Assembly: GCA_965368975.1 (NCBI GenBank)
Contig: CBDUPA010000004.1
Location: forward strand, 160,001-224,000
DNA: 64,000 bases
Reading direction: 5' to 3'
Origin: an uncultured bacterium
GTDB lineage: Bacteria; Acidobacteriota; Thermoanaerobaculia; Multivoradales; JAHZIX01
The notes beneath the pieces are model-generated. The model made no database searches. It had not been told where the DNA came from and saw nothing but the letters and a program-made list of their open reading frames with translations. The translations under genes and the position numbers were made by a program. Shown here one piece after another: positions 1 through 64,000 of the stretch; position 1 is the stretch's first letter, and the number at the start of each line of letters is the position of its first letter.

Positions 1-1140
1 GCGTCCGTCCCGGTTGTCGAGCAGACCCAGGCCACCGTGCTGTTCGTGGTAGCCGGTGGTCAGGGTTTCGCCGGTTTGCTGGCCGTTGACCCACAGCAGG
101 ACCAGGCCGCAGACCAGCACCGGCAGGCCGGCGAGCAGCAGCAAGTGCAGGCGTCGCGCTACCTGCTGCCGCCAACTTCCCGCGTCCGACTTCAAGCCAC
201 AGAGCAGGAACGCCAGCGCCGCGACGGCCAGGAAGAGCACACTGGGCAACGGTCGCACCAGCACGCCGAAGCCCCAGGCCAGCCCCCCGAGCAGCGCCCA
301 ACGCGTCGCGGTGGCCGGATTCTCCTCCATGCGCAGCATGGCCCACAGGCCGAGCAACATGCAGGCGCCGCACGCCGGCTGCGAGAGGTCGGTGGCGCCG
401 GTGAGCACGAATTGCGGCGACACCACCAGCAACGCCGCGCCGAGCACCGCTTCCAGCTCACCGAAGAAACGTCGCCCGATTGCCCACGTCAGCACCAGCG
501 CCAAGCACGACAGCAGTGGTACTACCAAGAACCGCGCCGCCACCGCCTCGCCGACCGCGAGCAAGAGGGGATGGCCGATCGGATACTTGCCGTACCAGCC
601 GGCGGTGTTGTGCAGGATGAAGCGGTAGTCGAGAAAGGCGTAGTCGGCTTCCGGCACTGCCTCGGGCGTCGGTGTCGTAACCCGGCCGTCGAGCAGCGTC
701 TGGGCGATGAAGCGGTAGGTGCTCTCGTCGTCGGTGAGCGGCGAGTTCTGGAACAGCTGGAAGCGGACGCCCAGTGTCAAGACGAGCAACAAGCCGCACG
801 TCACGCCGAGCGTCAACTTTGGTCGCTGGGTTGCCTTGTGCAGCACGGCCAGCAATGCGGCTGGGATGGACGTCTGCAGCAGCGCCAGCGTCGTGAAGAC
901 CATCGCCAGGCTGCCGAAGACGAAGTACCAGAGCAGGAACACCATCTCCTGCGGTGGAATCGTCGTGACCCCGTCACCGTAGGCCAAGTGATGGCCGCCG
1001 GTGTACAGCCCCGCATCCCAGAAGCCGCGCAGGCTCAGGGCTGCCAGCAGCAGATACAAACACAGCCGGGCGAGCCGCGAGCGGCGGGCAGCGTCAGATT
1101 CCGAGGCCGTGCCAGAAGCTGTTTCAGAGTGCTCGTTCAC
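1..1140 (-). CDS. GT-C-fold membrane glycosyltransferase (ArnT/PMT-like), 3' end runs off the window
   Basis: My translation from GTG at 1140 is open to the window edge: (M)NEHSETAS...SPLTDDESTYRFIAQ...YGKYPIGHPLLLA...LLVVSPQFV...GVLVRP. It has many TM helices and a DDE motif after an early TM. Absent from the ORF track because no stop lies in the window; the + strand 37..1380 ORF is its shadow. Confidence 0.75.
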   Translation of the reverse strand, partial: MNEHSETASGTASESDAARRSRLARLCLYLLLAALSLRGFWDAGLYTGGHHLAYGDGVTTIPPQEMVFLLWYFVFGSLAMVFTTLALLQTSIPAALLAVLHKATQRPKLTLGVTCGLLLVLTLGVRFQLFQNSPLTDDESTYRFIAQTLLDGRVTTPTPEAVPEADYAFLDYRFILHNTAGWYGKYPIGHPLLLAVGEAVAARFLVVPLLSCLALVLTWAIGRRFFGELEAVLGAALLVVSPQFVLTGATDLSQPACGACMLLGLWAMLRMEENPATATRWALLGGLAWGFGVLVRPLPSVLFLAVAALAFLLCGLKSDAGSWRQQVARRLHLLLLAGLPVLVCGLVLLWVNGQQTGETLTTGYHEQHGGLGLLDNRDGR

Positions 1141-1215
1141 CCTCCAAGACTACCAGGGTCCGGAACACCGAGAGTGGATTTGCCCGTCAAGTTGAACTTC
1201 TGGCAGGCTTCGAGC

Positions 1216-1380
1216 ATGGCGACCTTCAAAGACCATTTCTCGACCCAGGCAGATACCTACACGCAATCCCCCCCCCCCAGTACCTACCCCCACCAGTGCC
1301 TACCCCCACCAGTGCCTACCCCCACCAGTGCCTACCCTGCGGCGCAGCCGCCTCCGGATCCCCTACGGCCGAGCCGTTAG
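1216..1380 (+). pseudogene. N-terminal remnant of a class I SAM-dependent methyltransferase, degenerating into a C-rich repeat
   Basis: MATFKDHFSTQADTYTQSPPPSTYP resembles the FKDHFSxxAxxYxxxRPxYP start of a common methyltransferase family; similarity ends at a C11 run and the tandem repeat. Confidence 0.55.
1268..1337. repeat. C11 homopolymer plus 16-bp tandem repeat (CCTACCCCCACCAGTG x3 + partial)
   Basis: Perfect units at 1283-1298, 1299-1314 and 1315-1330, partial unit 1331-1337; C run 1268-1278. Confidence 0.95.
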
Positions 1381-2328
1381 CCCGACGCCCGGCAGCCCGA
1401 CCCCCGGTGCCGGACGCTCGCGCAGCACGTCGCGACGGAAGCTGAACAGCTCTGCTGGCCGGCCCCCCGTGTGGGTGTCCAGGCGGCCGGTGCCCTCGAC
1501 CAGGCCACCGCGTTCGACCAGGCGGCGGAAGTTCTGCTTGTGCAACTCGACGCCGCTCAAGGCTTCCACCACGCGTTGCAGCTGCAGCAGGGTGAACTCC
1601 GGCGGCAGGAGCTCGAAGACGACAGGACGATACTTGATCTTGCCGCGCAGACGGCCGAGAGCGGTGGACAGGATGCGTCTGTGGTCGAGGGCGAGGGGAT
1701 GTCCCAGGGGATCCGCCGGTGGAACGTCGCCGTGGTCGCGGTGGGCTTCGGCGGTGAGGCCCATTTCGTAGAGCAACTCGTAGCGGTCGAGCACACGCTC
1801 GCCGTCCCAGCTGGCGCCGCCGAGGCCGAAGGCAATGTCGGTGCGCTCGCGGCGCAGGCGGCGGAGGTCGTCTTCGGCTTCCTGGACCCAGTCTCGGATC
1901 GCCGGCACGATCGCTGCGTCGAGAACCGGAGGTCGACCGTGGCGCCAGTCTTCCCAGGGGAAGTAGCGGTAGATGTCCTGCCAGCCAGCGTGGTCCGTTG
2001 CCCGCTCTGACTCCACCAACAAGCCGAGGTAGGCGATCGAGATGACGCGCGGACCGGTGGGGCCGCGGCGAGCGCGGTCACCGAAGGTGTAGAGCTGTTC
2101 GACGTAGCCGAGCTCCAAACCGGTCTGCTCGCGCACCCAGCCGCGCAGTCCCAGCTCCAGCGTGCGGTCGCGCTTGGGGTCGAGCGGGCCGAAGGGCAGG
2201 GCTTCGCCGTCGAGGTCGCCCGCGTCCGGCCGGTGGACGATGAGGATGCGGGGTTGTTCGCGCGTGACCGCGACGATGACGGCGTTGAGGTCGATGACCA
2301 CGGGCTGGGCGGCGAGGGATTGCATCAC
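1363..2328 (-). CDS. nadQ: NUDIX-wHTH transcriptional regulator of the NrtR/NadQ type (NAD metabolism regulator)
   Basis: LPFGP...RTLELGLRGWVREQTGLELGYVEQLYTFGDR, FPWEDWR insert, DHRRIL...RLRGKIKYRP, FTLLQLQ...HKQNFRRLV...GGRPAELF. Confidence 0.8.
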   Translation of the reverse strand: MMQSLAAQPVVIDLNAVIVAVTREQPRILIVHRPDAGDLDGEALPFGPLDPKRDRTLELGLRGWVREQTGLELGYVEQLYTFGDRARRGPTGPRVISIAYLGLLVESERATDHAGWQDIYRYFPWEDWRHGRPPVLDAAIVPAIRDWVQEAEDDLRRLRRERTDIAFGLGGASWDGERVLDRYELLYEMGLTAEAHRDHGDVPPADPLGHPLALDHRRILSTALGRLRGKIKYRPVVFELLPPEFTLLQLQRVVEALSGVELHKQNFRRLVERGGLVEGTGRLDTHTGGRPAELFSFRRDVLRERPAPGVGLPGVGLTARP

Positions 2329-2337
2329 CCAACCATT

Positions 2338-3429
2338 CTAAGCTGCCACGACCCCCGCACCCAGACATTCCTCATCGGCGTAGAAGACAGCGAACTGCCC
2401 CTCTGCGATGCCAGGGTCGCTGGTTTCCAGCAGAACCCGCAGCCGTCCGGGAGCATCGCTGGCGCGCAGGCTGCAGGGCAGCAGTTGCGGGCCGTGGCGC
2501 AGCTTGACGTGCAGCTGTTCCTCCAGCTTGGGCGGCGAGGAACCCAGCCAGTGCAGGTCGTCGATCTCGAACTCTGAGCGTTCAACATCCTGCAGGTGCT
2601 CGCGGTGGGAGACCCACAGGACGTTGGCGTCCACGTCCTTGCGCACGACATACCAGGGGCCACCGGACAGGCCGAGGCCGCGGCGCTGGCCGATGGTGGC
2701 GAACCAGTAACCGCGATGTTCACCGAGGACGCGTCCAGTTTCCAGCTCGCGAATCTCGCCTGGCCGTTCACCCAGGTGGTGGCGGACGAAGTCGTCAAAG
2801 GGGATCTGGCCGAGAAAGCAAATGCCCTGGCTGTCGGGACGCTCCTGGTTGGGCAGGTCGTAGTTTGCGGCCAGCCGGCGCACTTCGGCCTTGGTGTAGG
2901 GGCCGAGCGGGAAGCGGCAGCGCTGCAGTTGTGCCTGAGTGAGCCGGCTGAGAAAGTAGGTCTGATCCTTGATCGGGTCGGGACTGCGCAGCAAGTGGAC
3001 GCTGCCAGCCGGGTCCAGCCACAGCTGTGCATAGTGGCCCGAAGCAACAGACTCGAAAGCCCCTTCTGACTCGCTGGTGGCCAGCGCGTCGACGTGCTCC
3101 AGGAAGGTGCCGAACTTGATCCGTCGGTTGCACAGGACGTCCGAGCTGGGGGTGCGGCCGGCGCGCAACTCGTCGAGGGTGTAGGCGACGATGCGCTGCT
3201 GGTACTCGCGCTGCATGGGTACCACGTGCAGGGGCACTCCTGCTTGCTCGCACACGGCACGGGCGTAGCGCAGATCCTCTTCCCACGGGCAATCGCCGAG
3301 AAAGGCCAGCTCGTCCTCGAGCCAGATCTTGAGGTAGAAGGCCTGGACATCGAGCTGAGGCTCTTCGAGCAGCAGTCGAAGCGCCACGGAACTGTCGACA
3401 CCACCGGAAAGCAGCATGGCCACGCGCAT
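2338..3429 (-). CDS. mnmA: tRNA 2-thiouridylase MnmA
   Basis: SGGVDS PP-loop, DVLCNRRIKF, ASGHYA, KDQTYFL, DSQGICF, TIGQRRGLG. Confidence 0.95.
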   Translation of the reverse strand: MRVAMLLSGGVDSSVALRLLLEEPQLDVQAFYLKIWLEDELAFLGDCPWEEDLRYARAVCEQAGVPLHVVPMQREYQQRIVAYTLDELRAGRTPSSDVLCNRRIKFGTFLEHVDALATSESEGAFESVASGHYAQLWLDPAGSVHLLRSPDPIKDQTYFLSRLTQAQLQRCRFPLGPYTKAEVRRLAANYDLPNQERPDSQGICFLGQIPFDDFVRHHLGERPGEIRELETGRVLGEHRGYWFATIGQRRGLGLSGGPWYVVRKDVDANVLWVSHREHLQDVERSEFEIDDLHWLGSSPPKLEEQLHVKLRHGPQLLPCSLRASDAPGRLRVLLETSDPGIAEGQFAVFYADEECLGAGVVAA

Positions 3430-3556
3430 GCTCTGATGCTACTTCACGTCGCAGTGTCGGGGCACAGTCTGTGCCTGCAGCCTGTGTCGGCGGGTTCGTG
3501 ATAAGCTCCTGCGGCATATTCCACGTCAAGAACCACATGCTAGGAGACCCTCCGCG

Positions 3557-5620
3557 ATGAACCGCCTGCCCACTACTTTTCTCTGTTGTCTGCTTCTCCT
3601 GATTGCCGTGTTGCCGGCGACCCAGGCAGCTGCTTCGGACGCATCCGCGGACGAGCGCCTCCTGCGAGTCGAAGAAGCCAACCCGCGCAGTCTGCACGGT
3701 CCGTACCCGACGCTGGTGGATAGCGTGCGCCTGGAGGCGCTCGATCTCGACAAGCTGCGCGCGGAAGACGAGCTGCGCGCCACCCAAGGTCTGCCGGGAC
3801 GGTTCGCTGTCGCCAACCCGGTGCAGATCAACCCGCTCAGCCATGGCGCTTGGACGGTGCTGGCCGATGGAACGCACCAATGGCGTTTCCGGGTCCAGGC
3901 TCCGGGCGCGACGTCCCTGAACTTCGCCTTCGAACGTTTCGAGCTGCCGGCCGACGCGCGCTTGACCGTCACCTCGACCGATGGTCAGTTGTGGTTGCCG
4001 GCGTTCACGGCGCGCGATCAGCGCGAGGGCCAGCTGTGGACACCGCTGCTGCGCACCGACGATGTGCTCCTCGAGCTGATGGTGCCGGCCGCACAGCGCG
4101 ACCAAGTACACCTGGAGTTGACCGGTATCCAGCAGGGTTACCGCGGTTTCGGTGCCCAGGAGCCCGGTACGGAAGGGGCCGACAAGTCCGGGGCCTGCAA
4201 TGTCGACGTGGTGTGTCCCGAGGGCAACGGCTGGCGCAGTCAGATCCGTTCGGTCGGTGTCTACAGCATCAACGGCATCTTCTTCTGCACCGGCTCGATG
4301 ATGCACAACACCTCGCAGGACTTCCGTCCGCTGTTCCTGACCGCCGACCACTGCGACGTGTCCACGGGCAATGACCAGTCCGTGGTCGTCTACTTCAACT
4401 ACGAGAATTCGACCTGCCGCACGCCGGGAGGAGCCGCCAGCGGCGGTAACGGCAACGGCCAGCTGAACCAGTTCGTCAGCGGTACCACACTGCGGGCCAA
4501 CGGCGCGGCTTCGGACTTCAGCTTGCTCGAACTCAGCGCCGACCCCAACCCGGCATGGAACGTGTTCTGGAACGGCTGGGACCGGCGCACGATCGATCCT
4601 TCCTCGGCGGTCGCAATCCACCATCCCAACACGGACGAGAAGCGCATTAGCTTCGAGAATCAGCCGCTGACGACGACCGGTTACACGGGTAGCAACAGCC
4701 CCGGTGACGGTACCCACTTGCGGGTCGAAGACTGGGATGTCGGGACGACCGAAGGTGGTTCTTCAGGCTCGCCGCTGTACAGCCCGCAGGGACGGGTGAT
4801 CGGCCAGCTGCACGGGGGTTTTGCGGCTTGCGGCAACAACCTGCCGGACTGGTACGGTCGTCTGTCGTACTCGTGGAATGCCGGTGGCAGCGCCGCGGCG
4901 CGGCTTCGGGATTGGCTGGACCCGGTGGGCAGCAACGTCCAGACCCTCAACGGCGCCAACAAGCCCACCGGCGGCAACCAGATCCCGGCCGCTCCGAGCA
5001 ACCTGAAGGTGCAGGCGACGTCCAACACCGAGGTGCAGCTGACCTGGAACGACAACTCGGACGACGAGGATCTGTTCCGTATCCAGATGAGCACGGATGG
5101 GGCGACCTACAACAATATCGGTGATTTGCCGGCGAATTCGACCGCGGCGAACATCAGCGGCCTGACGCCCGGGGCGGACTACTACTTCCGTGTTCGGGCG
5201 CGCAATGACGTTGGCAGTTCGGCGGCGTCCAACGTCGCGATGATCACCATGTCGCAGGTCACCGGACCTTGCGTGCCGGGTGTGTCGACGCTGTGCCTCA
5301 ACAAGGATCGTTTCCAAGTGCGGGCCGACTGGCGGCGCTCGAATGGCACCAGTGGAGCCGGGACGGGAGTCGAACTGACGGACGACACCGGCTACTTCTA
5401 TTTCTTCAACAGTGACAACGTCGAGATGGTGATCAAGGTTCTGGACGCCTGCGGCGGAAGCTTCGATCGCTTCTGGGTCTTCGCCGGAGGCCTGACGAAC
5501 GTAGAGGTTGACGTTATCGTGACCGACACGCAGACGGGGTCGATCCAGACCTACTCGAATCCGTTGAATACACCCTTTCAGCCGATTCAGGACACCAACG
5601 CCTTCGCCACCTGTCCCTGA
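3557..5620 (+). CDS. Secreted lysyl-endopeptidase-like S1 serine protease with propeptide, Fn3 domain and uncharacterised C-terminal domain
   Basis: Signal peptide; catalytic triad LTADHC / SDFSLL / TEGGSSGSP; GQLHGG...DWYGR; Fn3 (APSNL...LTWNDNS...GLTPGADYYFRVRA); AGGAGA SD. Confidence 0.85.
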   Translation: MNRLPTTFLCCLLLLIAVLPATQAAASDASADERLLRVEEANPRSLHGPYPTLVDSVRLEALDLDKLRAEDELRATQGLPGRFAVANPVQINPLSHGAWTVLADGTHQWRFRVQAPGATSLNFAFERFELPADARLTVTSTDGQLWLPAFTARDQREGQLWTPLLRTDDVLLELMVPAAQRDQVHLELTGIQQGYRGFGAQEPGTEGADKSGACNVDVVCPEGNGWRSQIRSVGVYSINGIFFCTGSMMHNTSQDFRPLFLTADHCDVSTGNDQSVVVYFNYENSTCRTPGGAASGGNGNGQLNQFVSGTTLRANGAASDFSLLELSADPNPAWNVFWNGWDRRTIDPSSAVAIHHPNTDEKRISFENQPLTTTGYTGSNSPGDGTHLRVEDWDVGTTEGGSSGSPLYSPQGRVIGQLHGGFAACGNNLPDWYGRLSYSWNAGGSAAARLRDWLDPVGSNVQTLNGANKPTGGNQIPAAPSNLKVQATSNTEVQLTWNDNSDDEDLFRIQMSTDGATYNNIGDLPANSTAANISGLTPGADYYFRVRARNDVGSSAASNVAMITMSQVTGPCVPGVSTLCLNKDRFQVRADWRRSNGTSGAGTGVELTDDTGYFYFFNSDNVEMVIKVLDACGGSFDRFWVFAGGLTNVEVDVIVTDTQTGSIQTYSNPLNTPFQPIQDTNAFATCP

Positions 5621-5661
5621 TCGCCAGCGATCTCGACATACCAGTCCTGTTGACTGCATGG

Positions 5662-5697
5662 GCAAACACCGCCGCGGAGTTCCGTGGCGGTGTTTGC
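5662..5697 (+). terminator. Stem-loop after the protease gene, likely intrinsic terminator
   Basis: GCAAACACCGCCGCGGA-gt-TCCGTGGCGGTGTTTGC near-perfect inverted repeat. Confidence 0.65.
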
Positions 5698-5728
5698 GTT
5701 GGTGACAGGCCTACGGAGGTCGACCGTG

Positions 5729-6178
5729 ATGAACCGCTTGTTGATCGCTTCCCTGCACCTACAGGCTCTGCATCGTCACGCCGAGGCTACCTATCCGGAG
5801 GAGTGCTGCGGCTTCCTGATCGGCCGTAAGCTTCACGACGAGCCTCCCACAGTGATGGTCGAACAGGTGCTGGCAGCGCACAATGATCGTGAGGACCAAC
5901 GGCACAGCCGCTTCGTCATCGCACCCGAGACCGTGCTGGCGACACACAAGCGAGCCCGAGCCCAACAGCTCGACGTGGTCGGCTACTATCACTCCCACCC
6001 GGATGCACCCGCACGGCCGAGTGAGCTCGATCGCGAGTTCGCCTGGCCCGATCTGAGTTACCTGATCGTGTCGGTGCGCAAGGGGCGAGTGGCGCAGACT
6101 CGGAGTTGGCGCTTGCGCGGCGATCGGGGACGCTTCGAGGAGGAAGACGTGGCTGACTTGTCTGGGGAGAACCGATGA
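5729..6178 (+). CDS. JAB/MPN+ (M67) metallopeptidase, Mec-like sulfur-carrier peptidase
   Basis: YPEECCGFL, YYHSHPD...PSELD JAMM motif; GGAGG SD before ATG 5729. Confidence 0.9.
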   Translation: MNRLLIASLHLQALHRHAEATYPEECCGFLIGRKLHDEPPTVMVEQVLAAHNDREDQRHSRFVIAPETVLATHKRARAQQLDVVGYYHSHPDAPARPSELDREFAWPDLSYLIVSVRKGRVAQTRSWRLRGDRGRFEEEDVADLSGENR

Positions 6179-6197
6179 GCCATTGGGAGAGCGTGTG

Positions 6198-7349
6198 ATG
6201 GATAGATCGCAGCCGCTGAGCGCGGCCGAAGTTCGGCGTTACAGTCGCCACTTGATCCTGCCCGAAGTGGGCATGGAAGGGCAGCTCGAACTCAAGCAAG
6301 CGCGCGTGCTGCTGGTCGGTACCGGTGGCCTCGGCTCGCCGCTCGGCCTCTACCTGGCGGCTGCCGGCGTCGGAACGCTTGGGCTGGTGGACTTCGACGT
6401 GGTCGACGAATCCAACCTACAACGCCAAGTACTGTTCGGCCAGGAAGATGTCGGGCGTCCCAAGATCGAAGCCGCCGTGGACCGCCTGCGCGGCATCAAT
6501 CCACACATTCGCCTCGAGCCGCACGCGATGCGTCTCGATGCGGACAACGCGCTACAGCTCTTCGAGTCCTACGACATCATCGTCGACGGCACCGACAATT
6601 TTCCCACTCGCTACCTGGTGAACGATGCTTGCGTGCTGCTTGGCAAGCCCAATGTCTACGGCTCTATCTTCCGCTTCGAAGGCCAGGTGTCGGTGTTCTG
6701 GGGTGCCCGCGGGCCCTGCTATCGCTGTCTGTTCCCCGAGCCGCCGCCGCCGGGGCTGGTGCCGTCGTGCGCCGAGGGCGGTGTGCTCGGCGTGCTGCCG
6801 GGCATCATCGGCTCGCTGCAGGCGAACGAAGTGATCAAGCTGATCCTCGACCAGGGCGACTCGATGATTGGGCGTCTACTGCTGTTCGACGCGCTCAAGA
6901 TGCAGTTCCGTGAGCTGCGCCTGCGCAAGGACGCCGAATGCCCGCTGTGCGGCGACAATCCGACCCAGACGGAGTTGATCGACTACCAACAGTTCTGCGG
7001 TGTCCAGGCGGAGCCGGAGCTGCCCGAAGACCAGTTCGAGATCACCGTCGAGACCCTGCGACAGTGGCGCAATGAAGGGCGCCAGCTGACCCTTGTCGAC
7101 GTGCGAACGGAACAGGAGGATGCCATTTGCCGTATCGACGGTGCACAGCTGATTCCGCTGCACGAGCTGCCGCGCCGCTTACACGAGCTGGGCGATGCCG
7201 AATTGGTCGTGGTGCACTGCCACCATGGTATCCGGTCGGCCCAGGCGACCCACTTGCTGCGCCAGACCGGCTTTGAGAAGACGTGGAATTTGGCCGGTGG
7301 AATCGATGCCTGGGCGCTGCGCGTGGAGCCGTCCATGCCGCGCTACTGA
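6198..7349 (+). CDS. moeB: MoeB/MoeZ-type E1-like adenylyltransferase with C-terminal rhodanese domain
   Basis: RYSRHLILPEVG, GTGGLGSP, SNLQRQ, DGTDNF, CYRC, SCAEGGVLG, CPLC; rhodanese HCHHGIRS...NLAGGIDAW. Confidence 0.92.
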   Translation: MDRSQPLSAAEVRRYSRHLILPEVGMEGQLELKQARVLLVGTGGLGSPLGLYLAAAGVGTLGLVDFDVVDESNLQRQVLFGQEDVGRPKIEAAVDRLRGINPHIRLEPHAMRLDADNALQLFESYDIIVDGTDNFPTRYLVNDACVLLGKPNVYGSIFRFEGQVSVFWGARGPCYRCLFPEPPPPGLVPSCAEGGVLGVLPGIIGSLQANEVIKLILDQGDSMIGRLLLFDALKMQFRELRLRKDAECPLCGDNPTQTELIDYQQFCGVQAEPELPEDQFEITVETLRQWRNEGRQLTLVDVRTEQEDAICRIDGAQLIPLHELPRRLHELGDAELVVVHCHHGIRSAQATHLLRQTGFEKTWNLAGGIDAWALRVEPSMPRY

Positions 7350-7429
7350 TCCGAGCACGAGAGCGCGGCCGTGAGTTGGGCTCAGGCTGTTCTTTGCTCC
7401 GGAGATTGACGATTTGCTAGGCTGTGTGC

Positions 7430-8758
7430 ATGAACACGTCCACAGCTTCGCAGGCCCACATCGCCGGCCGCTGGTTCGCCGGTGTCTTGTCGATGGTGTT
7501 TCTGGCTGAGGTGGCATGCGGTCCGGACGGCTCTGACGATTGGTCCCGGTTCCGCGGGCGCAACGGAGACGGCCTGATCGCCGACAGCCGAGAAGGTGCC
7601 GGGGGCCTTCCCGTAGAGTGGAGTGCCGAACAAGGGATCCGCTGGAAGGCATCCCTGCGCGGTACCGGCAACTCATCCCCCATCGTGCACCGAGGTCAGG
7701 TGTTTCTGACGGCTGCCTGGGAAGTTGGGGGTGGCGCTGCGGGCAAGCAGCGCGCCGTGCTGGCCTTCGACCTGGCCACCGGTGCAGAACTCTGGGCCAC
7801 CGAATTGTTCTCCGCCACACCGGAGAAGAAGCATCGTTTCAACACACTGGCGGCACCCTCTCCGGTGGTCGACGATGCTGTCTACGTCTACTTCGGTTCG
7901 GTGCTGGCAGCCCTCGAATTCGATGGTAGCGTGCGCTGGCAGCACGAGATCGACCCGACGTATGCGCAGTTCTCGCGCTACGGTGCCGCAAGTTCGCCGG
8001 TGTTGACGCGCGAGTCCGTGATTGTCGTCCAGGACCGTGAGTGGGCACAGACCGAGGACGTCGGCTGGATCAGTGCCTTTGATCGCAAGACCGGTGAGCC
8101 GCTGTGGCGCAGCGAATGGCGAAACACCTGCTGTTCCTACTCGACGCCGTTGGTCGTCGACCGAGGTGCCGGCGAAGAGATCCTGTTCGCCCAGTCGGGC
8201 TCGATCGTGTCCTATGCCGCGGCGGACGGCCAGCAGCTGTGGTCCCATTCCGTCGAGATCAACCAGATGGTCTCCAGTCCGGTGCTCGACGGGGACTTGC
8301 TGGTGATGGCTGGTGGCGCCAATCAGATCCGTTCGACCGAAATGCTGCGCCTCACGGGTAGTGGTGCCCGGACAACCGTCGAGACATTGTGGCAGAGCAA
8401 GCGGTTCGCGCCGCAGGATGCTTCGCCGGTGCTGTACCAGGGCAAGGTCATCACCGTCACCGATCAGGGGATCGCGGCCGCCCACGAGGCACATACAGGG
8501 GCTGAACTGTGGCATGGACGTCTGGGGCGCGGGCGCATGCGCGCGTCGCTGGTCGCGGGGGACGGCCGGGTGTATGCCACCTCCAGCGGTGGCGCGGTAG
8601 TCGTCTTTTCTGCCGGCGATACCTTCGAGAAGTTGGCTGAGAACGAACTCGGTGAGACCGGAACGAACGCCAGTCCCGGCTTCGCCGATGGCTGCCTGCT
8701 ACTGCGTACGAGCGAGCACCTGTGGTGCGTCGAAGCTCGGCCGGTCACGGCGAACTGA
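7430..8758 (+). CDS. PQQ-binding-like beta-propeller lipoprotein, paralog 1
   Basis: Lipobox-like EVAC, DWSRFRGRNG, repeated SSP...D..TG..LW blades; start 7430 chosen from TGnTAGGCT -10 element 6 nt upstream. Confidence 0.8.
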   Translation: MNTSTASQAHIAGRWFAGVLSMVFLAEVACGPDGSDDWSRFRGRNGDGLIADSREGAGGLPVEWSAEQGIRWKASLRGTGNSSPIVHRGQVFLTAAWEVGGGAAGKQRAVLAFDLATGAELWATELFSATPEKKHRFNTLAAPSPVVDDAVYVYFGSVLAALEFDGSVRWQHEIDPTYAQFSRYGAASSPVLTRESVIVVQDREWAQTEDVGWISAFDRKTGEPLWRSEWRNTCCSYSTPLVVDRGAGEEILFAQSGSIVSYAAADGQQLWSHSVEINQMVSSPVLDGDLLVMAGGANQIRSTEMLRLTGSGARTTVETLWQSKRFAPQDASPVLYQGKVITVTDQGIAAAHEAHTGAELWHGRLGRGRMRASLVAGDGRVYATSSGGAVVVFSAGDTFEKLAENELGETGTNASPGFADGCLLLRTSEHLWCVEARPVTAN

Positions 8759-8760
8759 CG

Positions 8761-10134
8761 GTGCGGTCGGTGGACTCGAAGCGCTGGCATGGGGGCTTGG
8801 TTGCCCGTGGCGGCGCAGGTTCAATCTTGGGACTCTCGCTGTTGTCGCTCTTGCTGGCAGTCGTCGCGTGCGGTGTCCCGACGAGCGGCGATCCACCCGA
8901 CGACTGGCGCGGCTTTCGCGGACCACATGGCCTGGGGCAGTCGAGCGCGCAGAACCTGCCGGTCGAGTGGAGTGTGCCCGGTCCCGGCCTGCGCTGGTCT
9001 GCGCCGGTGCCCGGAGTCGGCAACTCGCAGCCGGTGGTGGCCGACGGCAGGGTCTATCTGACCACCGCCGAGCGCGAAGCCGAAGGCGCCGACCCCTGGC
9101 GTGTCGTGCTCGCCTATGATGCCGTCAGCGGTGAGCAGCTGTGGCGTCGCGAGCTGTTTCAGGCGCCGGCCGAGAAGCGCTCGCCGCACAATACGCTGGC
9201 CGGCCCGTCGCCGGTGACTGACGGTGAGACCGTGTGGGTCTATTTCGGTTCGCACTTGGCTGCCCTCGACCGCGATGGCAACGTGCGCTGGCAACGGGAG
9301 ATCGATCCGAGTTATGCCGAGTTCTCACGCTACGGTGCTGCCAGCTCGCCGGTGCTGACCTCGACCGATGTCATCGTGTTCCAGGATCGTGAGTACGCGC
9401 GCAACGAGGACATCGGCTTCCTGGCCGCCTTCGACCGCGTCACCGGAGACGAGCGTTGGCGCACCGAGTGGCAGAATACCTGCTGTGCCTACTCGACGCC
9501 GCTGGTGGTCGATACGGGAGGCGTCGACAGGGGAGTTGGTGAAGAGTTGTGGGTATCGCACAGTGGCAGCCTGACTAGCTATTCAGCCGCCACTGGGGAG
9601 GTGCTCTGGCAGCACGAAGTGCCGATCAATCAGGTCGTGGCCGGTGCTGTGTACGAACCTGTAGAGGAAGCCGGCGAGGACAGCTGGCTCGTCGTGCTGG
9701 CGAGCGGAGCTGACCACGTGCGCGCCAGCGTTGGCCTGCGGCTGCGTGGCCACGGGGCCGAGACCACGATCGAGCAGCTGTGGTTGGACAAGGCGATGGC
9801 GCCGCAGTCGTCGTCGCCGATCCTGCGCGATGGCCTGCTGTACGTGCTGACCCTCCAGGGGGTGGTAGTGTGCCGCGATGCAGGCAGCGGCGAAATCCTC
9901 TGGCGCGGGCGCCTCAGCCGGGGTCGCAACCTGGCGGCGCTGGTGCTGGGCGATGGCAAGCTGTACGCGACGTCGGCGTCCGGGATGGTGTCTGTAGTGG
10001 CGTTGGGGCGTGAGTTCCAGCTGCTGGCCGAGAACGAACTCGACGAGCCGGGGTCCACGGCGTCTCCGGCGCTCGGCGCCGGCTGCTTCCTGCAGCGCGG
10101 TGAAACACGACTGTACTGTTTCCACAGCCCCTGA
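8761..10134 (+). CDS. PQQ-binding-like beta-propeller lipoprotein, paralog 2
   Basis: VVACG lipobox, DWRGFRGPHG, same blade motifs; shares FSRYGAASSPVLT and NTCCxYSTP with paralog 1; start approximate (GTG 8761 or 8770). Confidence 0.8.
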   Translation: MRSVDSKRWHGGLVARGGAGSILGLSLLSLLLAVVACGVPTSGDPPDDWRGFRGPHGLGQSSAQNLPVEWSVPGPGLRWSAPVPGVGNSQPVVADGRVYLTTAEREAEGADPWRVVLAYDAVSGEQLWRRELFQAPAEKRSPHNTLAGPSPVTDGETVWVYFGSHLAALDRDGNVRWQREIDPSYAEFSRYGAASSPVLTSTDVIVFQDREYARNEDIGFLAAFDRVTGDERWRTEWQNTCCAYSTPLVVDTGGVDRGVGEELWVSHSGSLTSYSAATGEVLWQHEVPINQVVAGAVYEPVEEAGEDSWLVVLASGADHVRASVGLRLRGHGAETTIEQLWLDKAMAPQSSSPILRDGLLYVLTLQGVVVCRDAGSGEILWRGRLSRGRNLAALVLGDGKLYATSASGMVSVVALGREFQLLAENELDEPGSTASPALGAGCFLQRGETRLYCFHSP

Positions 10135-10188
10135 AGGTCTCACCAGCAAGACGAGGCTAGGCAGGGCTAGGCCCAAGAGGAACCAACA

Positions 10189-13100
10189 ATGCCGAATACG
10201 GACGCGATCTTGGAAACCGTGGGTGCGCTGCTGCAGAACAAGCATCTCAACCTGCTGCTCGACACGCGTGACTTGCTGCAGCCGGTGGGCTCGCAGGGCG
10301 TGCAGCCGCGCCACGAAGAGGTACGCAGTTCGGCGACTACCGTCGAGGTCTACGGTCAGCCTCTGCGTCTCGATGCCGCCGCCGATGGCGATGTCCAGAT
10401 CTATGCTGCCGACGCCGAGGTCGAGGACCTGTTCGTCGGTGGCGAGACCTTCAAGGCGCCGGAGGGGACGTCGCTGGCGGCCCTGGGGATCTATGGCACG
10501 CTGGAACTGGGCTCCGAGATCCCGCCACTGTCGCAGGGAGCACTGACGCTGACCTTCACCGGCAGCAGCGACTCCAAGTTCGGCTATCAGCACTTGCTGC
10601 CGGTGTGGCAGAGCGAAGGTCGCGTCAAGGCTTTCACGGACCTGGCCTTGACCAGCCGCTTGCCGAGCCGAGTTCAGCTCGAGCAGTTGCGTCCCGGCGA
10701 AGTGCACCGCCTGGACGCCAGGGTCAACCTGTCGCTCGGGGTGCAGGCGCGATGGGGCAAGGAATTTGACCTCCACGAAGTGGTCGACTTGTGGCGCGGG
10801 CTGTCGGCTGGTGTGCGTGCGCACGCCGCCGCGGACCTGCAAGCCAGCCTCGGCTGGTCGCTGTACGAAGAGATGCAGCTGACCGTCGGCCGTGCCAACC
10901 TACTCAACCCTGGGTGGGTTCGCTTGCGTTTACAGCGCAGCCGCCGTCGTCACCTGACTCTCGGGACGGTGGTCGCCTTGCAAGCCAGCTACGACGGCAG
11001 CGACCTCGCCACCGTCCTGCAGCAGACGCTCGACCAGTCGCCGCTGCCGCGCCTGATCGAAGCCTTTCGGCCGATCGCGGCTGGCGACTGGGAGACCGTC
11101 AAGGCGAAGCTCACCGACCGCGTCACCGCGACGCTCGACGAGTACCTGGATACCACCGGCTGGCAGCAGTGGCTCGAGGGTCGCCCCGAGGTCCAAGAAC
11201 TGGTCGACACCGCGCACACGATGGTCGAGGCCTACGATGGCCTCGATGGCCGCATCCAGAGCTGGTGGGACCGTGTCCTCGGCCAGGTCGACCTGAGTGA
11301 GGGCGGCAAGGCTCGCGAGGTGCTGCAGGTCGTCGCCGGCATCGGCGGTGGCTCGCTGAATGACCTGATCGAGAACAAGGACGTACGCGAGGCACTGGAC
11401 TGGATCGAAGCCCTGACCGGCAAGAGCCTGGAGGATCTGGTTCTGGGTTCCAACGACGACCTGGAGCAAGCTCTGCAGCGTGCGGCCGAACTGGCGCAGC
11501 AGACGCTCGACTTTCTCGACAACCTGCCGGACAAGGTGCGTGCGCGGGTCGATACCTACGCCGGCAAGCTCGGCGTCCGCACCACGCTCGACTGGCTGAG
11601 CCAGCACGCGACTTCCAAGGCTGACTTGATCGCCTTCGTCGACGCGGCGGCCGAGAAGCGCCTACGGCAGTTGGTCGAACGCTTGCTCGACAAGGCTTGG
11701 GGGCGCATTTCCGAAGACGACTTGGCGGCTGTGCGTGCCTGGGCTCAGCGTCTGGTGGCCAACTACGACCGTCTCGAGGCGCGCTTTCGTAGCGCACTCG
11801 AGAAGTTCAAGGGAGAGCTCGGTTTCTCGCTCAGCATCACGATCGATCGCCTGAGCCAGCGCGAGGCGCTGCTGGATCTCGAGGTCGACCCGACGGATCC
11901 ACAGCTCAATACCGACATCACGAGCGCACTGCGGCAAGGCAATGTGCGCGGCTTGCTCGAAGCCCTACCACCGTTGACACAGCTACCTTCGACACAGCCG
12001 CTGGATGAGCCCGTGAACCAGCCGTCGGGCGCAGGGGGGCGGCGGGCGCGCTACCTGGTGCGCGAGGCCGTGTTGTCCGAGAAGCGCGTGCGCACCGCGA
12101 CGCTCTCCGTTCTCTTCCGCTTCCTGGGCTTGCAGAGCCTGATGCGCAACCAGAGTCAGTGGACCGAGGAAGCGCAGCTCGAGGTGCGTGGGCAGTCGGG
12201 TCGCTTCCAGCGCAAAGGGACCTATGCCGGCGGGTTTCGTCGTGCCAATAGCAACGTCCAGGAAACGGAAGCGGCGGTCTGGTTCGAGACCGCGGCGGCC
12301 GACTCCGCGGACCAGCCGCTGGCGCCCTTCGCTGCTGCCGCCCTCGACAACCACTTGCGCTTGACCTACGGCTTCCAGGATGCCGAGACCACCCTCGACG
12401 AGCGCGTGGCCTTGGATCACCTGCTGGCCAAGCTCGGTTTCTTGAAGTCACCCGGCAGTGTCGACAACCTCCGTCGCCGTCTCGGTGATGTACCGATCCT
12501 GGATCTGCGACTGGCAGTCGAGATCCGCATCGGCGGTGAAGGTGTCACGGCCCTGCTGCAAGACCTCCAGGGGCCAGCGGGAGATACCGCTGAAGCCAGC
12601 TGGAACGAGGATTACCTGCGCGCCGCCCAGCATTGGTTCCAGAGTCCGGTTCTGGCGGTCAATCGGTTTGACAGCGTCAAGCACCGGCCGCTCGGGGAGA
12701 TCCTCCTCGACCTGACCCGCCACAGTGACTTCGAAGGCAAGTGGCGACAGGGGCCCCAGCCACTGACCGAGGACTGGTTGCCCGGTGGCAAGAAGGTCGA
12801 GGTCGGTGGGCAGACCTACCTGGTCAAGCCGTTCAACCGAGACTTCGCCGGCAGCCCCGCGCTGCTGCAGCACTGGCGCCCCGAGTACAACAGCCTCTAC
12901 TTCTTGGCGGCCAACCGCGGTCCGGGGCTACGAGGATTTCGGACGCTGGCGCAGGCTGTGCGCAGCAGCGCCGAGCAGGGTACGCAGGCGGCCCTCGTCG
13001 CCCAGAGCCAAGCTGTCGCCGAAGGGCTCAAGGATGCCCACCCAGGCTACGCTGGTCTCAACCTGAGCTGGAACTGTCCCCTCTTCCTCACCTGGCTGGT

Positions 13101-13242
13101 GCTCACGCGGCTGTCCCGCGTGCGCCGCCAGAGCCTGAAAGAGGCCCGTGGCGTCGCGACCCTGCGCTGGCGCGCCCCGGGTTCGGAGGCCTGGCAGGAA
13201 CCCCTGCACTGGAAGCTGGACGCCGGAATACCTGTCCTGTGA
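10189..13242 (+). CDS. Large hypothetical protein (1017 aa)
   Basis: Long ORF with host-like codon usage and AGAGG SD; no recognisable motif, signal peptide or TM segment. Confidence 0.85.
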   Translation: MPNTDAILETVGALLQNKHLNLLLDTRDLLQPVGSQGVQPRHEEVRSSATTVEVYGQPLRLDAAADGDVQIYAADAEVEDLFVGGETFKAPEGTSLAALGIYGTLELGSEIPPLSQGALTLTFTGSSDSKFGYQHLLPVWQSEGRVKAFTDLALTSRLPSRVQLEQLRPGEVHRLDARVNLSLGVQARWGKEFDLHEVVDLWRGLSAGVRAHAAADLQASLGWSLYEEMQLTVGRANLLNPGWVRLRLQRSRRRHLTLGTVVALQASYDGSDLATVLQQTLDQSPLPRLIEAFRPIAAGDWETVKAKLTDRVTATLDEYLDTTGWQQWLEGRPEVQELVDTAHTMVEAYDGLDGRIQSWWDRVLGQVDLSEGGKAREVLQVVAGIGGGSLNDLIENKDVREALDWIEALTGKSLEDLVLGSNDDLEQALQRAAELAQQTLDFLDNLPDKVRARVDTYAGKLGVRTTLDWLSQHATSKADLIAFVDAAAEKRLRQLVERLLDKAWGRISEDDLAAVRAWAQRLVANYDRLEARFRSALEKFKGELGFSLSITIDRLSQREALLDLEVDPTDPQLNTDITSALRQGNVRGLLEALPPLTQLPSTQPLDEPVNQPSGAGGRRARYLVREAVLSEKRVRTATLSVLFRFLGLQSLMRNQSQWTEEAQLEVRGQSGRFQRKGTYAGGFRRANSNVQETEAAVWFETAAADSADQPLAPFAAAALDNHLRLTYGFQDAETTLDERVALDHLLAKLGFLKSPGSVDNLRRRLGDVPILDLRLAVEIRIGGEGVTALLQDLQGPAGDTAEASWNEDYLRAAQHWFQSPVLAVNRFDSVKHRPLGEILLDLTRHSDFEGKWRQGPQPLTEDWLPGGKKVEVGGQTYLVKPFNRDFAGSPALLQHWRPEYNSLYFLAANRGPGLRGFRTLAQAVRSSAEQGTQAALVAQSQAVAEGLKDAHPGYAGLNLSWNCPLFLTWLVLTRLSRVRRQSLKEARGVATLRWRAPGSEAWQEPLHWKLDAGIPVL

Positions 13243-13325
13243 TCGCTGCCGCGCGACGTCCACCTCGACGGCCACCGACGCGGGGTGCGGATAGATGGTC
13301 GGGCCGGTGCAACCGTACAAGAGCA

Positions 13326-14603
13326 ATGATGCGATTCCCTGTGCCTGCGGCCGCGTCTACTGGCCTTCTTCCCGCCCTTGTCCTCTTCGGCCTGTTCGCT
13401 GCCGGCTCCGGTGGGTGTGGCGGTGGTCCCGACGGTGCTCGCGGCGGGGCAGCCTCGGGACCGGAGACGTTGCGCGTCACGCGGGGTTCGCTGATCGAGA
13501 CGATCCTGCTCACTGGCGAGATCGAGGCCGCACGCGCTGAGCCGTTGATCGCCCCGGACGTCGGGATCTGGCCGCTGGAGGTGCGCTGGTTGGCCGAGCA
13601 CGGAAGCCGCGTGCGCGCGGGCGAACAGATCGCCGAGTTCGGCAACGGTAGCTTGACGACGCAGCTCGACAGCGTCCGAGCGCGCATTGAACGGCGCGAG
13701 CAGGAGTTGCGTGGCGAAGAGAGCCAGCGCGCCATCGACCTGGCCGAGGCCGTGTTCACGGTGGAGCAACGCCTGGCCGATCTGCGCAAGGCAGAGCTGG
13801 AAGCCGACGTCCCACCAGACCTGATCGCTGCCCGGGAACTGCAAGAGAAGGAACTGGCGCGCGAGCGAGCCCGGGTCGAGTTGGACAAGGCTCGTGCCCA
13901 TCTGCGCTCGAAACAAGAGGTCAACGCGGCCAATGATCGCGCCAGTGCGTTCGAGTCGCAGGATCAGGATTACGAGCTGCAGCGTATTCTGCGCAGCCTC
14001 GAACGCTTGGAGCTGAAGGCTCCGCGCGACGGCCTGGTCGAGGTAGCGCGCAGTCCGCGTGAGGAACGTCTGTTCCAGGCCGGCGACACGGTGCAGCCGG
14101 GCTGGACGGTGGCGCGAGTGCCGGATCTCGACTCGCTGCGCGTGCGCGCTCGCCTGTTCGATGTCGACGATGGTCGGCTGCATGCGGGCCTGCCGGCGAC
14201 GGTGACCTTGGACGCCTTCCCGCAGCTACGTTTCCGCGGCCGGGTGACGGATATCGACGCGATCGCTCGCCAGATCGGTCGCGAGTCACTGCGCCGTGTG
14301 TTCGAAGTGGTGGTCGAGCTGGACGAGCGCGACATCGAGCGCATGCGACCCGGAATGTCGGTCAAGGTTGAGATCGAGCGCGACCACGGTGAGGTGCTGC
14401 AGGTGCCACGCCGAGCGCTGCAGGTCGCGGGCGATGGGATCGCGAAGGTCACCCTCGGCGACGGGCGGCGCGTCGAGGTGCAGGTCGGTCCCTGTGCGGT
14501 GTTCACTTGTGCCGTCCTCGGCGGCGAGGCGACGGAAGGCACCGGCAGCGGCAGTCCTTTGACCACGGGCGTCGAACTGATGCCCGCACGGGGGGCGTCT
14601 TGA
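13326..14603 (+). CDS. HlyD/MacA-family membrane fusion protein 1
   Basis: Hydrophobic N-terminus with GGCGG, G-S-R-V-R-A-G-E lipoyl-like half, coiled coil, APRDG, RMRPGMSVKVEI; ATG 13326 or 13329. Confidence 0.85.
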   Translation: MMRFPVPAAASTGLLPALVLFGLFAAGSGGCGGGPDGARGGAASGPETLRVTRGSLIETILLTGEIEAARAEPLIAPDVGIWPLEVRWLAEHGSRVRAGEQIAEFGNGSLTTQLDSVRARIERREQELRGEESQRAIDLAEAVFTVEQRLADLRKAELEADVPPDLIAARELQEKELARERARVELDKARAHLRSKQEVNAANDRASAFESQDQDYELQRILRSLERLELKAPRDGLVEVARSPREERLFQAGDTVQPGWTVARVPDLDSLRVRARLFDVDDGRLHAGLPATVTLDAFPQLRFRGRVTDIDAIARQIGRESLRRVFEVVVELDERDIERMRPGMSVKVEIERDHGEVLQVPRRALQVAGDGIAKVTLGDGRRVEVQVGPCAVFTCAVLGGEATEGTGSGSPLTTGVELMPARGAS

Positions 14604-15919
14604 GGCCGCGCGGTCGCCGCGCCGTTTTCTGGGGCGGTGCTCTGGTCGTGGTGCTTCTGCTGGCGCTCGGCTGGTCAGGCATCTCCGCCGGCGGTCCCTT
14701 CGGCGGTTGGTGGAGGGGTGTCGGCGAGGGGGGTGCTGGTGGTGACGGACAGTGGGTCGAGGTGCAGCGCCGCGACCTGGTGACCAAGGTGGAGATCAGC
14801 GGTGACCTGCAGGCGGTCGAGTCCAGCCAGCTGGGACCACCGCAGCTGGCCGAGCAGTGGAATTTCTCCATCGCCTTTCTGGCGCCCGAGGGCGACGACG
14901 TGGCGCGCGGGGAGCCGGTCGTCGGCTTCGACACCTCGGAGTTGCAGCAGGATCTGATCGCCGAGGTGAATGCTCGCGATTCTGCCGCTCAGGAGCTGGA
15001 AAAGCTGCGCCAAGAGTTCGAGTTACAGAAAGAGGAAGAAGCGTTGAGTCTGGCGGAGGCCGAAGCCAAGCTGCGCCGTCTGCAACTGCAGATCGAGGTA
15101 CCACAGGAGCTGGCCGTGGCGCGCGAGCTGGAAGCGCTACGCCTGCAGCACCAGCTGGCTCGAGACGAGGTGCAGTACCGGCGGGACCGGGTGCGCGACC
15201 GGGCGCTACAGTCGCAGGCGAACCTGGCTGCACAGGAGGCGACGTGGCGCCAAGCGAAGACGCGGGTCGAAGAGATCCAGGCGCAGATCGAGGCGATGAC
15301 GGTGCGGGCTCCGAGAGCCGGGACGGTCGTCTACATCGCCAACTGGCGCGGTGAGAAACCGAAGGTAAGTGACAATGTGTGGCGTTATCAGAAGGTGGTC
15401 GAGATCCCCGACCTGCGCCGCTTGCAGGCGCGCGGCATGGTGGATGAAGATCAGGCCGGACGGCTGGCGGTCGGCCAGACAGCGACGCTGTTTCTCGACG
15501 CTCGGCCGGATGAACCTTTGACGGCAGCCGTGCAACAGATTGATCGCAACGTGCGCCGCCGTGCCTGGCACACGCCGCTCAAGGCGGTACGCCTGACGCT
15601 GGCGTTGGAGCGCACCGATCCGGAGCGCATGCGGCCGGGGATGCGCTTGCGCGGGCAGGTCGAGGTGGCGCGCGTCGAGGAGGCGCTGGTGGTGCCGTTG
15701 GCAGCGGTCGAGGTCACCGGTTCGAGTCCCAGTCCACGCGTACGCCTGCGCAGTGGCTTCGGTTCGCGTTGGCAGGATCTCCAACTCGGCCCACGCGATG
15801 CGCGCTGGGTCGAAGTGGTCCAGGGCCTGGAACTCGGTGATCGTGTCTGGCTGCCGCGAGCAGGTACAGAGGCCAGCGAAGGCAGTGCCGGGCCACAGTT
15901 ACCGGGAGGCACGGGATGA
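14600..15919 (+). CDS. HlyD/MacA-family membrane fusion protein 2
   Basis: TTG overlaps the upstream TGA; TM anchor, APEGDDVARGEPV, RAPRAG, RMRPGMR, GLELGDRV. Confidence 0.85.
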   Translation: MRPRGRRAVFWGGALVVVLLLALGWSGISAGGPFGGWWRGVGEGGAGGDGQWVEVQRRDLVTKVEISGDLQAVESSQLGPPQLAEQWNFSIAFLAPEGDDVARGEPVVGFDTSELQQDLIAEVNARDSAAQELEKLRQEFELQKEEEALSLAEAEAKLRRLQLQIEVPQELAVARELEALRLQHQLARDEVQYRRDRVRDRALQSQANLAAQEATWRQAKTRVEEIQAQIEAMTVRAPRAGTVVYIANWRGEKPKVSDNVWRYQKVVEIPDLRRLQARGMVDEDQAGRLAVGQTATLFLDARPDEPLTAAVQQIDRNVRRRAWHTPLKAVRLTLALERTDPERMRPGMRLRGQVEVARVEEALVVPLAAVEVTGSSPSPRVRLRSGFGSRWQDLQLGPRDARWVEVVQGLELGDRVWLPRAGTEASEGSAGPQLPGGTG

Positions 15920-17163
15920 AGTTGCCGTTGGTGCTGATGCTGGTGGCGATGCTCTGCGGTCTGCAGGCCTGCAGCGAGCCGGCTGTACAGCCGACCTACC
16001 GCGTCGAGTTACAGCCGTTCGTGCACCAGGTGAGTGCCGAGGGCAACCTGGTCGCGGTCCGTTCGACACCGATCGTCGTGCCGCCGCAGCTGCGTGATGG
16101 TCTGCGTCTGGCCTGGCGTGCCCCGGAAGGCAAGTTGGTGCAGGCCGGCGAAGTCGTGGCCCGCTTTGACGCCTACGACCTGGAGCAGCAGCTGCGGACC
16201 AGTCAGCTGACGGTCGACACGATGGGTGAGTCGTTGGCCGTGACGCGCAGTGAAAGTTCCACCGCGTTGCTGGCACTGGAGAAGGATTCTCAGCTGGCAG
16301 ATTTGCGGCTGGACATGTCCGAGCGTTTTCAGAAACAGGACGAGCAACTGTACTCGAGGGTCGAGATTCTGGAATCGGAGATCGACCAGGATCTGGCGCG
16401 CGAGGTCCGCGACCGAACCCAGGAGCAGTACCGTATCCGTGACGGCCTGACCGACGCCGAGCTGGAGCTTCTGCGCCTGGGACGGCAGGGTGCCGAGCAG
16501 CTGGTCGCACAGGCTCAGAGTCACCTGCAGTCGCTGGAAGTGCGAGCACCTCAGGCTGGCCTGCTGACCTGGCGGCGCGACTGGCGCGGTGAACTGCCCG
16601 AGGTGGGCGAGCGATTCTGGCCGGGCCGACCGCTGGCGGAGATTCCTGATCTGCAAGAGATGCAGGCCGAAGTCTACGTGCTCGAGGCTGACGCCGGTGG
16701 TCTGGCCGAAGCGCATACCGCGGACCTGGTGGTCGAATCGCGGCCGGACAAGGTGTTTTCCGCGCGTGTCGAGAAGGTCTCGGCGGTCGCACAGTCGCGC
16801 TTCCGCGGCTCGCCACTCCAGTACTTCAGTGTCACCCTGCGCTTGCAAGAGCTACCCGAAGGCGAGGCCGCGACGTTCTTCAAGCCGGGTCAGCGAGTCC
16901 TGGCGCGCTTGCACCTGGCCCGCGAAGAGCAGGCGCTGGTCGTGCCGCGCCAGGCGCTGGTGCGCGAGGAGGGAGAGATCCGCGTTTACGTGCGTGGTGA
17001 CGACGGTTTCGAGCCGCGGCGGGTGGAATTGGGGGTGCGTTCGTCCGGCCTGGTGACCGTCACCGCGGGTCTCGAAGTTGGCGACGAGATCGCGCTGGGG
17101 GTGCCGGTAGCTGGTGCTCGTGACGCGGTGGTACCGGCTGGGACACTGGAGGAGCAGGGTTGA
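15916..17163 (+). CDS. HlyD/MacA-family membrane fusion protein 3 (lipoprotein)
   Basis: ATGA overlap; LQAC lipobox; APEGKLVQAGEVV, RAPQAG, FKPGQRV, GLEVGDEI. Confidence 0.85.
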   Translation: MKLPLVLMLVAMLCGLQACSEPAVQPTYRVELQPFVHQVSAEGNLVAVRSTPIVVPPQLRDGLRLAWRAPEGKLVQAGEVVARFDAYDLEQQLRTSQLTVDTMGESLAVTRSESSTALLALEKDSQLADLRLDMSERFQKQDEQLYSRVEILESEIDQDLAREVRDRTQEQYRIRDGLTDAELELLRLGRQGAEQLVAQAQSHLQSLEVRAPQAGLLTWRRDWRGELPEVGERFWPGRPLAEIPDLQEMQAEVYVLEADAGGLAEAHTADLVVESRPDKVFSARVEKVSAVAQSRFRGSPLQYFSVTLRLQELPEGEAATFFKPGQRVLARLHLAREEQALVVPRQALVREEGEIRVYVRGDDGFEPRRVELGVRSSGLVTVTAGLEVGDEIALGVPVAGARDAVVPAGTLEEQG

Positions 17164-18452
17164 CGCTGCGCGAGGCATTGCTGGCGTCGCTCGAGAATCT
17201 AGCGGCGCACAAGCTGCGCTCGGTGCTGGCCATGCTCGGCGTGGTGTTCGGTGTCGGTGCGGTGATCGCCATGCTGGCGATCGGCGCCGGAGCCGAGAGC
17301 CAGGCGTTGGAAATGCTCGACCGACTCGGTCTGCGCAACGTGCTGGTACGTGCCAAGCCGCTGCAGGAAGACGAGCGTCAGGAGCTGCGCCGCAAATCGC
17401 AGGGGCTGTCGCTGCGCGACGTCGAGGCGATCCGCGACGCCGTACCGGGTGCCACGCTGGTGCTACCCAAGACGCGCATCGAGACCTACAAGATCTTGGC
17501 CCCCAGCGTCTCGACGAGCGGTGGTGCCGGCCCGGAGCTGGCGACGGTGGTCGATGTCGAAGCCGAGGTCTACGGGGTCGAGGCCGAGCATCCGAGCCTG
17601 ACCGGCTTGACGCTGCAGGAAGGCCGTTTTCTCGACCCGCTGGACGTGCGCCGGCACGCCCAGGTCGCGGTGATCGGTGCTGGCGTGCGCCGTCACCTCT
17701 TTGGCTTCGACCCGGCACTCGGCCGCAGGCTGAAGGTCAACGATGTGTGGTTGACGGTCGTTGGCGTCCTGGCTGGTGGTCAGGGCGGAGGGCAGGAGAC
17801 GGACTCGTTCCAGGGTGTCCAGTTGGCCGGCACCCGGGATGTCATCTACCTGCCGATCAGCACCAGCCTGCGCAAATTCGATCAGTCCCCGCTGGAAGCG
17901 CCACTGAGCGAGATCCTGGTGCGCTTGGATGAGGCGGACACCGTCTCCGGGCGGCAGGCAGCGGCGATGATCGACTCCCTGCTCGACCACTTGCATGCCG
18001 GAGTCGACGACTATGAGCTGGTGGTGCCGGAAGCGCTGCTCGAGCAGAGCCGGCGCACGCAACGTCTGTTCAACTTAGTGATGGGCTGTATCGCCGGCAT
18101 CTCGTTGCTGGTGGGTGGGATAGGCATCATGAACATCATGCTGGCGACGGTCCTGGAGCGCACACGCGAGATCGGTGTGCGTCGCGCGGTGGGCGCGCGC
18201 CGGCGCGACATCCTGTTCCAATTCGTGGTCGAGAGCTTCACCGTCAGCAGTCTGGGCGGTGTCGCTGGCATCTTGATGGGGATCGGCATCGCGCGCGCGA
18301 TCGCCGCCTCGGCTGGCTGGCCGACGGTGGTGACGCCGCTGTCCGTGGTGCTAGCGACCGGTGTCGCGGTGGCTGTTGGCCTGGCGTCCGGTCTGTACCC
18401 GGCGGTGCGTGCCGCTCGCCTCGACCCGATCACCTCACTCCGCTATGAGTGA
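17160..18452 (+). CDS. MacB-like ABC transporter permease
   Basis: HKLRSVLAMLGVVFGVGAVIAM, GRFL, ISLLVGGIGIMNIML..VLERTREIGVRRAVGA, YPAVRAARLDPITSLRYE. Confidence 0.93.
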   Translation: MTLREALLASLENLAAHKLRSVLAMLGVVFGVGAVIAMLAIGAGAESQALEMLDRLGLRNVLVRAKPLQEDERQELRRKSQGLSLRDVEAIRDAVPGATLVLPKTRIETYKILAPSVSTSGGAGPELATVVDVEAEVYGVEAEHPSLTGLTLQEGRFLDPLDVRRHAQVAVIGAGVRRHLFGFDPALGRRLKVNDVWLTVVGVLAGGQGGGQETDSFQGVQLAGTRDVIYLPISTSLRKFDQSPLEAPLSEILVRLDEADTVSGRQAAAMIDSLLDHLHAGVDDYELVVPEALLEQSRRTQRLFNLVMGCIAGISLLVGGIGIMNIMLATVLERTREIGVRRAVGARRRDILFQFVVESFTVSSLGGVAGILMGIGIARAIAASAGWPTVVTPLSVVLATGVAVAVGLASGLYPAVRAARLDPITSLRYE

Positions 18453-18524
18453 AGACCCACGAAAGCTGCTCTCCAGATGACGGACCCCCATGATCGAGCT
18501 ACCCCGATAGTTGAGCTGTCTCCC

Positions 18525-19232
18525 ATGATCGAGCTGCGGGGTGTGCACCGGACTTTCGAGGTCGGCGGCACGCGCGTGCAGGCGCTGGCCGGTGTCGACC
18601 TGCAGGTGCAGGCCGGGGAGTACCTGGCGATCATGGGCTCGTCCGGCAGCGGCAAGTCGACGATGATGAACATCCTCGGCTGCCTGGATACGCCGACCCA
18701 GGGACAGTACCGTCTGCGCGGCGCGGCGGTCGAGCAACTGGACGACGACGCCTTGGCGGCGGTCCGCAATCGCGAGATCGGCTTCGTCTTCCAGAGCTTC
18801 AACCTGCTGCCGCGCATCCCGGCGTGGAAGAACGTCGAGCTGCCGCTGCTCTACGCGCGCCTGGAGCCGGCCGAGCGACGTCGGCGCGCACGTGAGGCCC
18901 TCGACCGCGTCGGCTTGAGTCACCGCGTCGACCATCGTTCCAACGAGCTGTCCGGCGGCCAGGCACAGCGCGTGGCGATCGCACGGGCGTTGGTCAACGA
19001 GCCGTCGATCCTGCTTGCTGACGAACCGACCGGCAACCTGGACAGCACGACCTCGGACGAGATCATGACGCTGTTCGACGACCTCAGCCGTGCCGGAACG
19101 ACGGTGATCCTGGTGACGCACGAGGCCGACATTGCGGCGCATACGAGGCGCCAGATCCACCTGCGAGACGGCGCCATCGTGGCAGACGAACGCACGGCGG
19201 AGTCTGGCCCCTCCGTACTGGCGACTCAGTAG
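18525..19232 (+). CDS. MacB/LolD-type ABC transporter ATP-binding protein
   Basis: GSSGSGKST Walker [26 protein letters not shown]; alternative in-frame start at 18477. Confidence 0.93.
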
Positions 19233-19519
19233 AAGTCGTCGTCCTCCTCCTCTTCCTCCTCCTCGAGGTCGTCGTCCTCGTCGTCGAGATCGTCGTCGTC
19301 TTCCTCTTCCTCGAGGTCGTCGTCTTCGCTGTCGAGATCGTCTAGGTCGTCGTCCTCATCCTCGTCGTCGTCCAGATCATCCAGATCGTCGAGTTCGTCG
19401 ACTGCCAGATCGTCCGGGTCGTCGAAGGTAGCGTTAAGGTAGCCGATGGCCGGGTCGACCTCGGGCTCGAGATCGTCATCGTCGTCAAAGTCTTCGTAGT
19501 CTTCGTCCATGCGCCGCAT
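19226..19519 (-). CDS. Small, extremely acidic low-complexity protein (97 aa, about 65% Asp/Glu)
   Basis: Strong GGAGGT SD before ATG 19519; in-frame GAC/GAG codon runs; lies 63 nt downstream of polX on the same strand. Confidence 0.75.
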
Positions 19520-19582
19520 GACGTAGAACCTCCGTACGTTGATTCAGACTTGCTGCTTCGCAAAGCAGTCGGAGAACAAAGG

Positions 19583-21352
19583 TTAGCGCTTGGAACGCAG
19601 CCAGGAATGTAGCTGCTCCGCGGACCAGGTATTGATACAGTCTGCGGCACGCAGACCCGCACGCCGCGCCGTCAGCACACCGTAGACCAGGAAGTCGAAG
19701 TGCGCGTCGTGGTGGGCGTCCGTATCGATGGCGATCCTACAACCGTGCTCGAGGGCGCTGTGCAAGTGTGTGTCGCGCAGGTCGAGACGGTGCCAGTTGG
19801 CATTCACTTCGAGCGCCGTGTCGTGCTTGGCGGCTGCCTCGAACAAGGCTCCCATGTCGGGCGACAGACCCTCTCGCTTGTTGATGATGCGGCCGGTGGG
19901 ATGGCCAAGGATGTGGACCAACGGGTGGCGAATGGCGGCCAGTAGGCGCTCGGTTGCGGCCTCGGGGGACTGGCGCAGGGCGACGTGCGGTGATGCCACC
20001 ACCACGTCCAGCTCGGCCAGCAACTCGTCGTCGTAGTCGAGGTGGCCGTCGGCGTGGATGTCGACTTCCGAGCCCGCCAGCAGCGTGATGCCATCGATCT
20101 TCTCGTTCGCTTCGCGAATCGCCGCCATGTGTCGGCGCAGGCCGTCGGCGTCCAGGCCGTTGGCCACCGCCGAAGTCACCGAGTGGTCCGTGATCGCCAG
20201 CGTGTGGAAGCCACGCGCCTTGGCGTGCTCGGCCATGGCCTCGATGCTCAGCTTGCCGTCGCTGGCCGTCGTGTGGCTGTGCAGTTCGGCTTTCACGTCC
20301 TGCAGGCAGATCAACTCGCCGGCACGCTGACGGCCCGAGTCGGAGAACTCCCAACGGTCTTCGCGCAGCTCGGGCGGGAAGTAGGGAAGCCCCAGTGCCT
20401 CGTAGATCTTGTCTTCGTCGCCCGCGGCCAGCGGTTCCTGCCCGCGCTCCTGCGGCCGTTCTTCGGTGCCCTCGAAGAGGCCATACTCGTTGAGGTGCAG
20501 GTTCTTCTTGCCGGCGATCTCGCGTAGCCGCACATTGTGGTCCTTGGAGCCCGTGAAGTAGAGCAGCGCGGCGCCGTAGACCGCCTCGTCGACCAGTCGC
20601 AGATCGGCTTGCAGGGCGACCCCGTGGACGCTCAGCCGAACCGAGCACTTGGTCTCGCCGCGCGCCAGCACCTGGGTCACCGCCGGGTGACCGCAGAAGC
20701 GTTCGCGCACGACCTCGGGGTCATCGCAGGCGACCAGGAAGTCGAGGTCGCCGATGGTCTCGCGACCGCGTCGCAGGCTGCCGGCGAAGTCGGCCCGGTG
20801 CACCTGGTCGACCGAGCGCAGTTCTTCGAGCAGGTCGAGTGCGATCGGTCGCGCGATGCCGATCGGTGTGCGATCGCCTGCCTTCTCCTGGAAGGCGATG
20901 GCCTGACGAATGTTTTCCACGGTCTTGGCGCCCATGCGCGGCAGTTCGGCGAGCTCACCAGTATCCAGCCGCGTCTTCAGGTCCTCCACCGAGGTGATGC
21001 CGAGGCGCTCCCACATCAGTTTGACCGCCTTGGGCCCGAGGCCTGGGATCTCCAGCACCTGGAACAGTCCTTCGGGGACTTTCTCCAGTAGCTCCCGGTG
21101 TTCCTCGACGGTGCCGCCATCCAGATACTCGACGATCTTCTCCGCCAGCCCTTTGCCGATGCCATCGAGTTCGGCCAGTCGCTTGACCGGCTCGTCAGCT
21201 GCCGCCGCGACCGAGGTGATGTCCTCGGTCATGTTTTCCAGAGTGCGTGCGCCGCGCTGGTAGGCGTTGACCCGAAAGCGGTTGGCGCCCAACAATTCCA
21301 GGGCGTCGGCCATCTGATAGAAAATGTGGGCAATATCGGCGTTGACACTCAT
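19583..21352 (-). CDS. polX: DNA polymerase X / PHP 3'-5' exonuclease
   Basis: NRFRVNAY, GIGKG and GLGPK HhH motifs, GSLRRGRETIGDLD, ADLR, YFTGSKDHN; PHP HSHTTASDG, TDHS, HPTGR, DTDAH; AGGAGA SD. Confidence 0.95.
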   Translation of the reverse strand: MSVNADIAHIFYQMADALELLGANRFRVNAYQRGARTLENMTEDITSVAAAADEPVKRLAELDGIGKGLAEKIVEYLDGGTVEEHRELLEKVPEGLFQVLEIPGLGPKAVKLMWERLGITSVEDLKTRLDTGELAELPRMGAKTVENIRQAIAFQEKAGDRTPIGIARPIALDLLEELRSVDQVHRADFAGSLRRGRETIGDLDFLVACDDPEVVRERFCGHPAVTQVLARGETKCSVRLSVHGVALQADLRLVDEAVYGAALLYFTGSKDHNVRLREIAGKKNLHLNEYGLFEGTEERPQERGQEPLAAGDEDKIYEALGLPYFPPELREDRWEFSDSGRQRAGELICLQDVKAELHSHTTASDGKLSIEAMAEHAKARGFHTLAITDHSVTSAVANGLDADGLRRHMAAIREANEKIDGITLLAGSEVDIHADGHLDYDDELLAELDVVVASPHVALRQSPEAATERLLAAIRHPLVHILGHPTGRIINKREGLSPDMGALFEAAAKHDTALEVNANWHRLDLRDTHLHSALEHGCRIAIDTDAHHDAHFDFLVYGVLTARRAGLRAADCINTWSAEQLHSWLRSKR

Positions 21353-21374
21353 GCATATTCTCCTGCAACGGAAT

Positions 21375-22361
21375 TCACGAGGGCATCGAGTCGGAGGTGT
21401 CAAGTTGGCGCTGGGCTTCGCGCGCTTCCTCCTCGGTATCGATGTCTTTGGCAAAAGAAAGGGCATCGACCAGCGCCAGGCGACTCTGCCTGTCGGCGCT
21501 GCGCCGGTGATGGTACCGGACGTAGACCCGGTGGATATAGGTTTGCAGCTGTTTTTGGGTCATCTTGCCGCTTTGTAAGCCGTGCGCGATGCGCAAACCG
21601 TTGACGATCACGGTGTAGAGATAGGTGGGGCGGCGCCAGTGCAGCACGTGTTGCCAGTCCTGGCGCAGCAGGAAGCCGAGCAAGCTGCGGAAAATGACTG
21701 CCCGCCGATAGTGAATGGAGCGGTTGCGCGTGCGGTAGGCGGCCTCCAGCGCGTGGTACACGAGTTCGCGCCGCACCGCTGGTGGATCGATGATCAGCAG
21801 ATGCCCCGGCAACGTTTCGATTGCCGTCGTCTCGTGGTCGGGAATGATCCGGTAGCGCGGTTTCCACTGTGATTCGCCCAGGCGCTGCGCCACTTGTGCC
21901 GCCGATGGCGGAACGCGGATCAAGGCGAACCAGTAGTCGCACGGTGAGTGCCGCCGATAGTCGTCGAGCATACGCTCGAGGTCCTCGGCGTCTGGTAGTA
22001 CGTCGCAGGTCACCACTGCCACGTGCCGGCCGGGGCATTGCTTCACTACACCCTCCAGGGCATGGCGCAGATTGGTGCCGAAGTCGCTGTCAGTGTCGAT
22101 CACCGGCACCTCCGGCAACACCTCTTGGTAGCGCTCTGCCGGGCCGGCGATGAAGATCGGGTCGAAGGCACCACTGCCGCGCATGCGTTCGATCACGTGG
22201 GCGATCAGCGGCTGACCTCCGATGCGCAGGTCGAGGCCCTTGTAGCCGTGTAGCGGATGCTTGCCGGCGCCCTCGGTCGGTAGCTGCGTGCCCTGCCGGT
22301 CCCGTCCACCGAGTACGACCAGAGGGAGCGGTTGCAGGGGAGGCGGGGCGGCTTCTGTCAT
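21375..22361 (-). CDS. MobA-like NTP-transferase family protein
   Basis: VVLGG...KGLDLRIGGQPLIAHVI, TCDVLP, C-terminal DIDTEEE; TATGAT -10 element 7 nt before ATG 22361. Confidence 0.7.
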   Translation of the reverse strand: MTEAAPPPLQPLPLVVLGGRDRQGTQLPTEGAGKHPLHGYKGLDLRIGGQPLIAHVIERMRGSGAFDPIFIAGPAERYQEVLPEVPVIDTDSDFGTNLRHALEGVVKQCPGRHVAVVTCDVLPDAEDLERMLDDYRRHSPCDYWFALIRVPPSAAQVAQRLGESQWKPRYRIIPDHETTAIETLPGHLLIIDPPAVRRELVYHALEAAYRTRNRSIHYRRAVIFRSLLGFLLRQDWQHVLHWRRPTYLYTVIVNGLRIAHGLQSGKMTQKQLQTYIHRVYVRYHHRRSADRQSRLALVDALSFAKDIDTEEEAREAQRQLDTSDSMPS

Positions 22362-22476
22362 GCGTTCAATCATAGCGTGAAGGTCGTTGCGGGACACGTG
22401 GGTCAAGGCTCTCCAGGTCGTGTCCGCTTGGTCGCGGGCGGCGGTCGGGGTACAGTTGGCGGCGAGGAGACGACGA

Positions 22477-23040
22477 ATGCCGAGGATCACCAAAGTCTAC
22501 ACACGCAAGGGCGACGGCGGCGAAACCAGCCTGGCCGGTGGCCAGCGACTGGCCAAGGATGCACTGCGCGTCGAAGCGTACGGGACGGTCGACGAGCTGA
22601 GTTCGGTGCTCGGCGTGTGCCGGGCACACGGCCTGGCCGCCCGCCTGGACGTCATGCTGGCGCCGATCCAGAACGACCTCTTCCACCTCGGTTCCGACCT
22701 GTGCGTGTTGGAAGAGGACAAGGCCCAGATGCCGGTGCCGCAGATCGAACCACGCCACATCGATCAACTGGAAGCGTTCATCGACGAACTCTCCGATAGT
22801 CTGGAGCCGCTGGCCAACTTCATTCTTCCCGGTGGCTCCGTCGGCGCCGCGCACCTGCATGTCGCGCGCACCGTCTGCCGTCGCGCCGAGCGCTGCCTGG
22901 TGTCACTGGCGCGCGAAGAAGCCGTCGGCTCTCACACCGTGAGTTACCTGAATCGGCTGTCCGATCTGCTGTTCGTCATGGCTCGTTTCGAGAATCATCA
23001 GTGCGGTGTTGACGACGTGTTGTGGGACAGTAGAGCTTGA
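22477..23040 (+). CDS. pduO: PduO-type ATP:cob(I)alamin adenosyltransferase
   Basis: [49 protein letters not shown]. Confidence 0.93.
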
Positions 23041-23050
23041 CGGGGGGAGC

Positions 23051-23833
23051 ATGAGTCTGCCGGAGTCCCCTGCCGCGGCGCGTGGCAAGACGGTCATCGT
23101 CATGCCCGCCTACAACGCCGCCAACACGCTCGAACGTATCGTCGAGGCGGTCCCCGAGGGTTGCTACGACGAGATCGTCGTGGTGGACGACTGCAGCCGC
23201 GATGCCACCGTCGAGATCGCTCACCGTCTGGCCGCGGGGCCCCTGCCGATCACCGTCGTCGAGCACGAGCAGAACACCGGCTACGGTGGCAACCAGAAGA
23301 CCTGCTACAAGACCGCCCTCGACCTCGGCGCCGACTACGTCGTGATGCTGCATCCCGACTACCAGTACGACGCACGCGTCATCCCCGCTGCCATCGACAT
23401 CCTGCGCCACGAGGTCTGCGACGTCGTTCTCGGCAACCGCATCCGTACGCGCAAGGAAGCTCTGGCCGGTGGCATGCCCTGGATCAAGTACCTGTCCAAC
23501 CGAGGCCTCACCTTCCTCGAGAACATCCTCACCGGTCAAAATCTCGGCGAGTGGCACAGTGGCTTCCGCGCTTACCGTCGCGAGGTTCTGGAAACCGTCC
23601 CCTTCGAGCGCAATAGCGACAACTTCGTCTTCGACTCCCAATTCCTCATCCAGAGCGTCCACTATGGCTTCAAGGTCGGCGATATCCCGATCCCCGTGCG
23701 CTACTTCGACGAGGCCAGTAGCATCAACTTCGGCTCGGCGTCACGCTACGCGATCCACACCATGTGGACATTCGTGCCGTGGTACCTGCACCGGTTGGGT
23801 GTGTGGAAGAACCGGCTGTTCGAGGCGGTGTAG
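23051..23833 (+). CDS. GT2 glycosyltransferase (DPM1-like)
   Basis: [36 protein letters not shown]. Confidence 0.9.
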
Positions 23834-23879
23834 TCGTTGTCGAGGCGGTGGAGTGAGCCGGGTGCAAGCGAGCTTTGCC

Positions 23880-23916
23880 TAAGATAGTTGTAACTAGGCT
23901 AACCGTAACTATCTTA
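23880..23916. repeat. AT-rich inverted repeat between convergent genes (terminator or binding site)
   Basis: TAAGATAGTT (23880-23889) ... AACTATCTTA (23907-23916). Confidence 0.7.
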
Positions 23917-23929
23917 TTTCCCCTGCGGG

Positions 23930-24778
23930 TCAGCTCAGCCGCCCAGACCCCGCGTAGACGTTGCAGCGACGCTCGCGCAGGAACCCGACCAGGGTGATCC
24001 CCAGCTCACGCGCCATCGACACGGCGGCAGTGCTCGGGGCCGAGACGGCGCAGACGACCGGAATGCCGGCCGCGCCCGCCTTCTGCAGCAACTCGTAGCT
24101 GGCACGGCCGCTGAGCAGCAGGATATGCCCGGAGAGTGGCAGCTTGCCTTCGCGCAACGCCCAGCCGACGAGCTTGTCGAGCGCGTTGTGCCGCCCGACA
24201 TCCTCGCGCACCTGGACGAGTTCAGCCTTCCGAGACGGGACGCGCCCCGGTCCCAGGACGCGAAACAGCGCCGCCGCGTGCAGGCCACCCGTCTTGCGGA
24301 ACAGTCCCTGGGCCTTCTTCAGCCGTTCGGGTAGCGAGTACAGCAGTTCGGGCGTCACGCGTGGACCCTCGGCGATCTTCGGATGGTGCCCCCGGATCAG
24401 CTGCTCGAGTCCCGCTTTGCCACACAGACCGCAGGCGCTGGAGACGAAGACGTTGCGCGCCAGTGGTGAGAGGTCCGGCTGCAGGCCCTTCCGCAAGACC
24501 ACGCGCACGCGCTCTTCTTGCTGCATCCCCGGTGGGGCCGGTTCGTGCCCGACCGCCGTCACGTCCGTGGCTTCGTGGATCACGCCCTCGGCGTACAGGA
24601 AGCCCAGAGCCAGTTCGTCATCCGCTCCCGGTGTACGCATGGTGACAGCCGCCGGCTGAACACCTTGCTCGGTCACCAGGCGGATCTCCAGCGGCGCCTC
24701 GACCACCAGCGTGTCCGGCAGCTCTTGGGCGTGCCCGCCGTCGAGGATGTGGACGTCGATGTCGAGGGTGCTACTCAT
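23930..24778 (-). CDS. fdhD: Formate dehydrogenase accessory sulfurtransferase FdhD
   Basis: TMRTPG, LGFLYAEG, SSACGLCG, TGGLHAA, EDVGRHNALDKL, SGRASYEL, SAPS. Confidence 0.95.
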   Translation of the reverse strand: MSSTLDIDVHILDGGHAQELPDTLVVEAPLEIRLVTEQGVQPAAVTMRTPGADDELALGFLYAEGVIHEATDVTAVGHEPAPPGMQQEERVRVVLRKGLQPDLSPLARNVFVSSACGLCGKAGLEQLIRGHHPKIAEGPRVTPELLYSLPERLKKAQGLFRKTGGLHAAALFRVLGPGRVPSRKAELVQVREDVGRHNALDKLVGWALREGKLPLSGHILLLSGRASYELLQKAGAAGIPVVCAVSAPSTAAVSMARELGITLVGFLRERRCNVYAGSGRLS

Positions 24779-24793
24779 GAAGTCTCCGGGCGA

Positions 24794-25984
24794 TCAATAC
24801 AGGTCGAACAACAAGATGCGCGCTTCCAGCGGGCCGTTGCGCACTGGGATACGCCGCGCAGGCTTGAGGCCGATGTGCTTGCCGCGGTCTTCGCCGCCAG
24901 CCAGCACGACGGCCTTCCAGCCCTTGTAGCGCTGTTTCAGCATGTCCCCCAGCTGGCGCCACTGCGCCCTCGTGGCTTGGAGCCGTTCGCCGTACGCAGG
25001 GTTGATGAGCACCAGTCCGGTTGCCGCCCCAGAGTCTCCTTCCGGAGGCTCGCCTTCCGGGGGGACATAGTTGAAGGCACTGTGGTGCAGCAGTTGGGTG
25101 CGGTCGTGGAGGCCGGCGGCTTGTAGATTCCTGCGCGCGGCACCGAGGGTGGTGCGATCGGTGTCAACGCCGTAGAGCTGGACGTCTGGGCCGGGGGCGG
25201 GCAGGGGTTCGGCTTGCAGCTCGCGAAAGGCGCTGGCGTCGTACGTCGGCAGCTTTTGGAACGCCCAGCCGGGCTGCCCTCGAGCTCCGCGCAGGCAGCC
25301 GGGTGGACGACCGAGGGCGTACCAGGCAGCTTCGATCAGCAGGGTGCCAGAGCCGCACATCGGGTCGACGACCGGGCCGGTGCCGTCCCAGCCCGAGGCC
25401 AGGACGCAGGCGGCGGCGAGGTTTTCTCGCACCGGCGCCTCGGTGGTCTGCAGGCGGTAGCCGCGACGGTCGAGGGGGTCGCCGGATGTGTCGAGCAGCA
25501 GGGTGGCCTGGTCCTGGTGGAGCCAGACGCGCAGGGCGACGTCTGGATCTTGGCGCTCGACGGAGGCGCGTTCACCGAAGCGGTCGCGCTGGCCATCGAC
25601 CAGGCCGTCTTTGACGCGCAACGCGATCCAGCGGGTGTCGTGCAGGCGTGAAGCGCTGGAGGTGGCGCGCACGGCGAAGGTGCGGCCGGGGTGCAGCAGG
25701 TCGGTAGATGCCAGGCCGTGCCAATGGCGCAGGCTGCGCGTCAGCTTGCGGGCACCGGCGGTCAGGGCATCGGCATCCCCGGCGGGCCATTCAGCCAGCC
25801 GTACGAGCACACGGTTGGCCGTGCGTAGGCACCAATTGGCGCGCCAGACGTCGCTCCAATCGCGGCCGCTGAAGGTGACGGCGCCGCGCTGGGTCGCGAC
25901 GTCAGGTACCCCCAAGGTGGTGAGTTCCGCGCTGAGGAATTCTTCCAGTCCGAGGGCGCAGGTGGCGACGAGGTGCAGGCTCAT
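24794..25984 (-). CDS. THUMP-domain RNA m2G methyltransferase (RlmL-like)
   Basis: TCALGLE, LRTANRV, LDTSG..LDRRGYR, APVRENLAAA, DPMCGSGT, NPAYGER. Confidence 0.88.
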   Translation of the reverse strand: MSLHLVATCALGLEEFLSAELTTLGVPDVATQRGAVTFSGRDWSDVWRANWCLRTANRVLVRLAEWPAGDADALTAGARKLTRSLRHWHGLASTDLLHPGRTFAVRATSSASRLHDTRWIALRVKDGLVDGQRDRFGERASVERQDPDVALRVWLHQDQATLLLDTSGDPLDRRGYRLQTTEAPVRENLAAACVLASGWDGTGPVVDPMCGSGTLLIEAAWYALGRPPGCLRGARGQPGWAFQKLPTYDASAFRELQAEPLPAPGPDVQLYGVDTDRTTLGAARRNLQAAGLHDRTQLLHHSAFNYVPPEGEPPEGDSGAATGLVLINPAYGERLQATRAQWRQLGDMLKQRYKGWKAVVLAGGEDRGKHIGLKPARRIPVRNGPLEARILLFDLY

Positions 25985-26022
25985 TCTGTGAGCCTACCCC
26001 ATCGTCGCTCCAGAAACCGATC

Positions 26023-26619
26023 TCAGAAGCCTACATAGCTCGGCGGCTCGACACCGTTGAGACGCAGGTAGACGATCGCCTGTGCGCGGTGGCTGGTGGT
26101 GTGGTCGCGCAGCAACAGTACCGTGCGCAGGCGCGGGGCCATGCTCTCGTCGAACAGCTGGACCTGCTCGTGCAACTGCTCGTGGGTCAGGTTGGCGAGC
26201 GCGGCGGCGGAGTAGTCGAAGGCGCCTTCGATGTACTTCAGGATCTGCTCTTTGGTCAGCTCCGTATTGCTCAGCTCTTCCTGGCTGGGGATCTCGCCGT
26301 CCGCGCCCAGGAAGTTGTTGGAGAAGAAGTAGGCGGCGCCCGCGATGTGCATCATCTGGGCCGCGAAGGTCATCTGCTCCTCGGTGGGCTTGTAGCCGTA
26401 CTTGTCAGCGGGCATGCGGTTGGCGACGTCGAGCGTGTAGGCCTTGGTGCGTTCCCAGACGCCAAGGAAGTCCTCGATGACCATTGGCTTGCCGTCATGG
26501 GAGTGGGCATGGCCGTGCTCGGCTTCGCCTTCGCCACCAGCGTTGTGGTGGTCGGCGGCGGCGGGGATCGAGACGGCGAGTAGTGCACAGGTCAGCAGTG
26601 CAAACGTGGTTCGCAGCAT
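26023..26619 (-). CDS. Secreted DinB-family protein with His-rich N-terminus
   Basis: Signal peptide; MPADKYGYKPT, QMMHIA, DHTTSHRAQ..VYLRLNGVEPP. Confidence 0.85.
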   Translation of the reverse strand: MLRTTFALLTCALLAVSIPAAADHHNAGGEGEAEHGHAHSHDGKPMVIEDFLGVWERTKAYTLDVANRMPADKYGYKPTEEQMTFAAQMMHIAGAAYFFSNNFLGADGEIPSQEELSNTELTKEQILKYIEGAFDYSAAALANLTHEQLHEQVQLFDESMAPRLRTVLLLRDHTTSHRAQAIVYLRLNGVEPPSYVGF

Positions 26620-26833
26620 GGAGATTCTCCTTGGCGTGTCTTGAATGGGTTGGGAAAACCGCGCTCTGTCGAGAGCACGTGGAGTTGTCGTGAACGTTTC
26701 GATACGGAGCGCGTCCGCGGAAGTTGCCGTGGATCACAGCGGCCTCAGCCTATCACCGGCCCCGCTGAACGGCTGGATCTGCTGGTCCATGTCTGGCGTC
26801 TGGCTGCCGGCCCTGGTAGGCTGCGCTTCCGAC

Positions 26834-28468
26834 ATGGGTCGATTCCGACGCCGCGCGCGCTCCTTGTTGTTGGTCCTGGGCCTGCTTCTGTTCCTCGCCT
26901 TCGTGGTGAGTGCGGGGTTGTGGTCGGCGCGTCCGGCGCTGCCGCCGCAGGCGGACCTGCTGTTGATTACGGTCGACACCCTGCGCGCGGATCACCTCGG
27001 GATCTATGGCTACGAAGGCGCGCGGACGCCACGCCTGGATGCGCTGGGCGAGGACGGTACCGTCTTCCTGCAGGCAATGACGCCCTTCCCGCGCACGACG
27101 CCCGGACTGGCGTCTCTGCTCACCGGGCTGTGGCCGGTGCACCACGGCTCGCGCGAGGTGGCGCAGCCGATGGCCGCCGATGTCGCGACGCTGGCCGAGG
27201 TGCTGCGCCGGCACGGCTACCGAACGCTCGGCGTCAGTGCCAACGGCGCGGCCAGCCCGCACCAGGGCTTGGACCGTGGCTTCGACCACTTTCTCGACTA
27301 CCGGGACTTGAGGCCGCCGGTCGCAGAGTACGTGACGGACCGCACACTACAGATGGTGCGCGAGCAGGCCGGGGGAGAGCCCGCAGATGCAGATCCACCG
27401 CTCTTCCTGTGGGTGCACTACATCGATCCGCACTTCCCCTACGCTCCGCCAGCCACCTGGGCCGATCAGCCCGAGGCACCGGGCTGCCGCGCGTTGATCC
27501 AGGAGACGCTGGCCGATGCCTGGCGCATTGCCGAGGTACAACGCGACCACGAGGGCATGTCGACTGCCGTCCTCGACGAGTGCATAGCCCTCTACGACGC
27601 CGAGATCGCCTACACCGATGCCGAGATTGGACGCCTGCTCGATGGCTTGCGCGAGATGCGCGCCGGCCGGCCGGCGCTGCGCGTCTTTACCGCCGATCAC
27701 GGCGAGAACCTGGGCGAAGCCGGATTGTTCTTCGAGCACGGGCCGAGCATCCACGACGCCGGCCTGCAGGTGCCGCTGATCATCAGTGGCCCGGGTCTGC
27801 CGCGAGGTCGCGTCGATGAGCGCACTATCCGGCTCGAAGATCTGATGCCCACGGTGCTACGACTGCTGGATGTCGAGCAAGGCGACTGGCCGGACATGGA
27901 CGGACTCGACCTGTCGAACCGTCTACATGGTTGGTCTTGGATTGCCGACCGCACGCCCGAACCCGAGCTGTTCGCCGAGAGCGGAAGCTCGCTGCTGCCC
28001 AACACCTTCAAGTGGGTGTTCACCGGGCGTGCCCACGATCTGCACTGCTTCAACGCTCCACGCTTTTCCCTGTGCGGCAAGCGCGGCGAGACGCCGAAGC
28101 TCTACGATCACGAAGCGGATCCGGCGCTGCAGGCAGACGTCAGTGCTGACTATCCAGAGATCTACCAGGCCATGGTGGCGGCGCGTGACAGCTGGCAGCC
28201 GGAGCAGGTGCGTGAACGGGCGCTGCGCACCCACGACTTCAAGTTGGTCGAGCATCCGCGGCTACGCGGCGGCTATCACCAGTCGCTCTATCTGCCAGCC
28301 GAGGATGCGAGCGAGACGCGCGACGTCAAGCACGCGTATCCGGACGTGCTGCGCGAGCTGCGCCCGCGCCTGCAGCGGTGGACCGAGGCGCTACCCACCG
28401 CGGCGCCATCGGGTGAGCGTAGCCAGGAGCAGATCGAAGCGCTGCGTGCGCTCGGTTACATTCAGTGA
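26834..28468 (+). CDS. Sulfatase-like (alkaline phosphatase superfamily) membrane-anchored protein
   Basis: LITVDTLRADH, TPRLD, SLLTG, HYIDPHFPY, YDAEIAYTD, TADHGE, EHG, C-terminal LRALGY; start approximate. Confidence 0.85.
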   Translation: MGRFRRRARSLLLVLGLLLFLAFVVSAGLWSARPALPPQADLLLITVDTLRADHLGIYGYEGARTPRLDALGEDGTVFLQAMTPFPRTTPGLASLLTGLWPVHHGSREVAQPMAADVATLAEVLRRHGYRTLGVSANGAASPHQGLDRGFDHFLDYRDLRPPVAEYVTDRTLQMVREQAGGEPADADPPLFLWVHYIDPHFPYAPPATWADQPEAPGCRALIQETLADAWRIAEVQRDHEGMSTAVLDECIALYDAEIAYTDAEIGRLLDGLREMRAGRPALRVFTADHGENLGEAGLFFEHGPSIHDAGLQVPLIISGPGLPRGRVDERTIRLEDLMPTVLRLLDVEQGDWPDMDGLDLSNRLHGWSWIADRTPEPELFAESGSSLLPNTFKWVFTGRAHDLHCFNAPRFSLCGKRGETPKLYDHEADPALQADVSADYPEIYQAMVAARDSWQPEQVRERALRTHDFKLVEHPRLRGGYHQSLYLPAEDASETRDVKHAYPDVLRELRPRLQRWTEALPTAAPSGERSQEQIEALRALGYIQ

Positions 28469-28498
28469 GTGCGGTAAAAAATCTGGAACCGAACGGCC

Positions 28499-29922
<1,424 letters not shown>

Positions 29923-29926
<4 letters not shown>

Positions 29927-31764
29927 TGCTCAGTCCCCCCCGGGAAGTCAGCTGGGAGTCGTGGTGGCTGGGTGCCGTGCGACGTCTGGTAATCCTCAGG
30001 TGTGCGAGTTCCTGTCCCTGGTTCGGTCTCGGGCGCTATCGGGTCCACTCTGAGCCGCTGTGGCGGCAGGCTGCGTACCTGTGTTTCCGGTGGTAACTCG
30101 ACAGTGATCGTGGTTCCATGGCCGGGCCGGCTGCGCGAGTGTAGCCGGCCGCCGTGCTCGGTGACGATGCGGTAGACGATCGCCATGCCAATTCCCAGGC
30201 CGTCGCCGAACAGCGAGTGGAAGGGGTCGAACAGCTGTTCCAGCTCTTCCTCGGTCATGCCGCAGCCAGTGTCGGAGATACTCAGAAAATAGCCCTCGAA
30301 CCCCCGGTCGCGGCCGATGACGCGCAGAATACCGCCATCGGGCATGGCCTTGAGGGCGTTGCGCACCAGATTCCAGAATACCTGGCTGATCTGGTCGGGG
30401 TCAGCGAAGGCCTCGGCAGATGCGACGTCCAGGTCGAGTTCGAGCTGGTGCTTTGGGGAGACCTCGGGGCTGTGGCTCAGCAGCTCGAAGTGCTCGGTGA
30501 TCATGGTGGCGATGTCGAAGCGCTCCGGTGAGCGTTCACGTGGACGGGCGAACTTGAGGAAGCTCTTGACGGTGCGATCGAGCCGCTGACTCTCTTTGTG
30601 AATCAGGCCGACCAGGCGGCGGTTGTCGGCGGCAACGCTCTCCGGCAGCATGTGCGTCAGCATCTGGGCCGAGCCGGAAATCGCCGCCAGCGGGTTGCCC
30701 AACTCGTGTGCCAGCCCGGCTGCCAACTGTCCTACGGCGGCCATGCGGTCGCGCACGTTGAGCTCACGCTCGAGTGCCCGGGTGTCGGTGAAGTCTTGGA
30801 ATACAATAATGAACCCGGTTTGTGTACCGGTGGCGTCGTTGAGGGGTGAAACGGAGTAGCCGACAAACGCCTCTCGGTCGCCGAAGTCGAGTTGCACTTC
30901 CTTGCGTTCGCCTGGCGGAGAGCCGCCGTCATGCACGATCTGCTGCCACTCCGGTTCGCCAAACAAGCCTGTCTGGACGATCGATTCTCCGATCAACTCG
31001 CCAGCCTCGACGTGCAGAATCTGCTGGCCGGCGTGGTTGATGCTGGTCATGAAGCCGTATCCGTCGGTCGTGATCAAGCCGCTGCCGATCGATTGCACGA
31101 CGTCGTGGTACTCGACCTCCAGATCGGCGAAGCGTTCCTTCTGGCTCACCAGGGCAGCCTCGGTGGCGCGTCCGCGCCGTGCCAGCTGCGAGCCGAGCGC
31201 GGCAGCAGCGTAGAAGCCGAAGAGAGCGATCACCAGGTTGTAGACCAGACGTGTGTTCTGTTCTTCGGTGGCCGCTCCTTCCAGGCCCCCATGCAGTACC
31301 AGCAGGATGGTGGCGTAGATGGCGAGCGCGGCGGTCGCGAAAGTGGTGCCGACGCGACGCGGTCCGAGGTGCAGTGCCGCCAGCACCACGATCAGCGGGT
31401 AGAGCGCCGAGAACGGGCTCTCGATGCCGCCGTAGGTGACGATCAGGGCACCTGTGAGCAGCAAGTCGACGCTCAGCTGTACGTAGGCCTGCGTCTTGAT
31501 GTGGCCTGGGAAGCGCTGCAGCAGCCAGCTGTAGACGACGCTCAAGATGCTGGTCGACAGCAGGACGAAGATCACCTTCGTCCACCCCTGCTCGTCGAAG
31601 ATCGCGGTCAGTTCTTCGCCGATACCGACTCCACCGCTACCGCCGCGCAGGTTGGCGACCAGCTGCACCATCACCCAGGTGAAAGTGACCAGGAGGACCA
31701 TCAACACGCGCACCCGGATCAACATCCCCAGCTGCCGCTCCAGCGGCGGCGCCAGGGTCTGCAT
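29923..31764 (-). CDS. pilS: PilS-like sensor histidine kinase (TM region, PAS, HisKA, HATPase)
   Basis: Multiple TMs with GGIESPFSALY; AHELGNPL; NLVRNA; DTGCG; GLGIGMAIV. Confidence 0.82.
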
Positions 31765-31822
31765 CGTGCGCGTTGTCAGTTCTTCAGGCTTGGTCAGCGC
31801 TCTTCCGTCCCGCCTCGTCAGG

Positions 31823-33031
31823 TCAGCCGATCTGGGTCAGGATCGAGTAGAGCGGCAGGTACATGGCAGTCACGACGACGCCGATGATGCCGCCGAGAAC
31901 GACGATCATGAGCGGCTCGATCAGCTTCATCAGGCCGGCCACTGCCGTGTCGACTTCTTCTTCGTAGAAGTCGGCGATCTTGGACAGCATCTGGTCGAGG
32001 GCACCCGTCTGCTCGCCGACGTTGATCATCTGCACGACCATCTGGGGGAAGACTCCGGTCTGGGCCAGCGGCTCGCTGATCGTCCGACCTTCCTCGACGC
32101 TCTTACGCACGGCCATGATGGCATCTTCGATGATCGCGTTGCCGGCGGTCCGGGCGGTGATCTCGAGGCCATCGAGGATCGGCACACCGGACGCGGTGAG
32201 GGTCGACAGGGTGCGGCAGAAGCGGGCCACGGCGATCTTGCGCAGCAGCATGCCGAGGATCGGCAAGCGCAGCATCAGTCCGTCGAGCACGCGCCGCCCC
32301 TTGTAGGTGTCATGGTAGCGGCGAATCGCGTAGACGCCGGCGGCCATGATGATAATAAGGAACAGACTGTAGCTTTGGGCGAAGTCACTGGCCGCGATGA
32401 CCCAGCGGGTCAGGGCCGGCATCTCGGAACCGACACCGGCAAACAGCTGGCCGAACACTGGGATCACGAAGCGCAGGATGATCCACACCACGCCGATGGC
32501 GATCGTGATGACGCTGACCGGATAGATCAGCGCCGACTTGACCTGTGCCTTCAGCTTCACGGCCTTCTCGATGTAGTTGGACAGGCGCTGCAGGATGATG
32601 TCGAGGATACCGCCGGCCTCACCGGCGGCGATCATGTTGACGTACAGCGTGTCGAAGGCCTTCGGATGCTTGCTCATCGCCTCGGCCAGCGACGCGCCCT
32701 GTTCGACATCCCCCCGCACGGCTTTGATGATGTCGGCGAAATTGGGATGCTCTTCCTGGCTGCCCAGGATCTCGAGACACTGCACTAGCGGCAGGCCGGC
32801 GTCGAGCATGACGGAGAACTGGCGGGTGAACAGGGCGATGCGCTTCTGCGGTACCTTGGTGTTCAGCTTCAGGCGCTTGATGATCGGGATCTCGCGTCCC
32901 TTCTCCTTGATGCTGATCACCTGGATCTGCTGGCGCCGCAGGGCAGCTTCGGCAGCGGCCTTGCTGTCGTAGAGGTCGACGCCTTCGACGACTTGACCGC
33001 CACGGCGGCCTTTCCACTGGAACGTGGGCAT
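31823..33031 (-). CDS. pilC: Type IV pilus inner-membrane platform protein PilC
   Basis: FTRQFSVMLDAGLPL, AGEAGGILD, KSALIYP, GEQTGALDQML, AMYLPLY. Confidence 0.95.
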   Translation of the reverse strand: MPTFQWKGRRGGQVVEGVDLYDSKAAAEAALRRQQIQVISIKEKGREIPIIKRLKLNTKVPQKRIALFTRQFSVMLDAGLPLVQCLEILGSQEEHPNFADIIKAVRGDVEQGASLAEAMSKHPKAFDTLYVNMIAAGEAGGILDIILQRLSNYIEKAVKLKAQVKSALIYPVSVITIAIGVVWIILRFVIPVFGQLFAGVGSEMPALTRWVIAASDFAQSYSLFLIIIMAAGVYAIRRYHDTYKGRRVLDGLMLRLPILGMLLRKIAVARFCRTLSTLTASGVPILDGLEITARTAGNAIIEDAIMAVRKSVEEGRTISEPLAQTGVFPQMVVQMINVGEQTGALDQMLSKIADFYEEEVDTAVAGLMKLIEPLMIVVLGGIIGVVVTAMYLPLYSILTQIG

Positions 33032-33034
33032 GGT

Positions 33035-34150
33035 CTATCTCCTCGCCTGTCGCGCGGGGGAGGCGCTTCCGGCCTGGGCCTGTTGGCCGCGGGCGATGAT
33101 CTCTTGCAGCTCGTCCGCATTGGACGAGCGCGCCATGGCTACCTGTAGCGTGATCTTGCGCTGGAAGTACAAGGCTGCCAGGCTCTGGTTGAAGGTCTGC
33201 ATGCCGTATTTGGCCTGGCCGGTCTGCATCATGCCGTAGATCTGGTGCACCTTGTCCTCTCGGATCAGGTTGCGGATGCCCGAAGTCGGCACCAGCACTT
33301 CCATCGCCATCGCACGGCCTTTGCCACTCGAGCGCGGCAGGAGCGTCTGACACATGATGCCTTCGAGCACGAACGACAGTTGCACCCGGATCTGTCCCTG
33401 CTGGTGGGCTGGGAAGACGTCAATGATGCGGTTGATGGTCTGGGCCGCCGAGTTGGTGTGCAGCGTGGCGAAGGTCAAGTGACCGGTCTCCGCGATGCGC
33501 ATCGCCGATTCCACGGTCTCGAAGTCACGCAGCTCACCAATCAGCACCACGTCCGGGTCTTGGCGCAGGGCCGAGCGCAGCGCGTTCGAGAAGCTGTGCG
33601 TGTCGGCTGCCAGCTCGCGCTGGTTGACAATGCAGCTCTTGTGCTGGTGCAGGTACTCGACCGGGTCTTCGATCGTGATGATGTGCTCGTGCCGCTCGCG
33701 ATTGATCTTGTCGATCATCGCCGCCAGCGTCGTCGACTTGCCGGAACCGGTTGGGCCGGTGACCAGGATCAGTCCGCGCGGCTTCTCGCATAGCTTCTCG
33801 ACGATGGCGGGCAGGCCGAGCTTCTGGAAGCCCAAGATCTCGTAGGGGATCTGCCGGAACACCGCCGCGATGGCGCCGCGCTGATGGAACACGTTGGCCC
33901 GGAAACGGGCCAGATTCTTGATCCCGAAGGAGAAGTCGATCTCCAGGTTCTCTTCCAGCCGCTGCTTCTGCAGGTCGGTGAGGATCGAGTACGCCAGTTG
34001 CTTGGTCTGCGTCGGCGTCATGGGCGGGGTGTTGAGCGGGTGCAACACGCCATCAATCCGGATCTGTGGTGAAGCGTTGGTGGTGAGATGAAGATCCGAG
34101 CCGCCCTGGTCGATCATCGCCTTGAGCAGCTGGTTGAGGGTCACGGCCAT
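33035..34150 (-). CDS. pilT: Type IV pilus retraction ATPase PilT
   Basis: SDLHL, GPTGSGKSTT, TIEDPVE, LRQDPD, AETGHLTFATLHTNS, GIRNLIRE, GMQT. Confidence 0.95.
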   Translation of the reverse strand: MAVTLNQLLKAMIDQGGSDLHLTTNASPQIRIDGVLHPLNTPPMTPTQTKQLAYSILTDLQKQRLEENLEIDFSFGIKNLARFRANVFHQRGAIAAVFRQIPYEILGFQKLGLPAIVEKLCEKPRGLILVTGPTGSGKSTTLAAMIDKINRERHEHIITIEDPVEYLHQHKSCIVNQRELAADTHSFSNALRSALRQDPDVVLIGELRDFETVESAMRIAETGHLTFATLHTNSAAQTINRIIDVFPAHQQGQIRVQLSFVLEGIMCQTLLPRSSGKGRAMAMEVLVPTSGIRNLIREDKVHQIYGMMQTGQAKYGMQTFNQSLAALYFQRKITLQVAMARSSNADELQEIIARGQQAQAGSASPARQARR

Positions 34151-34331
34151 GCAGAATCTCCACGGATGCGGGGAGGATCAATGAATCGAAGCTACAGCAT
34201 TCGCAAGTCTACACCATCCCGACGTGCCTGCAAGGATCTCGGGCCTCCCGCTCGTCAGAGGTCGCGGGAGCCCGTATGGAAGGGGCTTGGCGGTGATGCG
34301 AGCATGGTCGGAGTGCGGTAAGGTGCCGGGC

Positions 34332-36182
34332 GTGGAAGCGCTGCACGAAGAAGAGAAACTGGGTAAGGTTTACGACAGTCAGCTGATGCGCCGGCTGCTG
34401 CGCTACGTCAAGCCGCACGCCGGTATGGCGTCGACGGCGGTGGTACTGATCATCCTGTCGTCGTTCCTGCAGCTGATCGGTCCGCTGGTGGTTGCATCGG
34501 CGGTGGATCTGTACATTGCTCCGGTGCAGGAAGAGAGCCAGATGTCTGGTGCTGTGCGTGCCGTGCGCGGTGTGCTGCCGCCAGATCTGGGGCCCGCGGA
34601 GGGCATCGTCTGGGTCGGCGGCTTATTCCTCATCGCGACCGTGCTCAGCTTCGGCGTTCTCTACCTGCAGGCCTACATCATGCTGTTGATGGGCCAGAAG
34701 GTGATGTTCGACCTGCGCCAGGAAGTTTTCGCGCACGTCCAGAGGCTGCCGGTCAGTTACTTCGACCGCAACCCCGTCGGCCGGATCGTCACCCGTGTGA
34801 CCACCGACGTGGCAGCGCTCAACGAGCTGTTCACCGCCGGACTGGTGTCGATCTTCGGCGACATCGTATTGCTGGTCGGCATCGTCGGCCTGCTCTTCTG
34901 GCTCGACTGGCGTCTCGCTCTGGTCGCCTTCGCCGTTCTGCCGTTGCTGCTGCTGCTCACCCTCTGGTTCAAGATCCGCGCGCGCCAGCGCTACCGGGCC
35001 GTGCGCGTCAAGATCGCGGGGATCAACAGCTTCCTGCAGGAACACATCACTGGCATGTCGGTGGTGCAGCTGTTCAATCGCGAGAAACGTGCCTTCGACG
35101 AGTACGACGACATCAACGCCGGGCACCGTGACGCCAACATCGACACGATCTTCTACTACGCCATCTACTATCCGTCGATCGAGTTGATCACCGCCATCGG
35201 CATCGGCCTGGTGATCTGGTACGGCGGCGGCGCGGTGATCGCAGGTGCACTTTCCGTCGGTGCGCTCATCGCCTTCGTGCAGCTCTCGGCGCGCTTCTAC
35301 CAGCCCCTGGCCGACCTGAGCGAGAAGTACAACACGCTGCAGAGCGCCATGGCCAGTTCCGAGCGCATCTTCGCTCTGCTCGACAAAGTCCCCGAGATCA
35401 CCTCGCCGCCCGACGCGCAGCGTCCCGACCCGGTGCGTGGCGATTTGAGCTTCGACCAGGTGTCCTTTCGCTACAACGACGACGAGCCGGTGCTCGAGGA
35501 CATTAGTTTCGACGTCCAAGCCGGTGAGACCCTGGCCGTCGTCGGTCACACCGGTGCTGGCAAGTCGACCCTGGCCAACCTGATGTTGCGCTTCTACGAC
35601 ACGCGTCAAGGAGCCGTGCGCGTCGACGGCGTCGACGTGCGTGATTGGGACCTGGCGCACCTGCGGCGCTCGATCGGCCTGGTGCTGCAGGACGTGTTCC
35701 TGTTCTCCGGCACCCTCGGCTACAACATCGGTCTCGGGGCCCCGAGTGTCGATGAAGAACGCCTGCGCTGGGCGGCGGGAGAAGTGGGAGCCCTGCCTTT
35801 CATCGACAAGTTACCGAAGGGCTTCGACGCGCGCGTCAAAGAACGCGGTGCCGGTCTGTCGGTGGGGCAGAAACAGCTGATCGCCTTTGCCCGTGCCCTC
35901 GCCTTCGACCCCCGTATCCTGATCCTGGACGAGGCGACCTCCTCGATCGACACCGAGACCGAGCACCTCATCCAGGCCGCCCTCGACCGCCTGCTCGACG
36001 GCCGCACCAGCGTCGTCATCGCCCACCGCTTGTCGACGATTCAGAAGGCGGATCGCATTCTGGTGATGCACAAAGGCCGCGTGCGCGAAATCGGTACGCA
36101 CGAAGAACTGCTGGAGTCGGGCGGCATCTACGCCAAGCTCTACCAGCTCCAATACCAAGACCAAGAAGCCGCCGGCGGCTAG
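34332..36182 (+). CDS. ABC exporter, fused permease/ATPase (MdlB/MsbA-like)
   Basis: Six-TM domain, GHTGAGKST, LSVGQKQ, LDEATSSID, IAHRLST; GTG 34332 lies 7 nt after TAAGGT. Confidence 0.92.
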   Translation: MEALHEEEKLGKVYDSQLMRRLLRYVKPHAGMASTAVVLIILSSFLQLIGPLVVASAVDLYIAPVQEESQMSGAVRAVRGVLPPDLGPAEGIVWVGGLFLIATVLSFGVLYLQAYIMLLMGQKVMFDLRQEVFAHVQRLPVSYFDRNPVGRIVTRVTTDVAALNELFTAGLVSIFGDIVLLVGIVGLLFWLDWRLALVAFAVLPLLLLLTLWFKIRARQRYRAVRVKIAGINSFLQEHITGMSVVQLFNREKRAFDEYDDINAGHRDANIDTIFYYAIYYPSIELITAIGIGLVIWYGGGAVIAGALSVGALIAFVQLSARFYQPLADLSEKYNTLQSAMASSERIFALLDKVPEITSPPDAQRPDPVRGDLSFDQVSFRYNDDEPVLEDISFDVQAGETLAVVGHTGAGKSTLANLMLRFYDTRQGAVRVDGVDVRDWDLAHLRRSIGLVLQDVFLFSGTLGYNIGLGAPSVDEERLRWAAGEVGALPFIDKLPKGFDARVKERGAGLSVGQKQLIAFARALAFDPRILILDEATSSIDTETEHLIQAALDRLLDGRTSVVIAHRLSTIQKADRILVMHKGRVREIGTHEELLESGGIYAKLYQLQYQDQEAAGG

Positions 36183-36207
36183 CTCTAGGTTTGCCTAGCC
36201 CGGCGGC
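36168..36207. terminator. GC-rich hairpin between convergent genes
   Basis: GCCGCCG...GGCTAG / CTAGCC CGGCGGC arms. Confidence 0.4.
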
Positions 36208-36238
36208 CTCCAGGTTGCGGTGAGGGTCTTGGGGTCGG

Positions 36239-36481
36239 TTATTTGGCGATCAGCCGTACCAGGAACAGCAGCACGATCGCGCCGATAGTCGCCGTGATCA
36301 GCGTGCCGACCAGACCGCCACCGATGGTGACGCCGAGCTGCCCGAGCAGCCAGCCGCCGATGAACGCACCGATCACGCCGACCAGCAGGTTACCGAGCAG
36401 GCCCATGCCCTTGCCCTTCATGAAGGTGCTGGCCAGCCAGCCAGCGGCCAGGCCGATGAGTAGGAACCAGAGTAGGCTCAT
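36239..36481 (-). CDS. GlsB/YeaQ/YmgE (transglycosylase-associated) membrane protein
   Basis: IGLAAGWLA..M.G.G.GLLGNLLVGVIGAFIGG...ATIGAIVLL. Confidence 0.9.
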   Translation of the reverse strand: MSLLWFLLIGLAAGWLASTFMKGKGMGLLGNLLVGVIGAFIGGWLLGQLGVTIGGGLVGTLITATIGAIVLLFLVRLIAK

Positions 36482-36526
36482 GGGGGGATCTCCTTGGTTG
36501 TTCGTGTGAAGTGTGCGGAAAGAGTA

Positions 36527-38173
36527 TCAGAGCCGCTCGCTGCCGGCGTGATAGCGGCAGGTGAGCGGGTCGAGGCTGGCGTCGCGCCCCACCCGTCCAT
36601 TGACCGCCAACGCGTCCAATATCTGGAACACGGTCTCGACGCGCTCCGGACTGCCGATCCCCGCCGCTACTTCTGCCGCCGTGCAGCCTCTTTCCTGTCT
36701 ACGTAGGAACTCCAGCGACGCCCGCTGTAGCTGCAGGATCGAAGCCGCGGCCTTCTTGCCCGCTTCGACGCCCGGTTGGTGGTAGGCGTTGATCTTCACC
36801 AGGCTGGCATAGAAGCCCACCGCGCGTTCGTACAAGGCGATCAGAACCCCGAGGTGGTAGGCGTCGAGCTGACGGATGGTGAGCGTGATCGACGGTCGGC
36901 CGGCCTGGCTGAGGGCTTCGCGGGTGCCGAGGAAGAAGCCGCGTAGGTAGTCGCCGCTGGTGACGCCGGGTTCCGCTTCCGGGTTCACCTCGACGGCCGC
37001 CGCAGTATCCGGTGCGACCCCGTCGCTCTGCACTTCCAGGAACGTGACGAAGAAGTTGCGCACGCCGTCACGCAGCTGTTGCACGTAGGCGTGCTGGTCG
37101 GTGGAGCCTTTGTTGCCGTAGACGGTAATGCCCTGCTCGACGACGTTGCCGTCGAGGTCGTGGGACTTGCCGAGGCTCTCCATGATCAGCTGTTGCAGGT
37201 AGCGGCTGAACAGCAGCAAGCGGTCGCGGTAGGGAAGGAGGACCATGTCTCTCTTACCCTGGCCATCGGTCGCGAAGTACCAGGCAAGAGCCAGCAGTGC
37301 GGCGGGATTGGTGTTTGTGCTCGGCTGACGCGTGACGGCGTCGCAGGCAGCGGCACCGGTGAGCACGGCGTCGACGTCGAGACCCTGCAAGGCAGCAGGC
37401 AGGAGGCCAACGGTACTCAGCACGCTGGTGCGACCGCCGACCCAGTCCCACATCGGGAAGCGGGCGAGCCAGCCTTCTTGCTCGGCGACGAGGTCGAGCT
37501 TGGAGCCCTCACCGGTGATGGCGACGGCCTGGGTAGGGAAGTCGAGCTCTCGTTCACGGAAGGCGGCCTGTGCGACCTCGAGGCCGTTGCGGGTCTCGGC
37601 GGTGCCACCGGACTTGCTGATGACGACGCACAGGGTGCGCGGCAGCCGCTCGCCCAAGAGGTCGAGTGTGCGCTGCAGACCATCGGGGTCGGTGTTGTCG
37701 AAGAAATGCAGGCGCAGGCGGTCATCGGTGCCACCCAGGGCGTCGGCGATCAACTGAGGGCCGAGGGCGGAGCCACCGATGCCGATCAGCAGGACGTCGG
37801 TGAAACGGGCTTGGTGCGGTGGGTGCATGCGGCCGGCGTGGACTTCGGTGGCGAAGTCGAGCACGGCGGTCCGGGCTTCCACGATGGCGTCGCGTTGCGC
37901 GGTCGTCGGTGCGAACTCTGGTGCACGCAGCCAGTAGTGTCCGACTTGACGTCCCTCGTCCGGGTTGGCGATGGCGCCCGCTTCCAGGTTCGCCATGGCT
38001 TGGAAGGCGTGCTCCATCGACGCAGCGATGCGCTGCAGGAACTCGTCGTCGAAAGGACGTCCAGCAGGATCGAGCAGGCGGCTGGTGTCGAGACGCAGGC
38101 CGATCTCGTCGCACACACACAGGCGACGGCGGTAGTGGTCCCAAGCGGGGACCGGGACAGTGGTCGAGGTCAT
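36527..38173 (-). CDS. pgi: Glucose-6-phosphate isomerase
   Basis: [55 protein letters not shown]. Confidence 0.95.
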
Positions 38174-38257
38174 GGTTTGCTTTCTATCATCGCTGAGGCA
38201 GGCAGCCTTGACGTCGGGAGAGTGAACCTCCCATGTGGTATCGTTTCTAACCCTTCT

Positions 38258-38277
38258 CGGTTGCCGTACGGCAACCG
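38258..38277. promoter_or_regulatory. Perfect 20-bp palindrome in the pgi/icd divergent region
   Basis: CGGTTGCCGTACGGCAACCG equals its own reverse complement. Confidence 0.5.
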
Positions 38278-38372
38278 TCCGGAATTCCAGCATATCCGCA
38301 TCGGCGATTCTCGAGCCGGTCGCTTTTTCTCAACGCCCACAGCCGCACACTCTCCAGGGGAGGCTTTGCACA

Positions 38373-39620
<1,248 letters not shown>

Positions 39621-39653
39621 TCTGAAGATCCGCAAGAATAGGGAAGATCCGTC

Positions 39654-40574
39654 ATGAACTTCAAAGTCACTGTTGTCGGTGCCGGCCACGTCGGCGCCAC
39701 CACCGCCCAGCGCATCGCCGAGCGCGAGCTGGCGGATGTCGCCCTGATCGACATCCTGGGCGACATGGCCAAGGGCAAGGCCCTGGACATGATGGAGTCG
39801 GCGCCGGTGCTCGGCTTCAACTCCAAGGTCGAGGGCGGCGACGACTACGCGCTGACCGCCGGCTCGGACGTGTGTGTCGTCACCGCTGGTCTGGCGCGCA
39901 AGCCGGGCATGAGCCGCGACGACCTGCTGGCGAAGAACGCCGCCATCTGCGGTGGTGTCGTCGAGCAACTGGTCAAGCACTCGCCGAACACCATCCTGAT
40001 CATGGTTACCAACCCGCTGGACGCCATGTGCGAAGTGGCACGCCGCGTTTCCGGCTTCCCGCGTGAGCGTGTGCTGGGCATGGCTGGCGTGCTCGACGCG
40101 GCGCGGATGCGCTACTTCATCGCTGCCGAGCTGGGTGTGTCGGTGGAGGACGTCGATGCCTTCGTGCTTGGCGGTCACGGCGACACCATGGTGCCGCTGC
40201 CGCGCTTCGCCACGGTCAACGGCATCCCGCTGCCGACGCTGCTGAGCGAGGAGCGTATCGAGGCGATCAACGACCGCACGCGCAAGGGCGGTGCCGAGAT
40301 CGTCAACCTGCTCAAGCAGGGTTCGGCCTTCTACGCGCCGTCCGCCTCGGCGGTCGAGATGACCGAGGCGATCCTCTGCGACAAGCACAAGATCCTGCCG
40401 TGCGCCATCTATTTGCAGGGCGAATATGGTGTCAAGGATCTGTTCGTCGGGGTGCCAGCCAAGTTGGCGCGTCAGGGCCTGGAAGAGGTCCTTCAGCTGG
40501 AGCTGTCGGCCGCAGAGCAGGCGCAGCTGGACAGCAGTGCCGCCGCTGTCCAGGAGCTGGTCGACAAGCTCTGA
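39654..40574 (+). CDS. mdh: Malate dehydrogenase (LDH-like)
   Basis: [41 protein letters not shown]. Confidence 0.95.
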
Positions 40575-40743
40575 CGCGTCCGCGGAAACTTCCGGCGGCG
40601 GTTGGCGTACCCCAAAGCGAAGTCGGTACTCGGAGGCCACGGGCGGCCGTGGCCTCTCGGATTCCTGTTCGGGCAAGTGCTCTTTTCGAGAGGACCAGCC
40701 CTCTCGGGCAAGAGCCAGCTCCCTCGGGGTAGAGAAAGTCGCC

Positions 40744-43248
40744 ATGCTGTCGCAACGCCATATCTTCGCCTGGGTGCTCTTGGGACTGGCCGCGCTGGGC
40801 CTGATTGCGGCCGCCTTGCCCGCGACGTATCCGCTGGTGCCCGAGGACTGGCAGATCTCGCGCCGAGAAGCGACGCAGGTCGCCCTCGAGCATCTACGGC
40901 AGCTGGGTGAGCTACCCGAGCGGCCCTACGTGGTGACGCGGCTGGTGAGCGACACGGCGCTGGAACTGGAACTCCTGGAGCTGCGCCAGAGGCTGCCTCC
41001 AGAGGTCGCCCAGGGGATCGCCGGCACCTTCCTGGGGCGTCAGCTTCTGATCTGGGAAGTCCTGGTCTATCCACCCGCGGCGGCACACGACGAGTGGCAG
41101 TACCAGGCTCGCATCACGCCGGACGGCGAGATCCGGGCGCTGCGCCGCCAGGGGGACGACGCAGAGAGCGGTGAGGCGCAGGCTGAAGGCGCCTCCACGC
41201 GAGGCGCAACGCGGGCTGCTGCACGCGGCCTCAGTCCGCTGGCACCCTCAGCGGTTCCGCCGCCGCTCAGTTCGTCCCAGGTACAGACCCTGGCGGCTGC
41301 CTTGGTCGAGCGTCAGGGCTACGACTTGGCGCGGCTCGGAGAGTCGGCGGTGCGCGTGCAGCAGTTCTATGACCATACCGACGTCACCGTGACCTACACG
41401 CTGCCGTCTCCCGAGCAGGTCGGGGAGGGGTACCCGGCGCACGGCCTCACCGTTTCCTTCACCGGCGAGCGCCTCAACGGGTTTCACAGCTGGTTCGAGA
41501 TCAGCGACGCCTCGCGCACGCAAAGCCTGCTGCGCAGTTCCGGCCTGCTGGTCAACGGCCGCTGGCTCTCGGGATTGCTACTGGTACCGTTGGTCGGCAT
41601 CTTCTTTGTTCGGCGCTACCACGCGGGGGAGGTGGGCGTCCGCACCGGCGTCCAGCTGATGTCGATGGCGCTGCTCAGCAGCCTGGTCTTGCTCGTCTTC
41701 ATCTCGCGGCCGGCGTCGCAGGACTTTCCGTTCGACCTGTTCAGTCGGCCGCAGAGTACCTGGGTGTGGGGTACGCAGATGCTCACCACCTTCTTCTTTC
41801 CGCTGGCCGTGCTGTGCTTCCTCGGCTGGTCGGTGGGGGAGGCAGTCTGCCGTGAACGTTGGGGGGGCAAGCTCGCTGCCTTCGACGCCGTACTGCATGG
41901 AAAGTGGCGCAACGCCACCGTCGCGCGCTCGGTGCTGCGAGGTTCCGTGCTCGGCGTCACCGCGACGGCTCTGCTGATGCTCTTGGTTGCAGTGGCTCCG
42001 CAAGGCACGTGGGCACCCCTGACACAGCAGATCATGTGGTTCCACCAGGCGCAGTGGGTGGGCATTTCGCTGCTTGCCTCCGAGTTCGTCATGGCGCTCT
42101 ACATCGTGCTGTTCGGGCAACTGCTCGTTGTCTCGTCGGTCGCTCGGCGCTATGGCAAGCTGGCGGCAGTGGTGGCCTCGGCGGTGCTCTACGCGGTGAT
42201 CTTCTTTCCACCGCTGGCTGTGGTGCCGGTGGTACCGGCGCTACTGCTGGGCGCGCTCATCGGTGCCGCTCTGGCCGGCATCTTCCTGCGCTACGACCTG
42301 CTGACCACCTTGCTGACGCTACTGACGACGCAGCTGATCTTCATCGTCTGCCCCTTCCTCGGCGCTAGTGATTCTTGGCTGCAGTTGCAGAGCACGTTGC
42401 CGCTGGCGCTGTTGGCACTGCCGCTGCTGCTCACCGCGCGCTACTTGCGCAGCTGCGACGAGTTCATCTACCGCTACGACGACGTTCCGCCGCACGTGCG
42501 CCGCATCGCCGAGCGCGAGCGCCAGCGCGTCGAGTTGGAGACCGCGCGCGGCATCCAGAGCTCGATCCTGCCCGACCTGCCACCCCAGTTGGCCGGCGTC
42601 GAGCTGGCGCACGCCTACCAGCCGGCGACCGAGGTGGGCGGCGATTTCTACGACGTGTTGGCATTGGAGGACGGCCGGCTGGCAGTGGCGGTCGGGGACG
42701 TCGCGGGTCACGGGGTGTCGTCGGGCCTGATCATGAGCGTCGCCAAGTCAGCGCTGGCCGTGCAGGTGACGTTCGACCCGGAGGTCGAAGCGGTGCTCTG
42801 CACGCTCAACCGGATGGTCTACCAGAGCGCCCGCCGCCGTTTGCTCACTACCCTGTGCTACGGCATTCTCGACCCTGAACGGCGCGAGCTGATGTTCGCC
42901 AGTGCTGGCCACCACTTCCCGTACCGGGTCGGCAACGACGGTCAGGTCGAGAGCCTGGAGTCCATCGCCTACCCGCTTGGCGTCCGACCGCAAGTCCGGC
43001 CACAGGTGCGCAAGCTGAGTCTCGACGCCGGGGACAACCTGGTGCTGTTCAGCGACGGTATCGTCGAGGCGCGTGCCGAGGGTAGCGACGAGCTGTTCGG
43101 GTTCGAGCGTCTGGAGGGCACCCTGGCCGAAGCCGCCGGCAGCGGTGCTGCCGCCGTACGGGATTCGGTGCTGCACGCGGTCAACGAGTTCATCGGCTAT
43201 GCTCCGCAGGAGGACGATCGCACCGTCCTGGTACTGCGTTTGCCGTGA
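40744..43248 (+). CDS. Membrane-bound PP2C/SpoIIE-family Ser/Thr phosphatase with large sensor region
   Basis: ELETARGIQ, GGDFYD, GDVAGHG, SAGH, FSDG, QEDDRT; N-terminal TM, extracytoplasmic domain and about 9-10 further TMs. Confidence 0.88.
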   Translation: MLSQRHIFAWVLLGLAALGLIAAALPATYPLVPEDWQISRREATQVALEHLRQLGELPERPYVVTRLVSDTALELELLELRQRLPPEVAQGIAGTFLGRQLLIWEVLVYPPAAAHDEWQYQARITPDGEIRALRRQGDDAESGEAQAEGASTRGATRAAARGLSPLAPSAVPPPLSSSQVQTLAAALVERQGYDLARLGESAVRVQQFYDHTDVTVTYTLPSPEQVGEGYPAHGLTVSFTGERLNGFHSWFEISDASRTQSLLRSSGLLVNGRWLSGLLLVPLVGIFFVRRYHAGEVGVRTGVQLMSMALLSSLVLLVFISRPASQDFPFDLFSRPQSTWVWGTQMLTTFFFPLAVLCFLGWSVGEAVCRERWGGKLAAFDAVLHGKWRNATVARSVLRGSVLGVTATALLMLLVAVAPQGTWAPLTQQIMWFHQAQWVGISLLASEFVMALYIVLFGQLLVVSSVARRYGKLAAVVASAVLYAVIFFPPLAVVPVVPALLLGALIGAALAGIFLRYDLLTTLLTLLTTQLIFIVCPFLGASDSWLQLQSTLPLALLALPLLLTARYLRSCDEFIYRYDDVPPHVRRIAERERQRVELETARGIQSSILPDLPPQLAGVELAHAYQPATEVGGDFYDVLALEDGRLAVAVGDVAGHGVSSGLIMSVAKSALAVQVTFDPEVEAVLCTLNRMVYQSARRRLLTTLCYGILDPERRELMFASAGHHFPYRVGNDGQVESLESIAYPLGVRPQVRPQVRKLSLDAGDNLVLFSDGIVEARAEGSDELFGFERLEGTLAEAAGSGAAAVRDSVLHAVNEFIGYAPQEDDRTVLVLRLP

Positions 43249-43446
43249 GTGTTTGCCTGAGTCCAGAGCCCCCGCGCAGCTCCCGGCGCTGTGGTAAGAT
43301 CTCAACGTTCGTGGCCTACCCACGGACCCCCGCACCCCTCGCAGATCCAAGCTCTCGTGACGAGACGATCCGTCCTGAACGGGGCACTCGTCCGAAGCTA
43401 TTCCCTCGAAAAGCTCGAGTCCGAAGAAGAACTCCAGGAGGATTCC

Positions 43447-44616
43447 GTGAAGATCCACGAATATCAGGCGAAGGAAATCCTGCGCCGTTTCGGGGTCGCG
43501 ACGCCGCAAGGCTCGGTGACTGACGATCCCGCCGCAGCTCGCAAGCTGTGTGAAGACTTGGGCGGCAAGTGTGTCGTCAAAGCCCAGATCCATGCTGGTG
43601 GCCGTGGCAAAGGCGGCGGTGTCAAGCTGGCCAACTCGCCCGCCGAGGCCGAGACCGTTGCCGGCCAGATCCTGGGCATGCAGCTGGTGACGCCGCAGAC
43701 CGGTCCCGAGGGGCAGAACGTGCGCACGGTGCTGGTCGAAGAGCAGCAGAACATTGCGCAGGAACTCTACCTGGCCGTGCTGCTCGACCGGCAGATCGCC
43801 AAGCCGATCGTCATGGCCTCGACCGCTGGCGGCATGGACATCGAAGAAGTCGCCCACGAGAACCCGGAAGCCATCGTCCGCCAAGCTTTCGATCCGCACC
43901 GGGGCCTGCAGGGCTACGAGGCGCGCGCGGTGGTCCGCAAGCTCGGCTTGAGCGGCAAGACAGCGCGTCAGGCGGCGACCTTGATCACTCAGCTGACCCA
44001 CGCCTACCTCGAGACCGATGCCTCCCTGGCCGAGATCAACCCGCTGATGATCAACGCCGATGGCGATGTCCTGGCGCTCGACGCCAAGATGAACTTCGAC
44101 GACAACGCGCTCTACCGTCACAAGGACATCCTCGAGCTACGCGACGTACACGAAGAAGACCCGGCGGAGGTCGAAGCCGGCAAGTACGGCCTCAGCTACA
44201 TCAACCTGGACGGCACCATCGGTTGCATGGTCAACGGTGCTGGCCTGGCGATGGCCACCATGGACATCATCAAGCTCAAGGGCGGTGAGCCCGCCAACTT
44301 CCTCGACGTCGGCGGCTCGGCGAGCCAGGAGGCGGTGCAGAACGCCTTTCGCATCATCGTCTCGGACCCGAACGTCAAGGCGGTGCTGATCAACATCTTC
44401 GGCGGCATTGCGCGTACCGACCGCATCGCCCGCGGCGTCGCCACCGCGATCGAGGAGCTGGGCAACGTCACCATCCCGGTGGTTGTGCGCCTGGAAGGCA
44501 CCAACGTCGAGCAAGGACGCCAGGTTCTGCGCGAGTCCGCCTTCGACTTCATTGTTGCCGAGGATATGGCGGATGCCGCCGAGAAGGCCGTCGCGGCCAC
44601 GAAAGGAGAGGGCTGA
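43447..44616 (+). CDS. sucC: Succinyl-CoA synthetase beta subunit
   Basis: [50 protein letters not shown]; AGGAGG SD. Confidence 0.97.
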
Positions 44617-45491
44617 TGTCGATCTGGGTCAACAACGACACGCGTCTGCTAGTGCAGGGCATCACCGGCAAGGAAGGTGAGTTCCACGCCAAGGGCTGCC
44701 GTGACTACGGCACCCAGGTGGTGGCTGGCGTCACCCCCGGCAAAGGTGGCCAGGAAGTCGACGGCATTCCGGTCTTCGATTCGGTCGCTGAAGCGCGCGA
44801 GGCGACCGGTTGCAATGCCTCGATGATCTTCGTGCCCCCGCCGTTCGCTGCCGACGCCATCATGGAAGCGATCGACGCCGGCATCGAGCTGATCAACTGC
44901 ATCACCGAAGGCATCCCGGTCAACGACATGTTCACCGTCCGGGCCCTGCTCGCCGAGCATCCCGAATGCCGCCTGATCGGCCCCAACTGCCCGGGCGTGA
45001 TCACGCCGGGTCAAGCCAAGATCGGCATCATGCCGGGGCACATCCACCAGCCCGGCAGCATCGGCGTGATCAGCCGCTCCGGTACCCTCACCTACGAGAC
45101 GGTGTGGCAGCTGAGCAACCTGAACATGGGCCAGTCGACCTGTGTCGGGATCGGTGGCGACCCGATGAACGGCACCAACTTCGTCGACACCCTGGCCGCG
45201 TTCGCTGAAGACGCGGAGACCGAGGCCGTGGTTGTCATCGGTGAGATCGGCGGCAGCGCCGAAGAAGAAGCCGCGGCCTGGATCAAGGACAACTACGACC
45301 GTCCGGTCGTTGGCTTCATCGCCGGTCGCACCGCTCCGCCGGGACGCCGCATGGGCCACGCCGGTGCCATCGTCTCTGGCGGTACTGGTACCGCCGAGGC
45401 CAAGATGGAAGCCATGCGCGACGCCGGTATCCACGTCTGTGAGTCACCGGCCGATATCGGTGCCACCATGGCCAAGGCCCTGGGCCGCTGA
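44616..45491 (+). CDS. sucD: Succinyl-CoA synthetase alpha subunit
   Basis: [39 protein letters not shown]. Confidence 0.97.
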
Positions 45492-45499
45492 CGCCTCCA

Positions 45500-46339
45500 G
45501 TGCATTCAGTACGACCTCAGCGTATCGCTGCCGGCGCGGGCTGGCTGGCTCTGATCGGCGGTGGGGAGTTCAGTTTCGGCGAGACGGAAGCGGCGGATGC
45601 CGCCTGGATCGCCAAGCTGGACTCCGTACCCGTACCGAAGGGAGCGTCGGTCGCGCCGGTGGCAGCCGATGTCGCAGACGGGCCCGAGGCAGTCGAGGAG
45701 CCGCAGGAGTCGATCCCAGACGAGCTGCGCGACGAGCAGCAAGCCGAACAGCGCGAGTTGCGGCCGGTCGGCTTCCTGCCCACGGCCAGTGGCTCGCAAG
45801 ACTATGCGGATCACTTCCAGGTCTACCTGGACGAGTACTTCGAGCGATCGCTGGAACTGATTCCTGTGTACCGCAGCCGCGACGCTCGTCGTGGCCGCAA
45901 CGCCGACCGGGTGCGTGACGAGATGGCGGCGGTCTACTTGGGCGGTGGCCTTCCGGAGCAACTCCTCGACGTCCTGCGCGACTCTCCGGTCGAGGCGGCG
46001 CTGCGTGAGCGCCTGGAGCAAGGCGGTATCGTCGCTGCCATCGCCACGGCGGCGCAGGCCCTCGGCACCTGGACGCGCGGCCTGCGCGGCGGCATGCTGC
46101 CGGGCCTCGGCTGGTTGCCTGGCGGTGTCGTCGAGACCAACTTCGAGCCCGGCCACGAGCGTCGCCTGCGCCAGTTGATGGAGCGTCCCGGCGTGCGCTG
46201 GGGGCTGGCCCTGACGCCCGGTAGCGCCGTGCTGCTCGGCCCAGGCGACGGCGACGACCCAGCCGTCGAAGTGGTCGGTACCGTCTACGGGCTGGACGCC
46301 GCGGACGGCCAACTGCAGAAGCTGGGCTGCACGAGCTGA
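45500..46339 (+). CDS. Peptidase S51 / cyanophycinase-like protein, apparently catalytically inactive
   Basis: LALIGGGE, FLPTAS, VYLGGG; nucleophile elbow reads AIATAA instead of GTSAGA. Confidence 0.7.
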   Translation: MHSVRPQRIAAGAGWLALIGGGEFSFGETEAADAAWIAKLDSVPVPKGASVAPVAADVADGPEAVEEPQESIPDELRDEQQAEQRELRPVGFLPTASGSQDYADHFQVYLDEYFERSLELIPVYRSRDARRGRNADRVRDEMAAVYLGGGLPEQLLDVLRDSPVEAALRERLEQGGIVAAIATAAQALGTWTRGLRGGMLPGLGWLPGGVVETNFEPGHERRLRQLMERPGVRWGLALTPGSAVLLGPGDGDDPAVEVVGTVYGLDAADGQLQKLGCTS

Positions 46340-46443
46340 GCTGAAATTCCCGCGCGAGCAGCTGCGCCTGCGCGCTTTCCCACTTTCCCGACAACCCTAC
46401 AAGCAACTCTCGACGTGACCGTCGAACCTCGGAGGATACGAGT

Positions 46444-46866
46444 ATGTCGATGACCCTGGCGATTCTGAAGCCCGATAGTGTAGCCGCTGGCAATGCCGGC
46501 AAGATGCTGGCCCGCCTCGAAGCCGAAGGCTTCACCCTGCGTGGTCTAAAGGTCCTGCACCTGAGCGAGGACCAGGCCAAGGCCTTCTACGAAGTGCACG
46601 CGGAGCGTCCCTTCTACGGTGAGCTGGTGAACTTCATGACCAGCGGTCCCGTGGTGCCCGTGGCCCTGGAGCGCGACGACGCTGTGCCGTATCTGCGTCA
46701 GGTGATGGGCGCCACCGACTCCACCAAGGCCGAGGCTGGTACGCTGCGCGCTGAGTTCGGTACCGACATCGAGCGCAACGCCGTGCACGGTAGTGACTCG
46801 GACGAGAACGCCGCCAAGGAGCTGGCGTTCTTCTTCTCGCGTGCCGAGCTGATCAACGCGCGCTGA
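46444..46866 (+). CDS. ndk: Nucleoside diphosphate kinase
   Basis: TLAILKPD, FYEVHAERPF, SGPV, GTLR, NAVHGSDS. Confidence 0.97.
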   Translation: MSMTLAILKPDSVAAGNAGKMLARLEAEGFTLRGLKVLHLSEDQAKAFYEVHAERPFYGELVNFMTSGPVVPVALERDDAVPYLRQVMGATDSTKAEAGTLRAEFGTDIERNAVHGSDSDENAAKELAFFFSRAELINAR

Positions 46867-46904
46867 TCTCTACGCTACACGATCTGCTACTGCAAGATGC
46901 AGGT

Positions 46905-46941
46905 ACGGGCTGTCGTCGACTTTGGGTTGACGACAGCCCGT
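46905..46941. terminator. Likely bidirectional intrinsic terminator
   Basis: ACGGGCTGTCGTCGAC-tttgg-GTTGACGACAGCCCGT, between convergent genes. Confidence 0.75.
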
Positions 46942-46970
46942 TGCAGTTTGTGCATCCGCTCAGAGGTCGC

Positions 46971-48077
46971 TCAGGGACGGCTCGATTCTGCCTCGGCGGG
47001 CGTTGCCGGAGCCTCGATTGGTTCTATGGACTCAGGGGCCGGCGTTTCGGGGTCTTCCTCCCGCTGGCGCTGAATGCGCAGCTCACCGATGCTCGACGTG
47101 AGACGCAGTGTCAGCGTGGGTGCTCCCTCGGCTGGCATGGTGTCCTGGTTCAAACCAGGGAACCGGCTTTCGCCGATCGTGAGACCGGCCTTCTCGACCT
47201 CGACGAAGACGGTCGATGGCACGATCATCCGGCAGTCGCCGACGCTGCAGTCCATGCTCACTTCCGCGTCCTGCTGCCAGGCGCCGGTGAGGTCCAGGCG
47301 CGCCTCGCCCACCGAATGGTCCATTCGCACCGTTGTCGGACTGGCGTTGCCGGCGTGCAGCACTTGCAGTTGACCGACAGAAGCATCGACGTGCAGGAAG
47401 TCGATGGGCCTGGTCGTCGGTTCCGAGAACAGCATCTTGTGCTCGCCGACTCCGACTTCTACGTCCACCGAGGTCAGCCACAGTCCACCCAACTCCATGT
47501 GGCTCTCACCCGTACCCATGCTACCGGTCAGCGCGAACGGTCGACCGCGCGGCACGATCAGGCGCACCCGCTCGTTGCTCAGGTTGCTGCCGCCCATGCG
47601 TCGTAGCCAGCCGAGCTTGTCGCGGAAGCGCAGGCGGTAGTTCCAGGTTCCGTCGGCTTGCGGTGTGTACTCCTCCTCGAGTTCGAAGCTGGCGGTGTCG
47701 AAGTCGGCTTCCACGCGCAGTTCGCTGCCGGGTGGTCCCGGCTCGATGCTGAGTCTGCATAGCTCGACGTCCAGCTCGATCGTCCCCGCTGGCGGGGTCG
47801 CCGAAGCTACCTGTAGCGAGTCGGGCATCAGCGGTCTTTCACCGGCATCCAACGCGACACCTTCCGGCGACGTACCAGCCTCGTCGCTAGCGGGAGCTGA
47901 TGGAGACGTGGAAAGAGCGGGCAGTTCCGTGCTCAGGCGCTCCGAGCCCGGACTGGCTTCCGGCCGGCCTATGGCCAGTCCGATCACCATCAGGATCAAC
48001 GGTATGCCGACCATCAGAAGGACCAAGCCGACGCAGCCGATACAGCCCGTCTTCCAGCAGCCTTTCTTTTCAGCCAT
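46971..48077 (-). CDS. Membrane-anchored hypothetical protein with repetitive beta-solenoid (LiaG/DUF4097-like) C-terminal region
   Basis: N-terminal TM; repeats GESHMEL, GEHKMLF, VGQLQV, VGEARLDL, VGDCRM, IGELRI. Confidence 0.65.
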   Translation of the reverse strand: MAEKKGCWKTGCIGCVGLVLLMVGIPLILMVIGLAIGRPEASPGSERLSTELPALSTSPSAPASDEAGTSPEGVALDAGERPLMPDSLQVASATPPAGTIELDVELCRLSIEPGPPGSELRVEADFDTASFELEEEYTPQADGTWNYRLRFRDKLGWLRRMGGSNLSNERVRLIVPRGRPFALTGSMGTGESHMELGGLWLTSVDVEVGVGEHKMLFSEPTTRPIDFLHVDASVGQLQVLHAGNASPTTVRMDHSVGEARLDLTGAWQQDAEVSMDCSVGDCRMIVPSTVFVEVEKAGLTIGESRFPGLNQDTMPAEGAPTLTLRLTSSIGELRIQRQREEDPETPAPESIEPIEAPATPAEAESSRP

Positions 48078-49179
48078 CACAACCTTCTCTCGTTTCTTCG
48101 ACTAGGGCGTCGACCACCGCTTCGAAACTCCCGGTCTGCCGGTAGACTTTCAGTTGACGGTCGGCGCTGGTGCCGTTCTCCAGAATGGTGTGAGCGTACT
48201 CGACCTCCCGGCGGCTACCGAGGTCGTCCACCACGTCGTCGATGAAGGTCAGCAGTTCACGGATCAGCTCCGGCGCGGGCTTTTGCCCCTGAACTCCGAA
48301 ATCGATCAGCTGGCCATCCAGACCGTAGCGAACCGCTCGCCACTTGTTCTCGATGATCAAGTGGTGGCGGTACCAGCGCCAGGAGCGATTGCTCTCGCGC
48401 AGCAGGATCAGCTTAGCGACAATCGCCTGGATCAGCGCCGCGATACAGATCGCTTCGTCCACCCGCGTGCACATGTCCGCCACGCGGATCTCCAGCGTCG
48501 GGAACTTCGAGTGGGGCCGGGCGTCCCACCAGATCTTGCTCGGCTCGTCGATGCAGCCGGTCTTGATCAGCGTCTCGATGAACGACGAGTACTCCGTCCA
48601 CGACGAGAACGACGGCGGAATTCCGCTGCGCGGCAGGTTCTCGAACACCACCGAGCGGTAGGACTTGAGGTGGGTGTCACGGCCCATCCAGAAGGGGGAA
48701 CTGGTCGACAGCGTCAAGATGTGCGGCAGGAAATAGCGCAGCTGATTCATCACGTCGAGCATCAGCTCTTTGTCCGCGATGCCGACGTGCACATGCATGC
48801 CGAAAATCAGCATGCGCCGCGCCAGATCCCCCATGTCCTGCTGCAGCTTGCGGTAGCGGTCCTCGACCGTCACCTCCTGGCGGCTCCAGCTGGAAAAAGG
48901 GTGCGTGCTGGCCGCGACGAAGCGCAGGCCGTTGTCCTCCGCCAGCTTGCGAATCGACCGCCGCAGCCGGATCAGCTCTTGCCGAGCCTCCTTCACATCG
49001 CGGCAGATGTGGCTGCCGACCTCGACTTGCGATTGCAGAAACTCCGGTTTGATCTGTTCCTGCAGGATGACCCGCCCCTGTTCCAGCATCTCCTGGATGA
49101 AGGAACGCAGCTCCCGGGTCTCCGGGTCGATGATCTGGTATTCCTCTTCGATACCGATGGTCAGCTCGGGCAGGGCCAT
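48070..49179 (-). CDS. ybdK: Carboxylate-amine ligase (YbdK / glutamate-cysteine ligase 2 family)
   Basis: TIGIEEEYQ, QSQVEVG, ASTHPF, FGMHVHVG, SSPFW, WWDARP, TLEIRVAD, NKWRAVRYG. Confidence 0.9.
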   Translation of the reverse strand: MALPELTIGIEEEYQIIDPETRELRSFIQEMLEQGRVILQEQIKPEFLQSQVEVGSHICRDVKEARQELIRLRRSIRKLAEDNGLRFVAASTHPFSSWSRQEVTVEDRYRKLQQDMGDLARRMLIFGMHVHVGIADKELMLDVMNQLRYFLPHILTLSTSSPFWMGRDTHLKSYRSVVFENLPRSGIPPSFSSWTEYSSFIETLIKTGCIDEPSKIWWDARPHSKFPTLEIRVADMCTRVDEAICIAALIQAIVAKLILLRESNRSWRWYRHHLIIENKWRAVRYGLDGQLIDFGVQGQKPAPELIRELLTFIDDVVDDLGSRREVEYAHTILENGTSADRQLKVYRQTGSFEAVVDALVEETREGCDG

Positions 49180-49321
49180 GGTGTTCGCTCAGCTCCTTGC
49201 AAGTGCTTCTCTGATGGGAGGGCTTCAAGAGTTCCATAAACTCTAGCACGGGCCATGGACTCGAGAGCGTGCATTCTCATTCCTACGCCGTGCGCTCCGG
49301 GTTGTTCCACTGGTGCCACAC

Positions 49322-49351
49322 TTGACAGCCAGCACGAGACTCACCTACCCT
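49322..49351 (+). promoter_or_regulatory. Putative sigma-70 promoter for the met operon
   Basis: TTGACA (49322-49327), 18-nt spacer, TACCCT (49346-49351), just upstream of the riboswitch. Confidence 0.5.
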
Positions 49352-49359
49352 CTCGGCGT

Positions 49360-49476
49360 GCTCATCGAGACCGGCTGAGGGACTGGCCCAAAGACGCCGG
49401 GGCAACCTGCAGAGCTAACCACTCTGCGAAGGTGCCAACTCCTGCGGGAACCAACGTGGTTCACCGATAGATGAGC
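49360..49476 (+). ncRNA. SAM-I (S-box) riboswitch
   Basis: P1 GCTCATC/GATGAGC; GAGGGACTGGCCC..AGAC; GGCAACC; P3 GCAGAG/CTCTGC; AAGGTGCCAACTCCTGC; upstream of metX-metB. Confidence 0.93.
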
Positions 49477-49609
49477 GACAGGGGAAGCAGCCATGAGCGA
49501 GAGGGAACCAGTCCCTTCGCATCCGTGCAGACTGTGGGTCCCTGGCCGCTTTAGTCTTGAGGTCGTCCGTAGGGTTTCCGATGAGGCGAAATCTATGGAG
49601 AAACTCAAG

Positions 49610-50683
49610 ATGAATCCCTCTCCCGCTTCGTCTCGCCGGACACGCTCCCCACTCACTGCTCCCTTCTCGCCCAACGCAGGCACGCGGATGCCGCTGGCCA
49701 GCGGTGCGCGTCAGCTCGAGCTGCCCTCGCCCTGGCGCCTGCAGTTCGGAGGCGGATTGCTGTCGGCCCAGCTGGCCTATGAGCTGACGGGTCCCGCTGA
49801 CGGTCCACTCGTCGTCGTGCTCGGCGGTATCTCATCCGGTCGCCACGTCACTTCGACCTTCTCAGACCCACGGCGTGGCTGGTGGCAGCCACTGGTGGGG
49901 CCCGACCGTGATCTCGACACCGACCGCTTCCGCGTGCTCGGCATCGACTTCCTGGGGGGCAACGGTGCCAGCACTGGTCCAGCGGACACTGAGGATGGCC
50001 AAGTGTTTCCGCCTGTCGCCACGTCCGATCAAGCCCGTGCCCTGGCTGCGCTGCTCGACGTACTCGGCGTCGAGCACGTCTACGGCTTCGTCGGCTCGTC
50101 CTACGGTGGCATGGTGGCGCTCGCCTTCGCCGCCCTCTACCCGCGCCGAATCGAGAAGTTGCTCGTGATCAGTGCCGCCGACCGTCCGCATCCGCGGGCG
50201 ACCGCCTGGCGCAGTTTGCAGCGACGCATCGTCCGGCTGGCTGCGCGTCAGGGCGACGAACATACAGGCTTGGCGCTGTCTCGTGGCCTGGCCATGACCA
50301 CCTACCGTACACCGGGCGAACTGGCGCAGCGCTTCGACGGTCGCCCTCGGCGCACCTCGAAGGGCTTTCGCTTCCCGGTCGAGGACTACCTGGAGGCCCG
50401 CGGCGACGCGTTTGCGGAAGTCTTCGACACCAGAGCCTTTCTGTGCCTCTCCGAATCGCTCGATCTACACCGAGTGCAGCCTGAACGAATCGAGGTCGAC
50501 ACCACCCTGGTTGCCGTGCGCAGCGACGAACTCGTGCCTGTCGAGCAGTTGCGCGACCTGTACGACCGCCTGCCGGGCAATCGGCGCTTGGTCGAGATCG
50601 AGTCGCTCTACGGGCACGATGCCTTCCTGAAAGAAACCGACATCATCGGCCGCTTGCTGCGCGAGAGTCTGGGAGGAGTATGA
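49610..50683 (+). CDS. metX: Homoserine O-acyltransferase, MetX family (probably the succinyltransferase type)
   Basis: GGISSGRH, GWW, GSSYGGMV, LAMTTYR, YGHDAFLKE; GGAG SD before ATG 49610 (ORF is open from 49493). Confidence 0.88.
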   Translation: MNPSPASSRRTRSPLTAPFSPNAGTRMPLASGARQLELPSPWRLQFGGGLLSAQLAYELTGPADGPLVVVLGGISSGRHVTSTFSDPRRGWWQPLVGPDRDLDTDRFRVLGIDFLGGNGASTGPADTEDGQVFPPVATSDQARALAALLDVLGVEHVYGFVGSSYGGMVALAFAALYPRRIEKLLVISAADRPHPRATAWRSLQRRIVRLAARQGDEHTGLALSRGLAMTTYRTPGELAQRFDGRPRRTSKGFRFPVEDYLEARGDAFAEVFDTRAFLCLSESLDLHRVQPERIEVDTTLVAVRSDELVPVEQLRDLYDRLPGNRRLVEIESLYGHDAFLKETDIIGRLLRESLGGV

Positions 50684-51930
50684 CCATGACCAAGAACGGC
50701 CACGCATGCTCTTCTTCCCTGCCCAACAGCCTCCAGCCTGCGACGCGGGCGGTACGTGCTGGCTTGCAGAGCGACAGTCAGCACGGAGCCGTGGTGCCAC
50801 CGCTGCACCTGTCGTCCACCTTTACCTTTGCCGGCTATGGTGAGCCTCGTCCCTACGACTACACGCGCTCCGGCAACCCGACACGCGACCTGCTCGCTGA
50901 TGCCCTGGCCGACCTGGAAGGTGGGGTCGGAGCGGTGGTCACCAGTACAGGCATGTCCGCCGTGCACCTGGTGCTGCTGCTTCTTCAGCCGGGCGATCTG
51001 CTGTTGGCGCCGAAGGACTGCTACGGCGGTACCTACCGGCTGCTCGATGCCTGCCACAAGCGTGGTGCCTTCCGCGTTCGTTTCATCGATCCGACCAAGC
51101 CGGCCCAGCTTGAAGCTGGGCTGATGGAGAGACCGCGCATGGTGTGGATCGAGACGCCGAGCAATCCGCTGCTGCGGATTACCGACATTGATCACGTGTG
51201 CCGGTCGGCGAGCCGGTGCGAGGCGCTGGTCGTGGTCGACAATACCTTTCTCTCGCCCATTCTGCAGCGGCCGCTGGAACTGGGTGCCGACATCGTTGTG
51301 CACTCGACCACCAAGTACCTCAACGGCCACAGCGACATCGTCGGCGGGGCCGTGATCGCGCGCGACGAGGCCGTGCACCAGGATCTGGCCTGGTGGGCGA
51401 ACTGTCTGGGTATCACCGGGGCTCCGTTCGATAGCTACCTCACCCTGCGTGGTGTGCGTACGTTGCACCCACGCTTGGAGCTGCATCTGCGCAACGCTGC
51501 TGCCCTGGTCGAGCTGCTGGAGGGTCATCCAGCGGTTGAGAAGGTCTACTATCCGGGGTTGGCCAGCCACCCCGGTCACGAGATCGCGGCGTCGCAGCAG
51601 AGTGGCTTTGGCGGCATGCTGAGCTTCGAACTCCGAACGACGGGCGGCAGCGACGGCGAAGCCAAGATCGTCGCGTTGCTCGACGGCTTGCGTTGCTTCT
51701 CGCTGGCCGAGTCGCTCGGTGGCGTCGAGAGTCTGATCGCGCATCCGGCGACCATGACGCATGCCGCCATGGCGCCGGAGGCGCGCGAAGCTGCTGGTAT
51801 CCGGAACTCGCTGCTGCGCATATCCGCTGGTATCGAAGCGGAGGAAGACTTGGAGCGGGACTTGAGGGTGGGCCTCGACCGGGTACTTGACGTGCACGGG
51901 ATGCGGACGCCGGTGAGCGTCGCAAGTTGA
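50680..51930 (+). CDS. metB: Cystathionine gamma-synthase
   Basis: YDYTRSGNPTR, DCYGGT, ETPSNP, DNTF, HSTTKYLNGHSD, WWANCLG, AESLGGVESL. Confidence 0.92.
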   Translation: MTMTKNGHACSSSLPNSLQPATRAVRAGLQSDSQHGAVVPPLHLSSTFTFAGYGEPRPYDYTRSGNPTRDLLADALADLEGGVGAVVTSTGMSAVHLVLLLLQPGDLLLAPKDCYGGTYRLLDACHKRGAFRVRFIDPTKPAQLEAGLMERPRMVWIETPSNPLLRITDIDHVCRSASRCEALVVVDNTFLSPILQRPLELGADIVVHSTTKYLNGHSDIVGGAVIARDEAVHQDLAWWANCLGITGAPFDSYLTLRGVRTLHPRLELHLRNAAALVELLEGHPAVEKVYYPGLASHPGHEIAASQQSGFGGMLSFELRTTGGSDGEAKIVALLDGLRCFSLAESLGGVESLIAHPATMTHAAMAPEAREAAGIRNSLLRISAGIEAEEDLERDLRVGLDRVLDVHGMRTPVSVAS

Positions 51931-52011
51931 AGTCACGGCCGGTGCGTGTGCTGACACGCACCGGCTCCTCGCGCTCGATGCTGCCTTGGGCGGCGTGCTA
52001 GACTCCGCCAG

Positions 52012-52428
52012 ATGTGGAAGACCGCCCTGCACGCCGTGCTCGCCGCTGTGTTGCCATCCGTGATGATGGCGATGGCGGTCTGTGCGGTGCTACCGGTGTG
52101 TCCGATGATGGGGCAAGGGCCGGCGATGGGCGCACAGGTGTCCACGGCGGACCATCACGAAGCGGCACAGGGTCACTGCCACGCAGCAGCACCGACGGAA
52201 TCGAGCGATGACTCGGAGACATCCGGTGCACGCTGTTGCTGTGAGCAACCTCCCGTCACCCCATCGACCACCGTCGACGTTCCGCTCGACCTCGGCTTTT
52301 TCGCCATCCTCACTCTCGACGCGCCCGAGCCCGTGCTCGACGGCGTTCCGACCGCGCGTCCCGAGACCCCGCCCCGGCCGGGTCCGCTGATTCCTCTCTT
52401 CACGCTCCACGCATCCCTGCTGATTTGA
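52012..52428 (+). CDS. Small Cys/His/Met-rich protein upstream of cusCBA (DUF2946-like; candidate regulatory leader peptide)
   Basis: Hydrophobic N-terminus, CPMM, HHE, HCH, CCC, Pro-rich linker, PPRPGP, C-terminal LHASLLI; TGnTAGACT -10 element 7 nt before ATG. Confidence 0.75.
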   Translation: MWKTALHAVLAAVLPSVMMAMAVCAVLPVCPMMGQGPAMGAQVSTADHHEAAQGHCHAAAPTESSDDSETSGARCCCEQPPVTPSTTVDVPLDLGFFAILTLDAPEPVLDGVPTARPETPPRPGPLIPLFTLHASLLI

Positions 52429-52542
52429 GACGTCCTTCCGGCGGAGTTTGAACCGCCGCGGGGACGCGTGCGCTCTCGGGTGAGAGCGCGGATCAGGCTG
52501 AGTGCGTCCCCGTGGTTTCATTGCAACCTCGGAGGACGTACC
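52429..52542 (+). promoter_or_regulatory. Structured intercistronic element with anti-SD
   Basis: ACGTCCTTCCG (52430-52440) is complementary to CGGAGGACGT (52530-52539, the cusC SD); inner stems 52456-52467/52504-52515 and 52470-52477/52482-52489. Confidence 0.6.
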
Positions 52543-53934
52543 TTGTCGACTCGGAACCTATTGGCTGCTATCGCAGCCGTGATCCTACTTGCCGCAGCGG
52601 CTGCGCCAGCTCGCGCCTCCTCAGACAGTCAGCGGCCGGCAGACCTTCTGCTCTCGACGCTCGAACCATCGGCTCTCGCCGACTTCGTGAGCGAAGTCTT
52701 GGAGCGCAGTCCACGCCTGGCGCGGGCCCGCGCCGAAGCGGCAGCGATGGAGGTGCGGGCGCCGCAGGTGCGTGCGTTACCGGACCCGGTCGCGTCGCTG
52801 ACCCTCTTCCTGCTGCCCCCGGAGACGCGCGTCGGACCGCAGCGCTTGACGGTCGGGGTGTCGCAAGCCCTACCCTGGTGGAGCAAGCTCGAATTGCGCG
52901 AGCGTGACGCGCTCTACCAGGCTGCCGCGGCGCGCGCCCAGGTCGATGCTGAGCGCCTGAAGTTGCTCACCGAGGCGCGCACGCTCGCGTACGAGCTGGC
53001 GTTCACGGTCGAGCTGGCGACGATTGCGCGCCAGGAACGCGACCATCTACGACGTCACGAAGAAGCCGCCCAGGCGCGCTACGCGGCTGGCGTTGGCCTA
53101 CAGCAGGCTGTGATCAAGGTGCAGGCCGAGATCACGCGCGCTGAGCAGCGGCTATTGGAGATCGAGCAACGACGGCGGAGCCTCGTCAGCCGGCTGAACG
53201 CGTTGCGTGAGCGGCCGGCGGACACGGCGGTGCCGGCCGTGACCCTGCCCGAGATCTCCGCGTCCGACTTGACGCTTTCGGAGTTCGACGGCGCCTCCTT
53301 CGGCGATCTCCTCGCGGATCTGCGCGCTGCGGCGCGTGTGCAACGGCCGGAACTGGTGGCTTTGCAGGCGCAGCTGCAGGCAGCGGAAGCCCGCGTCGAG
53401 CTGGCGCAGAAGAGGCGGTTGCCGGACTTCACCGTTGGCCTCGGGTACACGGTCGTCGATCGTCGTGACGATGCCCCGGGCCGTGCCAATCCGCCGCCGG
53501 ACAATGGGGAAGACATCCTGGCCATCACGGGTGGGGTCCGGCTGCCTCTGTGGCGAGAGAGCCTGGCGGCCAGCTTGGAAGAAGCTCTGCAGCGCCAGCG
53601 TGTCCTCGAGTTCGCCGAACGCCAGCTGCACAGCGACATCGAACGTGACCTCGGCGATCTGCTGTCCCGGCTGCCGCTGCTGCACGAGCAGTGTCGCTTG
53701 TTCGATCGGGTCCTGCTGCTGCAAGCCGAAGAGGCCCTGCACTCAGCTGAGACGGCGTACGCCACCGGCAAGACCGACGTACTGAACCTTCTCGACGCCG
53801 AACACGTGCTATTCGACGTTCGTCGCGGTCGCTTGCGGGCGCGCGCAGACTTCGTCGTCGCCTTGGCGCAGCTGGAGGGAGTGACGGGAGTGCCCCTGCG
53901 AGGAGAATTACAGACAATGGAGAACGTGCAATGA
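52543..53934 (+). CDS. cusC: TolC/CusC-family outer-membrane efflux protein
   Basis: Signal peptide, ALPDP, VSQALPW, QARYAAG, RPEL, LPDFTVG, AYATGK..VLNLLDA; TTG start after GGAGG. Confidence 0.85.
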   Translation: MSTRNLLAAIAAVILLAAAAAPARASSDSQRPADLLLSTLEPSALADFVSEVLERSPRLARARAEAAAMEVRAPQVRALPDPVASLTLFLLPPETRVGPQRLTVGVSQALPWWSKLELRERDALYQAAAARAQVDAERLKLLTEARTLAYELAFTVELATIARQERDHLRRHEEAAQARYAAGVGLQQAVIKVQAEITRAEQRLLEIEQRRRSLVSRLNALRERPADTAVPAVTLPEISASDLTLSEFDGASFGDLLADLRAAARVQRPELVALQAQLQAAEARVELAQKRRLPDFTVGLGYTVVDRRDDAPGRANPPPDNGEDILAITGGVRLPLWRESLAASLEEALQRQRVLEFAERQLHSDIERDLGDLLSRLPLLHEQCRLFDRVLLLQAEEALHSAETAYATGKTDVLNLLDAEHVLFDVRRGRLRARADFVVALAQLEGVTGVPLRGELQTMENVQ

Positions 53935-55427
53935 AGTCGTTTCCCCGTACCTTGTTGACCGTCGTGGCAAGCGCGCTCGCGGGCATCTGTGTGACCGTCT
54001 TGGTTGTTCTCGATCCGCTCGGGCTGCATCCGTTCGACGAGCGCTGGTTCGGTGACGAACAGGAGCAGGCTAGCAGCGGCCAGTTGTGGACCTGCGGCAT
54101 GCACCCGCAAGTGATGCTCGAGGAGTCGGGCGCGTGCCCGATCTGCCACATGGAGCTGGTACCGCTGGACGCCGAGGAGGACCACACGCACGACGCTGGC
54201 GCTGAGCCAGACGAACTCTGGACGTGCCCGATGCATCCCAACATCTTGCAGCACGAGTTCGGCCGCTGCCCGATCTGTGGCATGGATCTGGTGCGCGTCG
54301 AAGTCGAGGAGAGCGACTCGAGCACCTCGACTGCCGGCGATCCACAGCAGGGAGCCATCGTGTCGCTGGAGCCGTCGGTGATCCAGACGATGAATGTTCG
54401 CACGGCGCCGGTCGAGCGGCGGGACCTGGCGCGCGAGATTCGCACCGTCGGCTACCTGGAGTACGACCCGGAACGTATGGTCACCGTGACGACCAAGTAC
54501 GCGGGCTGGGTGGAGAAGGTCTATGTGAACTATGTCGGCGAGCGCGTGCGCCGGGGTCAACCGCTGTTCGAGATCTACGCGCCGGAGCTGGTGCAGACGG
54601 AGCAAGAGCTGCTCTCCGCGCTCGACTTCGCCGCCCGTATGGCACGCCTGTCGGAGAACGGGGACGATTCCGAGTCTGACCAGGATGCCCTGCGGCGCGC
54701 CGAGGCCCTGGTGGAGGCGGCACGAACGCGGCTGCGCTACTGGGACATCCGCGACGAACAGGTCGCCGAGCTGGAGCGTACGCGGGAGGTGTTCCGCACG
54801 CTGACGGTCACGGCGCCGGCCTCCGGGGTCGTGATGAAGCGCATGGACGGCCTCGAAGGCATGGCAGTCAGGCCCGGGATGGAGACCTTTCACCTGGTCG
54901 ATCTGTCGGGCTTGTGGTTGTCCGTGGAGGTGTATGAAGATCAGATCGGAGACATCGAGCGCGGCATGACGGCCGATGTCCACTTCAGCACCTACCCCGG
55001 CGAGACCTTCCACGGCACGGTGCGCTTTCTGGAGCCGGAGCTGTCCGAGCGGACGCGTACGCTCGGGCTCAAGCTGGCGGTTTCCAACCGAGACGGCCGG
55101 TTGCGTCCGGGTATGTATGCGACGGTCGAGCTGCAGCCCGTTGCCGCGCCCGACGCCCTGACCGTGCCCTCTGCCGCCGTGCTGCGCACCGGCGAGCGCG
55201 ATGTCGTGGTGGTGTCGCTGGGCGGTGGTCGCTTCGCGCCACGCACCGTCACGGTGGGGCACGAGTTGCAGGGCCGCACGCAACTGCTCGACGGCGTCCA
55301 CGAAGGCGAGCACGTGGTGACGTCGGCGCAGTTCCTGCTCGATTCCGAGTCGAACCTGCGGGCGGCGATCCAGCGCTTGGCGTCTCAAGAGCGGTCCTCG
55401 CGGCAGCAGCAGGAAGGGGGGAGTTGA
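53931..55427 (+). CDS. cusB: CusB-family RND adaptor with two heavy-metal-binding domains
   Basis: WTCGMHP...CPICHMELVP and WTCPMHP...CPICGMDLV; GWVEK, YAPELVQTEQE, LRPGMY, SAQFLLDSESNL. Confidence 0.9.
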   Translation: MKSFPRTLLTVVASALAGICVTVLVVLDPLGLHPFDERWFGDEQEQASSGQLWTCGMHPQVMLEESGACPICHMELVPLDAEEDHTHDAGAEPDELWTCPMHPNILQHEFGRCPICGMDLVRVEVEESDSSTSTAGDPQQGAIVSLEPSVIQTMNVRTAPVERRDLAREIRTVGYLEYDPERMVTVTTKYAGWVEKVYVNYVGERVRRGQPLFEIYAPELVQTEQELLSALDFAARMARLSENGDDSESDQDALRRAEALVEAARTRLRYWDIRDEQVAELERTREVFRTLTVTAPASGVVMKRMDGLEGMAVRPGMETFHLVDLSGLWLSVEVYEDQIGDIERGMTADVHFSTYPGETFHGTVRFLEPELSERTRTLGLKLAVSNRDGRLRPGMYATVELQPVAAPDALTVPSAAVLRTGERDVVVVSLGGGRFAPRTVTVGHELQGRTQLLDGVHEGEHVVTSAQFLLDSESNLRAAIQRLASQERSSRQQQEGGS

Positions 55428-55428
55428 C

Positions 55429-58400
55429 ATGCTGGCCAAGCTCATCGAGTGGTCCCTGCGCAACCAGCTGCTGGTGATCGTCGGTGTCGTGACGTCGGTG
55501 GTCGCCGGCCTGTGGGCGGTGCAGGAGATCCGCCTCGACGCCATTCCCGACCTCACCGACACACAGGTGATCGTCTACACCGAGTTTTCCGGTCAAGGGC
55601 CGCAGGTGGTCCAAGATCAGGTCACCTTTCCGATCAGCTCGACCTTGCTTGCCGTGCCGCACGCCAAGGTGGTGCGCGGCTACTCCTTCTTCGGCTTCTC
55701 GCTGGTCTACGTGCTGTTCGAAGATGGCACTGATCTCTACTGGGCCCGCGCCCGCGTGCTGGAGACGCTGTCCGGACTCACAGGGCAGCTGCCTGACGCC
55801 GTGGCACCGCGGCTGGGGCCGGATGCCACGGGCGTCGGTTGGGCCTACATCTACACGCTCAATTCTGACCGGCGCTCGCTCGAGGAGTTGCGCAGCCTGC
55901 AGGATTGGTATCTCCGCTACGGCTTGACCGCGGTCGAGGGCGTTTCCGAGGTCGCCTCGGTCGGTGGCTTCGTGCGCCAGTACCAAGTCGAAGTCGACCC
56001 CGTACGCATGCGGGCCTATGGCGTTTCTCTGCCACGCGTGCGCGACGCCATTCGCCGCTCCAACAGGGACGTTGGTGGCCGTCTGCTGGAGATGGCGGAG
56101 CGCGAGCTGATGATCCGCGGGCGCGGGTACATCCGAGAGATCGAGGACCTGGAGCAGATCCCTCTTGGGAGCGGCGCCGGGGGCGTGCCGATCCTGCTCA
56201 GCGATGTCGCTCGGGTCAGTATTGGCCCGGAGATCCGGCGCGGCCTGGTCGACTGGAACGGCGAGGGTGAGACCGTGGCCGGTATCGTCGTGGTGCGCTC
56301 GGGTGCCGACACGCTGAGCACCATCGCGCGGGTCAAGGAGAGGCTGGAAGAGCTGCGCGCCGGCCTGCCGGACGACGTACGCATCGACGTCGCTTACGAC
56401 CGCACGCAGCTGATCGAGCGCTCGGTCGAGACGCTGACCGACACGCTGGTCGAAGAGTCGATCGTGGTGGCACTGGTGTGCCTGATCTTTCTCTTCCACC
56501 TGCGCTCGGCCTTTGTCGCCATCGTGTCGATCCCGATGTCGATCCTCCTGGCGCTGGTCCTGATGCATCTGCAGGGCCTGGGCGCCAACATCATGTCCCT
56601 GGGTGGCATCGCGATCTCGATCGGGGTGCTGGTAGATGCAGCGATCATCATGGTCGAGAACGCCCACAAACACTTGGAGAAGGCGCCGAGTGACGGTAGA
56701 CATTCGCATTTCGACCTGATCTTGCGGGCGTCGCAGGAAGTTGGGCCGACGCTCTTCTTCACCCTCTTGATCATCACCGTCTCGTTCCTGCCCATCTTCA
56801 CCCTGCAGGATCAGGAGGGGCGCCTGTTCAAGCCGCTGGCCTTTACCAAGACCTATGCCATGGGCTTGTCGGCGATCCTGGCGGTGACGGTCGTGCCGGT
56901 GCTCATGTACTGGTTCGTGCGCGGGCGCGTGTGGAGCGAAGACAAGCACCCGGTATCGCGCCTGCTGCGCTGGCTCTACAAGCCGTTCCTGAATCTGGCG
57001 CTGCGCTGGCGCTGGCCGCTGCTCGTGGCCACCGTGCTGGTGCTGGCCTTGACCTTCATTCCGCTGCAACGCATCGGTTCAGAGTTCATGCCGCCGCTGT
57101 GGGAGGGTGACATCCTCTACATGCCGACGACGCTGCCCGGAATCTCGATCGACAAGGCGCGCGAGCTGACCCAGCAAACCGACCGGCTGATCGCCGAAGT
57201 GCCGGAAGTGATCAGCGTGCTGGGCAAGGCGGGGCGTGCCGAGACGCCCACGGACCCGGCGCCCCTGTCGATGTTGGAGACGCACATCTTGCTCAAAGAC
57301 CCGAGCGAATGGCGTCCAGGCTTGACGCGCGAGGATCTGATTCGCGAACTCGACGAGCGGGTGCAGATTCCAGGCCTCACCAACGCCTGGACGATGCCGA
57401 TCCGCACGCGCATCGACATGCTGTCGACCGGTATCCGGACGCCGGTCGGCATCAAGATCGGCGGCCCCGACCTGGTGACCCTGGAGCGCCTGGCACAGGA
57501 GGTCGAAACCCTGGTCAAGCCGCTGCCCGGTACGCTCACCGCCTACGCCGAGCGCGTCATGGGTGGTACCTACCTGGACTTCGACATCGATCGTGCCGCT
57601 GCCGCGCGCTACGGCCTGACGGTGGGAGATGTGCAAGACGTGATCCAGACCGCGGCCGGCGGCATGAACGTCACCTGGACGGTCGAGGGGCTGGAGCGCT
57701 ACCCGGTGAATGTGCGCTATCCGCGCGAGCTGCGCGACGATCCCGAAGCTCTGGGGCAGATCCTGGTGCCGACGCCGGGCGGTGCCCAGATTCCGCTCAG
57801 CCAGCTGTCGACGCTGGAGATCCATGCCGGTCCGCCGGGCATCAAGTCGGAGAATGCACGCCCCAATGCCTGGGTCTACGTCGATCTCCGCGGGATCGAT
57901 GTCGGCACCTGGGTCGAGCGGGCACGCCAGGTCGTCGACGCGCATCTCGAGCTACCGCCCGGGTACACCCTCTTCTGGTCCGGTCAGTACGAAGCGATGG
58001 AGCGGGCGCGGGCCCGCCTGCTGGTCATCGTGCCGCTGACGCTGCTGGTCATCTTCGTCATCCTCTACGTCCACACGCGTTCGTGGGTGAAGACGGCGAT
58101 GGTCCTGCTGGCCGTGCCGTGTGCCCTGGTGGGCTCGGTGTGGCTGCTCGACGCGCTGGACTACAACAGCTCGGTCGCCGTTTGGGTCGGCCTGATTGCG
58201 CTGGCTGGTCTGGCGGCCGAGACCGGCGTCGTGATGCTGCTCTATCTCGACCTGGCCTATGACGAGTGGAAGGCGAAGGGCCGGATGCAGACGTGGGCGC
58301 ACTTGGTCGAAGCCGTCGACCACGGCGCGCTGCAGCGCATCCGACCCAAGATGATGACCGTGGCCACGGTCCTGGTATCTCTGGTTCCCATCCTGTGGGC

Positions 58401-58611
58401 TACCGGAACCGGTGCCGACGTCATGCGCCGCATCGCCGCGCCGATGGTCGGTGGCATCCTGACCTCCTTCATCAGCGGGTTGTTCCTGTTCCCGGCGCTC
58501 TACTTCATCTGGCGCTGTCGAGGGTTGGAGCGTTCGGAGCTGTTCCCGACGCAGGCGGCGTTGCAGGAGAGCGAGTCGGAGTCGGAGCTCGACGAGGAGG
58601 AAACCGCGTAA
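55429..58611 (+). CDS. cusA: CusA-family Cu(I)/Ag(I) RND efflux pump
   Basis: LDAIPDLTDTQVI, GPDATGVGW, MSLGGIAI..G.LVDAAI, metal Met triad (LYMPT, PLSML, IDMLSTG), RIRPKMMT, RIAAPMVGG. Confidence 0.95.
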   Translation: MLAKLIEWSLRNQLLVIVGVVTSVVAGLWAVQEIRLDAIPDLTDTQVIVYTEFSGQGPQVVQDQVTFPISSTLLAVPHAKVVRGYSFFGFSLVYVLFEDGTDLYWARARVLETLSGLTGQLPDAVAPRLGPDATGVGWAYIYTLNSDRRSLEELRSLQDWYLRYGLTAVEGVSEVASVGGFVRQYQVEVDPVRMRAYGVSLPRVRDAIRRSNRDVGGRLLEMAERELMIRGRGYIREIEDLEQIPLGSGAGGVPILLSDVARVSIGPEIRRGLVDWNGEGETVAGIVVVRSGADTLSTIARVKERLEELRAGLPDDVRIDVAYDRTQLIERSVETLTDTLVEESIVVALVCLIFLFHLRSAFVAIVSIPMSILLALVLMHLQGLGANIMSLGGIAISIGVLVDAAIIMVENAHKHLEKAPSDGRHSHFDLILRASQEVGPTLFFTLLIITVSFLPIFTLQDQEGRLFKPLAFTKTYAMGLSAILAVTVVPVLMYWFVRGRVWSEDKHPVSRLLRWLYKPFLNLALRWRWPLLVATVLVLALTFIPLQRIGSEFMPPLWEGDILYMPTTLPGISIDKARELTQQTDRLIAEVPEVISVLGKAGRAETPTDPAPLSMLETHILLKDPSEWRPGLTREDLIRELDERVQIPGLTNAWTMPIRTRIDMLSTGIRTPVGIKIGGPDLVTLERLAQEVETLVKPLPGTLTAYAERVMGGTYLDFDIDRAAAARYGLTVGDVQDVIQTAAGGMNVTWTVEGLERYPVNVRYPRELRDDPEALGQILVPTPGGAQIPLSQLSTLEIHAGPPGIKSENARPNAWVYVDLRGIDVGTWVERARQVVDAHLELPPGYTLFWSGQYEAMERARARLLVIVPLTLLVIFVILYVHTRSWVKTAMVLLAVPCALVGSVWLLDALDYNSSVAVWVGLIALAGLAAETGVVMLLYLDLAYDEWKAKGRMQTWAHLVEAVDHGALQRIRPKMMTVATVLVSLVPILWATGTGADVMRRIAAPMVGGILTSFISGLFLFPALYFIWRCRGLERSELFPTQAALQESESESELDEEETA

Positions 58612-58693
58612 GCGCAACGCGGCAGCGGTGGATGGGTAGAATTGCGCTCCACTCGCCGAGCCTCTCACCGGGCCTGGTATCGAAAGGATCGCC

Positions 58694-59947
58694 ATGAGCC
58701 TGTTCACCGTCGCCGCTATCGTCATCTCGCTGACCGCCGTTCTGAGCTGGCTCACGCGCCGCTACACGAGCCTGCCACATACCATCGGCATCTTGCTCGC
58801 CGCGCTGGCGGCATCGCTGTTGTTGATCGTGCTGGGGCTGTTCGGTCTCGGCCCCGAAGCTTGGGCCGAGCAGCTGCTGGAGCAGGTCGATTTCGACGAG
58901 CTGCTGATGAAGGGCATGCTCAGCTTCCTGCTCTTCGCTGGCGCGCTGCACGTCAACCTCAGCGATCTGCTAGAGCAGAAGTGGCCGATCCTGCTGCTCG
59001 CCACCTTCGGTGTCGCGATCTCGGCCTTCCTCGTCGGCGCGGGGATCTGGTGGCTGCTCGGCTTGCTCGGCATGCCGATTCCCTTCCTCTATGCCCTGCT
59101 CTTCGGCGCCCTCATTTCGCCCACCGACCCGATCGCTGTGCTCGGCGTGCTCAAGCAGATCAAGACGCCCAAGCCTTTGCAGGCCCTGATCGCTGGAGAG
59201 TCGCTTTTCAACGACGGTGTCGCGGTGGTCGTCTTTCTGGTGCTTCTGAGCCTGGCGACGGGCACTGGCGGTGCCGGCGGAGGCGACATGGACGGCGGCG
59301 GGATCGCGATGCTCTTTCTTGAAGAGGCCGTTGGCGGTGTCTTGCTCGGTCTGGCGCTCGGCTTCGTCGCCTACCAGATGCTCAAGCGGATGGACGACTA
59401 CACCGTCGAGGTGCTGATCACGCTGGCGGTGGTGATGGGTGGCTACGCGCTGGCCGGCAGCCTACACATGTCCGGCCCTCTCGCCATCGTCGTCGCGGGC
59501 CTGTTCCTCGGCAACCACGGCCGCCACTTCGCCATGTCCGACACGACCCGCGAGCACCTCGACACCTTCTGGGAGATGGTCGACGAGATCCTGAACGCCG
59601 TGCTCTTCGTCCTCATCGGCCTGGAATTGCTGATCCTGGAACTCGAGCCGAAGATGTTCCTGGTCGGCCTGCTAGCGATTCCTCTGGTCCTCGGTGTGCG
59701 GTTCACCACCGTCGGCGGCACCATCACCGGCCTGCGCAAGCTCGGCCACAAGCTACCTGTCTACACCGTCCGTATGCTCACCTGGGGCGGCATCCGCGGG
59801 GGCATCTCGATCGCCCTGGCGCTGGCCCTGCCACCTTCCCCGACCCGCGACCTGATCCTGGTCGCTACCTATGTCGTGGTGATCTTCTCGATCGTCGTCC
59901 AGGGCCTGACCGTCAGCGGGCTGGCACGGAAAGCGGGGGGAGCTTGA
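58694..59947 (+). CDS. nhaP: CPA1 Na+/H+ antiporter (NhaP-like)
   Basis: FLLFAGALHV, FGALISPTDPIAV, GESLFNDG, SGPLA, WGGIRGG, FSIVVQGLT. Confidence 0.9.
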   Translation: MSLFTVAAIVISLTAVLSWLTRRYTSLPHTIGILLAALAASLLLIVLGLFGLGPEAWAEQLLEQVDFDELLMKGMLSFLLFAGALHVNLSDLLEQKWPILLLATFGVAISAFLVGAGIWWLLGLLGMPIPFLYALLFGALISPTDPIAVLGVLKQIKTPKPLQALIAGESLFNDGVAVVVFLVLLSLATGTGGAGGGDMDGGGIAMLFLEEAVGGVLLGLALGFVAYQMLKRMDDYTVEVLITLAVVMGGYALAGSLHMSGPLAIVVAGLFLGNHGRHFAMSDTTREHLDTFWEMVDEILNAVLFVLIGLELLILELEPKMFLVGLLAIPLVLGVRFTTVGGTITGLRKLGHKLPVYTVRMLTWGGIRGGISIALALALPPSPTRDLILVATYVVVIFSIVVQGLTVSGLARKAGGA

Positions 59948-59995
59948 CGTTTCGGCCAGCGACCCGAGGCTCAGCCTCAATCGTGCGTGGCCAAC

Positions 59996-60583
59996 TCAGC
60001 TGAACAGCTTGTCGACCGCCAGCACCCACCCCGGAACCGCGGGCTCCGCCTCGGCCAGACTGCCGCTGCCGTAGACGGCCGCGGGTGTCTCGGAATCGCC
60101 GTCGCGGAAGACGCGCACGGTCTCATCCCCGCGCAGGTCGACATCCCACACGACCAGCGTCCCGGCGGCGAAGTAGTCCGCGCGCTTGGCGGCCATCGCC
60201 TGCTCAGCCGCAGGACCATAGTCGTTCTCGCTACGGATCTCGACCGCGAACACCGGAGCACCCTGCATGAACCTCAAGTCCTTCGGTGGTGGGTCCTGGT
60301 GGAAGGCGATATCGGGACTGAAGCTCTTCCGGTTCGGCAGGTCGACCACGAAGCCGACGTTGTCCGGGTACACGTAGCCGCCGGCCTGCTTCTCGAAAGG
60401 ATAGAGGTGCCGGCAGAGGATGAAGCCCACGCGGCCGGGCAAGCCTCCGGTGGGACTCATACTGACCAGTCTGCCGTCGACAAGCTCCGCCTTGTCGGGT
60501 TCTCGATAGAGATCCGTGAGAGTCGCGGGATGCTTCGGCGCGGACGGGGGTGTCCCCGACGGGGACGTTTGGAGGTGTTCCAT
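59996..60583 (-). CDS. Uma2-family PD-(D/E)XK endonuclease-like protein
   Basis: AELVDG, SPDIAF, GAPVFAVEIRS, KRADYFAAGTLVVWDVD, EPAVPGW. Confidence 0.88.
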   Translation of the reverse strand: MEHLQTSPSGTPPSAPKHPATLTDLYREPDKAELVDGRLVSMSPTGGLPGRVGFILCRHLYPFEKQAGGYVYPDNVGFVVDLPNRKSFSPDIAFHQDPPPKDLRFMQGAPVFAVEIRSENDYGPAAEQAMAAKRADYFAAGTLVVWDVDLRGDETVRVFRDGDSETPAAVYGSGSLAEAEPAVPGWVLAVDKLFS

Positions 60584-60705
60584 CTCTCAGAAAGCTTACT
60601 ACCTCGCGGCAGAGTTGGTTGCTTTCCTCCCGAAAGCCCAGATCAGCTGCTCCGTCGAGCGGCTGGGGGCAGAACAAAGAATACGGAGGTGTTCGACCGG
60701 AGGAA

Positions 60706-61803
60706 TTAGCCGCGCGCCGCGTGGCCGCGCGGGAAGCCGTACTGCAGACGCAGACGACGGAAGGCGGCCATGACGACTTCTTTGTCGGGGCCTTGGAGGC
60801 GGTCGCGCCAGGCGTAGAGGGTGCGGTAGCGGCGGGCGAGTTCGGGGAATTCGTCGGCCAGCCAGGGTAGGAATTGCTGGCGTGAGACGTTGTCGAGGAA
60901 GAGCGGAGCTCCGATCACGTCGGCGGCGCCAGCGTCGCGAGCGGCCTCGAAGAGGGGCTGCAGGTGGGCGTCGCTGTCGTTGATGCCAGGCAGGATGGGC
61001 ATCACGAAGACATTGACGTGGATGCCTTCGGCGGCCAGCTTCTCGATCGTGCGCAGGCGCGCGCGCGGGTCAGGTGCCTTGGGTTCCAGGCGCCGGGCGA
61101 GCAGGGGATTGACCGACGTCATGCTGACGTTGACGCTGATCGCTTGCTCGTGGTCCAGCTCGGTGAGCAGATCGAGGTCACGGGCGATCATCGGCGACTT
61201 GGTGGTGATGGCCAAGTTGAGGCCGGGGAAGTCGCGCAGCACCTCGAGCAGCGAGCGGGTGATCTGGTAATGGTGCTCGGCTGGCTGGTAAGGGTCGGTG
61301 GCGGTACCGATGGCAATGCGCTGGCCGCGCAGGTCGCTCTTCTTGAGCCGGCGGCGCAGGGACAGCGCGGCGCCCTGCTTGACGTAGATCTTGCTCTCGA
61401 AGTCTTGCCAGTCCGTGTCGCCGTTCTGCCGCTTGAAGGTATTGCTCTTGAAGAAGCTGTGCGTCGAGCGGGCATAGCAATACGGGCAACCGAATTCGCA
61501 GCCGCGATAGGGATTGATCGTCCAATCGAACGGCAGCATCGGGCTCTTGTTGCGATTGAGGATCTCGCGCACGCCGAGTTCGTGGTACTCGACGCCTGGT
61601 CGGCAGCGCAGAGCATCGGCGTCCGGGTCGGGGCGACCGACGGGACGCGGCATCGGCAGCAGCGGCAGCAAGGTTTGTTGGCCTAGTTGCGGCGCCGGTT
61701 GCGCAAGCGAAGGGGCCGGTTGTGCAAGCGAAGCTGCCTTGTGGATCAAATCGGTGGCGTGATCCAAGGTACGGGCGGCGGTTGCGGTCGGTTGGGTTGC
61801 CAT
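60706..61803 (-). CDS. Radical SAM protein, SplB/Rv2578c-like (DNA-repair associated)
   Basis: WTINPYRGCEFGCPYCYAR, FESKIYVK, GTATDPYQPAE, ITTKS..I.RDLD, LEP, PILPGIND. Confidence 0.9.
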   Translation of the reverse strand: MATQPTATAARTLDHATDLIHKAASLAQPAPSLAQPAPQLGQQTLLPLLPMPRPVGRPDPDADALRCRPGVEYHELGVREILNRNKSPMLPFDWTINPYRGCEFGCPYCYARSTHSFFKSNTFKRQNGDTDWQDFESKIYVKQGAALSLRRRLKKSDLRGQRIAIGTATDPYQPAEHHYQITRSLLEVLRDFPGLNLAITTKSPMIARDLDLLTELDHEQAISVNVSMTSVNPLLARRLEPKAPDPRARLRTIEKLAAEGIHVNVFVMPILPGINDSDAHLQPLFEAARDAGAADVIGAPLFLDNVSRQQFLPWLADEFPELARRYRTLYAWRDRLQGPDKEVVMAAFRRLRLQYGFPRGHAARG

Positions 61804-61812
61804 GTTACGCCC

Positions 61813-61842
61813 AGTTTACGCCTCGAGTATGGCGGAAGTCAA
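61813..61842 (-). promoter_or_regulatory. Sigma-70 promoter of the radical-SAM gene, overlapped by a direct repeat
   Basis: Minus strand TTGACT, 18-nt spacer, TAAACT, 9 nt, ATG; TTACGCC repeated at 61805-61811 and 61816-61822. Confidence 0.65.
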
Positions 61843-61907
61843 GCGGTAATTCTTGGAAGCCAGATTCTGGCTGCCGCGCTGCTCGCGTTCGTCGTATCAT
61901 CCGCACG

Positions 61908-62744
61908 ATGCCGGAACTACCCGAAGTCGAGACCGTGCGCCGCAGCCTGGAACCCCGCTTGTTGGGGGATCGCATCGAGCACGTGGAGGTGCGGTTTCCG
62001 ACGCTGCGCGAGCCTCTCGATGCTCACCGGCTGGACGCCGATGTGGCGGGCGGTGAGGTGGTCGCGCTCCGCCGGCGGGCCAAGTACTTGCTGATCGACT
62101 TTCACCACCCGGAGCGGGACGGCACGACGCTGGTGATCCACCTGGGAATGAGCGGCCGTCTGACGCTGGTGCCTGCAGAGGACGACCTCGAGCCCCACGA
62201 GCACGTTGCTTGGTACCTGGAGTCCGGCCGCCGCCTACGCCTGCGCGATCCGCGGCGTTTCGGCATGGCGTTCTCACTCCCTACCGAAGAGTTGGCAGCG
62301 GATCGGCACTTCGCACATCTGGGGGTCGAGCCGCTGGGGCCGGACTTCCACGGTGACCACTTGCGGACCGCGGCGCGCGGTCGTCGCGGACCGGTGAAGA
62401 CTTTCCTGATGGACGGTACGGTGGTGGTCGGGGTCGGCAACATCTATGCCGCAGAAGCGCTGTGGCGCGCGGGTGTGCACCCGAAGCGCTCGGTCGCCCG
62501 AGTCAGTGCCGACACCTGGGATCGGCTCGCCGACGCCTGCCGCGACGTGCTGGCGCAGGCGGTCGAGGAGGGCGGTACCACGCTCAACGACTTCACCGAC
62601 GCGGCGGGGCAGGCGGGTTACTTCCAGGTGTCGCTCGACGTCTACGGCCGCGCTGGCGAGCCGTGCAGCCGCTGCCGGCGCGCGGTGCGCCGCATCGTGC
62701 AGTCGAACCGCAGCACGTTCTACTGCCCGGGCTGTCAGCACTGA
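61908..62744 (+). CDS. mutM: Formamidopyrimidine-DNA glycosylase Fpg/MutM
   Basis: MPELPEVE, RRAKYL, HLGMSG, DPRRFG, GVGNIYA, C-terminal zinc finger CSRC...CPGCQ. Confidence 0.97.
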   Translation: MPELPEVETVRRSLEPRLLGDRIEHVEVRFPTLREPLDAHRLDADVAGGEVVALRRRAKYLLIDFHHPERDGTTLVIHLGMSGRLTLVPAEDDLEPHEHVAWYLESGRRLRLRDPRRFGMAFSLPTEELAADRHFAHLGVEPLGPDFHGDHLRTAARGRRGPVKTFLMDGTVVVGVGNIYAAEALWRAGVHPKRSVARVSADTWDRLADACRDVLAQAVEEGGTTLNDFTDAAGQAGYFQVSLDVYGRAGEPCSRCRRAVRRIVQSNRSTFYCPGCQH

Positions 62745-62759
62745 ACTAGAATGGTGCTC

Positions 62760-63401
62760 ATGGCGAGTCAGACGCAGGCGAAGGTGATGCAGCCGGTCGT
62801 GCTGGGAGTGGCGGGCGGCACAGGGTCGGGCAAGACGACGGTGGCCAAGCACATCCTGCGCGAGGTGGGGCGCGAGGGCATCGCCTTCCTGCCACAAGAC
62901 CACTACTACCGTGACCACGAGTGGACGTCGGACGAGGAGATCCGGCGCTACAACTTCGATCATCCGGACGCGCTGGACCAGGCGTTGTTGGTACATCACG
63001 TGCGCGAGCTGAAGGCTGGTCGAGCGGTCGAGGTGCCGTCCTACGACTTCACGACGCACCGGCGTTTGCGTGAGGCCGACCGCGTGGAACCGAAGCCGGT
63101 CATCCTGGTCGAGGGCATCTTGCTGTTCGCCGACCCGGAGCTGCGCGAGTTGCTCGACTTCAAGATCTTCGTCGATGCCGACGCGGATCTGCGGCTGATC
63201 CGCCGCTTGCGGCGCGACATCCACAAGCGCGGACGCGCCGCGGACGATGTGTTGCGTCAGTACGAGACCACCGTGCGACCGATGCACTTGGAGTTCGTCG
63301 AGCCGTCGAAGCGCTGGGCGGACGTGATCATCCCGCAGGGCGGAAAGAACAAGGTAGCGATGGACATGGTGGTGGCTCGCGTCGAGCAGTTGCTCGTGTA
63401 G
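62760..63401 (+). CDS. udk: Uridine kinase
   Basis: GVAGGTGSGKTT, QDHYY, NFDHPDA, VEGIL, RLIRRLRRD, VRPMHLEFVEPSKRWAD. Confidence 0.95.
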   Translation: MASQTQAKVMQPVVLGVAGGTGSGKTTVAKHILREVGREGIAFLPQDHYYRDHEWTSDEEIRRYNFDHPDALDQALLVHHVRELKAGRAVEVPSYDFTTHRRLREADRVEPKPVILVEGILLFADPELRELLDFKIFVDADADLRLIRRLRRDIHKRGRAADDVLRQYETTVRPMHLEFVEPSKRWADVIIPQGGKNKVAMDMVVARVEQLLV

Positions 63402-63437
63402 CCGAAAGGAGCAGTTGCTCGCGTAGACCAAGGGAGC
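63384..63437. repeat. 25-bp-period tandem duplication of the udk 3' end, each unit palindromic
   Basis: GAGCAGTTGCTCGTGTAG (63384-63401), GAGCAGTTGCTCGCGTAG (63409-63426), GAGC again at 63434. Confidence 0.75.
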
Positions 63438-63611
63438 GCGCCTCAAAATGTAGCCGACCTTTGGATAACAAAGCTCCGAGTCGGCCGTATTCCTCCTTAA
63501 GGGAGCTGCAGCCACCCAGTTACTCACCGTAGCTGCATCTCCCGATCCCCGATCGACGAAAGCTGCAACGGGACGCTCCCGCGGATGCGCCCGAGAGGAA
63601 GGAAGGATCCC

Positions 63612-64000
63612 ATGTCTTCAAGGTCTATATTCATGCAAGGACGCCGACTCGGCCTTGTCACTCGCTTGCTCGCCCTTACTCTCTGCCTGCTGCTGGCAGG
63701 CACTCAGATCGGCTGCTCCTTCGATACCAGCGAAGCGCGAGAGGCAGACAAGAAGGGCGACGACAAGGAGCGCGGCGAGACCGTGGTGCCGGTCGAGGTC
63801 GCGCCGCTCGAGCAGGGCTCGATCGAGGCAGTACTGCGTTACTCGACGAACCTCGAAGCCGAGCAAGAAGTGCAGGTCTTCGCCGAAGCGTCCCGGCGCG
63901 TCGTCGAATTGTTGGTGGAAGAAGGCGCCGAGGTACGTCGCGGTGATCTGCTGCTACGTCTGCAGGACGACGAGCAGCGCGCCAACCTGGCCAAGGTGCA
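63612..64000 (+). CDS. RND efflux periplasmic adaptor (lipoprotein), truncated by the window end
   Basis: My translation: MSSRSIFMQGRRLGLVTRLLALTLCLLLAGTQIGC...VPVEV...LEAEQEVQVFAE...VELLVEEGAEVRRGDLLLRL; GGAAGGA SD. Confidence 0.85.
   Translation, partial: MSSRSIFMQGRRLGLVTRLLALTLCLLLAGTQIGCSFDTSEAREADKKGDDKERGETVVPVEVAPLEQGSIEAVLRYSTNLEAEQEVQVFAEASRRVVELLVEEGAEVRRGDLLLRLQDDEQRANLAKV

Follow-up and report, generated by a model that had tools for sequence, protein, structure and literature searches.

An invariant-tailed, Cys-rich leader ORF precedes a cusCBA-type efflux operon and may control it in the manner of CutF

The locus

We analyzed a stretch of DNA of 64,000 nucleotides (the window), in which a cusCBA-type operon is preceded on the same strand by an ORF of 138 codons, whose product we denote P0001. 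The features of the locus are the following:

51939-51964, + strand: perfect 11-bp hairpin with a 4-nt loop, read from the sequence, just past the upstream gene
51996-52004, + strand: extended -10-like element TGcTAGACT, read from the sequence, ending 7 nt before the leader ATG
52012-52428, + strand: leader ORF P0001 (138 aa), with a putative export signal, a Cys/His/Met-rich region, a predicted-disordered linker and a C-terminal tail
52234-52242, + strand: codons of the CCC cluster (C75-C77), of which C76 and C77 do not vary across the family alignment; 61 residues separate them from the C-terminus
52375-52386, + strand: RPGP, a candidate arrest motif in an earlier sequence-only reading of this DNA; not conserved in the family
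52396-52428, + strand: LFTLHASLLI and the TGA stop, the invariant family tail and proposed arrest peptide at or next to the stop
52543-53934, + strand: cusC-like outer-membrane factor (Pfam OEP, E = 5.5e-38)
53931-55427, + strand: cusB-like adaptor with two N-terminal HMBD metal-binding repeats (HlyD_D23, 1.2e-68; HMBD, 8.2e-19, two stretches)
55429-58611, + strand: cusA-like HME-RND pump (TIGR00914; score 1118.7 bits, cutoff 701)

With an outer-membrane factor, an HlyD_D23 adaptor and a CusA/CzcA-family pump in one operon, the three genes are assigned by sequence to the cusCBA-type HME-RND efflux systems. The CusB subfamily model gave 2.9e-53 on the adaptor, below the model cutoff, and CusA is 49% identical to plasmid SilA and 57% identical to Roseomonas CusA. 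Read from the TTG start at 52543, CusC has a signal-peptide-like N-terminus, and tblastn matches to related CusC proteins start at query residues 5-6 (loci L001 and L003) or at residue 45 (L002). The sequence-only reading had remarked on the lack of a regulator and of cusF near cusCBA, and our scan agrees: the CusRS, MerR, ArsR, CsoR and CusF families are absent among the ORFs scanned in the 64-kb window, where ORFs shorter than about 100 aa lying outside 47-64 kb were included in part.

The upstream gene, encoding a Cys/Met-metabolism PLP enzyme, ends at 51930, and the hairpin at 51939-51964 is probably the end of that preceding transcription unit; the terminator scan did not list it, because it has no T-run. 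The leader ORF had been placed at 51996, and we correct its start to 52012. No SD stands before this ATG in the sequence, and a sigma-70 promoter scan returned no full match (0 sites). Because the -10-like element ends 7 nt before the ATG, and no SD is present, a leaderless transcript is plausible. GC content by codon position in the leader ORF (0.70/0.55/0.75) agrees with coding in that frame.

The hydrophobic N-terminus and the soft-metal ligand clusters CPMM, HHE, HCH and CCC reported earlier are all present in P0001, whose cysteines are arranged as C24-x5-C30, C56 and C75-C77, and RPGP does lie 13 codons before the TGA stop. A PP pair occupies residues 120-121, that is, 18-19 residues from the C-terminus. 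The AlphaFold2 model (pLDDT 62.6, pTM 0.27) has a single confident part, helix 2-25 (pLDDT 85-90), and, because it predicts disorder beyond this signal helix, P0001 does not look like a folded chaperone.

A family of leader peptides with an invariant tail

Profile searches retrieved 29 relatives, giving a family of 30 proteins (P0001, P0006, P0007, and P0009-P0035; P0008 is the same protein as P0007 and was excluded). With P0001 as the only query, a word search found one relative (P0006), and phmmer against 1.84 billion cluster representatives found no match but P0001 itself. P0006, which has a 96-residue miscalled N-terminal extension, was left out of alignments A3 and A4 and included in the motif and spacing counts. 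Members are 20-31% identical to P0001 overall (A4). The 138-codon ORF that the sequence-only reading described ahead of cusC-cusB-cusA is real, and it is conserved, Cys-rich and predicted to be exported.

Two features are common to the whole family. The CC pair is present in 30/30 members, and the tail LFTLH[A/D/S]x[F/L/Y]L[I/T] stands immediately before the stop in 30/30. The distance between CC and the C-terminus is 61-69 residues (median 67, all 30 members) despite unrelated linkers, and this holds with the weakest matches (E = 1-10) included. Because a word-based search favors matches that share the tail, retrieval accounts for part of the apparent invariance of the tail, but not for the CC spacing or for the placement of the tail directly at the stop. 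When the window is compared with the copy in L003, the last 12 residues agree at 9 positions; 4 of these 9 are encoded by different synonymous codons, which points to selection on the tail at the peptide level. The conserved hydrophobic C-terminus could alternatively be a docking motif or a protease degron. Proline motifs are less regular: PP occurs within the last 15 residues of 16/30 members, P0001 not being one of them, and RxGP occurs in the C-terminal half of five, at 13, 20 or 22 codons before the stop. Inspection of the alignment by eye reveals a hydrophobic N-terminal stretch and a Cys cluster in family members. In several of the sequences, as we read them, the signal closes with a lipobox-like LAAC or IAAC.

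Searches of Pfam, NCBIfam, Rfam, and PDB returned nothing meaningful for the family (the PDB profile search gave one irrelevant match, E = 1.6), and Pfam DUF2946 (PF11162) gave no match at E <= 1 for P0001 or any of the 29 members of A4. We also aligned A4 by hhalign with two cus-linked controls; the probability was 0.8% for the DUF2946-like control and 16.7% for the other, over the signal peptide only. Controls of known kind were taken from plasmid CusA matches. P0036 (Novosphingobium) was set aside as a control, having neither a PP tail nor a DUF2946 match. Searching plasmids by tblastn, with either P0014 or CusC as the query, returned nothing. The tail has no proline run and no RAPP-type core, the string LFTLHA did not occur in the literature searched, and neither the PDB profile search nor the literature yielded a known arrest peptide resembling the LFTLH tail. 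Judged by sequence against the DUF2946 HMM and the two controls, the 30 proteins form an undescribed family of Cys-rich, predicted exported leader peptides with an invariant ten-residue tail. Being absent from Pfam and NCBIfam, its genes would currently be annotated as "hypothetical" or missed, and the tail motif together with the CC spacing provides a simple search rule for them.

In the ESM Atlas, the clusters nearest to the leader protein are unnamed (score 0.96). Some clusters are partly DUF2946 (0.93, 23% share) or DUF8199 (0.95, 47% share), and the look-alike clusters hint at Acidobacteriota-like bacteria; we take both observations as leads only. Literature searches found no mention of DUF8199 or DUF6660, and DUF6769 only in an unrelated context.

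Structure of the intergenic RNA

The spacer between the leader ORF and cusC is 114 nt long (42 G and 34 C), and its elements are the following:

52430-52440, + strand: segment 1, first anti-SD (ACGTCCTTCCG), pairing with segment 4 or 2, within reach of a ribosome on the stop codon
52460-52469, + strand: segment 2 (GGGGACGCGT), pairing with segment 1 or 3
52469-52490, + strand: inner 9-bp hairpin, present in both alternative folds
52502-52512, + strand: segment 3, second anti-SD (GTGCGTCCCCG), a partner of either segment 2 or the segment 4 SD; missed by the sequence-only reading
52530-52545, + strand: segment 4, the cusC translation-initiation region, with SD GGAGGA at 52531-52536 and the TTG start at 52543

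The helix proposed earlier between ACGTCCTTCCG (52430-52440) and CGGAGGACGT (52530-52539), of 10 bp with one bulge, is found in the minimum-free-energy fold, where it encloses the nested stems that had been described with it. Its 5' strand begins 1 nt after the leader stop, and by folding the structured intergenic RNA masks the cusC SD, as had been claimed. The fold of 52420-52560 is significantly stable (z = -3.97; 0/200 shuffles as good), and exposing the cusC initiation region costs 15.8 kcal/mol compared with 9.4 +/- 2.2 kcal/mol in shuffles, the observed value being reached by 2/200. A ribosome footprint over the stop reduces this cost from 15.8 to 7.1 kcal/mol in the window.

Segments 1 and 3 are interchangeable as partners of segments 2 and 4, the two resulting folds (1:2 with 3:4, and 1:4 with 2:3) differ by about 2 kcal/mol, and the leader looks like a four-segment switch. 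With segment 1 covered, the state in which the SD is free is 6.5-7 kcal/mol less stable than 3:4, which is still favored at equilibrium; the switch would therefore have to be kinetic. The terminator scan found no terminator-like site in the spacer (0 sites).

Related loci

A genome scan with CusC returned three loci (L001, L002, and L003; 36% identity), the genome of the window not being among them. In L003, a family member lies directly upstream of cusC, cusB (with HMBD), and cusA, separated from cusC by a 134-nt intergenic region, so that DNA context was seen for 2 of the 30 members (the window and L003). Neither L001 nor L002 has a family member (no ORF of at least 50 aa and no tail motif in six frames); L002 has no uORF and a divergent ArsR-type regulator instead. 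SD masking in L003 is not beyond chance (reached by 18/200 shuffles), and there a ribosome at the stop reduces the cost of SD exposure merely from 13.1 to 11.0 kcal/mol.

A metal-sensing leader and its alternatives

We hypothesize that the leader protein controls translation of the pump, probably in the CutF manner. For the reading as a whole, in which the 138-codon ORF would be a cis-acting leader of cusCBA and a CutF-like sensor, with metal causing a stall at the stop that frees the SD and turns the pump on, we put the probability at about 0.5. The mechanism is transferred by analogy only, because homology to DUF2946 or CutF-like proteins is not detectable. For the leader peptide we infer export, metal binding, stalling, the stall site, and the polarity as follows. 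The N-terminal signal would target the nascent chain to the Sec translocon, and, with the ribosome at the last codons, the CC cluster would be 61-69 residues from the peptidyl-transferase center, roughly what the chain would need to pass through exit tunnel and membrane and surface on the periplasmic side. Binding of Cu(I) or Ag(I) at CC would lower the pulling force on the chain, upon which the tail LFTLHASLLI would arrest the ribosome on the TGA stop or beside it. Held there, the ribosome would cover segment 1 (52430-52440), segment 2 would pair with segment 3, and segment 4, with the cusC SD and TTG, would be left unpaired, so that cusC is translated and the pump is on. Without metal, termination would be fast, 1:2 and 3:4 (or 1:4 and 2:3) would form, and the masked SD would keep the pump off.

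A stronger version, which we offer tentatively and consider possible rather than likely, is that LFTLHxxxL[IT]-stop represents a new class of proline-independent arrest peptide acting at the stop. Soft metal, bound beyond the membrane by a Cys cluster placed at exactly one "tunnel plus translocon" length (61-69 residues), would trigger the arrest, and the arrest would drive an ermC-like four-segment switch on a Cu/Ag RND pump without a transcription factor. If the proposed mechanism holds, an arrest sequence without a proline core would inform how the exit tunnel and release factors are blocked, and the induction of cusCBA operons that have neither CusRS nor CueR would be explained.

The best-surviving alternative, on balance unlikely, is that P0001 does not regulate the pump but serves it as a functional exported protein: a Cys-rich accessory that binds Cu/Ag, disordered and perhaps anchored by a lipid (a CusF substitute, or CzcI-like). 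Its tail would then be a docking motif or a PDZ/Prc-type protease tag, the helix would do no more than couple cusC translation to the ORF, and a regulator encoded elsewhere in the genome would account for metal induction. The operon has no cusF for which such a protein might stand in, but a regulator is likewise lacking among the ORFs scanned in 64 kb. The Cys/His/Met clusters are typical of soft-metal ligands and several members have the lipobox-like LAAC/IAAC; the model, however, predicts no folded domain. CzcI of Cupriavidus, a CutF-like protein lacking the proline motif, is discussed in PMC9973294 as a metal-sensing regulator, and the SD here is masked at equilibrium even with a ribosome at the stop, both of which favor an accessory. 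Against it, a strict CC-to-stop length over linkers that are not conserved is easier to understand as a ruler on a nascent chain than as a trait of a free disordered protein, all 30 members have the motif running right up to the stop, and the anti-SD begins 1 nt beyond it.

Transcriptional control of the CruR type, with ribosome occupancy at the end of the uORF governing Rho-dependent or intrinsic termination in the 114-nt spacer, is improbable. CruR operates in this way (PMC9426467), and a weak U-rich tract, GUGGUUUCAUU, comes after the 2:3 hairpin. The terminator scan nevertheless found no site, the spacer is G-rich and highly structured and hence a poor Rho-loading site, and the statistically significant feature is SD masking.

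Improbable, too, in our view is the mechanism of the sequence-only reading, in which default arrest at RPGP leaves the anti-SD paired (off) and metal-dependent release lets the ribosome reach the stop, cover the anti-SD and free the SD. RPGP loosely resembles RAGP and RAPP, CruR has a Cu-relieved arrest (PMC9426467), and the anti-SD does start 1 nt after the stop. RPGP is not, however, a RAPP-type core: it has Pro at position 2 where the pattern is R-[A/G/S/D]-[P/G]-P, and it does not occur in the PMC12992588 text among the RAPP-like cores tested. Conservation among homologs, which that reading had set as a check on Cys/His and RxxP, holds for the CC pair (30/30) and fails for RxGP (C-terminal half of only 5/30, at a varying distance from the stop); it is the last ten residues that are invariant instead, and arrest at RPGP would leave them without a role. 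A ribosome halted at RPGP would, moreover, leave a gap of about 30 nt before the anti-SD. Nor does covering the anti-SD suffice to free the SD, which is still paired to 52502-52512 when 52415-52442 (the constraint that reading had suggested) or 52426-52440 is held single-stranded. An arrest tail at the stop codon fits the CutF-like polarity (metal, stall, on) instead of release from a stall. The real leader ORF and the SD-masking RNA thus stand, with the sequence-level description amended in the start and the motif class and extended by the second anti-SD, and RPGP arrest and simple covering of the anti-SD do not; neither does the novelty of CruR-like sensing with inverted output on an efflux pump, for which the CutF precedent is already published (PMC9973294).

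That the leader ORF arose by chance in GC-rich DNA, and that the hairpin is a coincidence, might be suggested by its lack of a Pfam or NCBIfam match and by the phmmer search that found only itself, but this has a negligible chance of being right, being already contradicted by 29 relatives with the same architecture and spacing, synonymous substitutions within the conserved tail and the syntenic copy in L003.

Comparison with known systems

In the CutF system of Rhodobacter capsulatus (cutFOG), Cu-induced stalling melts a stem-loop that masks the cutO SD (PMC9973294; bioRxiv 10.1101/2025.02.05.636593; CutF is also treated in PMC8456105). PMC9973294 (Ozturk et al.) describes CutF-like proteins by a rule set and in 29 sequence-similarity clusters, reports their ORFs most often upstream of OEP (CusC/CzcC/SilC) genes, and already includes CutF-like/DUF2946 leader ORFs before cusC-type genes, with a copper-induced stall turning the downstream gene on. 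By this rule set P0001 conforms in its length of 138 aa, its 114-nt spacer and its hydrophobic N-terminus, and lacks PP within the last 15 residues. The likeness to CutF extends to a small protein, exported in CutF and predicted here to be so (118 aa in CutF, 138 aa in P0001), a constant spacing between a Cys metal motif and a conserved motif at the C-terminus, a position as the first gene of a metal-detoxification operon, and a short structured spacer with a stem that masks the SD of the next gene; the polarity expected here is also metal, stall, on. P0001 differs in having no detectable sequence similarity (Pfam DUF2946, and hhalign against the DUF2946-like control), a C-terminal motif of LFTLHxxxL[IT]-stop rather than PPP or PP, a spacing of 61-69 rather than the 45 residues conserved in both CruR and CutF (PMC9426467; PMC9973294), two anti-SD segments rather than one stem-loop, and an RND pump as its target. 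Our literature searches found no experimental case of a CutF-type leader controlling an RND pump.

CruR (Bp2923) of Bordetella pertussis, a DUF2946 protein, has CXXC and, three residues from its end, RAPP; Cu relieves arrest, causing Rho termination of an uptake operon (PMC9426467). A Cys-bearing uORF heading a copper-related operon, a conserved distance from sensor to arrest motif and an export signal in most members are common to both. P0001 shares with DUF2946/CruR proteins the hydrophobic helix 2-25 (a predicted export signal) and cusC, cusB, and cusA next on the same strand; it has no HMM match and neither CXXC nor RAPP, and its fixed spacing of 61-69 residues lies between different motifs. 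Here an efflux system is the target, and among the RNA features it is SD masking that is significant.

The same architecture is seen in a control of known kind, P0037, the uORF of a cus operon on a Roseibium plasmid, whose DUF2946 match has E = 0.0015 and 19.7 bits, short of the cutoff of 23.7 bits, and whose sequence ends RPPRLL-stop. There a closing helix lies over the SD of the next gene, and the anti-SD of this helix is made up of the last uORF codons and the stop (z = -3.82).

With SecM and TnaC the leader shares a conserved peptide at the extreme C-terminus of a predicted exported product, which would occupy the exit tunnel once the ribosome has come to the stop or close to it, and an SD-masking helix downstream. 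Unlike theirs, its tail has no RAGP or RAPP core and no terminal proline, and the profile search found no similar PDB chain.

Translational attenuation of ermC involves a leader ORF and four segments, with pairing of 1:2 and 3:4 and the SD in the last of them; stalling of the ribosome on segment 1 allows 2:3 to form, which frees segment 4. By folding, the leader described here likewise has four segments that can pair in this way, with the SD in the fourth, and a stall on the first would let 2:3 form. It differs from ermC in that the inducer would be a periplasmic metal acting via the translocon rather than an antibiotic in the exit tunnel, in an additional conformer (1:4 with 2:3), and in that the 2:3 state with segment 4 free is less stable than 3:4. 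If the stronger version is true, the leader would be a second, independently evolved solution to the CutF/CruR principle, and if the proposed mechanism holds, "transmembrane" metal sensing by a nascent chain would reach an RND efflux pump as well as the multicopper oxidase of the CutF case and the uptake transporter of the CruR case.

The cus operon and its upstream flank

The 138-aa leader ORF (P0001) is followed on the same strand by three genes encoding an OEP outer-membrane factor (cusC), a CusB-like adaptor and a CusA/CzcA-family pump, the last matching TIGR00914 at 1118.7 bits (cutoff 701) and sharing 49% identity with plasmid SilA. The cusC gene likely starts at the TTG at 52543, behind the SD GGAGGA at 52531-36. 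The features considered are as follows.

51939-51964: perfect 11-bp GC-rich hairpin with a 4-nt loop and no T-run, 9 nt past the PLP-enzyme gene stop
51996-52004: TGcTAGACT, an extended -10-like element ending 7 nt ahead of the leader-ORF ATG
52012-52428, + strand: leader ORF P0001, 138 aa
53931-55427: CusB-like adaptor with two tandem N-terminal HMBD (PF19335) repeats, residues about 50-125

Consistent with the sequence-only reading, which had noted that cusCBA lacks a neighbouring CusRS/CueR/CsoR regulator and a cusF, the ORFs scanned over the 64-kb window yielded no member of the CusRS, MerR, ArsR, CsoR or CusF families. The HMBD repeats of CusB (two in the window, one in the orthologue at L003, a locus retrieved with CusC) might substitute for the missing CusF. 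The sole two-component pair of the window is PilS/PilR-like (28.5-31.8 kb); at 28499-34177 (- strand) the PilS-like kinase and sigma-54 response regulator adjoin T2SS/T4P F- and E-type genes and are unrelated to metals. Elsewhere, an ORF of ~1023 aa at 10171-13242 (+ strand), whose GC3 of 0.82 is strongly of the coding type, matches nothing in Pfam at E <= 1e-6, and a Uma2-family putative endonuclease gene (59996-60583, - strand) lies directly past the Na+/H+ antiporter gene found behind cusA.

Upstream of the leader ORF, a gene for a Cys/Met-metabolism PLP enzyme ends at 51930, and the hairpin behind it is probably an 'I-shaped' terminator that marks off the uORF-cusCBA unit from the operon before it. 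A sigma-70 promoter scan found no match. The ATG of the leader ORF has no preceding SD, which together with the -10-like element makes a leaderless transcript plausible. The P0001 frame has GC contents of 0.70/0.55/0.75 at the three codon positions, compatible with coding, and the previously described hydrophobic N-terminus, ligand clusters (CPMM, HHE, HCH and CCC, the last encoded at 52234-42) and RPGP (52375-86, inside a Pro-rich stretch) are all present. The protein ends in ...PLFTLHASLLI, followed by TGA. An AlphaFold2 model built with the family alignment (pLDDT 62.6, pTM 0.27) is confident only for helix 2-25, so no folded domain is predicted.

The LFTLH family

A phmmer search with P0001 against 1.84 billion cluster representatives returned nothing beyond P0001 itself. 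A word search with P0001 gave one relative, P0006 (72% identity), and a CusC scan of genomes gave three loci, among them L003, from a MAG labelled 'bacterium', in which a 125-aa ORF ending in ...VPLFTLHAAFLI-stop lies immediately 5' of cusC, cusB (with HMBD) and cusA. Profiles made from the first family sequences retrieved P0009-P0035, bringing the family to 30 proteins, 113-150 aa long apart from P0006 with its miscalled length of 234 aa. Genomic context covers 2/30 members (window and L003), a weak point of the mechanism proposed below.

Identity to P0001 is only 20-31% in the alignment, in which a hydrophobic stretch at the N-terminus and clusters of Cys are seen by eye across the family. 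Invariant throughout are the CC pair, LFTLH and, two residues before the end, a Leu; 28 members close with Ile and 2 with Thr. Invariance of the tail is partly a retrieval effect, word-based retrieval being biased toward tail-sharing proteins. That the tail sits right at the stop is independent of this bias, as is its distance from the CC pair, which lies 61-69 residues (median 67) from the C-terminus in 30/30 members, weakest matches included. The final 12 residues of the window and L003 proteins agree at 9 positions, 4 of which are encoded by different synonymous codons, and this indicates selection on the tail peptide.

P0006, on a 4896-nt Logan contig, carries a 96-residue N-terminal extension unrelated to the window's upstream gene, a sign that its start is miscalled and that other genes lie upstream of it; past the CPMM motif there is an additional His/Pro-rich insertion. 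Two related Acidobacteriota cusC loci, L002 and L001, have no leader ORF and other neighbours in its place: a divergent ArsR-family regulator (L002, 5326-5646, - strand) and a PepSY_TM-like protein just upstream (L001, 3060-3617, + strand). The PepSY_TM family also accompanies CruR operons.

Folding of the uORF-cusC spacer

The MFE fold of 52420-52560 reproduces the pairing proposed earlier, that of ACGUCCUUCCG (52430-40, segment 1) with CGGAGGACGU (52530-39, within segment 4, 52530-45) around nested stems (z = -3.97; equally good folding in 0/200 shuffles). The spacer holds a second anti-SD, GUGCGUCCCCG (52502-12, segment 3), and GGGGACGCGU (52460-69, segment 2) is a potential partner of both anti-SDs. 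Two arrangements of the four segments follow, 1:4 + 2:3 and 1:2 + 3:4, which lie within about 2 kcal/mol of each other and both have the SD paired. Segments 1 and 3 (ACGUCCUUCC, GCGUCCCC) look like an internal duplication (52430-52541), as do segments 2 and 4 (GGGGACGC, GGAGGACGU) over the same interval. The L003 spacer, too, contains an ACGUCC element.

Exposing 52530-45 in the free RNA costs 15.8 kcal/mol, against 9.4 +/- 2.2 kcal/mol with a shuffled upstream spacer (observed value attained in 2/200); masking of the cusC SD, as first proposed, is real. A ribosome-sized block on the uORF stop + 12 nt reduces the cost to 7.1 kcal/mol. The further claim that covering the anti-SD frees the SD is not borne out: in the constrained fold suggested by the sequence-only reading, with 52415-42 single-stranded, 5/6 SD bases stay paired (P(unpaired) <= 0.01). 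A ribosome on the stop loosens the masking without abolishing it at equilibrium, and a switch would have to be kinetic. Such a switch would have a ribosome on segment 1 during synthesis of segments 2 and 3, as in the ermC model.

Proposed mechanism and alternatives

The last ten codons of the uORF encode the invariant peptide and the anti-SD begins 1 nt past the stop, so that segment 1 would be covered only by a ribosome held at the tail. Ribosome footprints extend about 15 nt downstream; with Ile138 in the P site, coverage would reach roughly 52438. For an efflux pump, this geometry calls for metal-induced stalling on the tail, the polarity of CutF and the reverse of the metal-relieved arrest in the sequence-only reading. 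At the stall, with a chain of 61-69 residues, the CC cluster would sit just past the translocon. We give a CutF-like mechanism for the P0001 leader about an even chance (roughly 0.5).

P0001 may instead be an accessory protein that is exported and binds metal, its tail serving for docking or as a degron. At L003, SD masking is within chance (18/200 shuffles attain it), which weakens the arrest-leader reading, and a ribosome at the stop cuts the exposure cost only from 13.1 to 11.0 kcal/mol. Default arrest at RPGP, relieved by metal, is disfavoured: only 5/30 members have RxGP in their C-terminal half, at varying distances from the stop, a ribosome there would end about 30 nt before the anti-SD, and the invariant tail is left without a role. 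The sequence features first noted are confirmed and their interpretation holds in part. Of that interpretation, the leader ORF and SD masking stand; the arrest motif, the polarity and the novelty of the principle do not.

Comparison with CutF, CruR and DUF2946-like leaders

CutF (118 aa, C69xxxC73, C-terminus ...GPPPRL) is exported co-translationally (PMC9973294; PMC8456105; bioRxiv 10.1101/2025.02.05.636593), and when Cu binds its periplasmic motif, stalling at the C-terminal prolines lasts longer, so that the cutO SD-masking stem-loop melts (PMC9973294; bioRxiv 10.1101/2025.02.05.636593). The CutF work accounts for the 45-residue spacing as tunnel length plus membrane length and places CutF-like genes most often 5' of OEP (CusC/CzcC/SilC) genes (PMC9973294). 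Both the sensing principle and its link to cus operons are therefore already published. The CruR leader ORF (PMC9426467) is a further known comparison for the window's uORF. Our literature search found no experimental case of such leader control for an RND pump.

A Roseibium plasmid cus-like operon, taken as a control for leaders of the known type, has the same architecture as the window leader. Its small upstream 'hypothetical' ORF, P0037, ends ...RPPRLL-stop and scores just under threshold against DUF2946 (E = 0.0015), and a closing helix covers the SD of the gene that follows, with the last P0037 codons plus the stop as its anti-SD (z = -3.82). On the alphaproteobacterial plasmids L006 (2306-2680) and L004 (2583-2987), small CutF/DUF2946-like 'hypothetical protein' ORFs before cus-like operons combine a signal peptide and a Met/His/Cys cluster with tails of ...RPPRLL-stop or ...HPPRA-stop; at L006 the anti-SD of the following gene is supplied by the uORF's own final codons together with its stop.

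In contrast to the CutF/CruR kind, the LFTLH family has no CXXC, RAPP or PPP motif. None of the 29 members scanned matched Pfam/NCBIfam, and hhalign gave the family a probability of 0.8% against P0037 and of 16.7%, confined to the signal peptide, against P0038, a second cus-linked control. The published CutF-like rule, PP within the last 15 residues, excludes P0001 and admits 16/30 members; the family is set apart here by the DUF2946 model and the two controls rather than by published cluster sequences. 'LFTLHA' had no occurrence in a literature text search, and a PDB profile search found no likeness of the tail to known arrest peptides. The LFTLH family is unrelated to CutF in sequence, unannotated, and CutF-like in its apparent working, with a different putative arrest tail.
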